This document shows, one piece after another, positions 1 to 32,000 of a stretch of 32,000 nucleotides of DNA; the stretch's first letter is position 1; every line of letters starts with the position of its first letter. The stretch lies in assembly GCF_001308265.1 (NCBI RefSeq), contig NZ_CP012023.1, forward strand, positions 602,932 to 634,931, read 5' to 3'. Below the pieces are notes generated by a model. It saw nothing but the letters and a program-made list of their open reading frames with translations, was not told the origin of the DNA and made no database searches. Origin of the DNA: Celeribacter marinus (GTDB lineage: Bacteria; Pseudomonadota; Alphaproteobacteria; Rhodobacterales; Rhodobacteraceae). The position numbers were made by a program, and so were the translations under genes.

Positions 1-1137
1 CTGGTTTTGTTCATGTCATTGCCAGGATTGGCACTCTTTTACGGCGGGCTTGTGCGCGCACGCAACGTGCTGTCAGTCTTTATGCACGTCTATGCCATCG
101 CCGCCTTGATGTCGGTTCTGTGGTTCGTGGTGGGCTATTCGATCGCCTTTGGAGATGGCAACGCGGTCTGGGGCGGTTTGGGCAAAGCCTTCCTCAACGG
201 GATCGACGCGGACACCGTGTCTGGCACCATTCCCGAAGTGTTGTTCTTTGCCTTTCAAATGACGTTCGCCATCATCACCCCCGCGCTGATCGTGGGCGCA
301 TACGTCGAGCGCATAAACTTTGGCTTTGTGCTGCTGTTTTCCGGCCTGTGGATGCTGTTGTGCTACGCGCCTGTCACCCACTGGATTTGGGGCGGCGGGT
401 TCCTCGCGGATGGCGGTATCTTTGGCGAGATCGGTACGCGCGACTTCGCGGGCGGTATCGTTGTGCATGAAACGGCAGGCCTCGCGGCACTGATCATCGC
501 CGTGATGCTCGGCGCACGCAAAGTCAAAAACAAGCCTCCGCATAACCCCGGGTATGTGATGATTGGTGCGTCAATGCTTTGGGTGGGTTGGTTTGGCTTT
601 AACGGCGGATCGCAGCTGGCGGCCGATGGTGGAGCTGCAATGGCGCTCACGGTCACGCATTTGTCCGCTGCGGCTGCCTCATTGACGTGGGCGCTGTGGG
701 AAAAGATCAAATACGGCAAGGCCTCTATGGTTGGCATGGTCACGGGCACGATCGCGGGACTGGCGTCCATTACGCCCGCATCTGGTTTTGTCAGCCCTAT
801 CGAGGCGCTGATCATTGGCGGCGTTGCGGGCATTTTGTGCCAAGAGTTGGTGAACTTTGTGCGCAACAAGGCCAAGATCGACGATACGCTTGATGTCTTT
901 GCCGTGCACGGTGTGGGCGGTATTTTCGGGACGATCATGATCGCAGCCTTTGGCGAAGGCACATGGGTGGCGCAACTGGGTGCCTTGGCCATTGTCGGCG
1001 TGTTCACAACTGTTGTGACCATTGCCCTAGTCCTCATCTGCAAAGCCATCGTGCCATTGCGCGTCGATGCCGAAACCGAGCATGCGGGACTAGACCTCGC
1101 ACAACACGGCGAAACGGCCTACGACCATAACTCGTAG
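1..1137 (+). CDS. amtB: Ammonium transporter, Amt family (N-terminus lies upstream of the window)
   Basis: The frame-1 ORF is open from base 1 to the TAG at 1135-1137. It encodes a polytopic hydrophobic protein with Amt/Mep hallmarks 'DFAGGIVVHETAGLAALIIAVMLGAR', 'WFGFNGGS' and 'DVFAVHGVGGIFG'. Confidence 0.9.
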   Translation: MVLFMSLPGLALFYGGLVRARNVLSVFMHVYAIAALMSVLWFVVGYSIAFGDGNAVWGGLGKAFLNGIDADTVSGTIPEVLFFAFQMTFAIITPALIVGAYVERINFGFVLLFSGLWMLLCYAPVTHWIWGGGFLADGGIFGEIGTRDFAGGIVVHETAGLAALIIAVMLGARKVKNKPPHNPGYVMIGASMLWVGWFGFNGGSQLAADGGAAMALTVTHLSAAAASLTWALWEKIKYGKASMVGMVTGTIAGLASITPASGFVSPIEALIIGGVAGILCQELVNFVRNKAKIDDTLDVFAVHGVGGIFGTIMIAAFGEGTWVAQLGALAIVGVFTTVVTIALVLICKAIVPLRVDAETEHAGLDLAQHGETAYDHNS

Positions 1138-1158
1138 CGTCCAAAAGCCTGAAACAAC

Positions 1159-1190
1159 AAACGGCGCTCCATTGGGGCGCCGTTTTTATT
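1159..1190 (+). terminator. Rho-independent terminator after amtB
   Basis: The stem acggcgc (1161-1167) pairs with gcgccgt (1177-1183) and is followed by a T-run at 1183-1187, 24 nt after the amtB stop. Confidence 0.6.
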
Positions 1191-1225
1191 TGGATATTTA
1201 GACCAAGAAAAGCCTGACCCGCGTG

Positions 1226-1681
1226 CTACGCCCCAGAGCCGTAAAGTGCAGCGGCACGTTTTTCGAATGCACGGACAATCATATGCATGGCCTCATTGAA
1301 CACCACGCCGATGACCTTTTGTAAAATCGCGTTCTTGAACTCGAAATCAACAAAGAACTCGACATCGCATCCGCCATCCTCGGCCTCGCGAAAGTGCCAC
1401 CAACTTTTCATGTAGCGAAACGGACCGTCGAGGTATTCGGTATCAATGCGCCGCTCGGCGTCATACAGCTTCACGCGCGAGCCGAACTTTTCGCGAAACA
1501 CTTTGAATGAAATCACCAGATCGGCCAACAACAGCTCGTGGTCGCCACAGGCCTCGCGCGAGCGAATCCGCGCGGCGGCATTCCAAGGCAAAAACTGGGG
1601 ATAGCGTTCAACATCGGCAACAAGATCGTACATTTGTTGCGCGCTATAAGGCAGGTGTTTGGTCTCTTGGTGTGTTGGCAT
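1226..1681 (-). CDS. ratA: SRPBCC/START-fold protein, RatA / Coq10-like (ubiquinone-binding or ribosome-association toxin family)
   Basis: 151-aa ORF. The N-terminal 'YSAQQMYDLVADVERYPQFLPW' and the overall length are typical of the RatA/PasT/COQ10 family. The ATG at 1679-1681 is the only sensible start. Confidence 0.72.
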   Translation of the reverse strand: MPTHQETKHLPYSAQQMYDLVADVERYPQFLPWNAAARIRSREACGDHELLLADLVISFKVFREKFGSRVKLYDAERRIDTEYLDGPFRYMKSWWHFREAEDGGCDVEFFVDFEFKNAILQKVIGVVFNEAMHMIVRAFEKRAAALYGSGA

Positions 1682-1761
1682 GTTCTTAAGGGTCTGCGCT
1701 CTGGCGTTTTTAAACTGACCTGTTATCTCTTAAACCTGCACCGAAATTGCAAGGGGTTACC

Positions 1762-2322
1762 ATGCCGCACCGTCCCTATCACATCGACGTTATGATCTCG
1801 GCCAAGTCAATTGCCGCGCGGATCGAAGACCTCGCCCGCGACATACGCCGCGAATATAACGAGACAGACAAGCTCGTTGTGGTTGGGCTTTTGCGTGGTT
1901 CGTTCGTTTTTATTGCGGATCTTGTGCGCGAATTGGACATGAATGTCGAAGTCGACTTTCTCGAGGCATCTTCCTACGGGGACGGCACCGAAAGCACACG
2001 CGAAGTGCGTATTCTCAAAGACTTACGTGGTGCCATTGAGGGGCGCGATGTGTTGGTGGTTGAGGATATCGTCGACACGGGCCATACGCTCAAGGCCGTG
2101 TTGGAGCTGCTTGGCTCGCGCAAACCGCGCAAGTTGGAAACCATTGCCTTATTGAATAAACCCGCACGGCGCGAAGTTGATCTCACGGCCACATGGGTCG
2201 GCTTTGAAATCCCTGATGCCTTTGTCGTGGGATACGGGATTGATTTTGCCCAAGCCAACCGCAACCTTCCCTACATCGGCTCGGTTGTGTTTGAGGATGA
2301 GGCCCAACAGGCCCAGACATGA
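1762..2322 (+). CDS. hpt: Hypoxanthine phosphoribosyltransferase
   Basis: PRPP-binding motif '[14 protein letters not shown]' and '[17 protein letters not shown]'. I prefer the ATG at 1762, preceded by aagggg (1751-1756), over the TTG at 1747 given in the ORF track. Confidence 0.9.
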
Positions 2323-2495
2323 ATATGTTTTGGCTCATCCGCGCCAAACGATGGGCCAAACATCCGCCCTCCACCAAGCGGATCATCTTTGTCTTTGGAA
2401 TCGTGGCGGCCTGTGTTGTGCTCTATCTGATCGAGCGTGCGGGACTTTTGCCCGAATGGATGCAACTAGAGGGACGCGGCGGGATGCGGTTTTAA
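2319..2495 (+). CDS. Small (58 aa) putative membrane protein, translationally coupled to hpt
   Basis: The ATG at 2319 overlaps the hpt TGA (ATGA). Translation is [58 protein letters not shown], with one clear TM helix. It falls below the size cut-off of the ORF track and was read by hand. Confidence 0.35.
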
Positions 2496-2525
2496 CGCGC
2501 CCATGTGAGGCCATGTCGGGTTATG

Positions 2526-3407
2526 TCAGGCCGCGGCGGGCGCAAGTCCCAACAACCGCTCCGCGTCAGCCTGTAGCGCGGCAGTCATGCGGGCGCGCGC
2601 TTGGCGCAGGCGCGGTGCATCCGCAAGCTCGGCGTTGGACGCCACATAAATCGGCATAGGCGCGATATCGATCGGCGCGTGAACACGTTGCAGGACAGGG
2701 CTTTGATCCCCAATCACACAAGGCAGCATGGTCCGCCCAAGACCCGCCTCGGCCAGCGCACGCAGCGTCATAAAGCTGTCGGCCGCCGCCCGAAACACTA
2801 CGCCGTCCTTTTGTAACCGCTCGTTCAGCTTGTGCGCCACATGTGCCCGACCCAAAAGGCCAGACATCCCAAGCCAGTGCGCCTCTGGCACGCCCTCAGC
2901 GGCGTAAACTCCAAAGGCCAACTGGCCCGCAACTTCGCCATAAAGGTCATCTGGCAATTTAAACGCCGTGCGCACGATAACGTCCGCATGAAGCCGTGAG
3001 GCGTCCGTCTGCGCATTGGCGCATAGCAATTCGAACGACAGACCAGGCGATGTCAAAGACATGCCGGCGACCACGGGCGGGAGAATGGCGTGACAAAAGG
3101 TGTCACTCGACATCACACGGATCACCCCCGCAAGCGGCGTATCCCCCGCCTGTGCCAAACGCTCAACCGCTTTGACAGCGATCTCGACCTCACGGGCGGC
3201 CTCAATCAAACGCAGCTTTTCTGGCGCTACGTCATATCCGCGCACCGATTTCTCAAATAGCGCGACACCAAGACGGTCCTCAATCCCTGCAACACGGCGC
3301 AGCACGGTGGCGTGATTGACCCCCAACTCCCGTGCTGCCGCCGAAACGGACCCCATCCGTGCAACAGCAAGCACAAAGCGAAAGTCATCCCAATTGGTTT
3401 TGTGCAT
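2526..3407 (-). CDS. LysR-family transcriptional regulator
   Basis: N-terminal winged HTH 'FRFVLAVARMGSVSAAARELGVNHATVLRRV' followed by a ~200-aa co-inducer-binding-type domain. Total length 293 aa. Confidence 0.9.
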   Translation of the reverse strand: MHKTNWDDFRFVLAVARMGSVSAAARELGVNHATVLRRVAGIEDRLGVALFEKSVRGYDVAPEKLRLIEAAREVEIAVKAVERLAQAGDTPLAGVIRVMSSDTFCHAILPPVVAGMSLTSPGLSFELLCANAQTDASRLHADVIVRTAFKLPDDLYGEVAGQLAFGVYAAEGVPEAHWLGMSGLLGRAHVAHKLNERLQKDGVVFRAAADSFMTLRALAEAGLGRTMLPCVIGDQSPVLQRVHAPIDIAPMPIYVASNAELADAPRLRQARARMTAALQADAERLLGLAPAAA

Positions 3408-3496
3408 CGGCTCAAAAACTCCATCCTACCTGATGGAGCGAGTCTAACACGCACCTGTCCCCCCTGACTTTGAGGGAGATCAGAAGGGGCGGTTGA

Positions 3497-4618
3497 TTAG
3501 AGCGGGTCGGTGCGGAACAATTTGACCTTGAGACCGCCATGGGCAATCGGTGCCTCGGTCGGCAGCCACGGCAATTTGGTGGCCTCGGCCAATTGCGTGT
3601 CGGTGGTGATCATGCCCACACGCCACCCTTTGAACTCGGCGCGCATTTTGTCACCAAACGCACCATAGAGGGCAAACAGGTCTTTCTTTTTGCCAACGCG
3701 CGCGCCGTAAGGCGGGTTGACGATCACAAGTCCCGCGGGCCCGTCAGGGCGCGAAATCGACGAGACGGGGGTTGGCGTAAAGGTACACATATCGGCCACT
3801 CCCGCGCGCGCCGCGTTCTCACCCGCAGAGCCAATCACATTGACGTTGCGGTCCGAGCCGTAAAACCGCTGATCGCTTGGACGGGTCTGCCATGCGTCCC
3901 GAATGGATTGGACCGCCGCCGCGTCATAGGTGGCCAGACGCTCGAACGAGAACGCGCGCGCACGCCCCGCCATCATGTTGCGCGCAATTTCAGCCGCCTC
4001 GATCAAAAACGTGCCAGAGCCGCACATCGGGTCCAGCACCGGCTCATGCCCGTCATACCCGCAGGCCCGCAAAAACATCGCCGCCATCGTCTCGCGCATT
4101 GGGGCCTTGCCCATCGCTTGTTTATGGCCGCGCTTGTGCAGCCCGTCACCAGAGGTGTCGACCGACAAGATAACATTGTTGTCGTCAATACGGGCTTTGA
4201 TCACCAAATCAGCGTCTTCAAGCCCCTCGGCGATGGTCGCGCCAAATTCCTCGGCAATCGCGCGCTCAATACGCTCAACGGCCGCTCCTGCGTGGTAGAT
4301 TTTAGACTTTTTGTTGGTGGCCACGTCGACCTTGACCGACTGGCCTTTGGTCAAAATGTCGCCCCACGCGTATTTGCGCGATCTCTTGTCCAGTTGGGCA
4401 AGGTGAAACGCGCGAAAATCGCCGACACGCGCAAGCACTTTTGAGGTGCCGCGCAGGGTCAGGTTCGCGCGCCAAACATCACGCCAATCGCCCCAAATGG
4501 TGACTCCGCCGCCAGTGGTCTCGGGGCGTTTAAATCCCGCCTCCATAACCTCTAACAACAGCGTCTCCTCCAAGCCCGGAGGCGTGGCGAGAAAGATTTC
4601 GAATATCTCGTCTGTCAC
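3497..4618 (-). CDS. THUMP-domain class I SAM-dependent RNA methyltransferase (UPF0020/RlmL-like)
   Basis: SAM motif I 'DPMCGSGTFLIEAA' and catalytic 'VNPPYG'. The track ORF extends to 4684 and would overlap lipA. The GTG at 4616-4618 (VTDEIFEIFLATPPG...) sits just after the lipA stop and is my preferred start. Confidence 0.8.
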   Translation of the reverse strand: MTDEIFEIFLATPPGLEETLLLEVMEAGFKRPETTGGGVTIWGDWRDVWRANLTLRGTSKVLARVGDFRAFHLAQLDKRSRKYAWGDILTKGQSVKVDVATNKKSKIYHAGAAVERIERAIAEEFGATIAEGLEDADLVIKARIDDNNVILSVDTSGDGLHKRGHKQAMGKAPMRETMAAMFLRACGYDGHEPVLDPMCGSGTFLIEAAEIARNMMAGRARAFSFERLATYDAAAVQSIRDAWQTRPSDQRFYGSDRNVNVIGSAGENAARAGVADMCTFTPTPVSSISRPDGPAGLVIVNPPYGARVGKKKDLFALYGAFGDKMRAEFKGWRVGMITTDTQLAEATKLPWLPTEAPIAHGGLKVKLFRTDPL

Positions 4619-4622
4619 AGCC

Positions 4623-5582
4623 CTATGCCTGACCGAATTTTTGAATGCGCGCCGCGCGCAAACGTGCAAAATCGTCACCCGCATGATAGCTAGAGCGCGT
4701 CAAAGGCGTGGCAGACACCATTAAGAAGCCTTTGTTATAGGCGGTTTTCTCGTAGGTCTTGAACTCTTCTGGCGTCACAAAGCGATCCACCTTGTGGTGC
4801 TTTGGCGTAGGTTGAAGGTACTGACCGATGGTGAGAAAATCGATATCCGCCGCGCGCATATCTTCCATCACTTGTGTGACGGCTTGTTTGTCCTCACCGA
4901 GGCCAACCATGATGCCGGATTTGGTGAACATTGTCGGATCGATTTCTTTGACGCGCTGCAATAGGCGCAAGGAGTGGAAATAGCGCGCGCCAGGGCGCAC
5001 TTCAGGGTACAGACCCGGCACGGTTTCAAGGTTGTGATTGAACACATCGGGTTTGGCCGCAACCACAACTTCCAACGCGCTATCATCACAGCGGATAAAG
5101 TCGGGTGTCAGAATTTCAATCGTGGTGTCAGGTGCGCGGTGACGAATGGCGCGGATGGTTTGCGCGAAATGCTCGGCCCCGCCGTCCTTGATATCATCAC
5201 GGTCCACGGAGGTGACAACCACGTGTTTCAGACCCAGCTTGGCGACAGCATCCGCCACGCGGCCCGGCTCGAATGCATCCAGATCCTCGGTCGGTTTACC
5301 TGTCGCAATGTTGCAAAATGAACAGGCCCGCGTACAGACTTCGCCCATAATCATCATCGTCGCGTGACCTTGCGACCAACATTCGCCCGCGTTCGGACAT
5401 CCCGCCTCTTCGCACACTGTGACCAACTTGTGCTCGCGCATGATCGCATGGGTTTTCTTGTACCCGTCCGATGTCGGAGCCTTGACCCTGATCCAGTCCG
5501 GTTTTTTGGGTTGCGCATTATCAGGGCGACGCGCCTTTTCAGGGTGGCGTTGCTCGGGAATTTTAAGATCACGTGGCGGCAT
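4623..5582 (-). CDS. lipA: Lipoyl synthase
   Basis: Auxiliary cluster motif '[13 protein letters not shown]' and radical-SAM motif '[10 protein letters not shown]'. The ATG at 5580-5582 is preceded by aaggagg at a 5-nt spacing. The 527-aa track ORF is an upstream over-extension. Confidence 0.93.
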
Positions 5583-5915
5583 GTGGTCCTCCTTTGGGGC
5601 GATACGGCGCATCACGACACGCGCGCAGTGCCATCGCTGTCCCAGACATTTCCCCCGATATAGGGGTTCGATCCGACACTGTCCAACGCGTTCCTGTGAC
5701 CCGCTATGCGCCCCACGCGTATGCGCCATGCGACACACGCCGTACCTCATCACAAAACCCGTTAAAAAACACACATAGCGCCCAAAATTTACCATCCATT
5801 TCAAACCGATGCCGCACAAGCACGGTAATTTTCTGCACGCGCATTGCACCCAGATTAAGAATCGTTCTAAACACCGCACAATGATTTTTACAGCCCTGAG
5901 ACAAAGGACCGCCCC

Positions 5916-6467
5916 ATGAAAGCCGGATACAAACTCCCCGATGTAACGTTTCACACCCGCGTGCGCGACGAGAGCATTGGCGGCGACAACCCGTTCACAT
6001 GGGAAGACAAAACAACCTCTGACTATTTCGCTGGAAAACGCGTCATTTTGTTTTCCTTGCCTGGTGCGTTCACACCCACATGTTCGACATACCAGCTCCC
6101 CGGTTTTGAGAACGGGTTTAGCGATTTTGCCGCAAATGGCATCGACGCCATCTACTGTATGTCCGTCAACGACAGCTTTGTAATGAACAAATGGGCGCAA
6201 TCGCAAAACCTTGAAAACGTGTCGGTCATTCCCGATGGCTCAGGCGAGTTCACCCGCCGCATGGGCATGCTCGTGCGCAAGGACAACCTTGGCTTTGGCC
6301 TACGCTCATGGCGCTACGCCGCCGTGGTCAACAACGGCGTCATCGAGGCATGGTTCGAAGAACCGGGCTTGTGCGACAACCACGGCGAAGACCCGTATGG
6401 CGTGTCCTCCCCCGAGACCGTTATGGGCTACTTGGTCGATGCCGCTAAAGGCGTTGCAGCGGAGTAA
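5916..6467 (+). CDS. Peroxiredoxin (Prx5/type-5-like, AhpC/TSA superfamily)
   Basis: Peroxidatic-Cys motif '[10 protein letters not shown]'. 183 aa, divergent from lipA. Confidence 0.88.
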
Positions 6468-6507
6468 TCCGCACCAGATCGTCTTGCCCACAAGACGCAC
6501 TAATGCC

Positions 6508-6540
6508 AAAGGCCCGACTGGAAACTGTCGGGCCTTTTTC
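6508..6540 (+). terminator. Rho-independent terminator after the peroxiredoxin gene
   Basis: ggcccgac (6511-6518) pairs with gtcgggcc (6527-6534), followed by ttttt (6535-6539). Confidence 0.7.
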
Positions 6541-6621
6541 GTGTAATGATTTCAAGGCTCCGCCCGTTCGCGGCTTGAACGCGCCACTGGCGCCTTCATC
6601 GGCCTGTGGCCGAACCGCGGC

Positions 6622-7800
6622 TCACCCAATAAGATTTGAGTATCCGGCACGGTCGTAGTGGCGTTTGAGGCGTTCCAACGCGATGCGCAACACAATCTTG
6701 CCCGACCGCGCCGACCATCCCAGACACTGTTCGGCCGCCTCCATACCCTCAAGACGACAACAGCATCGCAAGGCAACATCCCCAAGCCCCGCGCCCAACT
6801 CATCAAGGGCTGCGGCCACACGTGCCCGTGCAGCCCCCGCACCAAAGCCATGACACTCACGATCAGACCACGCGCGTGCGCCTCCTGCCAAAAACGCGTC
6901 CCAATCTGGCGGTGTCTCCATGCCAATCTGTGACAGTTCGAAATCCTCGCGAAGCCGCTCGGCAGCAGCAACAACCTCGGGGCGTAAAAACAAGGTGCCG
7001 TCTTTGTCGCGGCGGCGCGCCAGTACCAACACCGGACTTTCAATCGCAGTATAGCGTGTCTGCGTACCTTTGCGGGGGTCCAGACCTGTCATGCCCGCCC
7101 CGAGCCACCCATCACGCCCCTCACCAGACCCGTTTGCAACGCCCGCCCGCGCGCTCTCGTCTACTGCTAGGAATTCGCGGTACGCCGTGCGTCCGGCGGC
7201 TGTGATGGTGTAGCGGGTGATTTTGCCTTTGACCTGCGCCTCGATCCACCCTTTGAGGGCGAGCATCTGCGCGACCGACCGATCAAGGATCGCGGTGCGC
7301 GTGGTGCGCCCGTCCGACAACTCACGTACAACAACGGCCTTATCCATATCCTTTGCCACCGCCAAACAGGCCTGCGGCTCTGACAAACGCCGCAAAATGC
7401 GCCGCCCTTCGCGTTCCAATGTGAGATCATCACAGGCCTGTGCGTCCCCTTGTGAAACGGGCGACGTGTGACGGTTTTCCATGAGGTGCGCCTCCTTATG
7501 TGGGCGAGCGGAAGAACGGCGATGAGACAGATGCGCGGCGTCAGATGCGCCAGAGGTCAAAGACGCGGATCGTAGTTGCTCCAACGCTTCGTCGACCAAT
7601 GGATCGTCGCGCTTTTGCTCGATCCGTCTGACCTGTCGCATGATTGTGGACGGCGCACAGCCGTGCGTGCGTGCCAAGGCGCGGATACTTAACCCGCCCT
7701 CTGTGTGGGCAAGATAGCGTTGTGCGTCTTTTGGCACCCAGACCGGCATGGCCGCTTGTTCGGTGTGATGAGTGTGTGAATGCTTTGCATGATCGGACAT
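6622..7800 (-). CDS. Conserved HTH-containing protein (I recall Rhodobacterales proteins of this kind being labelled DUF6456; unverified)
   Basis: 392-aa ORF. HTH-like 'LSIRALARTHGCAPSTIMRQVRRIE' lies near the N-terminus. The codon usage looks like that of the neighbouring genes. Function unknown. Confidence 0.55.
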   Translation of the reverse strand: MSDHAKHSHTHHTEQAAMPVWVPKDAQRYLAHTEGGLSIRALARTHGCAPSTIMRQVRRIEQKRDDPLVDEALEQLRSASLTSGASDAAHLSHRRSSARPHKEAHLMENRHTSPVSQGDAQACDDLTLEREGRRILRRLSEPQACLAVAKDMDKAVVVRELSDGRTTRTAILDRSVAQMLALKGWIEAQVKGKITRYTITAAGRTAYREFLAVDESARAGVANGSGEGRDGWLGAGMTGLDPRKGTQTRYTAIESPVLVLARRRDKDGTLFLRPEVVAAAERLREDFELSQIGMETPPDWDAFLAGGARAWSDRECHGFGAGAARARVAAALDELGAGLGDVALRCCCRLEGMEAAEQCLGWSARSGKIVLRIALERLKRHYDRAGYSNLIG

Positions 7801-8122
7801 GTGTTCCCCAACGTATTAACGCAGCGCAGTGTTTCCACAGCTGCAACAATCTTAAATCAGCGGGATTTTTGTCCTTAAAACAGTCACTTGTGGCCCAAAA
7901 AACCCGCAACAGATATCAACCTAAAGTTGTGCAGCCTCCGCAATAGTTAACCAAACCTTTACAAAACTGATGGTGAGCCAAAGAGTTAAAGGATTGTAAA
8001 ACCGACCGCGCGCTGTAAGCGCCCAGCACGCAACACCCGCTAGGGTTGTGTAGGCTTCCTGCCAGTATCGTGACCTCGCCACCGATCTGATGGCCAGACC
8101 ACGCCAACAACAGGAGACCACC

Positions 8123-8416
8123 ATGACCACCACGCAACACGCTCTCGCCCATCTGCGCCGTCCACGTCTTTTGATCCGCGCCGCGCAACACGGACTCGTG
8201 GATTACAACCGGCGTCGAGATCTGAAACGGGTGCTATCGGGCGTTTCAGTGATGTCACCGAGCGCCACAGTGCCGTTGCTGATGGAGCGTGAGGACGCGC
8301 TGGATGCGCTGCGTCAATCCGGTGATGCGAGCTATTCGGTTGTGCGCCACGTCGAAACCTTGATCGCGCTTATGGGAGAGGCCAACTTACTGGCGCCGCG
8401 CCCTACCCCCGCATAG
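8123..8416 (+). CDS. Small conserved hypothetical protein (I recall DUF6477-type labelling; unverified)
   Basis: The ATG at 8123 is preceded by aggaga (8112-8117). 97 aa, divergent from the 6622-7800 gene. Confidence 0.5.
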   Translation: MTTTQHALAHLRRPRLLIRAAQHGLVDYNRRRDLKRVLSGVSVMSPSATVPLLMEREDALDALRQSGDASYSVVRHVETLIALMGEANLLAPRPTPA

Positions 8417-8468
8417 CGAAATCGCATTTATCTGGCGCGCGGTGCGATCCGAACAGGTCCACCGCGCG

Positions 8469-8516
8469 CCTTCCACTTCGCCATCCATCGCGCCATCCAT
8501 CGCGCCATCCATCGCA
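8469..8516. repeat. 12-bp tandem repeat (ccatccatcgcg x3 plus one degenerate leading copy) in the guaA upstream region
   Basis: Read directly from the sequence: ccttccacttcg ccatccatcgcg ccatccatcgcg ccatccatcgca. The array ends 77 nt upstream of the guaA ATG. Confidence 0.85.
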
Positions 8517-8592
8517 CCTTTTTAGCCGCTCACGACACACAGGCGCAAAATCCGTCTTGCTTCGCCTACGCGCGTGCGGGTAAACCGAGCGC

Positions 8593-10164
8593 ATGACACA
8601 GATTTCCCATGACCGCCTCCTCATCATCGACTTCGGCTCACAAGTCACGCAGCTCATTGCGCGCAGGCTTCGAGAGTTGAGTGTCTATTGCGAAATCCAC
8701 CCCTATCAGAACGCCACGGACGCCTTCGTCAAAGAGTTCGCCCCCAAAGCGATCATCTTTTCGGGTGGCCCAGATAGCGTAATGCGCGAGGGCAGCCCCC
8801 GTCCGCCAAAAGCGGCCTATGAGATGGGCGTGCCGATCCTTGGCATTTGCTACGGCCAACAGGTGATGATGCACGATCTGGGCGGGCGCGTTGAAGCGGG
8901 TGAACATGCCACGGCCGAATTCGGTCGCGCCTATGTGACACCAAAAGACGACCGCGATGCCTTCCTCAACGGGTGGTTTATGGACGGCACAGGCAAAGAA
9001 CAGGTCTGGATGAGCCACGGCGACCACGTGGCCGAGATCGCACCGGGCTTTGAGGTCTACGGCACCTCGCCGGGCGCACCCTTTGCCATTACCGCCGATG
9101 TGTCGCGTAATTTCTACGCCGTGCAATTCCACCCCGAAGTGCACCACACCCCCAATGGCGCCACGCTGTATGAGAACTTCGTCAAACTGGCGGGCTTCAC
9201 CGGCGACTGGAACATGGGCGCCTACCGCGAAGAGATGATCGAGAAAATCCGCGCCCAAGTCGGTGACAAACAGGTGATCTGTGGCCTGTCTGGCGGCGTC
9301 GATAGCTCCGTCACGGCGATTTTGCTGCACGAGGCGATTGGCGATCAATTGACCTGTGTGTTTGTGGATCACGGCCTGCTGCGTCTCAACGAGGCCGAAG
9401 AAGTCGTGAAGATGTTCCGCGAGAGCTACAATCTCAAACTCATCGCCGCCGACGAGAAAGACCTGTTCTTAAACGCGCTTGAGGGCGTGTCGGACCCCGA
9501 GGTCAAACGCAAAACCATCGGTAAGCTGTTCATCGACGTGTTCCAGAAATACGCCGATCAGATCGAGGGCGCACAGTTCCTCGCCCAAGGGACGCTTTAT
9601 CCCGATGTGATCGAATCCGTATCCTTTAGCGGCGGCCCGTCCGTGACGATCAAATCGCACCACAATGTCGGCGGGTTGCCCGAAAAGATGGGCCTTAAAC
9701 TGGTCGAACCGCTGCGCGAGTTGTTCAAGGACGAAGTGCGCGCACTTGGCCACGAGTTGGGCTTGCCCGCGTCCTTTATAGGGCGTCACCCCTTCCCCGG
9801 TCCGGGTCTGGCGATCCGCTGTCCCGGTGAGATCACCCGCGAAAAACTGGCGATCTTGCAAAAGGCCGATGCCGTCTACATCGACCAAATCCGCAAACAT
9901 GGCCTCTATGACGACATCTGGCAGGCCTTTGCCGCGATTTTGCCGATGAAAACCGTGGGCGTAATGGGTGACGGGCGCACCTACGATTTCGCCGTGGCCT
10001 TGCGTGCGGTGACATCCGTCGACGGCATGACCGCCGACACCTATCCGTTTAGCCACGATTTCCTCTCCGAAACGATGACCCGCATCATCAACGAGGTCAA
10101 AGGCGTGAACCGCGTGTTCTACGATGTGACCTCCAAACCGCCGGGCACAATCGAGATGGAGTGA
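8593..10164 (+). CDS. guaA: GMP synthase (glutamine-hydrolysing)
   Basis: GATase catalytic Cys in 'ILGICYGQQ', ATP-PPase P-loop '[10 protein letters not shown]' and C-terminal 'KPPGTIEME'. 523 aa. Confidence 0.97.
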
Positions 10165-10272
10165 GCCGAACAGGCCAATCGTTCAAAAACGCAAAGGCGC
10201 TTTTCATGCAAATGGGACGCGCCTTTTTGCTTTTTGCTTGCTCGACATCACCACAGGCGGCTACCTGACCCA

Positions 10273-10551
10273 ATGAGCAAAGTTCTTTTGACAGGCACCC
10301 TGACCTGCGCCCCTCACGAGGTCGACGATGTGTTGAGCATCATTGACGACCACATTCGCAAAAGCCGCGCCGAGGCGGGGTGTTTGCAATTCGAGTTATG
10401 GCAAGATGAACTGACCCCCACCAATTTCCACATCTCCGAGGTGTTCCTGAGCGAGGCGGCATTTGCCAAGCACCAAGACCGCAGCCAAGGCTCAGATTGG
10501 GGACGCATCACCGGTCACATGACGCGCGATTTCACAAAGGCCAACGCATGA
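10273..10551 (+). CDS. ABM-fold (antibiotic-biosynthesis-monooxygenase-like) small protein
   Basis: 92 aa from the ATG at 10273. 'GCLQFELWQD...FHISEVFLSEAAFAKHQ' is typical of putative quinol monooxygenase/ABM domains. The upstream part of the track ORF is GC-rich leader. Confidence 0.65.
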   Translation: MSKVLLTGTLTCAPHEVDDVLSIIDDHIRKSRAEAGCLQFELWQDELTPTNFHISEVFLSEAAFAKHQDRSQGSDWGRITGHMTRDFTKANA

Positions 10552-11447
10552 CCACGCAAACGTCCCACCCGCTCAAAGCGGCCGTCTGGATGTCGGGGGC
10601 GGTGTTCGGATTTTCATCCATGGCCGTGCTGGGGCGCAAACTCACACTTGATCTCGATACCTTTGAAATCATGGCGTATCGCTCCCTCATCGGTGTGTTC
10701 ACTGTGCTGATCATCTCAACACTGGCGGGCACGCGCGGCCAAATTCGTGCCCGCGCCCTACCGCTGCACTTGGGCCGCAACATCTCGCATTTTACTGGCC
10801 AAAACCTGTGGCTGTTCGCGCTGACCCTGATCCCCTTGGCGCAGCTGTTCGCGCTTGAGTTCGCCTATCCGATCCTTGTGGCACTTGGCGCGAGCCTGTT
10901 TTTGGGCGAACGCCTGACACCGCTGCGCGGCGCCACGGCTCTGCTCGGATTTATCGGCATCTTGATCGTCGCACAGCCCTTTGGCGCGGGCGGTCTGTCC
11001 ATTGGCCTGTTGGCCGCGATGGCCTGTGCCTTTGGCTTTGCCGGATCGGCGCTGTTTACCAAGCGCCTGACCCGCCGCCCCGATGGTACGGTGACCAACA
11101 TCTTGTTCTGGCTGTCCCTTATGCAACTTGGCCTCGGGGTCGGCTGTGCAATGATGGACGGCCAGATGAAACTGTTCACCACCGCGCAACTGCCGCTTTT
11201 GACGCTATTCGCCCTTGCGGGACTGGGCGCGCATTTTTGCCTGACCACCGCGCTTAGCCTCGCGCCCGCCTCCGTGGTCACGCCCATTGATTTCTTGCGC
11301 CTGCCCCTGATCGCGCTGATCGCCTACGTGCTCTATGGGGAGGCGACAACATGGGCGACATATATCGGGGCGAGCGTGATTTTCGGGGCAAATTACATCA
11401 ATATCTTGTCTGAATCGCGCAAATCACGGGCCGCGCGCCCTGTTTAG
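10548..11447 (+). CDS. DMT-superfamily (EamA-like) transporter
   Basis: The ATG at 10548 overlaps the preceding TGA (ATGA). The protein is hydrophobic with about 10 TM segments and a two-fold EamA-like organisation. Confidence 0.85.
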   Translation: MTTQTSHPLKAAVWMSGAVFGFSSMAVLGRKLTLDLDTFEIMAYRSLIGVFTVLIISTLAGTRGQIRARALPLHLGRNISHFTGQNLWLFALTLIPLAQLFALEFAYPILVALGASLFLGERLTPLRGATALLGFIGILIVAQPFGAGGLSIGLLAAMACAFGFAGSALFTKRLTRRPDGTVTNILFWLSLMQLGLGVGCAMMDGQMKLFTTAQLPLLTLFALAGLGAHFCLTTALSLAPASVVTPIDFLRLPLIALIAYVLYGEATTWATYIGASVIFGANYINILSESRKSRAARPV

Positions 11448-11642
11448 CCCCGTTTTAACGGGGCGCGGTGTGTCATAACGGCGTTGCGCACAAACCACGA
11501 CAGAGGATTTTGACGCGGCGTTAGAATTGCGTCATCGGCGAATCCTCGCTTAGACTTTAACGAGATCTGACGTGAGGAGACACGTTGGACAAAAAAACAA
11601 AAAAAACGATCACGAGCCCAGTGCTCGAAAAGGGATGAGATT

Positions 11643-12719
11643 ATGAAAACACAGCTAACACTGGCCGCAGCCATCGCGGTTGGCGCCACAGGCGCATACG
11701 CAGGCGGCATGGACCGATCAGGTCAGTCTATCGCGCCACTATTCGAAGATGGTTCTTATGTAGAACTGAGCTTTGGGAATGTGAACCCGACTGTGTCGGG
11801 CGTCTTCACCCACCCGACCTTCGGCGACTTCGCCTCTGGCGACATGGCATCGACCTACACAATGTTCGGTGCGGCCTATAAACGTGACCTGAGCGACGCG
11901 CTATCTATGGCGATCATCATTGACCAACCATTCGGTGCGGATGTCGACTATGGCGACGCCGATGCGAACTACCCGTTCGCCACGGCATCTGCTAAAGTCT
12001 CCACTACTGGCGTCTCCGCAATATTGCGCTACAAGTTGAACGACAACTTCGCCGTCCACGGCGGTGTACGGGCCCTGCGCTCACATGGTGAAGTCAGCCT
12101 GCCCGCAATCCCGAGCGCGCCCGCCTACACGCTCGATACCTCCAACGAGACGGATTACAGCTATCTGGTCGGTGCCTCCTACGAAATTCCCGACATCGCG
12201 CTTCGTGCAGCAGTGACATACAACTCAAAGACCACGATCAACTTCGACACAACGGAAAGCACCGAAGGCAGCCAGACCTTGGAAGTCATTATGCCCGAGT
12301 CGATCAATTTCGACTTTCAAACGGGCATTGCTGCGGACACGTTGTTGATGGTGTCTGCGCGTTACGCGAAATGGACTCAAACCGTCATAGATCCTGTGGG
12401 CTACGCAGAGCTTGTGTCTTATGACGATGATACCATCTCTTATTCGTTAGGTCTCGGCCGCCGGTTCTCCGAAAAGCTTTCGGCATCTATCAGCTACGGG
12501 TTCGAAAAGTCTGCCGGGACACCCACGGGCAACTTAGGGCCGACAGACGGGTATAAATCCGTGTCCATCGGCGCGAAATATAATGTGAGTGAGAACACCG
12601 CGATTTCGGGTGGCCTGCGTTACGTTTGGATCGGCGATGCAACCACATCTACAATCGGGTCCGAGTTTACCGACAACAATGCCGTAGGATTTGGCCTCAA
12701 GCTCTCCCACAGCTTCTAA
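11643..12719 (+). CDS. Outer-membrane beta-barrel transport protein (FadL/Toluene_X-like)
   Basis: Signal peptide 'MKTQLTLAAAIAVGATGAYA', an alternating beta-strand pattern and a C-terminal '...GLKLSHSF' ending in Phe. Confidence 0.7.
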   Translation: MKTQLTLAAAIAVGATGAYAGGMDRSGQSIAPLFEDGSYVELSFGNVNPTVSGVFTHPTFGDFASGDMASTYTMFGAAYKRDLSDALSMAIIIDQPFGADVDYGDADANYPFATASAKVSTTGVSAILRYKLNDNFAVHGGVRALRSHGEVSLPAIPSAPAYTLDTSNETDYSYLVGASYEIPDIALRAAVTYNSKTTINFDTTESTEGSQTLEVIMPESINFDFQTGIAADTLLMVSARYAKWTQTVIDPVGYAELVSYDDDTISYSLGLGRRFSEKLSASISYGFEKSAGTPTGNLGPTDGYKSVSIGAKYNVSENTAISGGLRYVWIGDATTSTIGSEFTDNNAVGFGLKLSHSF

Positions 12720-12744
12720 GCATATCACCTACAATACGTCTTCA

Positions 12745-12773
12745 AAAGCCCCGCCAATGTGCGGGGCTTTTTG
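12745..12773 (+). terminator. Rho-independent terminator after the OMP gene
   Basis: agccccgc (12747-12754) pairs with gcggggct (12761-12768), followed by a T-run. Confidence 0.7.
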
Positions 12774-12894
12774 TATCAATTTTCGTGATCTCCTTTGCAC
12801 AAGTTTCGGTTTGTGTGCGGCGCGCTCTGGCGTCTATATGACCATCTGATCAAATTTTGCGCAGCGCGCGCACTCCCGCACAAGGACACCACCG

Positions 12895-13815
12895 ATGGCC
12901 GAGCAAAAGACGATTTCCACCGCCGCGTGGATTGGCCTTGGCCTTATGGGGCTGTTTTGGGGCGGATCGTTTCTCGCGATTGAATTGATGTTGCGTGACA
13001 TGCCGTTCGAAACCCTTGTGGCGCTGCGCGTTTCTGGTGGCGCAATCGCGCTTTGGACCTATGTAATTCTTGCCCGTTTGGAATTGCCCCGCGCGCCAAA
13101 AGTCTGGCTTGCGTTTTTGGTGATCGGCGCGGTGAATGTCGCCGCTCCGTTTTCGTTAATCTCATGGGGTCAACAATATATCACATCCAGCCTCGCGGGC
13201 ATTCTCAACGCCACCACGGCCATCTTTGGACCACTTGTCGCCGCCATATTGTTTGCCGATGAGCGACTTGGCGCGCGCAAACTGGCGGGCGTATTTCTGG
13301 GCTTTCTCGGGGTTGCCACCATCATCGGCCTCGATGCAATCCACGCCTTTGATCTGACGTCGGCGGGCCAAATGGCGCTGATTGGCGCGTCCCTATGCTA
13401 TGCCACGGGCGCGGCACTGGCGCGGATGCACCTCACCGATATGCCCCTCGAAGTCTCCGCCGCGGGCATGATCACGGGGGCGGCCGTCTTTATGGTGCCA
13501 ACCGCGCTGATCAACCACGGATGGCCGCACTTCGCCACGTTTTCGCACGTCACATTGGGGGCATGGGCCTATATCTCGCTCATCTCCACGGGGCTTGCGT
13601 ATTTGCTGCTGTTTCGCGTGATCAAATCCTCGGGTTCGGGCAATGCCACGCTTGTCACATTGGGCGTTGTTCCTGTGTCGGTGATCTTGGGCGCGGTTGT
13701 GTTGGGCGAGACCCTCGCACCGTCCACCTATGTCGGCTTTGGCTTTCTCGCGCTTGGCTTGTTGGTCATCGACGGGCGTCTGTTGCGCCGCATAACTGCG
13801 CGCAAATCGGCCTAA
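12895..13815 (+). CDS. DMT-superfamily (EamA-like) transporter
   Basis: 306-aa hydrophobic protein with about 10 TM segments and EamA-like duplicated halves. Confidence 0.85.
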   Translation: MAEQKTISTAAWIGLGLMGLFWGGSFLAIELMLRDMPFETLVALRVSGGAIALWTYVILARLELPRAPKVWLAFLVIGAVNVAAPFSLISWGQQYITSSLAGILNATTAIFGPLVAAILFADERLGARKLAGVFLGFLGVATIIGLDAIHAFDLTSAGQMALIGASLCYATGAALARMHLTDMPLEVSAAGMITGAAVFMVPTALINHGWPHFATFSHVTLGAWAYISLISTGLAYLLLFRVIKSSGSGNATLVTLGVVPVSVILGAVVLGETLAPSTYVGFGFLALGLLVIDGRLLRRITARKSA

Positions 13816-13876
13816 AACCTCTTGGCTTTTCGCCGCCGTCATGGCACCCAAGAGGGTGAGCGATGAGAGGCGAGAC

Positions 13877-14749
13877 ATGAGCTATACGACAGGCGATGAG
13901 TGGCACAACTGCACGGCCAAACGGGTGATCCTCTTTGGCATGTCGGGCCTTGGAAAAACGCATGTTTCCAACATGTTGCGCGACACCAAAGCGTGGTATC
14001 ACTATTCGGTCGATTACCGCATTGCCACACGCTATCTGGGCGAGACCATCGACGACAACCTCAAAGCCGAGGCGATGAAGTCGCCGTTTTTGCGGGCGCA
14101 ACTGCTCTCCGACAGCATCTTTATCAAATCGAACGTGACATTTAACAACCTCGCGCCGGTCTCGCACTACCTTGGCAAACCCGGAAATCCCGATTTGGGC
14201 GGCATCCCGATTGCCGAGTTCAAGCGCCGCCAAGCGCAGTTTCGCGCCGCCGAAGAGGCCGCACTTTTGGACACCGGCCACTTTATTTCCCGCGCGGCGG
14301 ATCTCTACGAATACCCGCATTTCGTTGGCGACACGGGCGGATCCATCTGTGAGTGGGTGGATGCAACCGATCCGAATGATCCGATCCTCACGGCCTTGTC
14401 AAAACACGCGCTTCTGGTCTGGATCGAAGGGTCTGACGCCCATACCGAGGAATTGGTGCGCCGCTTTGACCGCGCCCCCAAACCTATGGCCTATCAGCCC
14501 GAATTTCTCGATGCGATTTGGACCGAATACCTGTCGCAAAAAGGCATCGATGAGGCTGATGTGAACCCCGACGATTTCATTCGCTACACCTATGCGCGCG
14601 CCCTCGCGCACCGCCAACCGCGCTACAAAGCGATGGCGGACAATTGGGGCGTGACCATCCGCGCCGAGGATGTGGCCCATGCCCAAACTCCTGACGCCTT
14701 TTGCAACTTGATCGGCGCCGCCCTTGATCGGCGCGCATCTGCGACCTAA
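13877..14749 (+). CDS. P-loop NTPase of unknown function
   Basis: Walker A 'GMSGLGKTH'. The ATG at 13877 is preceded by gagagg. The track ORF start at 13841 is less likely. Confidence 0.6.
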   Translation: MSYTTGDEWHNCTAKRVILFGMSGLGKTHVSNMLRDTKAWYHYSVDYRIATRYLGETIDDNLKAEAMKSPFLRAQLLSDSIFIKSNVTFNNLAPVSHYLGKPGNPDLGGIPIAEFKRRQAQFRAAEEAALLDTGHFISRAADLYEYPHFVGDTGGSICEWVDATDPNDPILTALSKHALLVWIEGSDAHTEELVRRFDRAPKPMAYQPEFLDAIWTEYLSQKGIDEADVNPDDFIRYTYARALAHRQPRYKAMADNWGVTIRAEDVAHAQTPDAFCNLIGAALDRRASAT

Positions 14750-14782
14750 CTGACCCCCTTACCCACCTGAAAGCCCTGCCCC

Positions 14783-15706
14783 ATGCCAATTACGTTGCCA
14801 GAAACCCTACCCGCCTTTGACGTCCTCTCATCCGAGGGTGTGATGGTCATGGGCGAAGGGCGCGCAGCATCGCAGGAAATCCGCCCCATTCGCATCGCCC
14901 TGCTCAACCTGATGCCCAAGAAAATCCAGACGGAAAATCAGTTTGCTCGCCTGATCGGCGCAACCCCGTTGCAGATTGATTTCCACCTCATTCGCATGAG
15001 CGAACACCAGACCCGCAACACCGCCGCCGAGCATATGGAACAGTTTTACCGCCCCTTTGACGAGATCAAGGCAAGCGGTGAAAAGTTTGACGGGCTTGTC
15101 ATCACCGGCGCGCCGATCGAGCACATGGATTTCGAGGACGTCACCTATTGGGACGAACTCAAAGAGGTGTTCGAGTGGACCCAGACCCATGTCCATTCCA
15201 CCTTTGGTGTGTGCTGGGGCGGCATGGCGATGATCAACTATTTCCACGGTGTGAAAAAGCACCTGCTCGGGGCCAAGACATTCGGGCTGTTCCGCCAGAA
15301 CAACCTCGCCCCCGCCTCGCCCTATCTGCGCGGGTTCTCTGACGAATGCTACATTCCCGTGAGCCGTTGGACCGAGATGAAACAGGCCGAAATTGACGCC
15401 GTACCCGCCCTCATTCCTCTGCTTGGCTCGGATGAAACCGGCCCCTGTCTGGTCGAAGATCCATCGCACCGCGCGCTCTATATCTTTAACCATTTTGAAT
15501 ATGACACTGGCACGTTGCACGAGGAATTGATGCGCGATCAGGAGGCGGGCAAACCGATCCAGATCCCCGAGCACTATTATCCCGACAACAACCCCCAAAT
15601 GCGCCCCGTGAACCGGTGGCGCTCGCACGCGCATCTTTTGTACGGCAACTGGATCAACGAGATTTACCAGACCACGCCATTCCGGCTGACCGATATTGGG
15701 GCGTAA
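14783..15706 (+). CDS. metA: Homoserine O-acyltransferase, MetA family
   Basis: '[19 protein letters not shown]' and active-site 'FGVCWGGMA'. 307 aa. Confidence 0.9.
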
Positions 15707-16625
15707 GCTGTTGATTTTATGTCTCATTTTCGCGGCACTCACCATTGTCGCCGCCACATGGCGCGGCCATAACGTTGAACGAATTGCGGATGCGCGCGGC
15801 CGAATGGTCAACGGTCTACATGTAGAATCTTACGGCCCCGAGGGCGCGCCACCCGTTGTGTTGATCCACGGCGCGTCTGGCTCGACCTATGATATGAGCT
15901 TTGCACTTGCCCCCGCTCTCGCGCATGACTTTCGCGTCTATGTCGTGGATCGTCCGGGTTTTGGTCACTCCGCGCCCATTGCGGATGAAAGCCTCACCGC
16001 ACAAGCCACCGCTCTTCGCACAGCCCTTGCGACAGTTGAGCCTCGTGCACCCATTGTGTTGGGCCAAAGCTATGGTGCGTCGGTGGCGTTGGCGTGGGGT
16101 GTCGATGCACCTGACACACTGGCCGCCCTCGTTTTGGTCTCGGCTCCATCGCATACATGGTCTGGCGGCCCGTCCCCATTGCACCGCATTTTGAAAACCC
16201 CAGTGATCGGCGCCGTGACCGCGTGGCTGATCGCGGCATGGATTCCCAAGCGCTACATCGACGATCAAATCGATGGTGTCTTTGCCCCGCAACACGCGCC
16301 CAAAGGATATGGCGCGTATTTTCAACCCGAAATGTCGTTGCGCCCCGCCACCCATATGCTCAATGCGCGGCAACGCGTGGCGCTCAAATCGCAACTAGGG
16401 CTGATGATCGATACCTACTCCGAGTTGCGCCTACCGATTGAAAGCGTGCATGGCACGTCCGATACCACAGTGCCGCTTGCCATCCACGCACAGCCCCTTG
16501 CCGACGAGGTGGCAACCAACACGCTCACCGTGCTCGACGGCATCGGACACATGCCGCACCACGTGGCGACACCCGAGATCGTCAAAGCAGTCGTTCGTGC
16601 GGCGAAACGTGCCAATTTGATGTGA
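15696..16625 (+). CDS. Alpha/beta-fold hydrolase with N-terminal membrane anchor
   Basis: '[10 protein letters not shown]' and nucleophile elbow 'GQSYGAS'. The start is uncertain: TTG at 15696 or TTG at 15711, with no in-frame ATG nearby. Confidence 0.78.
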
Positions 16626-16659
16626 TTTCATTGCACCCGCTGCGCATTGCCCCCATATT

Positions 16660-16674
16660 GTTAATTGAATTAAC
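16660..16674. promoter_or_regulatory. Perfect 15-bp palindrome gttaattGaattaac upstream of ppk2-tetR (candidate operator)
   Basis: Read directly from the sequence. It lies in the 87-nt intergenic region, 39 nt upstream of the ppk2 ATG. Confidence 0.3.
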
Positions 16675-16712
16675 ACCGCCACTGCCACAGGCTGCGTGAA
16701 AGGTCCGACCAC

Positions 16713-17612
16713 ATGAGTACGTCCAAACCCGACCTGCCTTTTGAGGGCGCGATTTCCAAGTTCTTTGAACAGCACGCACCAGACCACATTCGCGCGGCGA
16801 TTGAGGATGGCAAAAAGAAAGACATCCTGTCGCCCACCTACCCCTATGCGCGGTGGATGGACAAAGACGATTACGAGGACCAGATGGGCGCGCTACAATG
16901 CGAGTTGGTCAAAATGCTCAGCGATGTGAAAGCCACGGGCAAACGTGTCGTTGTGGTATTCGAGGGGCGTGATGCCGCTGGCAAAGGCGGCACGATCAAA
17001 CGTTTTCGCGAAAACCTCAGCCCCCGCGCGGCCCGCGTCGTAGCCTTGTCAAAACCGACCGAGCGCGAGGCCGGTGAATGGTATTTCCAACGCTATGCCA
17101 AGCACTTACCTACCAAAGGCGAAGTGGTTTTGTTCGACCGCTCATGGTACAATCGCGGTGTCGTAGAAAAGGTGTTCGGCTTTTGTACGGACGATCAGCG
17201 CGCGCGGCTCTTTCATCAGCTCCCCGAGTTTGAGGACATGTTGGTGAGCGAGGGCATTCTCCTGTTTAAAGTCTGGCTCAATGTCGGGCGCGCCGAGCAA
17301 TTGCGCCGCTTTTTGGCCCGCGAAAGTGACCCGCTCAAGCAATGGAAGCTCTCAGGCATCGATGTCAAAGGCCTCGCCCTTTGGGACGCGTATTCGGACG
17401 CTATTTCGGATACATTGCAGCGCAGTCATACCCAGACAGCCCCGTGGACAGTCGTCAGATCAGATGACAAATACCGCGCCCGCCTCAACGCTATTCGCGC
17501 CGTTTTATCCCAAATTGACTACGCCGAAAAAGACACCGCACAGATCGGTGACGTCGACACGGCGGTCTGTGGCGGCCCCGAAATGATCCTATCTGGCGCG
17601 GAGGCGAACTAA
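16713..17612 (+). CDS. ppk2: Polyphosphate kinase 2
   Basis: PPK2 Walker-A-like '[15 protein letters not shown]' and 'FDRSWYNR'. 299 aa. Confidence 0.9.
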
Positions 17613-17617
17613 GCGGC

Positions 17618-18238
17618 ATGGTTAAAAAACGCGGCTATCACCACGGCAATTTGCGTCAGGCTCTCGTCGATGCAGCACTTGGGCTGATCGAGGAAAAAGG
17701 TCCGACCGGCTTCACCCTTTCAGAGGCGGCGAAAACCGCCGGTGTGACCCCTGCTGCGGTCTACCGCCATTTTGAGGGCCGCGAAGATCTGATCGCGGAG
17801 ATCGCCCAACAAGGCTATGAGGTATTCGCGGACTTGCTCGATTACGCCTACTCAACGGGTCAGCCCTCCGCGCTGGCCAGTTTCGAGGCCGTGGGGCGCG
17901 CCTATCTGGCCTTTGCCCGCAAATATCCGGGGCATTATGTGGCGATGTTCGAAAGCTCGATTTCGATCCAACGCACGCCGGACCTCTACAAGGTCGCGAC
18001 CCGTGCGCATGGCGTTTTGGAACATGCCGCCGAAGAGCTGTCAAAGCACATTCCCGCCGAAAACCGCCCCCCGCCACAGATGTTCGCCGCTCACATCTGG
18101 GCGATGAGCCATGGCGTTGTCGAACTCTTTGCACGCAACAGCCCCGGCACCAAAAGCCCCTTCCCGCCCGAAGATCTTTTAGAGACCGGTATCGGCATCT
18201 ATTTGCGTGGATTGGGGTTGTTGCCCACGGATAGCTGA
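17618..18238 (+). CDS. TetR/AcrR-family transcriptional regulator
   Basis: N-terminal HTH 'FTLSEAAKTAGVTPAAVYRHFEGREDL'. The gene starts 5 nt after the ppk2 stop. Confidence 0.9.
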   Translation: MVKKRGYHHGNLRQALVDAALGLIEEKGPTGFTLSEAAKTAGVTPAAVYRHFEGREDLIAEIAQQGYEVFADLLDYAYSTGQPSALASFEAVGRAYLAFARKYPGHYVAMFESSISIQRTPDLYKVATRAHGVLEHAAEELSKHIPAENRPPPQMFAAHIWAMSHGVVELFARNSPGTKSPFPPEDLLETGIGIYLRGLGLLPTDS

Positions 18239-18287
18239 CAGCGCGCGCGACGAGCGACACCTGACAACAAACCCCATTATCCAAACG

Positions 18288-18318
18288 AAAAAGGCCACCC
18301 GCAAAGGTGGCCTTTTCC
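18288..18318. terminator. Bidirectional hairpin terminator (stronger on the minus strand)
   Basis: aaggccacc (18291-18299) pairs with ggtggcctt (18306-18314). On the minus strand the stem is followed by tttttcgttt; on the plus strand only by tttt. Confidence 0.7.
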
Positions 18319-18353
18319 AATTCTGATATCCAGTAAAGCGGATTAACGCTTAG
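18312..18353. repeat. Left border repeat: displaced native rpsI 3' end (candidate attL)
   Basis: The left tract cttttccaat...cagtaaagcgg attaacgcttag matches 29743-29793 (cttttccaat...cagtataagcga...attaacgcttag). The 12-nt core at 18342-18353 is identical and contains a stop codon plus 'KR' codons on the minus strand. Confidence 0.55.
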
Positions 18354-18403
18354 CTAAGTTAGTATCTTTATTAACATATTTATATCAATATGTTACGCTA
18401 CTA

Positions 18404-18423
18404 AAATGCTTCATGTAAATAAT
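18404..18423. repeat. Perfect 20-nt direct repeat aaatgcttcatgtaaataat (left copy)
   Basis: Identical to 29680-29699. It is followed by a second atgtaaat sub-repeat at 18424-18431. Confidence 0.85.
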
Positions 18424-18463
18424 ATGTAAATCATCCACCGCGCATGCTTTGAAAAGCTGTTAG

Positions 18464-18886
18464 CTAACTGGAACGTGCTTTCGTAACAAACGCAACAGCC
18501 TTGTCCAACTCGCCAGCTATCGCAGCCTGTTTAAAAGCGTCAAGCACGCCAGCAACATCGTCCAACTTGTCCACAAATACAGCGTTACTTTTGCCGTTAA
18601 TGTTCAAAACGCGACTGCCGTAACGGCACTGCACATAGTAACCCGCGTCTTGCTCAAAAAACCAAGCGCGTACCCGCTTTTCATGCTCAACGCGTACGCG
18701 CTCACCTGCGTCATTTGTCTGCCAGCGCTTCGATTTTACCGTATATTCGTCGCCAGCCAAAACAGCAGCAAGCACCCTGCCCTGTTCTTCAATCGCCGCA
18801 ACCAGCTTTTCACGTCGTGCAAGTACGGGGTCTTGTTTCACAGTACGTTGCACGGTCTTCAAGTTCAGTTTTGCAATATAGCTCAT
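18464..18886 (-). CDS. Island hypothetical protein (140 aa)
   Basis: Clean ATG-initiated ORF. I recall similar ~140-aa proteins in other integrative islands but cannot verify this. No motif recognised. Confidence 0.55.
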   Translation of the reverse strand: MSYIAKLNLKTVQRTVKQDPVLARREKLVAAIEEQGRVLAAVLAGDEYTVKSKRWQTNDAGERVRVEHEKRVRAWFFEQDAGYYVQCRYGSRVLNINGKSNAVFVDKLDDVAGVLDAFKQAAIAGELDKAVAFVTKARSS

Positions 18887-18954
18887 TTCAACAGCTCCTA
18901 ATATTGAATGCTGCCGCTACTATATTTTCAGACCAAAAGCATAACGACCTGAAA

Positions 18955-19734
18955 TCAGATGTATTTTTCTACCTTTGAAAAGTAGATTGTACGGGTCGGT
19001 ACAGAACCGAATTCTCTTTCATACCTGCCTACTCCCCCCATGTAGAGGCCATAGTGAAAAATATTCAAGTTCCTGTCAGTTCCGAACATTGTTTTTGTAT
19101 TTTCATCAAGCACTGTTTGGCCATTGAGCTTAGCTTTATAGAAGCCGTCGTTGGCCCAATGCACATCCAAATCGATAGTATTCCATCTGCCGAAAATATC
19201 ACTGCTTTTCGCAAGTTTGACCTTTTCCCTGCCAGTAGCAGTTGCAAACTCAGCGTAGAGCCAACTCACAGACTTCTGCCAACCCATCACGTTAACCATT
19301 AGCGGAACGTTAGGTGCACCTTTTTCAAAAAATTGAAAAATGTGGGTAAAGGGTCCTCCAATACGTTGATTGCTAGGTAGGAAGAAACTGATTGAGTATG
19401 AGGCGCGTTGATTCATTTCACCACCTAAGTCCATCCTCTCATACCGTTGCCGATCAGTTTGGCAGTCGACACCGCCACAATCTCCATGCCTCAATTCAAA
19501 ACGTTCAAGCTCGGAACTCGAAGCGGTTCCGGTAAAGTCCGGCACAACAGAATATGCATAATTAGCTGTAGAATTTCGTTCGTGCAGTGTCCAATTTCCA
19601 AATGCATTTTTGGGTGACCCGCGTGTGATCAGAGATCCATTTCCACCTACATTTTCAGAAACACATCCAGCTAGGCTGACGGTTGACGCCAACGCTCCGG
19701 TTACGAACCCACGCCTACCCAATAACATTGCCAT
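18955..19734 (-). CDS. Putative secreted lipoprotein, concanavalin-like / polysaccharide-lyase-like fold
   Basis: From Met28 of the track ORF the protein starts 'MAMLLGRRGFVTGALASTVSLAGC', which reads as a twin-arginine-like signal plus lipobox LAGC. 'FELRHGDCGG..CQTDRQRYE' resembles the N-terminal strand motif of the heparin-lyase-I-type polysaccharide lyase family (from memory). Confidence 0.45.
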   Translation of the reverse strand: MAMLLGRRGFVTGALASTVSLAGCVSENVGGNGSLITRGSPKNAFGNWTLHERNSTANYAYSVVPDFTGTASSSELERFELRHGDCGGVDCQTDRQRYERMDLGGEMNQRASYSISFFLPSNQRIGGPFTHIFQFFEKGAPNVPLMVNVMGWQKSVSWLYAEFATATGREKVKLAKSSDIFGRWNTIDLDVHWANDGFYKAKLNGQTVLDENTKTMFGTDRNLNIFHYGLYMGGVGRYEREFGSVPTRTIYFSKVEKYI

Positions 19735-19917
19735 ATACCCATCTAAATATTTGATCTTGTTTCCATAATGCACAACCCGCATTCGCAATGCAACGCGGGA
19801 ACCCGACGCACTCACAGCAGTGCAATGGAGCCGGAAATAGTCCTCCTAGTTCGCTATTTCAGAAACATCACCACCTTTGCTGACAAAGGATAAATACCTG
19901 CGAAAGGAACCGCAGTT

Positions 19918-20547
19918 ATGTTGCAAAGGAAAATCAATGCAGCTTGGGAGTACTGGCTAGAAAAGGACGATTGGAACGTTTTTGCGACGTTGAACTTTGG
20001 CCATCTGTCACTTTTGGAAGGCAATCGAAGCGACGCAGCTGGAAAACTTTGGCGCAGCTGCTTGTCTACAGTCGACCGCGCCGTTTACGGCCAAACAAGA
20101 AAGAACCAGCCTCGCTTTAATCGCGTCGCATTTAGACACAGTGGGGCAAACGGAACGAACCCGCATGTCCATATTCTACTAAGATCACCTATTCCAACGC
20201 ATGAATTCTGCGTGGCGCTTAACGCAATATGGGCGACGAAGTTTGCTCCCGCCGCAAATCCTGTAAGCAACTCCATCGCCCCAATTATCACTGTCAAAGG
20301 CGCAATAGGTTACGGACAACACGAAGAATTTAGGAACGACATTGGTGCTTTTGACGACAGGCTAAGTCACAGCACTTTGGGGCCAGCGCATCATGTTCGC
20401 GCTGATGCTCTGCAAAGGCTCCATGCTCAGGCATCTAAGGCAAATTTAGTTAAGGCACGATTGGCATTGCCCGATCATATTAAAACTACTCAGGCAAATT
20501 TTGATCGACGCGAACGTATGAGGGTTGCAGCACTGCTGTGCGTTTAG
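19918..20547 (+). CDS. HUH-motif Rep-like protein (putative rolling-circle replication initiator or relaxase-like nuclease)
   Basis: Motif-1-like 'VFATLNF', HUH motif 'NPHVHILL' and downstream Tyr candidates ('AIGYGQHEEF'). 209 aa. Confidence 0.45.
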   Translation: MLQRKINAAWEYWLEKDDWNVFATLNFGHLSLLEGNRSDAAGKLWRSCLSTVDRAVYGQTRKNQPRFNRVAFRHSGANGTNPHVHILLRSPIPTHEFCVALNAIWATKFAPAANPVSNSIAPIITVKGAIGYGQHEEFRNDIGAFDDRLSHSTLGPAHHVRADALQRLHAQASKANLVKARLALPDHIKTTQANFDRRERMRVAALLCV

Positions 20548-20683
20548 ACCTAGCATCTAGCACCACTAAGAATTTTTGCATGTGGCTTGGTTTTCCAAGT
20601 CACATCCTTGTTGTGCGTAAAACAATTAACACAAAACACATCAGTTCAAACCGACAACGGTAAATACACAGAGGCATTAGACG

Positions 20684-20971
20684 ATGACACTACTTGAAAC
20701 GACATACAGCCATTTGCGCAAAGCCGGACTTGTTAGCTGCGCGGAAGCGTTCAGCACCAGTTATTTGGGCAAGAACAAAAACTGGTACGCTTTCCAAACG
20801 CACAGCGAGCGCGATTTTAGCGTTGGCGCTGCTGTGCAGTGTTTGCGCTCAATACGCTCCAATAAAGCGCTTGCTGGCTTGGACACACAGCAAAGAGCGG
20901 CGCTGGATGGAGCTGAGCGTGATTTGCTGGCCCATTTGAACAAAATGTACTTGGTAGCAGACGTGATCTAA
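20684..20971 (+). CDS. Island hypothetical protein (95 aa)
   Basis: ATG-initiated ORF with the same orientation as its neighbours. No motif recognised. Confidence 0.45.
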   Translation: MTLLETTYSHLRKAGLVSCAEAFSTSYLGKNKNWYAFQTHSERDFSVGAAVQCLRSIRSNKALAGLDTQQRAALDGAERDLLAHLNKMYLVADVI

Positions 20972-21118
20972 AATGTTATAGAATTACTAATCCATAACAT
21001 TGTCACTCAATCTCAAGCAAAAACAGTGACTTGCTGAAATTTCAAAATCAGGTCGTTTTGCGAAATGTTATATATTACAATCACTTACAACAAAACCACA
21101 TGTTGTAGGGATAAGATA

Positions 21119-21697
21119 ATGAAACAAGCCAAGCTCCTATCAGATGCTGAACGCAAACGCCTTGCCGCAGTGATCGACAGCAAGCGCTACGCAACGCGCA
21201 ACCACACAGCCGTAGCGCTCAGCTTTTACGCGGGCCTACGTGCTTGCGAGATTGCTTGGCTGCGTATTGGTGATGTTTTCGAAGCTGGTAGCGCTGTGCG
21301 TGACACGATTTACCTGAGCGCAGCGCAAACGAAGGGCAGCTCGGGCAATACTGTATTGGTGAACAAAAAGCTGGCGACAGCGCTCAAGCGTTATGCTGCT
21401 GCTTACCCCAAACGCCTTCAGCAGCCAAATGTACCCGTCTTGTTCTCCGCAAAAGGATCGGGCTTTACAGCGCAGACGACTGTGAACCTGTTTCAAACGC
21501 TCTACAAAGCCGCAGCAATTGACGGTGCCAGCTCGCACAGCGGTCGGCGTCAATTTGTAACCGAGCTAGCTGACAAAGGGGTAAATGCCCGCGTTGTACA
21601 AGCACTAGCTCGGCACAAGCATTTGAACACGACCATGCGCTACATTGATTTAAACGAAAATAAGATGAGGGCGGCTGTTGAGCTGATCAACTACTGA
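21119..21697 (+). CDS. Small tyrosine recombinase (catalytic domain only, ~192 aa)
   Basis: The ATG at 21119 is preferred (MKQAKLLSDAERKRL...). Catalytic signature: 'GLRACEI' (Arg), 'SSHSGRRQF' (H-x-x-R) and 'ARHKHLNTTMRYID' (His...Tyr). No N-terminal core-binding domain is present. Confidence 0.8.
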   Translation: MKQAKLLSDAERKRLAAVIDSKRYATRNHTAVALSFYAGLRACEIAWLRIGDVFEAGSAVRDTIYLSAAQTKGSSGNTVLVNKKLATALKRYAAAYPKRLQQPNVPVLFSAKGSGFTAQTTVNLFQTLYKAAAIDGASSHSGRRQFVTELADKGVNARVVQALARHKHLNTTMRYIDLNENKMRAAVELINY

Positions 21698-22203
21698 AAC
21701 TTGTGCTGTTGTGCTAGAACGGCAAGCTCTTTGTTTAATTTGGGACTTGCCAAATGTTGACCCCATTTCCAAACGCAGTATTCAGACGTGCAATCAACAA
21801 TTCCCGCTTTCCTCAGTGCTTCAAAGTTTCCCTTACCTATTTTGCTTATGGGCTTTAACTGCTCGACCATAGCGCCCAAGTACCCGTGCTTTTCAATTAA
21901 TCGTTGCGATTTTTTGTCTATTTTTTCAACTGCTATCACAGCATGCCAAATCCGTTCTGCAACGCTATCCTCAACAAGTTGGTTGCCGCTCACTTGCGCT
22001 GGACTGCTGACTTGTGACTGAATAATTCGCACACCAGCATACCGCGCAACTTGACGCATTGCTTCACTGCCTTCTGGACCATGTGCTCTTGACCAAAAGC
22101 CCTCTAACGACTTCTGATCTGTAAGACTATCTAGCTCCGCAATTTCATCAGAGTATTTTTCGCGCAAATCGGACAATGCAGGGAGTGGATCTTTATATAT
22201 CAT
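21691..22203 (-). CDS. Island hypothetical protein (170 aa)
   Basis: ATG-initiated ORF. Its convergent end overlaps the recombinase gene by 7 nt. No motif recognised. Confidence 0.5.
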   Translation of the reverse strand: MIYKDPLPALSDLREKYSDEIAELDSLTDQKSLEGFWSRAHGPEGSEAMRQVARYAGVRIIQSQVSSPAQVSGNQLVEDSVAERIWHAVIAVEKIDKKSQRLIEKHGYLGAMVEQLKPISKIGKGNFEALRKAGIVDCTSEYCVWKWGQHLASPKLNKELAVLAQQHKFQ

Positions 22204-22644
22204 GGTGTGTAGCGCCTTATAACAACGACATTTTCACCAATCACGCTACGCAGAACGCTAGCTCCTTACAACAATTTTCACTATGCCTCTCAACCCCAAG
22301 CGCAACCTTCTCGTGCAGAACATAACGACCAGCATTTACCTGCGTTTTTGACCCAAAACCATGTGCTATCAAGTTAGGCGCACAGGCTTAACTGGCTTTT
22401 TGGCGTCGAGCTTACGTTCTTTACTTTTAAGCTTTCGTGCATTCTTCTCAAAGTCAGTCGTCTGTGCACGTTTGGCGCGTTTCGGCGTGCTTTTTAGTCC
22501 TGCGTTATAGTCCAATATCTCCCATATGTGCAAAATCACCACCTCAAATCTGTAAGTACTTCCCTACTTGAAACTGCGCTGTAAAACTTTTGTCAGCTAA
22601 CAACCCCTTCAAGCGTTAAATATTTATGCACGAAAAATTTACGC

Positions 22645-23274
22645 CTAAAATTCGTCGTCTTCCATCTGCTTTAGAAATTCCTCTAGCCGTGACTTCGCTT
22701 CGCTTGTGTTTTCCCTGTCTGTCCCAGCCGCTTCACGCTCCAAGCCGCGTATTGCCCACTCAACTACGTCAAGCTTTAAGTCTCGCTTCGAGCGTTTATT
22801 GCTCAGCAAACCGCCGCCATCGCTTTCCAGGCTCCTGCTTGTAATAACCATCGGTACTGTACCGGGAGTTAGCCCTAGTGTACTGCTGTCCGTGTCTCTA
22901 TCAAACCAAAGACGCAGCCCAGCATCTGCTGCGATGATCTCATCCAAGTAAACGTGCAGTCGTTCAAAAAGCGTGTCGGCCTGTGCAAAATGCTTTTGCG
23001 CCACCTTGCTCTTGCCGCGCGTACTAGCGCCCTCACCTTTGTTGTAGACAAACGTCGCTTTTCGCAATCGCGCTTCGTATTCCCGCACCTCATCCGGTTT
23101 ATCTTTTAACTCAGCACGCAGCTCTTTTTGATCAGACCAGGCTTGCACGTAACTGGCAAAATCCTCTTCAGTCAACCAAGCTCGCAACTGCCTGTTTTGG
23201 ACAATAGCCCCACCTGCTAGCTTGGCCGCTATCTTGCGCAGTTTCTTTAATCGAACTTCAGGTTTGTGTGCCAT
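22645..23274 (-). CDS. Island hypothetical protein (209 aa, charged and helical)
   Basis: ATG-initiated ORF with a basic N-terminus and an acidic C-terminus ('MEDDEF'). No motif recognised. Confidence 0.5.
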   Translation of the reverse strand: MAHKPEVRLKKLRKIAAKLAGGAIVQNRQLRAWLTEEDFASYVQAWSDQKELRAELKDKPDEVREYEARLRKATFVYNKGEGASTRGKSKVAQKHFAQADTLFERLHVYLDEIIAADAGLRLWFDRDTDSSTLGLTPGTVPMVITSRSLESDGGGLLSNKRSKRDLKLDVVEWAIRGLEREAAGTDRENTSEAKSRLEEFLKQMEDDEF

Positions 23275-23940
23275 AGCTCACCTTCAAACAGTTACTGAGG
23301 TCCATCACATTCGCACCCGCAAATAGAATTCAACCCTTCATAATCGGGTCAGAGCTCGATCCAAACTATCTGCCAGGGAGTAGTTAGCCAAACACAAAAG
23401 AGCACGGTTTTGTTACGCCTGACGCGCAGTACCTGGGTCACTACAACACATGAATCTAGCACCGCGCAATTCACAACCGGCACCTCCATTCACTTACGCA
23501 GCACGCCAACCCAAAACTGGCCGCACGACCTAATTGAAAGTCTAGGGCTGCATGTGCGACAGGAATGGCGCATCCGGCAAACCAGAGATGGCACACAAAG
23601 AAGGCATGATTGATTGAACGGCAGACTAGGCACCTAATGAACTGATGCGCATCATGTTTTACCTTGAATTGCTTCCACGGCTGGCTCATGCTTCAATGAA
23701 ATGACGAAGAAATTTTGATCAGTTTTGTCTTTTTTATAGTTTGGCACATATGAGGTTTTGCATCGAATGACGCGGGTATTTTCCCAAAAGGCGGGGCTTT
23801 GAATAACAATTTTGCCGCGGTATTTGTATATGCTCGAGAGGCAGCGATCCGTCTGGACTTAACCTGGAATCATAATTGGACGAGCTTTTTCCGCCGCACC
23901 CTCAGCATCACTGCGAGGAGAAAAAGCCATCGCACAGGCG

Positions 23941-23971
23941 TTGACAATCATCATACACGGCATCATATGAT
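23941..23971 (+). promoter_or_regulatory. Candidate sigma70-type promoter with overlapping 10-bp palindrome upstream of the three-gene operon
   Basis: TTGACA (23941-23946), a 19-nt spacer, then TATGAT (23966-23971). The perfect palindrome atcatatgat (23962-23971) overlaps the -10 element. The ATG at 24004 follows gaagggg (23991-23997). Confidence 0.3.
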
Positions 23972-24003
23972 ACCACGACAGCATCGTGCCGAAGGGGTGC
24001 GCG

Positions 24004-24360
24004 ATGTCAATTGACAGTGGATTACGCAAGGAGCTTGCAAAGTTTTGCAGTAGTAAGCGGACTTATCGAAGTGACTTTTCACCGACCATGCCAACTCACT
24101 GGTCGCCACAACACGTTAGACATCCCGATACAGGAGAAGCATTCACTGACCCGGGAGCTTGGCGTTTTGTAAAAGATTTGTTGGAAGCCGGGCATCCTGT
24201 TGAAGTAATCACACTCGATAAACCGCCTGGAAAGAAAGGTTACGTCCTAAAGTGCAAAGGCTACTCCTCGGAAATAATCTATATCAAGTTGCAGATTTTG
24301 TCCGGTTTTGTGATCGGCCGGAGTTTTCATGTGAGCGTAGTTAGAGAAAAACAACAATGA
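24004..24360 (+). CDS. Putative toxin, MqsR/RelE-fold-like (weak similarity)
   Basis: 118 aa from the ATG at 24004, which has a good SD. The C-terminal 'IIYIKLQILSGFVIGRSFHVS' resembles the terminal strands of MqsR ('VYLKITVIHDVLIVSFKEK'). The stop overlaps the next start (ATGA), in the toxin-first order of mqsRA. Confidence 0.45.
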   Translation: MSIDSGLRKELAKFCSSKRTYRSDFSPTMPTHWSPQHVRHPDTGEAFTDPGAWRFVKDLLEAGHPVEVITLDKPPGKKGYVLKCKGYSSEIIYIKLQILSGFVIGRSFHVSVVREKQQ

Positions 24361-24851
24361 CAAATAATGTAAATAAAGACACATGTATTGTATGCGGAGC
24401 GGCGGCTGTCGAAATCCAGACAATGACGCAGCAATTCGCTTACGCTGACAAGAACAGGGATGTTCTTTTGACGGCAGATGTACCTGTCGAGCACTGCCAT
24501 GAGTGTGGTGAAATACTGCTTGGAGTACAGGGTCAGATTGCACAGCATGAAGCGGTTTGTAGCTATCTTGGACGCTTGTCACCAGCCGAGATCAAGGAGA
24601 TCCGTACAGGAATGAAGCTCTCACAACTGGCTTTTGCAGAAAGAATAAATGCTGGTGTCGCTTCAGTTAAGCGCTGGGAAACTGGGATGGTAATCCAAAA
24701 CGCATCAATGGACCGTATCTTGCGTCAGGTAAACGACGAGGCCGACATTCCGATGCAAAGACGCGCACGAATTACGCCAGTCTTTAGAACTGAAATTAAG
24801 CCGCACATGCTAGCTGCGTCCAAGTTATTTCAGTTGCGCCCGAGCGGTTAA
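24357..24851 (+). CDS. MqsA/YgiT-family antitoxin (zinc ribbon + XRE-type HTH) with ~39-aa C-terminal extension
   Basis: CxxCG (C10,C13) ... CxxCGE (C47,C50), then 'LSPAEIKEIRTGMKLSQLAFAERINAGVASVKRWETG', which is the CxxCG_CxxCG_HTH architecture of MqsA. Residues 126-164 have no counterpart in the 131-aa E. coli MqsA. Confidence 0.8.
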   Translation: MTNNVNKDTCIVCGAAAVEIQTMTQQFAYADKNRDVLLTADVPVEHCHECGEILLGVQGQIAQHEAVCSYLGRLSPAEIKEIRTGMKLSQLAFAERINAGVASVKRWETGMVIQNASMDRILRQVNDEADIPMQRRARITPVFRTEIKPHMLAASKLFQLRPSG

Positions 24852-24857
24852 CGCAAC

Positions 24858-26705
24858 ATGTATACCATCACATTCTATTCGTACAAAGGCGGCGTCGGAC
24901 GCACCATGGCCTTGGCAAACGTTGCTACGCTCCTCGCTCAGAAAGGCAAGCGTGTCCTCCTTGTCGATTTTGATCTCGAAGCGCCTAGCTTGCCAAATTA
25001 TGGCGGACTTTCTGACCTAGTCATTAAACATGGACTTGTTGACTACATCTCGGCTTATCGAGAGACGGGCAAAGCGCCAGATGTGGCGGAGCACATCTAT
25101 AAATGCCACCAAGACGGCAATCCGATCTGGATAATGCCAGCAGGCGATACATCAACAAAAGACTATTCCAGAAAACTAGCCTCGATAGACTGGCAAACGC
25201 TTTATGACGATGAAAAAGGATATTTATTTTTCGAGGATCTGAAACAACAATGGCAAGTTTTCGAACAAGAGGGATTTGATTACGTCCTTATTGACAGTCG
25301 AACTGGACATACTGATGTTGGTGGTGTGTGCACACGTCACTTGCCGGATTTGGTAGTTGCTATGTATCTTCCGACGATGCAGAACATATCAGGGATGGCG
25401 CCTATCATTGGTGAAATCCGGAATGAAAAGTCCCGAGCTAGCAACCCAGTTGAACTGGTGTTTTGCGCGTCTAATGTGCCGGAACTTGACGATGAGCAGC
25501 AAATACTCAGTGATCTATTGAGGACAGCATCAGATCGGCTCGACTACGAGGCTAATGCACTGAATATTGTCCATCACTATGGCAGCTTACACGTGCTTTC
25601 ACATGCGATCTTCGTTCAAGATAGGCCGAACTCACGCCTTGCTAAGGAATATAATAGCCTCGCGCGCAGCGTCATATCTCACAACTTAGAAGACGCTGAC
25701 GGAGCAAAATTGGCTTTGCAGCGAATTATTCGGGAAGACATTCGCAGCCCTCAAACTAAATCAAAGAATACTCGGGATGAACTTGCGGCAAAGGTTGATC
25801 AAATCTTTTCGAGGCACAGGCATAACAGTGAGATATCAAACCTCGTTGCGCGAGTTCGTTCTGCAATTGGTGACTTCGAAGGTGAAATTTCAGCGTTGAC
25901 CAACGCAATCGAGTTGGGTGACGGAGGGGCCGGTCTGCGCTTTCGTCGAGCTCGTGCGTATCAGGCAATAAACATGACAGATAGGTCTGTCGAAGATCTT
26001 CGGCACATCCTCAAACATGAGAGGGTTACGGGCGCTGAATTGACAGCGGCATTGAGAATGTTGGAAAGGACCGACAAACAGTATGATGATGTATTAGATC
26101 AGCTTCTGGAGCGTAGCGATTTAGATCTTCCAATGTTAAATTCGATAGCGGAGGTTGCTCAACGAAACAGGCGACACCTTAGAAAGTTTGCGGACCATTT
26201 AACCCGCACTATAGCACGCAAAGAAGAATCGGAAAAAGAGAGAGCCTACGCCAACCATCACCTTGGACTTGCACTTATTGGCTGTAGTCGGTTTGATGAA
26301 GCTGATGCGAAGCTGGATTCAACTTCAGAAGCATCCAAGCTCGACCTGCCGAACAGGTTCAACCACTTCATCGCAATGTGGGGTGCGTCTGGGACGCCCG
26401 ATATAGGTATCGCGCATGAATTGCACGAAGTGATGTCTTTTAGAAAATCTCCAAGAGATGACGCTAACTTCCTGCAATGCCAAGCGGTCATTAACGCTGT
26501 TCTGGGTGACCACAAAGAGGCATTAGCAGCATTGGATCATGCTGATGAAGTTGCACAAAGTCTAGGAGGGCGGATATTTAGTTGCTCCTCCTACCTCTAC
26601 CTTGAAACTGAGGCATTTGTTCAGGAAAATGAGCAGCTTCGCAGTGCAATAAAAGAGAACGATCAGGTATCACTACGTATCTTCAATTCATCCAGTCAAA
26701 ACTAA
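24858..26705 (+). CDS. ParA/MinD-fold ATPase with variant Walker A (KGGVGRT) fused to a C-terminal TPR-like helical-repeat domain
   Basis: 'FYSYKGGVGRTMALANVA' is a deviant Walker A with Arg in the P-loop Lys position. 'VLLVDFDLEAP' is switch-like and 'DYVLIDSRTG' is Walker B. From about residue 330 there are TPR-like units ('RFRRARAYQAINMTDRSVEDLRHIL', 'ANHHLGLALIGCSRFDEADAKLD', 'FLQCQAVINAVLGDHKEALAALDHADEV'). The gene starts 6 nt after the antitoxin stop. Confidence 0.8.
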   Translation: MYTITFYSYKGGVGRTMALANVATLLAQKGKRVLLVDFDLEAPSLPNYGGLSDLVIKHGLVDYISAYRETGKAPDVAEHIYKCHQDGNPIWIMPAGDTSTKDYSRKLASIDWQTLYDDEKGYLFFEDLKQQWQVFEQEGFDYVLIDSRTGHTDVGGVCTRHLPDLVVAMYLPTMQNISGMAPIIGEIRNEKSRASNPVELVFCASNVPELDDEQQILSDLLRTASDRLDYEANALNIVHHYGSLHVLSHAIFVQDRPNSRLAKEYNSLARSVISHNLEDADGAKLALQRIIREDIRSPQTKSKNTRDELAAKVDQIFSRHRHNSEISNLVARVRSAIGDFEGEISALTNAIELGDGGAGLRFRRARAYQAINMTDRSVEDLRHILKHERVTGAELTAALRMLERTDKQYDDVLDQLLERSDLDLPMLNSIAEVAQRNRRHLRKFADHLTRTIARKEESEKERAYANHHLGLALIGCSRFDEADAKLDSTSEASKLDLPNRFNHFIAMWGASGTPDIGIAHELHEVMSFRKSPRDDANFLQCQAVINAVLGDHKEALAALDHADEVAQSLGGRIFSCSSYLYLETEAFVQENEQLRSAIKENDQVSLRIFNSSSQN

Positions 26706-27065
26706 ATTTTGGAAATTGAAGCCGTCTCATAGAAGTTCAGCAACTTGATGAACGCTATAATCTATCTGCAGTCTGGTGCTACCAACGACCGCCCTCTCTG
26801 GGAGCACCAAGGCATCCGATCGCCTAAACAACGACTGCCTGACGTCGGTGCTTAGCTTTGAGTTTGGCTGACAGATTGCAGTTATAAAAGCGAAAAAGTG
26901 CACGGTTTCTTTACGCTTATAATAGATAGATGAGCAGCTTTCGCATGCTTAAACTAGGGTCGCTAAGCCCCCAACCTGCGCCTTCATACGCCAGCATAGC
27001 TGACCGCACCTAAGACGCGCTGTACGCAGCAATTTGACGCCTGTGTGTTACTTCAAAGTTTGAAG

Positions 27066-27116
27066 TTAGCGCATGCGTTTTGCAGCCAGCTCCATCGCTT
27101 CAAGCTTTTTGCGTGC
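27066..27116 (-). pseudogene. Remnant of the 3' end of a second, related integrase gene
   Basis: The minus-strand reading gives ARKKLEAMELAAKRMR*, compared with the intact integrase C-terminus ARRKLDAMQSAAKRRR*. The DNA includes an identical 14-mer tgcgttttgcagcc and roughly 80% identity over ~50 nt against 28220-28270. Nothing upstream is homologous. Confidence 0.5.
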
Positions 27117-27163
27117 CCTGTTGACTACAATCAATCTGGTTAAAGCACAGAAGATCTTTTTGG

Positions 27164-27928
27164 CTAGACTGGCTCAACATGACAATTAGTGAGCTGTCCA
27201 CCACCAAAACCGAACCAAGCCCAATTACCAGTAACGAGATAAACGTCATCCGGTTCTGCATCTATAAGAATATCGACCACGTAACCGCCTTTTAGCAAGA
27301 TACATTCAAACCTGTGGAAGCGAGATTCGAACCGAGCATAGGGGTCAAGTATGCCATTGTGAAGCGAAACGAATTCTAAACGATCCATAAAAACCCCATA
27401 ACGATAATCGCGGTTAAAACGTGGTTTGTTCTGATCGAATACATCCCGCAATTCTCTGTAATCATCAGCTGTATACTTAACTGCTGCATCAAGAGTATCT
27501 CCATGCTCTCGAAATAAACTATATTGTCTCAAGTCACTAAAACCGGTTGACTGAAAGTCAACAAGACTTTCAAATCCAAAACGCCCATAACGCTCAAGTT
27601 CATCTAGAGAACTAAAGCCTGTTTTCTGAAAATCGGCCAACGTTTCGATTCCCTTACTGCTGTAAAGTTCGTACTCTGCAAGGGTTGAAAAGCCAGTCGC
27701 CTCAAATTCAGCCAATGTCTCGAGCCCTGACACCCGATAACGGTCATACTCTTCGAGCGTTGAAAAGCCAGTCGCCTCAAATTCCGCCATAGTTCCAATC
27801 CCATAGTTCTGGTATCGGTTCCACTCAATGATCGATGAAAAGCCACCTTCGGTTCTTACCTTTTCAAAGTAGAAAAACACAGTAGCCGACAGAGCTGCAA
27901 TGGCAGCAAAAGCAAATACCTTCTTCAT
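27164..27928 (-). CDS. Secreted or membrane-anchored tandem-repeat protein (254 aa)
   Basis: The N-terminal hydrophobic 'MKKVFAFAAIAALSATVFFYF' is followed by four 25-aa repeats (G[IL]xT[LM]AEFEATGFSTLxEYxxY...). The 75-bp DNA period is shown by an identical 26-mer at 27684-27709 and 27759-27784. Confidence 0.65.
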   Translation of the reverse strand: MKKVFAFAAIAALSATVFFYFEKVRTEGGFSSIIEWNRYQNYGIGTMAEFEATGFSTLEEYDRYRVSGLETLAEFEATGFSTLAEYELYSSKGIETLADFQKTGFSSLDELERYGRFGFESLVDFQSTGFSDLRQYSLFREHGDTLDAAVKYTADDYRELRDVFDQNKPRFNRDYRYGVFMDRLEFVSLHNGILDPYARFESRFHRFECILLKGGYVVDILIDAEPDDVYLVTGNWAWFGFGGGQLTNCHVEPV

Positions 27929-28219
27929 TTTAGTCCTTTTGGAAAATTTATAGCATCGATACCGACAAGAAACGCTACACTACTGTACAAGGCCGGTAAA
28001 AATTCACCCATCACCGACGATGGGAACCAAGTTTATATAATCGTCACGCTTTTGTTTAAAACTCATTGTCCTAGTCGACCTTGTCAACACCGTATGCAAC
28101 TCAAATCACAAAATAAACGCAGATTTGCACTCCTGCTTTTTGGGGCTTGGCCTTATTAGTCCGTCGCACTTCGAAAACCGCCATCCTATTTTTAACAATG
28201 TCTTGACCTACTCATCTAG

Positions 28220-29614
28220 TCAGCGCCTGCGTTTTGCAGCCGACTGCATCGCATCAAGCTTCCTTCGCGCCCGTTCCGCTTCCGTTGCGCCAGTCGCCGC
28301 CACGCCGCGCTGCACAGCCCTGCCCTCCGTACTCAGCAATACGTCCACGTCCATCAGCATGCCTTTGCGCACGTAATGATCATCAATTTGCTTTCGGCTC
28401 GTACCCATATTTTCAGCCAGCATGTCGTACGTTGCTAAATTGTAGCCCATGTCCCTAAAGCGTTCTTCCGCATAGTAATGCCTCAAGCTGTAAGCCGTGC
28501 GTCGATCACCATTTTCGTCATACAGCAAGCCAGCTTCTTCAAGCATTTTGGGCAAAGTTTTATAAAATCCGTTGTTCTGCTTGCCGCTTGCATCACAAAA
28601 CACCCAATCGTTTGCATCAGTATGCCCCGTAAGCTTGCAAAGCTGTTGATAATGAACGTTCAAAAAGTAATGTGATCGTACAATCCGCGTGCCCGTTTTA
28701 GTGTTTTTGGGCACAATTATCTCCAAGTACTGCTGGCCCTTATCACTTGTTTTAACTGAAATATCTTTGTGCTTAAGCTGCAAAACTTCGCCTGTGCGCA
28801 TGCCTGTTTCAGCAAGCCATGTAAGATAAAATTTGAGCAGCTGACGGTTATATTTGTGCGCCGAGTTAACCCGCTCGTCGCTTACGCCTCTGCCATCAAC
28901 CCATCGCTGCATGTAATCCTGCAACTCCATGTATTCAGCATGTGAAAACGAAGGACGCCTTTTTGCTGCAATGCCCTGCCGTACAAAAGTGTTTTCAATA
29001 ATCGGCATGTGCAAAATAAGCTTCATGCTGTTCGCCCAGCCAAATATTTCACGCAAAGCGCTCTGCTCCATGTCCATGCTTTTTTTAGCTGGTTGCAGCG
29101 CATGATTGGCGTGTCGTTTGCGCTCAGCTTCGTCCGCCCTCGCCCAATACGTCATGCGCCAGTTCCAATAACCCTGCACAAATGCATGTGTCATCTCGTC
29201 CAGCTTCATAGTGCCAAAATATGGTAGCCAGTAACGCTGTGCGTGTTTCTCGTACCACGTAACGCGTTGCGAAATTCCATTTCTGCCTTTTGCATGTTGC
29301 AATGCTTCAAGCCGTTGCCGCTTATCAGCCCACCAAATCACGTATAAATCTTCAAACGTCAGCTGTTTGACTGGCTCTTTTTTCTTAGCACGCAAGCGCA
29401 AGTCGTCGTATTTGTCCAAAGCGTACCGTCTCGCTTCTTCTAAATCGGTTTCGCCCGTACTTTCCTGTACATAGGTGACCTTGTTTCCATAAACGTCCTG
29501 CATGCCCCGTACGTGTATGCGCATGTGATAAATGGGCCGTTTTGCATGCTGACGATGAAAAAGAATGATTTGGCCGTCTTTAAGCTCGACTTTGTTCAAG
29601 TAACTTTTGCTCAT
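28220..29614 (-). CDS. int: Tyrosine-type site-specific integrase
   Basis: 464 aa. Catalytic signature: 'ETGMRTGEV' (Arg), 'AYSLRHYYA' (R-H box) and 'MGTSRKQIDDHYVR' (Tyr). It is adjacent to the island border repeats. Confidence 0.92.
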   Translation of the reverse strand: MSKSYLNKVELKDGQIILFHRQHAKRPIYHMRIHVRGMQDVYGNKVTYVQESTGETDLEEARRYALDKYDDLRLRAKKKEPVKQLTFEDLYVIWWADKRQRLEALQHAKGRNGISQRVTWYEKHAQRYWLPYFGTMKLDEMTHAFVQGYWNWRMTYWARADEAERKRHANHALQPAKKSMDMEQSALREIFGWANSMKLILHMPIIENTFVRQGIAAKRRPSFSHAEYMELQDYMQRWVDGRGVSDERVNSAHKYNRQLLKFYLTWLAETGMRTGEVLQLKHKDISVKTSDKGQQYLEIIVPKNTKTGTRIVRSHYFLNVHYQQLCKLTGHTDANDWVFCDASGKQNNGFYKTLPKMLEEAGLLYDENGDRRTAYSLRHYYAEERFRDMGYNLATYDMLAENMGTSRKQIDDHYVRKGMLMDVDVLLSTEGRAVQRGVAATGATEAERARRKLDAMQSAAKRRR

Positions 29615-29679
29615 AGCAGTGCCGCCAGTATCATTTCCTTGTAAAACTACTGTAAAAGCAGCAGCATTATCTGTCTATC

Positions 29680-29699
29680 AAATGCTTCATGTAAATAAT
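29680..29699. repeat. Perfect 20-nt direct repeat aaatgcttcatgtaaataat (right copy)
   Basis: Identical to 18404-18423. It lies 65 nt beyond the integrase start codon. Confidence 0.85.
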
Positions 29700-29714
29700 C
29701 TGTCAAACCCATAA

Positions 29715-29750
29715 ACAAAGAAAAAGCGCAGTAAAAACTGCGCTTTTCCA
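29715..29750 (-). terminator. Rho-independent terminator currently serving rpsI (island-side, AT-rich)
   Basis: aaaagcgcag (29722-29731) pairs with ctgcgctttt (29738-29747). On the minus strand the stem is followed by tttttcttt. It lies 35 nt downstream of the rpsI stop. Confidence 0.65.
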
Positions 29751-29793
29751 ATAATTTAGCATTTTCAGTATAAGCGAAAAAATTAACGCTTAG
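29743..29793. repeat. Right border repeat overlapping the functional rpsI stop (candidate attR)
   Basis: This is the partner of 18312-18353. The core attaacgcttag at 29782-29793 includes the rpsI stop codon (29783-29785) and its last three codons. Confidence 0.55.
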
Positions 29794-30268
29794 AGAACTG
29801 GAAGCTCTTACGGGCTTTTGCACGACCGAACTTTTTACGCTCAACAACGCGGCTGTCGCGTGTGATGAAGCCTGCAGCTTTCAAAGCGGCACGCAGTTCG
29901 GGGTTGTAAAGCTGAAGTGCTTTGGAGATGCCGTGCTTAACCGCGCCAGCCTGACCGGAGAGGCCACCACCTTTGACAGTTGCAACAACGTCAAACTCGC
30001 CTTCAACGCCTGCAACCTGCGATGGCTGCTTGACGATCAGCTGAAGGACGGGACGGGCAAAATAAACAGGCATATCTTTGCCGTTTACTGTGACCTTGCC
30101 GGAACCCGGCTTGATCCAAACGCGTGCAACCGCGTCTTTACGCTTGCCTGTCGCATAAGCGCGGCCAAGGGCGTCACGAACGGGTTCACGGGGGGCAGCA
30201 ACTTCGATTGTTGCTTCGCCACCGGCGACGGCATTAAGCTCGTCGAGGGATTTGATTTCATCAACCAT
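29783..30268 (-). CDS. rpsI: 30S ribosomal protein S9
   Basis: '[19 protein letters not shown]' and C-terminal 'RKSFQFSKR'. 161 aa, immediately downstream of rplM. Confidence 0.97.
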
Positions 30269-30270
30269 GA

Positions 30271-30735
30271 TTATGCGCTCCGAGTGTTTTTCTTGTTCAT
30301 GGACTTAACGTCCAGGACTTCGGGCTTTTGTGCCTCGTGAGGATGCTCGGTGCCTGCATAGACGCGCAGGTTTGTCATCAATTGGCGCGACAGCTTGTTG
30401 CCCGGAAGCATACGCTGAACAGCTTTGACCATGAGACGCTCGGGGTGTTTGCCCTCAAGGATCTGACCAGCTGTACGCTGCTTGATACCGCCCGGATAAC
30501 CGGTGTGCCAGTAGTGGATTTTGTCGGTGCGTTTTTTGCCCGTCATCTGCACTTTATCAGCGTTGATGATGATCACGTTGTCGCCCATGTCGATGGACGG
30601 TGTGAATGTGGCCTTGTGCTTGCCACGCAAACGCATGGCGACGATAGACGCGAGACGACCAAGAACAACGCCTTCAGCGTCGATGATGATCCATTTCTTG
30701 TCCACGTCCGCCGGAGTAGCGGTGAAAGTGTTCAT
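30271..30735 (-). CDS. rplM: 50S ribosomal protein L13
   Basis: The protein starts at Met24 of the track ORF ([30 protein letters not shown]...). 154 aa, the canonical L13 N-terminus. Confidence 0.97.
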
Positions 30736-30839
30736 ATTATAGCCCTTTGGGGTCGAGAATTCAGATTGGGGTGTTCTATAGGTTCTGCACGCACAGTCAA
30801 GCACCGCGAAGCTTCAATAATCCATTAAAAACAGGCACT

Positions 30840-30873
30840 TGTGAAATAGGTATTATTATACCCCAATTTCACA
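30840..30873. promoter_or_regulatory. Nested inverted repeats in the rplM / VIT divergent intergenic region
   Basis: tgtgaaat (30840-30847) pairs with atttcaca (30866-30873). These enclose ggtat (30849-30853) paired with atacc (30858-30862). A minus-strand TATAAT lies at 30855-30860. Confidence 0.3.
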
Positions 30874-30961
30874 CCCCTTTTCCCGCCACATTGCGCTCTA
30901 TCAAGCACTTTGGCGCAAAATCGTCTACACTCACGCCACTTCCCCCCTAACGGAGCCGCCC

Positions 30962-31651
30962 ATGACGCTAATCACACGGTTCACCGACCACCTCAAACAG
31001 ATCGTTTATGGCGGCAATGACGGGATTGTCACCACCTTTGCCATAGTTGCGGGCTTTGCGGGGGCCGAATCCCAAGGCGCGGCGCAGATCGGCGCGTTGG
31101 CCGTGTTGCTGTTTGGTTTGGCCAACCTGTTTGCCGATGCCGCCTCGATGGGGCTTGGTGAATTCCTGTCAGCCCGTGCCGCCCGTGATATGATCAAACG
31201 CCGCCGCGCCACATTGGCCCGTGATCCCGCGTCCCAAGTGGACGCGCTCACCGCGCACCTCAAATCGCGCGGGTTGTCCTCCCTCGACGCCACCACGATG
31301 GCATCGCTCACGGCCAAATCGCCCGAGCTGATGGCCGAGCTGACCCTGAGCCAAGTCGATGGGATTGAGGATCCGGGCCAAGGGCCGCTTTGGCCGCGCG
31401 CTCTTGTGACCTTTGTGTCGTTTGTGGTGTTCGGGGCCATTCCGCTCCTGCCCTACTTGCTCGGGCTGCCTGTTGAGACACAGACGCCTGCGGCGATCGT
31501 GGCGACATTCAGCGCGCTTGGCCTTCTTGGGGTGTTGCGCCATGTCGCGACACGTGCGGGCCTTGTGCGATGCATGGGCGAGACGATTGCGGTCGGGGGA
31601 TTATGCGCGGGCGTGGCCTATGGTGTCGGGTTGCTCGTCGCGGGCGGATAA
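30962..31651 (+). CDS. VIT1/CCC1-family (iron/manganese) transporter
   Basis: 'GGNDGIVTTFAIVAGFAGA' and C-terminal TM helices. 229 aa, with no N-terminal erythrin/ferritin-like domain. Confidence 0.85.
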   Translation: MTLITRFTDHLKQIVYGGNDGIVTTFAIVAGFAGAESQGAAQIGALAVLLFGLANLFADAASMGLGEFLSARAARDMIKRRRATLARDPASQVDALTAHLKSRGLSSLDATTMASLTAKSPELMAELTLSQVDGIEDPGQGPLWPRALVTFVSFVVFGAIPLLPYLLGLPVETQTPAAIVATFSALGLLGVLRHVATRAGLVRCMGETIAVGGLCAGVAYGVGLLVAGG

Positions 31652-31775
31652 GGCGCTGCACCGCTCGGGTGGCAATCTGGTATACAACTGTATACAGCCC
31701 CTTCCCCCTCGTCCGCGTTTACAGTATAGACATACTCAATAGATAGACACTGCCTATCCTTAAGGAGCGCACCCG

Positions 31776-32000
31776 ATGACAAAGATCAAGGTAGACAATC
31801 CAATCGTCGAAATGGACGGCGACGAGATGACCCGCATTATGTGGGCGTTCATCAAAGACAAACTGATCCTGCCCTATCTCGACCTCGACCTCCTGTATTA
31901 TGATCTCGGCATTGAATCGCGCGACGAGACGAACGACCAGATCACGATTGATGCCGCCGAAAAGACCAAAGAGGTCGGTGTGGCGGTGAAATGTGCGACC
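31776..32000 (+). CDS. icd: NADP-dependent isocitrate dehydrogenase (3' end beyond the window)
   Basis: The ATG at 31776 follows aaggag (31762-31767). Translation begins '[45 protein letters not shown]', the typical N-terminus of the homodimeric NADP-IDH family. The ORF is open to the window edge. Confidence 0.9.

Follow-up and report, generated by a model that had tools for sequence, protein, structure and literature searches.

An AT-rich island of 11,440 bp, one core copy included, occupies positions 18354-29793 of the analysed window, a stretch of 32,000 nucleotides of the Celeribacter marinus chromosome. Our data make it very probable that this island was driven by its own integrase into the 3' end of rpsI, where it replaced the gene tail and the terminator. 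An earlier note, made from the sequence alone, had proposed an island of about 11.4 kb that recombined within the last rpsI codons, and this proposal was supported both by empty sites in related genomes and by mapping of the crossover. The rpsI gene itself (ribosomal protein S9, 161 aa; 29783-30268, minus strand; PF00380, E = 2.7e-47) is intact and is preceded by rplM (30271-30804).

The island is bounded by two identical copies of the 12-mer ATTAACGCTTAG, located at 18342-18353 and at 29782-29793, where the earlier note had placed them. On the rpsI strand this core reads CT AAG CGT TAA T, corresponding to two bases of a Ser codon, the Lys codon, the Arg codon, the stop codon and one additional base. 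Its former description as the stop plus the last three codons was correct for the stop, Lys and Arg, but not for the third codon, of which only two bases are included. The final 8 coding bases of the functional rpsI, its stop and one further nucleotide lie in the rpsI-proximal core (B-O-P junction; 29782-29793, minus strand). The far-end core (P'-O-B junction; 18342-18353, minus strand) reads CTAAGCGTTAAT in the rpsI sense and corresponds to the native gene end after its displacement. The motif AAGCGYTAR was found three times in the window, in both cores and as an inverted copy at 22611-22619. The longer imperfect repeat reported around the cores was real: the native flank aligned with the element arm at a score of 67, compared with 34.3 +/- 4.9 for shuffled sequences (1 of 2000 shuffles reached 67), and native flanks of other genera scored 36. 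The unique part of the island (18354-29781, unstranded) was delimited by its absence from empty-site genomes and by a clear G+C step at both borders, from 0.54-0.60 outside to 0.44-0.49 inside.

The empty site predicted from the joined flanks was found. In relatives encoding an identical TetR and/or RpsI, tetR and rpsI are separated by a gap of only 103 bp, the empty site has a single copy of the 12-mer core, and the sequence corresponds to the left flank of the window through 18353 fused to 29794 onward. The island was absent from ten such genomes (L001, L003-L009, L011 and L016). The flanks of L001 were 97-99% identical to those of the window, with an alignment that stopped exactly at 18353 and 29782, and an identical RpsI protein was encoded by occupied and empty genomes.

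A finer position of the crossover was obtained from five elements for which both ends were available on one contig. The only segment common to all five att pairs was AAGCG (the Lys codon and two bases of the Arg codon), and comparison of these sequences places the crossover at about this segment. In L030, L046 and L052, the rpsI end in use and the displaced native end differed at the third base of the Arg codon and/or at the stop codon, and these differences ran the way predicted for a gene whose sequence 3' of AAGCG comes entirely from the element. In the window, the replaced coding bases are the same as the native ones, and the actual change concerns the 3' UTR and the terminator. The idea that an attP-borne mimic supplies the rpsI end while the native end was displaced by 11.4 kb is supported in this form. 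With 5 bp, the common segment falls short of the 6-8 bp that are usual for an overlap region; a degree of heterology may be tolerated, or else part of the differences date from after integration. Two of the copies, L030 and L032, are decayed.

The gene of the tyrosine integrase (Int, 464 aa; 28220-29614, minus strand; PF00589, PF14659, phrog_1 integrase) abuts the right border, as had been noticed before, is co-directional with rpsI and starts 168 nt from its stop codon. The AF2 model of the protein (pLDDT 81) displayed three domains, namely an N-terminal sheet and helix (residues 7-77, four strands and one helix), a core-binding domain and a catalytic domain, and its Foldseek matches were XerH, full-length lambda Int and Tn1549 Int. 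Catalytic residues were assigned by motif position: R273, K306, R378, H379 and Y414 were invariant in an alignment of 14 sequences, and Tyr375 occupied the first His position. According to the model, Int may be a lambda-type, heterobivalent enzyme with a predicted N-terminal arm-binding domain.

Candidate arm-type sites were found on the plus strand near both island ends. P-arm doublet 1 (TGTAAA-N5-TGTCAA; 29690-29706) is part of an inner repeat and overlaps a promoter-like -35 hexamer for int, P-arm doublet 2 (TGTAAA-N5-TGTAAA; 29640-29656) lies a short way upstream of the start codon of int, and the P'-arm doublet (TGTAAA-N5-TGTAAA; 18414-18430), 61-77 nt away from the core, is oriented like the P-arm doublets. 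This pattern occurred four times in 32 kb, versus 0.23 expected, and was enriched at both ends of the island. Doublets equivalent to P-arm doublet 2 were conserved in all relatives. There, the P' doublet was located at about the same distance from the core and its hexamer was clade-specific, being shared with the P arm of the same element (TTTACA, TTAACA or TTTCAC); it was reversed in L030 and not obvious in L032 or L028. On the strength of these patterns, the doublets would be bound by Int.

Another scenario is recombination by a short tyrosine recombinase of 192-210 aa, or at the inner repeat of about 20 nt (18404-18430 and 29680-29706), instead of by the 464-aa Int at the 12-mer. The short recombinase (21065-21697, plus strand; PF00589, E = 9.6e-21) is the most conserved backbone protein, with 74-80% identity in sphingomonad elements whose Int is 51-54% identical, and the two inner repeat copies are identical at 25 of 27 positions. 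However, it consists of a catalytic domain only, without any DNA-binding N-terminal domains. The 464-aa Int is invariably found at the rpsI junction, and it diverges in parallel with the doublets. Because the empty site and the L001 alignment break at 18353 and 29782, excision and integration map to the 12-mer; the inner repeats lie wholly within the inserted DNA and the junction at this position, named by the earlier note as an alternative, was not seen. This scenario is hardly conceivable, and we retain recombination by Int at the 12-mer.

Two hairpins were compared as terminators of rpsI. The element carries a predicted intrinsic terminator between rpsI and int (29720-29749, minus strand), detected by the terminator scan, with a 13-bp stem followed by a T-run and an energy of -20.4 kcal/mol in the rpsI sense (z = -6.9) and -15.6 kcal/mol in the tetR sense. 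The native hairpin (18286-18319, minus strand), which directly follows rpsI in empty sites and is now displaced 11.4 kb from it, is G+C-rich and was predicted from its energy to be a bidirectional terminator of rpsI and the convergent tetR (-24.9 and -18.3 kcal/mol in the respective senses); it was not flagged by the terminator scan. The view that the left hairpin is GC-rich and performs better on the minus strand, and that the right one and its surroundings are AT-rich like the island, was in agreement with these values. A hairpin indeed exists near each core copy; the distances of 28 and 35 nt given before were approximate, as the base of the full stem lies 23 nt from the stop codon in the native copy and 33 nt from it in the element. 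All 16 relatives compared had kept the element hairpin; at six positions of the stem both partners had changed with pairing retained, and more stem variants were present in L036 and L037. Its position and predicted strength suggest that it now ends the rplM-rpsI transcript.

This hairpin could instead be kept mainly for the needs of the element, by insulating or regulating int or by acting as a single-strand origin or nick site for rolling-circle replication. Such a role would be in keeping with its location directly upstream of promoter-like hexamers of int, with the HUH-like proteins encoded by the backbone and with its retention in a clade of about 6 kb for which free circles, but no copies beside rpsI, were observed. 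However, the T-run lies 3' of the stem in the rpsI/int direction in every element, the distance between hairpin and stop is about equal to that of native rpsI terminators, and the free circles also keep the rpsI-end mimic, so that they are presumably integration-competent. The two roles are mutually compatible, and we consider it rather unlikely that the needs of the element are the main reason for its maintenance.

The following mechanism can be proposed. The island is very probably an integrative element that entered the C. marinus chromosome via site-specific recombination by its own lambda-type tyrosine integrase, with the extreme 3' end of rpsI as target. Read in the rpsI direction, its attP consists of a P' arm with one TTTACA-type doublet, the rpsI-end mimic (...AAGCGTTAA), a spacer of about 35 nt, the strong hairpin and its T-run, two more doublets and int. 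Integration leaves the S9 protein unaltered and exchanges all that lies 3' of the crossover, from the third base of the Arg codon and the stop codon to the 3' UTR and terminator, for element sequence. The native bidirectional terminator is moved 11.4 kb away and remains with tetR, and the element terminator would probably both end the highly expressed rplM-rpsI transcript and shield int from read-through.

Besides int and the short recombinase, the island carries a backbone shared with relatives and several cargo genes. A DUF6641 protein (140 aa; 18464-18886, minus strand; PF20346, phrog_31551) adjoins the far end; its gene keeps its synteny in relatives, and at unintegrated junctions it stands immediately upstream of attP. 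It is followed by the cargo gene of a polysaccharide-lyase-like lipoprotein (18955-19815, minus strand; PF14099, E = 6e-14), missing from the backbone of relatives. A backbone protein of 209 aa (19918-20547, plus strand) displays the conserved HUH-like motifs FATLNF, PHVHIL and GYGxHEE, with T24, H85 and Y132 invariant and H83 nearly so. Profile searches yielded no significant family match and no relaxase family match for this protein, and its fold matches were weak and enriched for Rep nuclease domains. From its motifs it is a candidate rolling-circle Rep or relaxase, and may serve in rolling-circle replication or mobilisation. The backbone further includes a DUF6626 protein (95 aa; 20684-20971, plus strand) and a second 209-aa protein without assigned function (22645-23274, minus strand), 40-48% identical in relatives, where it adjoins the short recombinase. 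Two cargo loci lie on the plus strand: an MqsA-family antitoxin (24357-24851; PF15731, TIGR03830) with its upstream partner ORF (23986-24851 together), probably forming a toxin-antitoxin pair, and a KGGVGR-motif AAA ATPase of 615 aa (24858-26705; NF047398, E = 4.5e-50; PADLOC PDC-M28B, E = 4.5e-29), a candidate defence protein by its profile matches.

The island is devoid of conjugation and phage genes. No T4SS or coupling-protein family was the best assignment among its 12 main ORFs (at least 95 aa) and the small ORFs checked, and the sub-threshold VirC1 matches of the ATPase reflected only the shared P-loop (residues 1-43). An ICE was rejected, as there is no conjugation module (T4SS, coupling protein, relaxase) and 11.4 kb is too small. 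A prophage remnant or phage satellite would be consistent with the size of 11 kb, the int-first layout and the match of DUF6641 to a PHROG of unknown function. However, the island gave no match to capsid, terminase, primase or repressor families, its PHROGs matches were limited to the integrase, a ParA-like protein and that one function-unknown family, Int had no tblastn match among 50,697 phage genomes, and no relative was found in IMG/VR. A phage origin is very improbable.

In 29 other contigs, from Rhodobacterales and Sphingomonadales, a member of the Int family immediately followed rpsI, and none was found beside any other host gene. Of the species-representative genomes, 14 of 15 (5 Sphingomonadales included) had the rplM-rpsI pair immediately before int, and so did 13 metagenomic contigs as well as L037 and L039. 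The int/attP module of a Jannaschia element was about 90% identical to that of the window at the nucleotide level and was associated with different cargo, which points to horizontal spread. Free circles were represented by L036, with an exact period of 5,970 bp, and by L058 and L061, of about 6 kb, with terminal overlaps of 127 and 123 nt. Unintegrated junctions in L041, L054 and L062 displayed the order DUF6641, P' arm, core, P arm and int, and every attP combined the rpsI-end mimic, the terminator hairpin and paired arm-type repeats.

The copy in the window may nevertheless be a fixed, immobile remnant, the polymorphism among strains resulting from one old gain rather than from ongoing integration and excision. 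Searches for this very element gave neither a circular form nor an attP junction and turned it up only in C. marinus assemblies, and no excisionase was recognisable in the island. Internal relics, among which the 3' end of an int at 27069-27149, also indicate a mosaic that could be partly decayed. Against this, int is full length with conserved catalytic residues, the two 12-mer cores and the three doublets are all perfect, and the flanks differ by only 1-3% from those of empty-site genomes. Moreover, contig L053 carries an Int 98% identical over its first 229 residues at a junction without rpsI. We regard an immobile remnant as unlikely, and this particular copy may still excise today.

Integrases targeting tRNA genes, reportedly treated by Williams in 2002, offer a parallel. 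In P4 or lambda-like islands, the target gene is regenerated on integration from its 3' part present in attP; int lies beside the intact gene, a displaced 3' fragment is found at the far end, and a heterobivalent integrase acts with arm-type sites. The present island resembles them in its regenerated gene end, its int-proximal intact gene, its displaced far-end fragment and its (candidate) arm-type sites. It differs by a protein-coding target and by sharing only about 5-12 bp, and the functionally important part replaced is a stop codon, 3' UTR and terminator instead of structural RNA.

Targeting of the rpsI 3' end with displacement of the native end is well documented in Firmicutes, for streptococcal IMEs and ICEs and for the Macrococcus mecD island. 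The literature searched contained no report of it in Alphaproteobacteria, all reports concerning Firmicutes, which agrees with the earlier note. As in the present island, a tyrosine integrase of McRImecD-1 of Macrococcus caseolyticus adjoins rpsI and integrates into its 3' end, with strand exchange at the first few att bases; circular excision was shown experimentally for McRImecD-1 (PMC5341023), whereas the island of the window is known from sequence alone. Both have imperfect extended direct repeats, one of them with the displaced native rpsI end, lack transfer genes and have related integrases beside rpsI in other genera; the mechanism itself is not new (PMC5341023). McRImecD-1 is distinguished by its Firmicute host, its mecD cargo and repeats of about 160 bp that contain a 61-bp core, where the island has 12 exact bp. 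Streptococcal elements such as IMESag-rpsI (PMC5357655, PMC4701971, PMC5090054, PMC5704250) use the same end of the same gene and a tyrosine integrase, and are comparable in their small size (about 9 kb) and in a toxin-antitoxin pair and a rolling-circle-type Rep, of which the island has a probable and a candidate counterpart. Tandem accretions and decayed copies known at the streptococcal site were likewise found here, in L032, L042 and possibly L028. However, the streptococcal elements have Firmicute hosts, three distinct integrase families (Tyr_4/5/7) and defined relaxases (MobV, MobT) with mobilisation shown, compared with an HUH-like candidate in the island, and the backbone of short recombinase, DUF6626, DUF6641 and HUH-like protein has not been described in them. 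Int homologs bearing an organism name among the matches listed, and all species-representative loci, were alphaproteobacterial, and the phage genomes in which Int had no match should comprise phages of Firmicutes. Set apart by descriptions rather than by comparison of integrase sequences, the family is apparently undescribed and separate from the Gram-positive ones.

A broader view can be offered tentatively, as a possibility that we hold more doubtful than probable. The island may be the integrated form of an undescribed, widespread family of integrative episomes of 6-12 kb from marine and freshwater Alphaproteobacteria, with a backbone of Int, mini tyrosine recombinase, DUF6626, DUF6641 and HUH-type Rep, which would replicate as rolling circles when free. 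Their rpsI targeting would have evolved independently of the Firmicute elements, with the terminator cassette as an obligatory, selected component. If so, the essential rplM-rpsI operon would regain its termination through this cassette, and int expression would be tied to residual read-through from this growth-rate-controlled operon.

The 12-mer ATTAACGCTTAG was found twice in the window, at 18342-18353 and at 29782-29793, where the earlier note had seen it, and reads CT AAG CGT TAA T on the rpsI strand (from the end of the Ser codon through Lys, Arg and the stop codon to a single base beyond). The genes rpsI (29783-30268) and rplM (30271-30804), both on the minus strand, are faced from the left by tetR (17618-18238), which is convergent on them together with a PPK2 gene. 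Empty and occupied sites were sought by exact look-up of the TetR and RpsI proteins. The tetR-rpsI gap was 103 bp in the empty related Celeribacter assemblies L001, L003-L009, L011 and L016, the empty-site sequence being that of the window up to 18353 fused with 29794 onward; two further assemblies were occupied (L002 and L012/L034/L035). Assembly L001 aligned with the flanks of the window at 97.3-99.0% identity, the alignment ending at 18353 and restarting at 29782, with 12 bp common to both segments. In view of this alignment and of the empty-site sequence, the island is a precise insertion of 11,440 bp, one core copy counted. Its G+C content is 0.44-0.49 between the two 12-mer copies versus 0.54-0.60 outside them. 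An island integrated in the last rpsI codons was what the earlier note had proposed, with joined flanks in related genomes and a composition profile as checks; both agree with it, the observation is real and its interpretation is right. The inner repeat of about 20 nt lies entirely within the inserted DNA and was ruled out as the true att site, since the empty-site junction is the 12-mer.

Excision of the window island would be predicted to create the attP junction ...AACTTAG-CTAAGCGTTAAT-TTTTTCGC... When the exact element was looked up through Int and DUF6641, all hits were C. marinus assemblies, and a circular junction was not among them; besides the genome of the window, GCA_900114275.1 is an occupied C. 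marinus genome. In the two independent occupied drafts L002 and L012, contigs end inside the island at about 26700-26800, past the ATPase gene and before the 254-aa ORF; the internal repeats D2 and D3 may account for these breaks.

Both ends were present on a single contig for five elements: that of the window, L032, L030, L046 and L052, L030 and L032 being decayed copies. The identical segments at their att pairs were CTAAGCGTTAAT, CCAAGCGCTAA, CCAAGCG, AAGCGCT and CGAAGCG, with AAGCG as the sole stretch common to all five. Overlap regions usually span 6-8 bp and the 5 bp common here are shorter; either heterology is tolerated to a degree or part of the differences post-date integration. L030 now uses the rpsI end CGT TAA, the displaced one being CGC TGA; the corresponding codons are CGT and CGC in L052, and L046 uses TAA with a displaced TGA, the third base of its Ser codon differing on the other side. 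In these three elements the displaced copy is the G+C-rich variant and is followed by a G+C-rich native terminator. As this variant is always on the displaced copy, the element therefore supplies the third base of the Arg codon, the stop codon and all sequence beyond it. In the window, the element-supplied bases happen to coincide with those of the native end, and occupied and empty genomes encode the same S9 protein.

The supplied gene end includes a predicted terminator. Hairpins had been reported at each rpsI end and both do fold: the native one (18286-18319) at -24.9 kcal/mol in the rpsI sense and -18.3 kcal/mol in the tetR sense, and that of the element (29720-29749) at -20.4 and -15.6 kcal/mol, respectively. 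A terminator scan flagged the element hairpin and left the native one unflagged. All 16 of 16 elements carried a hairpin of 13-14 bp followed by a T-run, about 35 nt past the rpsI stop, with energies of -19 to -24 kcal/mol. Pairs were counted from the own fold of each sequence because MAFFT misregistered the 3' arms of sphingomonad sequences. Four distinct stem sequences were observed, in which six positions had changed on both sides with all pairs remaining canonical, and two more stem variants occurred in L037 and in the circular relative L036. Such covariation, with pairing kept, suggests from an evolutionary standpoint that the predicted terminator structure itself is under selection. The element hairpin has the orientation and distance of native rpsI terminators and separates rpsI, which is strongly transcribed, from int, which runs in the same direction.

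The longer imperfect repeat described around the core exceeds chance, the native flank and the element arm aligning with a score of 67 versus 34.3 +/- 4.9 for shuffles, of which 1/2000 reached 67; native flanks of other genera scored 36. The segments 18260-18341 and 29700-29781 share CGCTT(A)TACTG, ATTGGAAAAG and post-hairpin similarity (z about 6.7). This pairwise similarity and the common ATTGGAAAAG gave rise to the idea that the native rpsI-tetR spacer of Celeribacter is the scar of an older P arm. It is unsupported: a profile of 18 further P arms matched the P arm of the window at E = 3e-37 and left the native spacer unmatched. Shared ancestry, convergence or chance may each account for the similarity.

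The int gene (28220-29614, minus strand), placed by the earlier note near the right border, indeed starts 168 nt past the rpsI stop. It encodes a tyrosine recombinase of 464 aa, 100% identical to an NCBI protein of Celeribacter marinus and with more than 120 clusters of homologs at 44-82% identity. Of 15 int-homolog loci found by scanning one genome per species, 14 had rplM-rpsI immediately upstream with the stop about 170 nt before the int start: nine in Rhodobacterales (Shimia, Rhodovulum, Sulfitobacter, Jannaschia, Marivita, Nioella, Pseudorhodobacter and uncultured relatives) and five in Sphingomonadales. Metagenomes added 13 contigs with rpsI immediately upstream of int, and look-ups of two distant Int homologs gave two further rpsI-adjacent loci. 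No member of the int family was found next to another host gene in the species scan, the metagenome contigs or the distant-homolog look-ups. All elements are AT-rich relative to their own hosts. The sole species-representative locus lacking rpsI, L028 (1640-1850 of a 10.7-kb Phaeovulum veldkampii contig), has an attP-type junction upstream of int (gaatagCCAAGCGTTGAA and the conserved hairpin) and no terminal overlap on the contig; this locus may represent a free element or else a tandem junction. A phage, satellite or plasmid origin was considered and rejected: Int had no match among 50,697 phage genomes or in IMG/VR, and its matches on plasmids were distant (at most 28% identical).

The Jannaschia element has an int/attP module about 90% identical in nucleotides to that of the window, and different cargo. 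A relic of a second integrase C-terminus is present in the window at 27069-27149 (minus strand), reading 'ARKKLEAMELAAKRMR*' versus 'ARRKLDAMQSAAKRRR*' in Int, and a 55-nt repeat (27064-27118 versus 28218-28272) is 82% identical; together they suggest that the int module was accreted or replaced in the past. Repeated integration at the rpsI site is suggested by the decayed element L032, where two displaced rpsI ends (11396-11450 and 11991-12050), each accompanied by a terminator hairpin, come one after the other beyond a truncated int. Contig L042 is similar in that an N-terminal int fragment precedes an attP-type junction.

The doublet TGTAAA-N5-TGTMAA, allowing one mismatch at most, occurred four times in 32 kb versus 0.23 expected, and none of 100 shuffles reached four. 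Three perfect copies lie on the same strand, one on the P' side (18414-18430) and two on the P side (29640-29656 and 29690-29706), so that in the reconstructed attP the core is flanked by one P'-side and two P-side doublets, the latter overlapping promoter-like hexamers for int. The repeated hexamer varies by clade (TTTACA, GTACA, TTAACA, TTTCAC) and matches between the P and P' arms of one element; the P' doublet is inverted in L030. The structural model of Int (pLDDT 81) displays a four-stranded sheet and a helix at residues 7-77, before the core-binding and catalytic domains, and full-length lambda Int is among its best structural matches. Sequence and model thus fit a heterobivalent integrase, with the doublets as candidate arm sites. 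An inverted core 9-mer, AAGCGTTAA, is located at 22611-22619 on the plus strand, 14 nt from the fourth, arm-like doublet (22580-22596), and the P-arm profile matched the region 22564-22620 at E = 0.015. As a functional second site this arrangement was discarded; it is a relic or a chance occurrence because it is not conserved in five relatives.

Unintegrated forms were detected among relatives. Contig L036 (JGI 3300061608) repeats itself exactly every 5,970 bp, and the ends of L058 and L061, about 5.98 kb long, overlap by 127 and 123 nt; L036, L058, L061, L060 and L063-L066 make up a group of free circles of about 5.97 kb. They carry the short recombinase, DUF6641, an HUH-like protein of 307 aa and a complete attP that keeps the AAGCGTTAA rpsI-end mimic, the hairpin and the doublets; DUF6626 is annotated in L036, the sole circle checked for it. 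Their Int is about 43% identical to that of the window, and no member of this clade adjoined rpsI among the contigs found. In the clade of the window, L041, L054 and L062 show the order DUF6641, P' arm, core, P arm and int, and are excised circles or tandem junctions. The near-identical L054 and L062 differ by two bases at the core, one giving CTAAGCG versus CCAAGCG. Contig L053 (1100-1295), whose Int is 98% identical to that of the window over the first 229 residues, has a junction with no rpsI gene upstream; the P'-proximal 21-nt rpsI-like stretch 5' of its core, 'ggctttcagttctcgAAGCGTTAA', may be a longer mimic or the relic of a displaced end.

The backbone, conserved and syntenic in relatives, consists of DUF6641, an HUH-like protein of 209 aa, DUF6626, a short tyrosine recombinase, a small basic ORF and a second 209-aa protein. 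The short recombinase (21065-21697), limited to a catalytic domain, is the most conserved backbone gene, being 74-81% identical where Int is just 50-61% identical (relatives L026, L027, L037, L039 and L046); resolution, inversion or directionality are candidate roles. The HUH-like protein of 209 aa has no Pfam, NCBIfam, PADLOC, PHROG or PDB sequence match and no significant Foldseek match. Its residues T24, H85 and Y132 are invariant and H83 nearly so, and Rep nuclease domains are over-represented among its weak fold matches. In the L036 circle, the 307-aa protein contains the motifs FFLTAL, PHLHAIV and YxxK and a sub-threshold Rep_1 match. These features make the HUH-like protein a candidate Rep or relaxase. 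Family searches recognised no T4SS or phage genes in the island, and no excisionase was found among its small ORFs. Window cargo includes a polysaccharide-lyase-like protein, a repeat protein and an AAA ATPase with a KGGVGR motif (24858-26705; PADLOC candidate PDC-M28B, E = 4.5e-29), directly downstream of an MqsA-family antitoxin pair (23986-24851), with which it may form a defence or addiction module. A 75-nt tandem duplication, 73% identical, is located at 27663-27812 within the 254-aa cargo ORF; it encodes repeated 'ATGFSTLEEY'-type peptides and has no family match.

The S9 C-terminus (...SKR-stop) is among the most invariant short sequences in bacteria. In Firmicutes, its gene end is an established integration target. 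As the earlier note had stated, streptococcal IMEs and ICEs integrate at the rpsI 3' end, with three tyrosine-integrase families and tandem accretions, and IMESag-rpsI carries a toxin-antitoxin pair and a Rep_Trans protein (PMC5357655, PMC4701971, PMC5704250). In the Macrococcus mecD island, the extended repeats are imperfect, the rpsI end is displaced and strands are exchanged within the first eight bases (PMC5341023). Listeria-prophage papers and an Enterococcus faecium island paper reportedly mention S9/rpsI. The same note knew of no alphaproteobacterial case, and full-text literature searches found no report of rpsI 3'-end integration in Alphaproteobacteria, which the TIGER/Islander catalogue may nevertheless list (PMC12424338). 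No description was found of the integrase family and element backbone; the mechanism itself, in which attP brings the gene end, is known and likewise operates here, on rpsI. Both Firmicute and alphaproteobacterial elements appear to have taken the S9 end as their target, likely with independent origins and by convergence.

The last rpsI codons are an addition to the conserved attB sites of Alphaproteobacteria, among which tRNA genes and guaA are better known. The elements offer a clean natural case of gene-end repair, in which the coding end and predicted terminator of an essential, highly expressed operon are replaced. With its short attB, present in many Rhodobacterales and Sphingomonadales, Int could become an integration tool for marine alphaproteobacteria, and the rpsI site is a predictable hotspot for finding defence and toxin-antitoxin cargo.

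Follow-up and report, generated by a model that had tools for sequence, protein, structure and literature searches.

A mobile three-gene operon with an MqsA-type protein and a KGGVGR ATPase-TPR protein: probably an undescribed toxin-antitoxin or anti-phage module

What does an operon do in which a gene for an MqsA-type protein lies between a gene for a small basic protein and a gene for a large ATPase? This arrangement occurs in a 32,000-nt stretch of Celeribacter marinus DNA (hereafter the window), where three tightly packed genes on the forward strand lie in a low-GC island with integrase genes in a Celeribacter marinus-like genome. The comparisons described below suggest that the trio is probably an undescribed three-part toxin-antitoxin (TA) or anti-phage module. 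PADLOC neither named nor classified it, in agreement with a first-pass annotation that had called the trio a candidate undescribed system, and a literature search found no paper on it.

The locus and its control region

Genes 1 and 2 share a 4-nt ATGA overlap (24357-24360), and a 6-nt gap (24852-24857) separates genes 2 and 3, the close packing that had been described from the start. The operon had also been assigned to an AT-rich mobile island, which agrees with a GC content of ~0.47 over roughly 18-30.5 kb vs ~0.58 outside and with the presence of two tyrosine integrase genes (Table 1). The ATG of gene 1 at 24004 is backed by an AAGGGG Shine-Dalgarno sequence (23991-23996), and perfect conservation of the start region among relatives further supports this start. 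When the locus was compared by blastn with its closest relatives (loci L090 and L091, 87% identity), the alignment covered exactly positions 23629-26751 of the window; the flanks were unrelated.

The closest upstream ORF of at least 110 aa (22645-23274, minus strand) is located 729 nt before gene 1. This interval, previously noted as about 730 nt without a convincing gene, holds the promoter and operator and a leader that has no coding signature. The leader could be aligned at about 70-85% with loci L090-L092 and had no match in Rfam. Its open frame (23799-24014) was without third-position substitution bias (21/19/28 substitutions by codon position), gene 1 serving as the control (5/7/20). From the sequence we infer a sigma-70 promoter at 23941-23971, whose -35 box GTTGACAA is invariant among close relatives; it was missed by a consensus scan because of its 19-nt spacer.

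A palindrome overlapping the -10 element, 42 nt upstream of the gene 1 ATG, is a putative operator. No other inverted repeat was found upstream of gene 1, and the 32-kb window has no second copy. Between -150 and +10 relative to the gene 1 start, 45 of 77 loci have an exact core ATCATATGAT, and the count rises to 64 of 77 if one mismatch is allowed; there are usually one or two copies per locus, placed over the promoter. By comparison, 832 kb of background (flanking DNA) contained 0 exact and 17 one-mismatch matches. The ATCATATGAT palindrome upstream of gene 1 is a new finding, and its conservation strengthens the earlier proposal that the gene 2 product may be a repressor.

Table 1. Coordinates of the features discussed, in window positions
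Feature	Position	Strand	Remarks
Whole conserved mobile unit	23629..26751	+	leader, promoter and operator, three genes
Leader	23629..23940		conserved in close relatives
Putative sigma-70 promoter	23941..23971	+	TTGACA 23941-23946, 19-nt spacer, TATGAT 23966-23971; read from sequence
Putative operator palindrome	23959..23974	.	GGCATCAT.ATGATACC; core ATCATATGAT at 23962-23971
Gene 1	24004..24360	+	ATG start, alternative GTG at 23986; 118 aa, basic, presumed toxin/effector, family without assignment
Gene 2	24357..24851	+	164-aa MqsA-family protein
Gene 2 zinc ribbon	24384-24506		residues 10-50
Gene 2 XRE HTH	24567-24734		about residues 71-126, then variable linker and tail
Gene 2 C-terminal tail	24777..24848	+	residues 141-164, beyond MqsA fold; motif F143-R ... 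F158-x-L160-R161
Gene 3	24858..26705	+	
Gene 3 NTPase domain	24858..25682	+	residues 1-275, MinD/ParA fold
Gene 3 variant Walker A KGGVGRT	24885-24905		residues 10-16
Gene 3 TPR superhelix	25695..26705	+	residues ~280-615, all-helical AF2 model
Gene 3 conserved TPR patch	26358-26585		residues 501-576: F501 N502 A506 W508 N537 Q540 C541 F574 S575 C576
Tyrosine integrase gene	28220-29614		adjoins rpsI
Tyrosine integrase gene	21065-21697		

The three proteins

Gene 2 encodes a bona fide MqsA-family protein with a zinc ribbon and an HTH, as its MqsA/YgiT architecture had indicated. The protein scored above the curated cut-offs of both Pfam MqsA_antitoxin (PF15731; 39 bits, cut-off 30) and TIGR03830 (68.1 bits, cut-off 61.8), and the family profile matched E. 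coli MqsA (3gn5) over the whole protein (E 1.6e-6). Residues C10, C13, C47, C50, C68, R83, R106, W107, E108, Q114 and L160 were invariant in 45 sequences. Behind a linker of variable length, these proteins carry a tail in which conservation reaches at least 90% at F143 and F158. An -AA ending was present in 27 of 74 gene 2 homologues vs 2.4% of background ORFs, and in 0 of 74 members of either the gene 1 or the gene 3 family; the window protein is without it and ends -RPSG. The FR...FxLR tail motif, often with the -AA end, is also a new finding, and it makes plausible the suggestion of the first-pass annotation that the gene 3 product acts on the antitoxin.

The gene 1 product had no match in Pfam, NCBIfam, PADLOC or PHROGs. 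Its family consists of 488 representative clusters, all standalone and 76-173 aa long, with P30, W33, P35, F47, A52, W53, P74, G76, Y93, K95, R106, S107, F108 and H109 near-invariant. The AF2 model (pLDDT 92.3) has an alpha-alpha-beta4 topology and no significant match to solved folds, and neither homology nor a fold match to any known toxin could be detected. It had been regarded as MqsR/RelE-like, but the MqsR and RelE Pfam models matched none of 130 family members, hhalign against the MqsR profile gave a probability of 4%, and MqsR and RelE were absent from the best 50 PDB matches listed by Foldseek, none of which was significant, although a solved MqsR structure exists (3hi2). Membership in the MqsR or RelE family was thus not detectable. 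What stands of the MqsR-like C-terminal strand pattern is a local Y-x-K...S-F-[K/H] hairpin, a match of 20 columns with nothing beyond it. The protein does have toxin-like traits: it is small, basic and encoded first in the operon, and it contains an invariant polar cluster.

The ATPase domain of gene 3 is already known, as this protein is a full-length member of the curated NCBIfam family AAA_KGGVGR (NF047398; 170.6 bits, cut-off 90). Foldseek matches were FlhG, FleN, Soj and MinD (target TM 0.65-0.79), the C-terminal part matched the consensus TPR superhelix 8chy, and the AF2 model (pLDDT 90.7) consisted of a MinD/ParA fold and, behind it, a TPR superhelix, with no other domain. These data bear out the initial description of a KGGVGRT NTPase joined to TPRs with no recognisable effector domain. 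The accompanying idea of STAND sensor logic holds only as an analogy: gene 3 has a SIMIBI-class MinD/ParA fold and is not a STAND NTPase, and the one match to a STAND profile was insignificant (nSTAND_NTPase5, E 0.18).

Conservation within the system is highest in the ATPase core (mean column identity 0.7-0.85 vs 0.34-0.45 in the TPR region, which is variable outside the patch of Table 1). In the nucleotide site, K10 was conserved in 73 of 74 cases, and G11, G12, G14, R15, D37, D39, E41, D146, R148 and N176 in all 74. The P-loop Lys needed for ParA-type hydrolysis is invariably Arg, and judging from this substitution gene 3 may carry out little or no hydrolysis. 'Inactive' MinD/ParA-like domains, or domains 'predicted to be inactive', were noted previously in conflict systems (Kaur et al. 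2020, PMC7159879).

The pI is 9.5 for the gene 1 protein of the window (8.8-9.5 overall), 4.6 for the gene 2 zinc ribbon, 10.8 for the gene 2 tail and 5.3 for the gene 3 protein, a charge complementarity that we counted for a TA-like reading.

Linkage, module swaps and relation to known systems

A search with gene 3 led to 80 genomic loci from about 12 phyla, at 33-67% identity. Genes 1 and 2 preceded gene 3 in 75 of them: 73 had the order 1-2-3 on one strand, adjacent genes overlapping or lying a few nt apart, and in two more gene 3 was cut by a contig end. Two other loci had a diverged small protein and an MqsA-like gene ahead of gene 3. Starting from gene 1, gene 2 was found in 47 of 47 loci with enough room, and genes 2 and 3 in 32 of 33. 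The trio, inherited along with its promoter and operator, is an obligate unit with near-obligate linkage in both directions, and in this test, set beforehand, the recurrence of MqsA-type genes with KGGVGR ATPase-TPR genes was confirmed. There is no fourth conserved gene, as the 113 nearest neighbours are spread over 121 Pfam families. Copies were detected on plasmids and IMG/VR contigs, and most are chromosomal, single and in unrelated contexts. No cultured phage was found to carry the gene 3 ATPase. The trio is rare, the upper limit being 516 of 185,579 species representatives.

In three loci (L005, L013 and L017), genes 1 and 2 were swapped for other two-gene modules before the ATPase-TPR gene. 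The pair in L013 and L017 matched the PADLOC candidate PDC-M06A/B (E 7.5e-26 and 1.4e-34), which is widespread on its own as a two-gene cassette; L005 had another small protein and an XRE HTH. The PDC-M06B-type partner also has an extra C-terminal extension. An HMM of the tail, trained on MqsA-type gene 2, gave E = 0.32 for L013 and found nothing in L005 and L017, so a universal docking motif rests on inspection by eye. In locus L057 the trio lies within a DISARM system, with DrmMI on one side and DrmA on the other. This embedded copy and the module replacement are new findings. Other neighbours gave raw matches to BrxH, type I and IIG restriction-modification, HerA, TRIP13, MADS and PbeA models; most neighbours are ordinary metabolic genes. 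The gene 3-related ATPase domain was also detected in the PADLOC candidate PDC-M28B (E 4.5e-29) and, in locus L082, fused to TIR.

The operator of E. coli MqsA is of the ACCT-N-AGGT type. As in MqsR/MqsA (E. coli ygiU/ygiT), the gene in the toxin position comes first and its stop overlaps the start of the antitoxin gene, the antitoxin has a CxxC...CxxC zinc ribbon at its N-terminus and an XRE HTH at its C-terminus and passes the curated MqsA models, and a palindromic operator lies at the promoter. The trio differs in that gene 1 is not a detectable MqsR member and has no MqsR-like fold match, the operator is ATCATATGAT, the antitoxin is extended by a conserved tail of about 35-60 aa, and a third gene is obligatory. 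With TAC/MqsRAC systems, in which a SecB-like chaperone binds the ChAD extension of the antitoxin, it shares a three-gene operon and an antitoxin (possibly MqsA-type) whose C-terminal extension is missing from two-gene relatives; the third protein plausibly acts on this extension, and one third component appears to serve different antitoxin scaffolds. However, this protein is a 615-aa MinD/ParA-fold NTPase-TPR fusion with a conserved nucleotide site and not a SecB-like chaperone, and the toxin family is different.

The N-terminal domain of gene 3 belongs to NF047398, a domain type also present in PDC-M28B and the TIR fusion. MinD/ParA-like domains, perhaps of the KGGVGR clade, occur in the NTP-dependent conflict systems of Kaur et al. 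2020 (PMC7159879), where the architectures are others (vWA-MoxR/VMAP ternary systems, kinase or AP-ATPase fusions); these descriptions mention neither MqsA nor the gene 1 family nor the TPR fusion seen here. PDC-M28B shares the gene 3 ATPase domain, and PDC-M28 and PDC-M06 (Payne et al. 2024 preprint) are cassettes flagged because they lie within known defence systems, a position shared by the trio in L057; the available parts of the preprint and supplement state no function for either. No PDC-M28 component was matched by gene 1 or gene 2, and the PDC-M28B profile lacks a TPR and differs in its N-terminal region. PDC-M06 A/B pairs stand for genes 1 and 2 before the same ATPase-TPR, but PDC-M06 itself is a two-gene cassette. 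STAND/NLR-like sensors such as Avs resemble gene 3 in combining an NTPase and a variable TPR array in a conflict-system context, with a conserved nucleotide site and fast-evolving repeats. In contrast to these, the gene 3 NTPase is a SIMIBI-class protein with a MinD/ParA fold and deviant Walker A, and the trio has no fused effector, the presumed effector being a separate small protein held by the antitoxin.

Competing readings and a proposed mechanism

It is unlikely that the trio does no more than secure islands and plasmids as a three-part addiction or stabilisation cassette, in which gene 3 would be a dedicated stabiliser shielding an aggregation- or degradation-prone gene 2 tail, similar to TAC, and the TPRs would sense no trigger. 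An antitoxin extension with a degron-like -AA ending and the presence of the cassette on plasmids and in integrase-bearing islands would fit this, as would extensions on both MqsA-type and PDC-M06B-type partners, which resemble ChAD grafting; in TAC systems, Bordes et al. 2016 reportedly described ChAD extensions grafted onto HigA, MqsA and HicB antitoxins. However, gene 3 is not SecB-like, its strictly conserved nucleotide site suggests a switch and not a passive holder, and the fast-evolving TPR surface, DISARM embedding and kinship to conflict-system ATPases fit sensing better. We consider it quite improbable that the MinD/ParA-like domain itself is the effector, a dominant-negative mimic disrupting cell division or DNA segregation, with gene 2 restraining gene 3 via the tail and repressing the operon and gene 1 being a sensor, adaptor or co-regulator. 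Among the 'cell-division related' effector domains of NTP-dependent conflict systems, predicted-inactive MinD/ParA-like SIMIBI domains are listed as the most frequent by Kaur et al. 2020 (PMC7159879); gene 1 is unlike known toxins, and the ATPase core is the part most conserved. Yet the ATPase-TPR stands behind interchangeable pairs, of which PDC-M06 also occurs standalone, and this fits an add-on controller of a self-sufficient pair; the TIR to which the related ATPase domain is fused in L082 is a recognised effector domain, which suggests that the ATPase is regulatory, and gene 1 has the toxin-like traits given above.

A non-toxic regulatory or partition-like module for mobile-element maintenance or expression control seems very unlikely. 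Here gene 3 would modulate gene 2 in the way FleN modulates FleQ, or would act on it at ATCATATGAT like a ParA on the protein that binds its centromere. The best fold matches of gene 3 (FlhG/FleN, Soj, MinD) point this way, gene 2 is a predicted site-specific DNA binder whose basic, Arg-containing tail recalls the ParB/ParG/MinE peptides stimulating ParA-type ATPases, and some copies are on plasmids. But most copies are single chromosomal ones in unrelated contexts, the operator forms no centromere array, the Lys required for ParA-type hydrolysis is invariably replaced, and gene 1 is obligatory, a component that partition systems do not have. In addition, a purely regulatory module would lack an output, as no further gene is conserved.

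That the trio is a self-contained, horizontally mobile, three-component TA-like conflict module working as outlined below is, in our estimate, evenly balanced between right and wrong. We counted linkage, mobility, the operator, the tail, the invariant nucleotide site with variable TPRs, the swaps, the defence context and the related ATPase domains in PDC-M28B and the TIR fusion for it, and the dissimilarity of gene 1 to known toxins, the tail HMM failure, the window protein without -AA, the mostly metabolic neighbours, rarity, the lack of a cultured phage and the P-loop Arg against it. In this conflict module, gene 2 dimers would repress their own operon from the ATCATATGAT palindrome, which they would occupy across the -10 element, and the acidic zinc ribbon would neutralise the basic gene 1 protein, a presumed growth-arresting effector that may act as a nuclease, possibly via the invariant Y93/K95/R106/S107/H109 cluster of its last two strands. 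The basic gene 2 tail (FR...FxLR, often -AA) would dock on the acidic gene 3 protein, either at the conserved patch of the TPRs or, like MinE/ParB peptides, where the ATPase dimerises. Gene 3 might then be a nucleotide-dependent switch between a protected antitoxin and one exposed and degraded, with the variable TPR surface as a candidate input for a trigger, e.g., a phage protein. Once gene 2 is released or lost, gene 1 would be free and the operon derepressed, and the module would serve abortive-infection-type defence and/or stabilisation of the element that carries it.

Locus, linkage and spread of the three-gene cassette

All three reading frames described in the first-pass annotation were present exactly as described, the first two joined by an ATGA overlap and the last two 6 nt apart. 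Gene 1 codes for a small basic protein (the presumed toxin), gene 2 for an MqsA-type protein and gene 3 for a KGGVGR ATPase with a TPR region. The likely start of gene 1 is the ATG at 24004 rather than the GTG at 23986, because an AAGGGG Shine-Dalgarno sequence precedes the former and the whole stretch from this sequence through the ATG is invariant in close relatives. A protein identical to that of gene 1 is annotated as "hypothetical protein" in Celeribacter marinus.

Features of the cassette and of the surrounding low-GC segment (window positions)
Feature	Position	Strand	Remarks
Gene 1	24004-24360	+	118 aa
Gene 2	24357-24851	+	164 aa
Gene 3	24858-26705	+	615 aa
Putative promoter boxes	TTGACA 23941-23946, TATGAT 23966-23971	+	19-nt spacer
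Palindrome GGCATCAT.ATGATACC	23959-23974		overlaps -10 element
Leader	23629-23940		about 310 nt, upstream of promoter
Open reading frame in leader region	23799-24014	+
Block common to 87%-identical relatives	23629-26751		flanks otherwise unrelated
Tyrosine integrase	28220-29614		adjoins rpsI (29783-30268); right bound of low-GC island 18000-30500
Second, short integrase-family gene	21065-21697		within low-GC island
DUF6641 protein	18464-18886		in low-GC island
Polysaccharide lyase	18955-19815		in low-GC island
Open reading frames without Pfam match	19918-20547, 21691-22203, 22645-23274		in low-GC island
Open reading frame downstream of cassette	27164-27928	-	254 aa

The trio lies in a segment of roughly 18-30.5 kb whose GC content is about 0.47, versus 0.58; the window yielded no tRNA. 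The reading frame just downstream of the cassette codes for a protein that starts with a hydrophobic segment, contains about four repeats of ~25 aa in tandem (..LAEFEATGFSTLxEYxxY..) and has no Pfam match. The leader moves with the cassette in close relatives. A reading frame that begins within it stays open in the window and in two of these relatives (L090 and L092); it carries no coding signature, with no clear third-position bias (substitutions 21/19/28 versus 5/7/20 for gene 1). Neither a small gene nor an RNA was detected in the 730-nt upstream region, which had no Rfam match. A hairpin in the 5'UTR was not significant (z = -1.4), the only terminal repeats bounding the 3.1-kb unit were short and at chance level, and a generic scan for promoters and terminators gave a result at shuffle expectation.

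A gene 3 alignment scanned against one genome per species yielded 516 relatives, and the best 80 loci (33-67% identity) were examined. They came from Alpha-, Beta- and Gammaproteobacteria, Acidobacteriota, Planctomycetota, Spirochaetia, Myxococcota, Latescibacterota, Gemmatimonadota, Nitrospirales, Omnitrophota, Bacteroidota and Binatia. At 73 of the 80 loci, homologues of genes 1, 2 and 3 occurred in one order and on one strand, each overlapping the next or separated from it by a few bases; at two more, gene 3 was cut at a contig end, and at another two a diverged small protein preceded the MqsA-like gene. In the reciprocal direction, starting from gene 1 in metagenomes, every one of the 47 loci that left 600 nt or more downstream had gene 2, and 32 of the 33 that left 1200 nt or more had genes 2 and 3; the one exception has a truncated gene 1. 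The trio is an obligate unit in both directions, and the first-pass annotation was right to see a recurrent tripartite system here.

At the exceptional locus (L144, 3914-4713), the only gene 1-derived one with downstream room but without gene 3, the truncated gene 1 overlaps an intact gene 2, and this may be a decaying copy. There is no fourth component, because the nearest neighbours are heterogeneous (113 proteins spread over 121 Pfam families). Complete trios were also found on plasmids, namely in Rhizobium phaseoli and on a 23-kb Massilia plasmid, and on IMG/VR contigs; cultured phage genomes contained no homologue.

An MqsA-type antitoxin with a conserved tail and a conserved operator

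Gene 2 exceeded the curated cut-offs of PF15731 (39.0 bits versus 30), TIGR03830 (68.1 versus 61.8) and the TIGR03831 zinc finger (24.4 versus 20.2). The zinc-ribbon cysteines C10, C13, C47 and C50, together with the HTH core R106-W107-E108/Q114, are invariant in 45 homologues. A search of the PDB with the single sequence gave no match and a family profile was required: the 45-sequence profile aligned with E. coli MqsA (3gn5, residues 3-127; E 1.6e-6) along the full length of the protein. With a zinc ribbon and an XRE-type HTH in one chain, gene 2 is a member of the MqsA family, as had been proposed.

Past the MqsA fold, gene 2 continues with a linker, which varies in length, and ends in a conserved tail, a previously undescribed feature. 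L160 of this tail is invariant, and conservation of F143 and F158 reaches at least 90%; the resulting motif, FR-x13-15-FxLR, usually stops three residues short of the C-terminus. The protein ends in -AA in 27 of 74 homologues and in -AA, -AS, -VA, -SA or -LA in 43 of 74, compared with an -AA ending in 2.4% of background ORFs and in 0/74 for the gene 1 and gene 3 families. The copy in the window ends in -RPSG, and -AA is thus frequent and not universal. The ClpXP degrons of the ssrA type are marked by a C-terminal Ala-Ala, and C-terminal peptides are often bound by TPR domains. On either reading, the tail would be a handle for antitoxin control.

The palindrome that overlaps the -10 element belongs to a second previously undescribed feature, a conserved operator. 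Its core, ATCATATGAT, was present between -150 and +10 of the gene 1 start at 45 of 77 loci, and at 64 of 77 when up to one mismatch was allowed; 832 kb of flanking DNA contained no exact and 17 one-mismatch copies. The lone copy in the window is by itself not significant, and the operator owes its weight to a position conserved across phyla. This conservation implies that a DNA-binding specificity is conserved with the cassette, and autorepression by the gene 2 HTH would most simply account for it. Extra ATCAWWTGAT copies were seen at the gene 1/2 junction of a few loci (L010, ~4487; L011, ~4487; L081, ~5493). They may mark an internal promoter or operator that would allow genes 2 and 3 to be expressed independently of gene 1.

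The presumed toxin and the ATPase-TPR protein

Gene 1 had no match in Pfam (E <= 1), NCBIfam, PADLOC or PHROGs. An exhaustive profile search gave a family of 488 representative clusters, every one standalone and 76-173 aa long, with near-invariant P30, W33, P35, F47, A52, W53, P74, G76, Y93, K95, R106, S107, F108 and H109. Its AF2 model is confident (pLDDT 92.3) and consists of two helices followed by a four-stranded meander. Foldseek searches of the PDB and of the BFVD viral library with this model returned nothing at E < 1e-3; the weak top PDB matches were NTF2-like (TM 0.2-0.36), and the insignificant viral matches lay inside polyvalent proteins.

The first-pass annotation had called gene 1 MqsR/RelE-like on the basis of its toxin-first position and a weak C-terminal pattern. 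Among 130 family members, however, none matched MqsR (PF15723), RelE, ParE, HigB, YoeB, BrnT or DUF4258 in Pfam, and a single PBECR3 match had an E-value of 0.057. A profile search of the PDB gave noise only, and neither MqsR, for which a structure (3hi2) exists, nor RelE was among the 50 best PDB matches listed by Foldseek. We also compared the gene 1 profile by hhalign with an MqsR profile of 33 sequences, whose query sequence was validated first (99% to P0293; PDB 3hi2_B). The probability was 4%, with one segment of 20 aligned columns that pairs IYIKLQ..GRSF of gene 1 with VYLKITV..IVSF of MqsR. Within it Y93, K95, S107-F108 and H109 of gene 1 face Y81, K83, S94-F95 and K96 of MqsR, and these positions are conserved in both families. 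In MqsR, Y81 and K96 of the C-terminal hairpin are catalytic residues. Thus, the noted pattern is real and local, and it does not extend to family membership: profile scans, PDB search, Foldseek and hhalign all speak against MqsR or RelE, the AF2 model gave no match to such a fold among the 50 best listed, and neither profile nor fold search places gene 1 in the BECR (RelE/ParE) group. The hairpin match may reflect convergence or chance (P about 0.01), and it is possible, judging from the aligned residues, that the catalytic arrangement of gene 1 is similar to that of MqsR.

The N-terminal domain of gene 3 matched NCBIfam NF047398, "KGGVGR-motif variant AAA ATPase", with 170.6 bits (cut-off 90) over profile positions 3-189 of 190, and the AF2 model (pLDDT 90.7) shows a MinD/ParA fold followed by an all-helical TPR superhelix; the KGGVGR Walker A motif and the TPR array read from the sequence at first pass are both upheld. 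In Foldseek searches the ATPase part matched FlhG, FleN, Soj and MinD (target TM 0.65-0.79) and the superhelix matched 8chy, while the full architecture was shared by no solved structure. Over 74 homologues the nucleotide site is nearly unchanged (K10 in 73; G11, G12, G14, R15, D37, D39, E41, D146, R148 and N176 each in 74). With fold, signature lysine and Walker A'/B aspartates all present, gene 3 is, by sequence and model, a member of the deviant-Walker-A ParA/MinD group. Hydrolysis by ParA/MinD requires the canonical P-loop lysine (KGGxxK[ST]), and in all 74 gene 3 sequences this residue is replaced by Arg15. The "STAND logic" suggested earlier is mere analogy, the fold being SIMIBI MinD/ParA and the Pfam nSTAND_NTPase5 match insignificant (E 0.18; 12 bits versus 34).

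The TPR region is far more variable than the ATPase site, save for a patch formed by F501-N502, W508, N537, Q540-C541 and F574-S575-C576. Two cysteines, C158 in the ATPase switch II region (25329-25331) and C541 in the TPR patch (26478-26480), are invariant in the 74 homologues, and C576 is kept in 63. NifH-like Fe-S ligation by the conserved cysteines was considered and dropped, as conservation of C83 does not extend to the broad family.

At three loci the same ATPase-TPR protein is preceded by another two-gene module. In two of them (L013, 4098-5001; L017, ~4066-5001) this module matches PDC-M06A/B, a PADLOC phage-defence candidate (E 7.5e-26 and 1.4e-34), the PDC-M06B-like protein reaching ~55-65 aa past the profile; the third (L005, 4043-4996) has an unassigned small protein and an XRE HTH protein matching PDC-M64B/C, another such candidate. 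Assignment of the L013 and L017 small proteins as HicA-like had no Pfam support (they match PDC-M06 instead), nor had that of the L005 protein as Gp49/HigB-like. By eye, the second proteins of all three modules carry C-terminal extensions that end in FxLR-like sequences. A tail HMM trained on the MqsA-type proteins gave no significant detection (L013 E = 0.32; L005 and L017 missed), and a universal tail motif for MqsA-type and non-MqsA partners has no statistical support. PDC-M06 (Payne et al. 2024) also stands by itself as a cassette of two genes, which was found embedded in defence systems 497 times; this favours the view that gene 3 is an add-on controller of pairs that are self-sufficient. 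PDC-M28B, which matches the ATPase region of gene 3, is the one component of PDC-M28 found in the trio, as genes 1 and 2 had no PDC-M28 match; PDC-M28 is a different three-gene candidate (Payne et al. 2024).

Some neighbourhoods contain defence genes. In a Pirellula MAG (L057, 4-10645) a DISARM system encloses the trio, with DrmMI to one side, DrmA to the other and all genes on one strand; the trio has a diverged protein in the gene 1 position (4051-4398) that the gene 1 HMM fails to detect. Other neighbours match BrxH, type I and IIG restriction-modification, HerA, TRIP13, MADS and PbeA, and many are metabolic. On a Sinorhizobium chiapasense plasmid (L082, 3667-6193), a related KGGVGR-type domain forms the N-terminus of a 734-aa protein annotated as TIR domain-containing, preceded after a 1-nt gap by a gene for a 106-aa hypothetical protein, with a second TIR gene nearby. 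Here the ATPase probably serves another conflict system.

Possible function of the trio

The best-supported reading of the trio is a three-component toxin-antitoxin-like conflict module. The operon would be repressed by gene 2 at ATCATATGAT, and gene 1 would be neutralised via the zinc-ribbon domain of gene 2. Gene 3 would be a nucleotide-dependent switch that engages the gene 2 tail and so sets antitoxin availability, with its variable TPR surface as the candidate sensor of the trigger. For repression and neutralisation by gene 2 the evidence is indirect: the conserved palindrome over the -10 element, and an acidic gene 2 zinc ribbon (pI 4.6) opposite a gene 1 family that is basic (median pI 8.8). 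The gene 2 tail is basic (10.8) and gene 3 acidic (5.3).

Several rival explanations were considered. Gene 3 might be a stabiliser without sensing, as in TAC/MqsRAC systems, whose antitoxins carry a C-terminal extension bound by the third protein; gene 2 has a conserved C-terminal extension, to which gene 3 may bind. The third component of those systems, however, is a SecB-like chaperone, whereas gene 3 combines a MinD/ParA fold with a TPR region and had no match of SecB type in Pfam, NCBIfam or PADLOC. Alternatively, its MinD-like domain might be the effector, as MinD/ParA-like SIMIBI domains "predicted to be inactive" are recurrent in the effector position of NTP-dependent conflict systems (Kaur et al. 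2020, PMC7159879); neither the trio architecture nor MqsA is reported in that study. The trio might also be a non-toxic regulatory or partition-like module, having both a ParA-like ATPase and a DNA-binder. In plasmid partition, however, the partner gene lies downstream of ParA, the centromere is a repeat array and the location is plasmid-borne or origin-proximal, whereas in the trio the gene for the DNA-binder precedes that for the ATPase, the promoter carries one or two copies of the operator and the contexts are mostly chromosomal and variable. By these features the trio is not a plasmid partition system.

Returning to the toxin-antitoxin-like module, it is possible, though less likely than not, that KGGVGR-TPR proteins represent a new class of immune switch with a SIMIBI (MinD/ParA) fold, which plugs onto unrelated toxin-antitoxin pairs (gene 1/MqsA, PDC-M06 and others) via a C-terminal tail grafted on the antitoxin, senses phage components by the variable TPR and frees a toxin whose fold family was not known before. 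If so, it would be a nucleotide-gated counterpart of chaperone-addicted toxin-antitoxin systems and would achieve NLR-like sensing by a route other than STAND.

In the literature we found no description of the trio, and none with KGGVGR, PDC-M28 or the combination of MqsA, MinD and TPR; surveys of toxin contexts and new defence systems (Gerdes 2024, Gerdes 2025, Liu 2026, DefensePredictor 2025) do not mention it. Of the initial interpretation, the unnamed, recurrent tripartite system with its MqsA component survives; the MqsR/RelE-like gene 1 is wrong or unproven, and the STAND comparison is an analogy. What emerges is a candidate for a toxin-antitoxin or defence system controlled by a third component, with several unusual features, and it links PDC-M06 and PDC-M28 to one ATPase family. 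Should the proposed model prove wrong, the obligate trio would still, together with its operator, be a widespread unit worth annotating. If the model is true, a MinD/ParA-like nucleotide switch would be a third control mode for type II toxin-antitoxin systems, beside proteolysis and SecB-type chaperones. The uncharacterised curated KGGVGR ATPase family, with Arg for the P-loop Lys, would gain a function, and the toxin position would be occupied by a new family of about 490 clusters without known fold relatives. The whole would be a self-regulated cassette of ~3.1 kb with a 10-bp operator, preserved from Alphaproteobacteria to Acidobacteriota, Planctomycetota and Spirochaetia, and hence experimentally tractable.

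What the first reader, a model, noticed from the sequence alone, without database searches (positions are those of the whole stretch)
24858..26705. ParA/MinD-type ATPase with Lys-to-Arg Walker A variant (KGGVGRT) and TPR fusion, not a canonical partition ATPase
The codons aaa ggc ggc gtc gga cgc acc (24885-24905) encode KGGVGRT. The signature lysine of deviant Walker A ATPases (KGG) is kept, but the P-loop Lys of the canonical KGGxGK[ST] is Arg.

The protein is two to three times longer than partition ParA proteins. No parB-like gene or centromere repeats follow it. Its C-terminal half consists of TPR-like helical pairs.

I recall that protein-family annotation includes a 'KGGVGR-motif variant AAA ATPase' class, often fused to repeat or signalling domains. 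Its biology is, to my knowledge, largely uncharacterised. Arg in the P-loop may change nucleotide hydrolysis kinetics, giving a switch-like rather than a motor-like protein.
Basis: partly seen in the sequence, partly recalled or inferred. Interest (0 to 1): 0.65.

Follow-up and report, generated by a model that had tools for sequence, protein, structure and literature searches.

The report
Variant ATPase in three-gene antitoxin operon
The gene is real and encodes a MinD/ParA-like ATPase whose catalytic lysine is always arginine, fused to a TPR-like helical domain; across many bacterial phyla it is the third gene of a fixed, mobile three-gene operon with an MqsA-type antitoxin/repressor and a small protein of unknown fold, which points to an undescribed toxin-antitoxin-like, possibly anti-phage, system.

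Summary
ORF 24858-26705 (+) encodes 615 aa with KGGVGRT at residues 10-16. It matches NCBIfam NF047398 'KGGVGR-motif variant AAA ATPase' (170.6 bits, cutoff 90). The AlphaFold model (pLDDT 89) has a MinD/Soj-like domain (aa 1-275) followed by a helical-hairpin, TPR-like solenoid. No ParB gene or centromere-like repeats are nearby.

The gene is the last of a tight operon: a 118-aa protein with no family or fold match (24004-24360), an MqsA-family zinc-finger/HTH protein (24357-24851), then the ATPase.
- Starting from the ATPase, 79 of 80 genomes from more than 10 phyla have the MqsA-like gene directly upstream, and 76 of 80 also have the small gene.
- Starting from the small protein, 41 of 42 metagenome loci with enough DNA have the ATPase.
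- A perfect palindrome, ATCATATGAT, precedes the operon in 108 of 124 loci (one mismatch allowed).
- The gene-2 proteins end in a conserved peptide (F-R...F-x-L-R).
- Arg replaces the P-loop Lys in 86 of 86 orthologues.
- The ATPase core is strongly conserved, while the TPR part is hypervariable.

In this window the cassette sits on an 11.3-kb low-GC integrative island.

Best reading (inferred, confidence about 0.5): a tripartite toxin-antitoxin-like module. Toxicity, ATP use and protein contacts are untested.

The parts
23962..23971 (.). Perfect 10-nt palindrome ATCATATGAT, inside the longer imperfect palindrome 23959-23974. It is the candidate operator of the operon and lies 33 nt upstream of the ATG of gene 1. 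A TTGACA hexamer lies at 23941-23946.
   Evidence: locate it in the window. Within 150 nt upstream of gene 1, the same core is exact in 74 of 124 distinct related loci and present with at most 1 mismatch in 108 of 124. The remaining 1.24 Mb of those loci hold 0 exact and 24 one-mismatch matches. The orthologous locus L001 carries the same core. Binding by the MqsA-like protein is inferred, not shown.
24004..24360 (+). Gene 1: a small conserved protein of 118 aa (ATG at 24004; the mechanical ORF starts at GTG 23986). It occupies the toxin position of an mqsR-mqsA-type operon. It has no family or fold match.
   Evidence: There is no Pfam, NCBIfam, PADLOC, PHROG or PDB sequence hit. The AlphaFold2 model has pLDDT 92 and is alpha-alpha-beta4. 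Foldseek finds nothing at E<1e-3 in PDB or BFVD. The family has 488 clusters at 50% identity. Invariant residues are Y93, K95, R106, S107, F108, H109 and S111. Its stop overlaps the gene 2 start by 4 nt.
24357..24851 (+). Gene 2: an MqsA-family CxxC...CxxC zinc-finger plus HTH protein of 164 aa, a putative antitoxin and autorepressor.
   Evidence: TIGR03830 scores 68.1 bits (cutoff 61.8) and Pfam MqsA_antitoxin scores 39 bits (cutoff 30) over residues 10-129. It lies directly upstream of the ATPase in 79 of 80 genome loci.
24783..24839 (+). C-terminal tail peptide of gene 2, FRTEIKPHMLAASKLFQLR (residues 143-161), beyond the MqsA-homologous region. It is the candidate docking peptide for the ATPase/TPR protein.
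   Evidence: The motif F[RKQ]-x(8-20)-[FYW]-x-L-[RH] occurs in the last 40 aa of 54 of 85 gene-2 proteins, against 0.14 expected from shuffles. A relaxed form occurs in 69 of 85, against 2.0 expected. The unrelated 235-aa gene-2 proteins of L016 and L088 carry the same kind of tail. L143, which has lost the ATPase, has a truncated tail. The docking role is inferred.
24858..26705 (+). Gene 3, the finding itself: a KGGVGR-variant MinD/ParA-like ATPase fused to a TPR-like solenoid, 615 aa.
   Evidence: (more than 120 full-length homologues of 596-637 aa at 38-100% identity).
24885..24905 (+). Deviant Walker A motif KGGVGRT. The signature Lys10 is kept and Arg15 replaces the canonical P-loop Lys.
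   Evidence: Arg is present in 86 of 86 orthologues. All solved relatives carry Lys here, for example Aquifex MinD KGGVGKT aligned. Table 1 of PMC9178275 lists the canonical motifs.
24858..25682 (+). ATPase domain (residues 1-275) with a MinD/Soj fold. Switch I (VDFDLEAP) and Walker B/switch II (DYVLIDSRTGHTD) are invariant.
   Evidence: Foldseek top hits are Soj 2bek/1wcv, MinD 1hyq/1ion/3q9l, FlhG, FleN and NifH, with target TM 0.6-0.79. Across phyla, 92 of 275 columns are at least 90% conserved.
25758..26567 (+). TPR-like helical-hairpin solenoid (residues 301-570). Its N-terminal part (301-495) is hypervariable.
   Evidence: The AlphaFold2 helices are at high confidence. Pfam TPR hits appear in orthologues. 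Only 2 of 195 columns are at least 90% conserved, and median identity to the window protein is 20%, against 48% for the ATPase domain.
26571..26606 (+). Beta-hairpin (residues 572-583) carrying the conserved F-S-C-[WS]-x-Y-L motif. Together with F501, N502, W508, N537, Q540 and C541 it forms the conserved part of the C-terminal region.
   Evidence: 12 of 105 columns at least 90% conserved in residues 496-600.
18404..29706 (.). Context: an 11.3-kb low-GC integrative island that carries the cassette. It is bounded by 27-nt direct repeats (18404-18430 and 29680-29706) and has a tyrosine integrase at 28220-29614 (-), next to rpsI/rplM.
   Evidence: GC is 0.44-0.49 inside against 0.53-0.60 outside. 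The direct repeat is D3, 93% identical.

Best explanation
The ATPase is the third component of a conserved, horizontally mobile three-gene module that resembles a tripartite toxin-antitoxin system.

Proposed roles:
- Gene 1 (118 aa) is the putative toxin or effector.
- Gene 2 is an MqsA-family zinc-finger/HTH protein. It is proposed to neutralise gene 1 and to repress the operon at the conserved ATCATATGAT palindrome.
- Gene 3 is the KGGVGR ATPase-TPR protein. It is proposed to be a nucleotide-dependent dimerisation switch that controls the antitoxin by holding its conserved C-terminal peptide (F-R...F-x-L-R).

The conserved C-terminal patch of the solenoid would dock that peptide. The hypervariable TPR part would sense a variable trigger, such as a phage protein. 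The Arg-for-Lys P-loop would favour a long-lived ATP-bound state over fast turnover. In the toxin-antitoxin-chaperone (TAC) systems, a SecB-like chaperone bound to the antitoxin tail plays the equivalent part.

Shown: gene identities, operon conservation in both directions, the palindrome, the tail motif, the invariant Arg, the fold, the conservation gradient, and the mobile context.

Inferred: toxicity of gene 1, neutralisation and repression by gene 2, the tail-TPR contact, ATP binding and slow hydrolysis, and a role in defence.
For: Operon structure:
- Gene 1 and gene 2 overlap by 4 nt, and gene 2 and gene 3 are 6 nt apart.
- Gene 2 passes the curated MqsA thresholds.
- The order, small gene first and then the MqsA-like gene, is the toxin-then-antitoxin order listed for MqsR (Table 1 of PMC11980606).

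Co-occurrence:
- From the ATPase, 79 of 80 genomes from more than 10 phyla have the MqsA-like gene directly upstream, and 76 of 80 also have gene 1.
- From gene 1, MqsA-like follows wherever the contig continues past gene 1 (55 of 56 loci), and the ATPase follows in 41 of 42 loci with enough DNA.

Modularity typical of toxin-antitoxin systems:
- Planctomycete loci have a different 115-120-aa gene 1.
- L016 and L088 have a different gene 1 plus gene 2 pair that keeps the same kind of C-terminal tail.
- The tail motif is enriched far above shuffled controls.
- L143 lacks the ATPase and has a truncated tail.

Cis element: ATCATATGAT is present with at most 1 mismatch upstream of 108 of 124 operons, and is almost absent elsewhere in the same loci.

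ATPase:
- Arg is invariant and the signature Lys is kept in 84 of 86 orthologues.
- Switch I and Walker B are invariant.
- 92 of 275 ATPase columns are at least 90% conserved, against 2 of 195 in the TPR part.
- The fold is MinD/Soj-like.

Context: integrative island here. Elsewhere the neighbours include integrases, transposases, Eco57I-type restriction-modification genes, an nSTAND NTPase and a HEPN protein. Four IMG/VR viral contigs carry the whole cassette. PADLOC candidate PDC-M28B matches at E=4.5e-29.

Precedents:
- TAC systems include MqsRA pairs, and HigBAC is triggered when a phage protein disrupts the antitoxin-chaperone contact (PMC11980606; PMC5105189).
- BcsQ (RGGVGTT) shows that a MinD-like protein can naturally lack the catalytic Lys (PMC9178275 Table 1).
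Against: - No experiment or prediction here shows that gene 1 is toxic.
- Gene 1 has no detectable relative among known toxins. The Pfam, NCBIfam and PDB profile searches were empty. Foldseek gave no hit at E<1e-3, and neither MqsR nor any RelE-type structure appeared among the listed hits. hhalign against an MqsR profile gave a probability of only 2.6% over 15 columns.
- No protein-protein contact was modelled. The tail-TPR docking is an inference from co-occurrence.
- Nucleotide binding is inferred from motif conservation. Kaur et al. predicted that MinD/ParA-like domains in other conflict systems are inactive (PMC7159879).
- The only defence-database hit is to an unvalidated candidate system, and its partner protein (PDC-M28A) was not found here.
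- Several loci sit among ordinary housekeeping genes.
Confidence: 0.5

Rival explanations
1. Non-toxic regulatory switch. The MqsA-like protein is simply a transcription factor acting at ATCATATGAT. The MinD-like ATPase is its nucleotide-dependent partner or anti-activator, as FleN is for FleQ or as type Ia ParA acts as a co-repressor. The small protein is a co-factor. The trio would regulate functions of the mobile element or the host rather than kill the cell.
For: - The palindrome and the HTH are both conserved.
- MinD/ParA-family ATPases that act on transcription factors exist, for example the FleN-FleQ structures among the fold hits.
- Gene 1 has no similarity to any toxin.
- Some loci lie among housekeeping genes.
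Against: - The cassette moves as a self-contained three-gene unit between unrelated contexts, with no conserved fourth gene that could be its target.
- The palindrome is confined to the operon's own upstream region, which points to autoregulation only.
- Swapping of gene 1, the MqsA scaffold, and the toxin-first gene order with overlapping genes are hallmarks of toxin-antitoxin systems.
Confidence: 0.2
2. The ATPase-TPR protein is itself the effector. When released or activated it interferes with MinD/ParA-dependent processes such as division-site placement or nucleoid organisation. Kaur et al. classed MinD/ParA-like domains in vWA-MoxR conflict systems as cell-division-related effector domains. 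On this reading, genes 1 and 2 are its regulators.
For: - PMC7159879 lists MinD/ParA-like domains as effector domains of conflict systems.
- The ATPase core is extremely conserved and has the MinD/Soj fold.
Against: - The variable part is the TPR, which is a sensor-like pattern, while the effector-like small gene is the one that gets swapped.
- No MinD-like membrane-targeting helix can follow the ATPase domain, because the solenoid does.
- MqsA-family proteins are known as antitoxins of small toxins encoded just upstream of them.
Confidence: 0.15
3. Partition or positioning system. The ATPase would be a ParA-type motor, the MqsA-like protein its DNA-binding adaptor, and the palindrome its centromere. 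The system would stabilise the excised island.
For: The ATPase has a ParA/MinD fold with a deviant Walker A motif. An upstream DNA-binding protein and a conserved palindrome are both present.
Against: - The ATPase scores far below the ParA and MinD family cutoffs.
- The catalytic Lys is replaced, although ATP turnover is essential for partition (PMC9178275).
- There are no repeat arrays.
- The window has a single 10-nt site.
- The cassette lies in chromosomes in many unrelated contexts, often with no other mobile-element genes.
- A conserved third small gene and a TPR fusion are not features of Par systems.
Confidence: 0.03

Closest known systems
Toxin-antitoxin-chaperone (TAC) systems: HigBA-SecB-like, MqsRA-SecB-like (MqsRAC), HicAB-SecB-like
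   Same: Both are three-gene operons made of a toxin-antitoxin pair plus a third protein. In both, the antitoxin carries a C-terminal extension beyond its normal fold. The same third gene is combined with different toxin-antitoxin pairs. MqsA-type antitoxins occur in both (here).
   Different: The third protein here is a 615-aa MinD/ParA-like P-loop protein with a TPR-like solenoid, not a roughly 150-aa SecB-like chaperone. Gene 1 is not a recognisable MqsR, HigB or HicA toxin. Any dependence of the antitoxin on gene 3 is untested.
MqsR-MqsA type II toxin-antitoxin system (E. coli ygiUT; PDB 3HI2)
   Same: Gene 2 passes the MqsA family thresholds, with its zinc finger and HTH. The small gene comes first and overlaps gene 2. 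A palindromic site lies upstream of the operon.
   Different: Gene 1 is not an MqsR family member: no PF15723 hit, hhalign probability 2.6%, and no Foldseek match. Gene 2 has an extra tail of about 35 aa. The palindrome is ATCATATGAT. A third gene is obligatory.
MinD / Soj-ParA / FlhG / FleN deviant-Walker-A ATPases
   Same: They share the fold (target TM up to 0.79), the signature Lys, a MinD-like switch I (DFD) and a Walker B (DS..G).
   Different: The P-loop Lys is invariantly Arg. There is no MinE, ParB or centromere partner. There is no membrane-targeting helix. A 340-aa C-terminal solenoid is added. Scores are far below the family cutoffs.
BcsQ (cellulose secretion; Walker A RGGVGTT)
   Same: BcsQ is a MinD-like protein that naturally lacks the canonical catalytic Lys (PMC9178275 Table 1). 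It is also a fold hit, 6yay/6yb5.
   Different: BcsQ also lacks the signature Lys, has Thr rather than Arg at the Lys position, has a different partner (BcsR) and a different cellular role, and has no TPR.
KGGVGR-motif variant AAA ATPase domain (NCBIfam NF047398), PADLOC candidate PDC-M28B, and the 'inactive MinD/ParA-like' domains of vWA-MoxR conflict systems (Kaur et al. 2020)
   Same: It is the same variant ATPase domain: 170.6 bits to NF047398 and E=4.5e-29 to PDC-M28B. It is likewise linked to conflict or defence contexts.
   Different: Those entries name a domain that occurs in several architectures. The fixed 615-aa architecture and its operon with an MqsA-like protein and the small protein were not found in any text searched. 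The PDC-M28A partner is absent here.
STAND/Avs-type sensors (NTPase plus TPR sensor)
   Same: Both have the logic of a conserved NTPase engine fused to a rapidly diverging TPR-like array.
   Different: The NTPase is from a different class (SIMIBI MinD-like, not STAND). No effector domain is fused. The output would act through a separate toxin-antitoxin pair.

Membership tests
KGGVGR-motif variant AAA ATPase (NCBIfam NF047398) | Domain HMM score at or above the curated cutoff | tested here: met
   170.6 bits against a cutoff of 90, residues 2-187 matching model positions 3-189 of 190.
KGGVGR-motif variant AAA ATPase (NCBIfam NF047398) | Walker A reads KGGVGR[ST]: signature Lys kept, P-loop Lys replaced by Arg | tested here: met
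   KGGVGRT at residues 10-16. Arg is present in 86 of 86 orthologues.
ParA/Soj partition ATPases and MinD | Deviant Walker A KGGxGK[ST] with the catalytic Lys | tested here: not met
   Arg15 replaces the Lys. Canonical motifs are listed in Table 1 of PMC9178275.
ParA/Soj partition ATPases and MinD | Family HMM at or above the curated cutoff | tested here: not met
   MinD TIGR01968 scores 35.5 against 212.9. ParA_partition NF041546 scores 29.6 against 180. RepA TIGR03453 scores 22.6 against 348.
ParA/Soj partition ATPases and MinD | SIMIBI MinD/Soj three-dimensional fold | tested here: met
   Foldseek against Soj, MinD, FlhG and FleN gives probability 1.00 and target TM 0.69-0.79 over about 280 columns.
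ParA/Soj partition ATPases and MinD | Cognate partner (ParB, MinE or MinC) and a centromere repeat array nearby | tested here: not met
   No such family was found among the neighbouring ORFs scanned. No tandem repeats occur in 23000-28300.
TPR repeat proteins | Pfam TPR model at or above the gathering score | tested here: inconclusive
   The window protein is below threshold (TPR_8 17 bits against 25.7; TPR_2 13.5 against 27). Orthologues pass at the aligned positions: P0016 TPR_19 30 against 25, and P0081 TPR_2 31.3 against 27.
TPR repeat proteins | Solenoid of antiparallel helix pairs | tested here: met
   The AlphaFold2 model shows about 16 helices between residues 280 and 570, with block pLDDT mostly 80-95.
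MqsR-MqsA type II toxin-antitoxin system | Antitoxin of the MqsA family (zinc finger plus HTH) | tested here: met
   TIGR03830 scores 68.1 against 61.8. PF15731 scores 39 against 30.
MqsR-MqsA type II toxin-antitoxin system | Toxin of the MqsR family (PF15723, BECR fold) encoded upstream | tested here: not met
   No PF15723 hit in 24 family members at E<=1. hhalign against the MqsR profile gave probability 2.6%. Foldseek found no RelE or MqsR hit. Only a motif-level resemblance exists, Y-[IL]-K-L...S-F-[KH].
MqsR-MqsA type II toxin-antitoxin system | Toxicity of gene 1 and its neutralisation by gene 2 | not testable with these tools
   This needs expression experiments.
Toxin-antitoxin-chaperone (TAC) systems | Three-gene operon in which the antitoxin carries a C-terminal extension | tested here: met
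   The operon is shown. The tail of about 35 aa lies beyond the MqsA model and carries a conserved motif.
Toxin-antitoxin-chaperone (TAC) systems | Third gene encodes a SecB-like chaperone | tested here: not met
   The third gene is a MinD-like ATPase fused to a TPR-like domain. The PADLOC library returned no hit for genes 1 or 2 apart from a marginal RmrA match (E=0.0092) for gene 2.
PADLOC candidate system PDC-M28 | Both components, M28A and M28B, present | tested here: not met
   M28B matches the ATPase domain at E=4.5e-29. None of the 8 neighbouring proteins scanned matches M28A.
BY-kinases (bacterial tyrosine autokinases) | Family HMM at or above the cutoff | tested here: not met
   TIGR03018 scores 25.7 against 230.65. 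TIGR01007 scores 18.4 against 108. Wzc scores 14.5 against 1068. The 'tyrosine-protein kinase family' names on some homologues are automatic.

The most novel reading that the evidence does not exclude
A previously undescribed class of tripartite toxin-antitoxin or abortive-infection system. A MinD-like ATP-dependent dimerisation switch, with its P-loop Lys fixed as Arg, takes the place of the SecB chaperone of TAC systems. It carries a hypervariable TPR sensor and docks on a conserved C-terminal peptide of the antitoxin. The toxin is a small protein with a fold not represented among solved structures. The whole unit is autoregulated at a palindrome, ATCATATGAT, that is conserved across phyla.
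Probability: 0.3. Interest if true: 0.8.

Novelty: new variant of a known kind. Interest (0 to 1): 0.62.

Why it matters
The KGGVGR-variant ATPase domain is annotated in thousands of genomes, yet no function is known for it. This work gives one large subfamily a concrete and testable context. That context is a self-contained three-gene cassette with a defined operator, a defined candidate docking peptide, an invariant active-site substitution, and a hypervariable sensor-like domain.

If the toxin-antitoxin reading holds, three things follow:
- Third-component control of toxin-antitoxin systems, so far known for SecB-like chaperones, would extend to a nucleotide switch of the MinD/ParA class.
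- A new toxin fold would be added.
- There would be a natural experiment on what a Lys-to-Arg P-loop does in a deviant-Walker-A ATPase.

The cassette is small (about 2.8 kb) and occurs in cultured Alphaproteobacteria such as Ruegeria, Marimonas, Martelella, Mesorhizobium and Bradyrhizobium. The experiments are therefore straightforward.

Tried and rejected
- MqsR homology of gene 1. I noticed that Y-I-K-L...R-S-F-H resembles MqsR Y81-L-K...S-F-K96 and tested it. A PDB profile search at E<=10 returned 0 hits. A Pfam scan of 24 members found no toxin family. hhalign against the E. coli MqsR sequence gave 0.5%, and against a 24-sequence MqsR profile 2.6%. Foldseek against PDB and BFVD found nothing at E<1e-3, only weak NTF2-like noise with TM 0.2-0.36. 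Homology is therefore not shown. I keep it only as a motif-level lead.
- HicA/HicB identity of the alternative partner pair in L016 and L088. This was my guess from reading the sequences. Pfam and NCBIfam gave no support, so I dropped it.
- Known defence systems. PADLOC hit only the unvalidated candidate PDC-M28B, without its partner. PHROGs gave only a generic 'ParA-like' hit.
- Literature. Searches for 'KGGVGR', 'PDC-M28', MqsA with ParA and tripartite, ParA-like ATPase with antitoxin and TPR, and MqsA with ATPase and three-gene found no description of this operon. DefensePredictor and the HicA-context preprint do not mention it.
- Partition system. Rejected: no ParB, no repeats, and below-cutoff scores.
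- A sigma-70 promoter upstream. The consensus scan reported none upstream of gene 1. TTGACA at 23941-23946 and TATGAT at 23966-23971 are 19 nt apart, so I make no promoter claim.
- Fe-S cluster ligation by the invariant Cys158, Cys541 and Cys576, by analogy with NifH. I considered this but could not test it without model coordinates, and I make no claim.
- A structural search for the TPR part alone was not possible, because the ATPase domain dominates the whole-model hits.


Full report
**1. The observation**

The ORF at 24858-26705 (+) is open and encodes 615 aa. Codons 24885-24905 read K-G-G-V-G-R-T, residues 10-16.

- Residues 2-187 score 170.6 bits against NCBIfam NF047398, 'KGGVGR-motif variant AAA ATPase', whose cutoff is 90. 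The MinD, ParA, RepA, Mrp, ArsA, NifH and BY-kinase models match only the first 40-100 residues, far below their cutoffs. Pfam gives weak AAA_31, CbiA and VirC1 hits.
- The closest solved sequences are MinD proteins. Aquifex MinD aligns KGGVGKT against KGGVGRT.
- Table 1 of a ParA review lists KGGxGK[ST] for SopA, Soj, MinD, FleN, PpfA, FlhG, MipZ and ParI. The listed exceptions are McdA (SGGQGKT) and BcsQ (RGGVGTT) (PMC9178275).

**2. The protein**

A search of about 5.8 billion proteins returned more than 5000 hits. The best 120 are, with one truncated exception (P0017, 524 aa), 596-637 aa long and align end to end at 38-100% identity, so the two-domain architecture is a conserved family.

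An AlphaFold2 model built on 39 homologues is confident, with pLDDT 89 and pTM 0.79.
- Residues 1-275 form a MinD/Soj-type alpha/beta domain. Foldseek top hits are Soj, MinD, FlhG, FleN, BcsQ and NifH, with target TM 0.6-0.79.
- Residues 280-570 are a run of helical hairpins.
- A beta-hairpin at 572-583 carries an invariant F-S-C motif.
- A long helix follows at 584-601.

Pfam TPR models are sub-threshold in this protein but pass in orthologues at the aligned positions. 'TPR-like solenoid' is therefore a fair description.

In 86 orthologues taken from genomes of many phyla:
- The motif is KGG[VTA]GR[TS] in 84, and Arg is present in all 86.
- Switch I (DFDLEAP) and Walker B/switch II (DYVLIDSRTGHTD) are invariant.
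- In the ATPase domain, 92 of 275 columns are at least 90% conserved.
- In residues 301-495, only 2 of 195 columns are. Median identity to the window protein is 20% there, against 48% for the ATPase domain.
- In residues 496-600, 12 of 105 columns are conserved.

A decayed pseudo-enzyme would not keep this active-site conservation. I infer that nucleotide binding and dimerisation are retained, with Arg as a fixed functional specialisation.

**3.

Two ORFs sit directly upstream on the same strand.
- ORF 24357-24851 is 164 aa. It passes the curated thresholds for the MqsA antitoxin family (TIGR03830 68.1 against 61.8; PF15731 39 against 30). It ends 6 nt before the ATPase start.
- ORF 24004-24360 is 118 aa. 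Its stop overlaps the MqsA-like start by 4 nt. It has no hit in Pfam, NCBIfam, PADLOC, PHROGs or PDB sequences.

The same trio appeared in the first homologous contigs I opened: Pikeienuella at 67% identity, Ruegeria at 38% and Parvibaculum at 42%. Each lay in a different neighbourhood.

I then scanned one genome per species (GTDB). The best 80 loci come from Alpha- and Gammaproteobacteria, Acidobacteriota, Planctomycetota, Spirochaetia, Latescibacterota, Myxococcota, Binatia, Gemmatimonadota, Bacteroidota, Omnitrophota and others. HMMs that I built from four examples gave these counts:
- The MqsA-like ORF is immediately upstream of the ATPase in 79 of 80 loci.
- The small protein is upstream of that in 76 of 80.

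I also ran the test in the other direction, on 56 metagenome loci found with the small protein alone:
- The MqsA-like gene follows wherever the contig continues past the small gene (55 of 56 loci; L106 ends there).
- The ATPase follows in 41 of the 42 loci with enough DNA.

The small-protein family has 488 clusters at 50% identity. All of the 150 best-scoring representatives listed are stand-alone proteins of 76-173 aa. The association is therefore close to obligate in both directions.

**4. Two further conserved elements**

*A palindrome.*
- ATCATATGAT lies at 23962-23971, 33 nt upstream of the gene-1 ATG.
- On its own it is not significant in the window.
- Within 150 nt upstream of gene 1, it is exact in 74 of 124 distinct loci and present with at most 1 mismatch in 108 of 124. 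The other 1.24 Mb of the same loci hold 0 exact and 24 one-mismatch matches.
- Many loci have two copies.
- I take this as the operator of the MqsA-like HTH protein. That is an inference.

*A C-terminal peptide.*
- The MqsA-like proteins extend about 35 aa beyond the MqsA model.
- They end in a conserved peptide, here FRTEIKPHMLAASKLFQLR.
- The motif F[RKQ]-x(8-20)-[FYW]-x-L-[RH] occurs in the last 40 residues of 54 of 85 proteins, against 0.14 expected from shuffling. It usually ends 3 residues from the C-terminus.

**5. The exceptions are informative**

- In planctomycete loci (L046, L064, L066), gene 1 is replaced by an unrelated 115-120-aa protein, while gene 2 stays MqsA-like.
- In L016 and L088, both genes are replaced by a different pair, of 96-152 aa and 235 aa. 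The 235-aa protein still ends in ...FRTEV...EFLRP or ...FRET...FVLRP.
- In L143 the ATPase is absent, the tail is truncated, and nadB follows.
- L047 has genes 1 and 2 in one ORF.

Three features stand out: the first gene is swapped, the tail is retained whenever the ATPase is present, and the cassette is self-contained. This is the behaviour of modular toxin-antitoxin systems with an accessory third component.

**6. Genomic setting**

- In the window, the cassette lies on an 11.3-kb island with GC 0.44-0.49, against 0.53-0.60 in the flanks.
- The island is bounded by 27-nt direct repeats at 18404-18430 and 29680-29706.
- It carries a tyrosine integrase at 28220-29614, next to rpsI/rplM.
- Elsewhere the neighbours include integrases, a Mob relaxase, transposases, an Eco57I-type restriction-modification enzyme with HNH and HATPase genes, a type IIG enzyme, an nSTAND NTPase and a HEPN protein. 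Some loci have only housekeeping neighbours.
- Four of six IMG/VR hits carry the whole cassette.
- PADLOC matches the ATPase domain to the unvalidated candidate PDC-M28B (E=4.5e-29), but no partner was found.

**7. What gene 1 is**

- The AlphaFold2 model is confident, with pLDDT 92. Its topology is helix 5-15, a long loop, helix 49-61, then four antiparallel strands.
- Its invariant residues lie on the last two strands (Y93, K95, R106, S107, F108, H109, S111). They resemble the Y81-x-K...S-F-K96 region of MqsR.
- That resemblance failed every test I could run. The PDB profile search found nothing. hhalign probability was 0.5% against the MqsR sequence and 2.6% against an MqsR profile. Foldseek found nothing at E<1e-3 in PDB or BFVD.
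- I therefore call it a putative toxin by position only, with a fold that has no significant solved relative.

**8. Mechanism**

Shown:
- a fixed operon, with a conserved operator and a conserved antitoxin tail;
- a conserved nucleotide-site architecture with an invariant Arg;
- a hypervariable TPR part and a conserved C-terminal patch;
- mobility between unrelated genomic contexts.

Inferred: the MqsA-like protein neutralises gene 1 and represses the operon. The ATPase-TPR protein binds the tail through its conserved C-terminal patch. It acts as a nucleotide-dependent switch that either stabilises the antitoxin or releases it when the variable TPR surface meets a trigger.

The nearest paradigm is the TAC systems. 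There, a SecB-like chaperone binds the antitoxin's C-terminal extension. These systems include MqsRA pairs, and HigBAC is fired by a phage tail protein that breaks the antitoxin-chaperone contact (PMC5105189; PMC11980606).

In this superfamily, replacing the Walker A Lys is associated with loss of ATPase activity: P1 ParA K122Q is listed as ATPase-defective, and F SopA K120Q is cited as showing that ParB-stimulated ATP hydrolysis is needed (PMC9178275). BcsQ shows that a natural Lys-less MinD-like protein exists. A long-lived ATP-bound dimer is therefore plausible, but this needs measuring. Kaur et al. instead predicted that MinD/ParA-like domains in other conflict systems are inactive (PMC7159879).

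I put about 0.95 on 'third gene of a conserved tripartite module'. I put about 0.5 on the toxin-antitoxin-like reading with the ATPase as controller of the antitoxin. The tail-docking and sensor detail is less likely than that.

**9. Rivals**

- A non-toxic regulatory switch, similar to FleN-FleQ: 0.2.
- The ATPase itself as the effector against division or the nucleoid: 0.15.
- A partition system: 0.03. It is disfavoured by the below-cutoff scores, the lost catalytic Lys, the absence of repeats and of ParB, and the chromosomal contexts.

**10. Novelty and verdict**

The domain family is already named in NCBIfam, so the protein alone is a member of a known but uncharacterised class. Seven full-text searches and the papers I opened did not describe its fixed operon, operator or tail motif (papers opened). 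The library does not hold most subscription journals, so a description may exist elsewhere.

I rate it a new variant of a known kind: a tripartite toxin-antitoxin-like system with a different third component. Interest is 0.62.

Noticed in passing
window 24858-24905, and database proteins P0001, P0003, P0007, P0018, P0055: The public gene call for this very protein (P0001, 599 aa), and for several orthologues of 596-600 aa, is shorter than the ORF and aligns over only 97% of the query; the one short call that was aligned (P0018) starts at the internal Met17. Such a start removes the KGGVGRT P-loop and leaves the product with no Pfam domain. Conservation of MY..TFYSYKGGVGRT in 86 orthologues supports the ATG at 24858.
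   Followed up: partly
window 18404-18430 and 29680-29706: 27-nt direct repeats, 93% identical and 11,276 nt apart, exactly bracket the low-GC region. They are probably attL and attR of an integrative island inserted beside rpsI/rplM. No tRNA gene was found in the window.
   Followed up: partly
window 27064-27118 and 28218-28272: A 55-nt direct repeat, 82% identical. The second copy covers the 3' end of the integrase gene. The first copy may be a remnant of an earlier integrase or insertion.
   Followed up: no
window 19918-20547 (+): A 209-aa ORF with no family hit that contains NPHVHILL, an H-hydrophobic-H motif like those of HUH rolling-circle Rep proteins or relaxases. It may be the island's replication or transfer protein.
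   Followed up: no
window 27164-27928 (-): A 254-aa ORF with a hydrophobic N-terminus and four to five tandem repeats of about 25 aa (ATGFSTL.EY..Y). At the DNA level these appear as a 75-nt repeat at 27663-27812. No family hit.
   Followed up: no
window 21065-21697 (+): A short (210 aa) tyrosine recombinase that consists of the catalytic domain only (Phage_integrase, 74.7 bits). It lies inside the island, in addition to the 464-aa integrase at the island's end.
   Followed up: no
L016 4869-6001, L088 9037-10010: Orthologous ATPases preceded by a different, unannotated gene pair (96-152 aa plus 235 aa). The larger protein carries the same kind of C-terminal FR[TE]...F.LRP tail as the MqsA-like proteins.
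   Followed up: partly
L046 5051-5398, L066 443-805, L064: Planctomycete versions of the cassette replace the small first gene with an unrelated 115-120-aa protein that ends ...IY[IL]ETVLD...TVV... In L046 the cassette directly follows a 1530-aa type IIG restriction-modification enzyme gene.
   Followed up: partly
L047 5106-5924; L143 3932-4716: In L047 the small protein and the MqsA-like protein lie in one ORF, either a fusion or a frameshift. In L143 the pair has no ATPase, the tail is truncated, and nadB follows. L143 looks like a decayed cassette.
   Followed up: no
L149 7959-11279: A viral contig (IMG/VR) encodes a roughly 1100-aa protein whose N-terminus matches the KGGVGR ATPase domain, with no MqsA-like gene or small gene upstream. 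This is a different architecture of the same variant domain.
   Followed up: no
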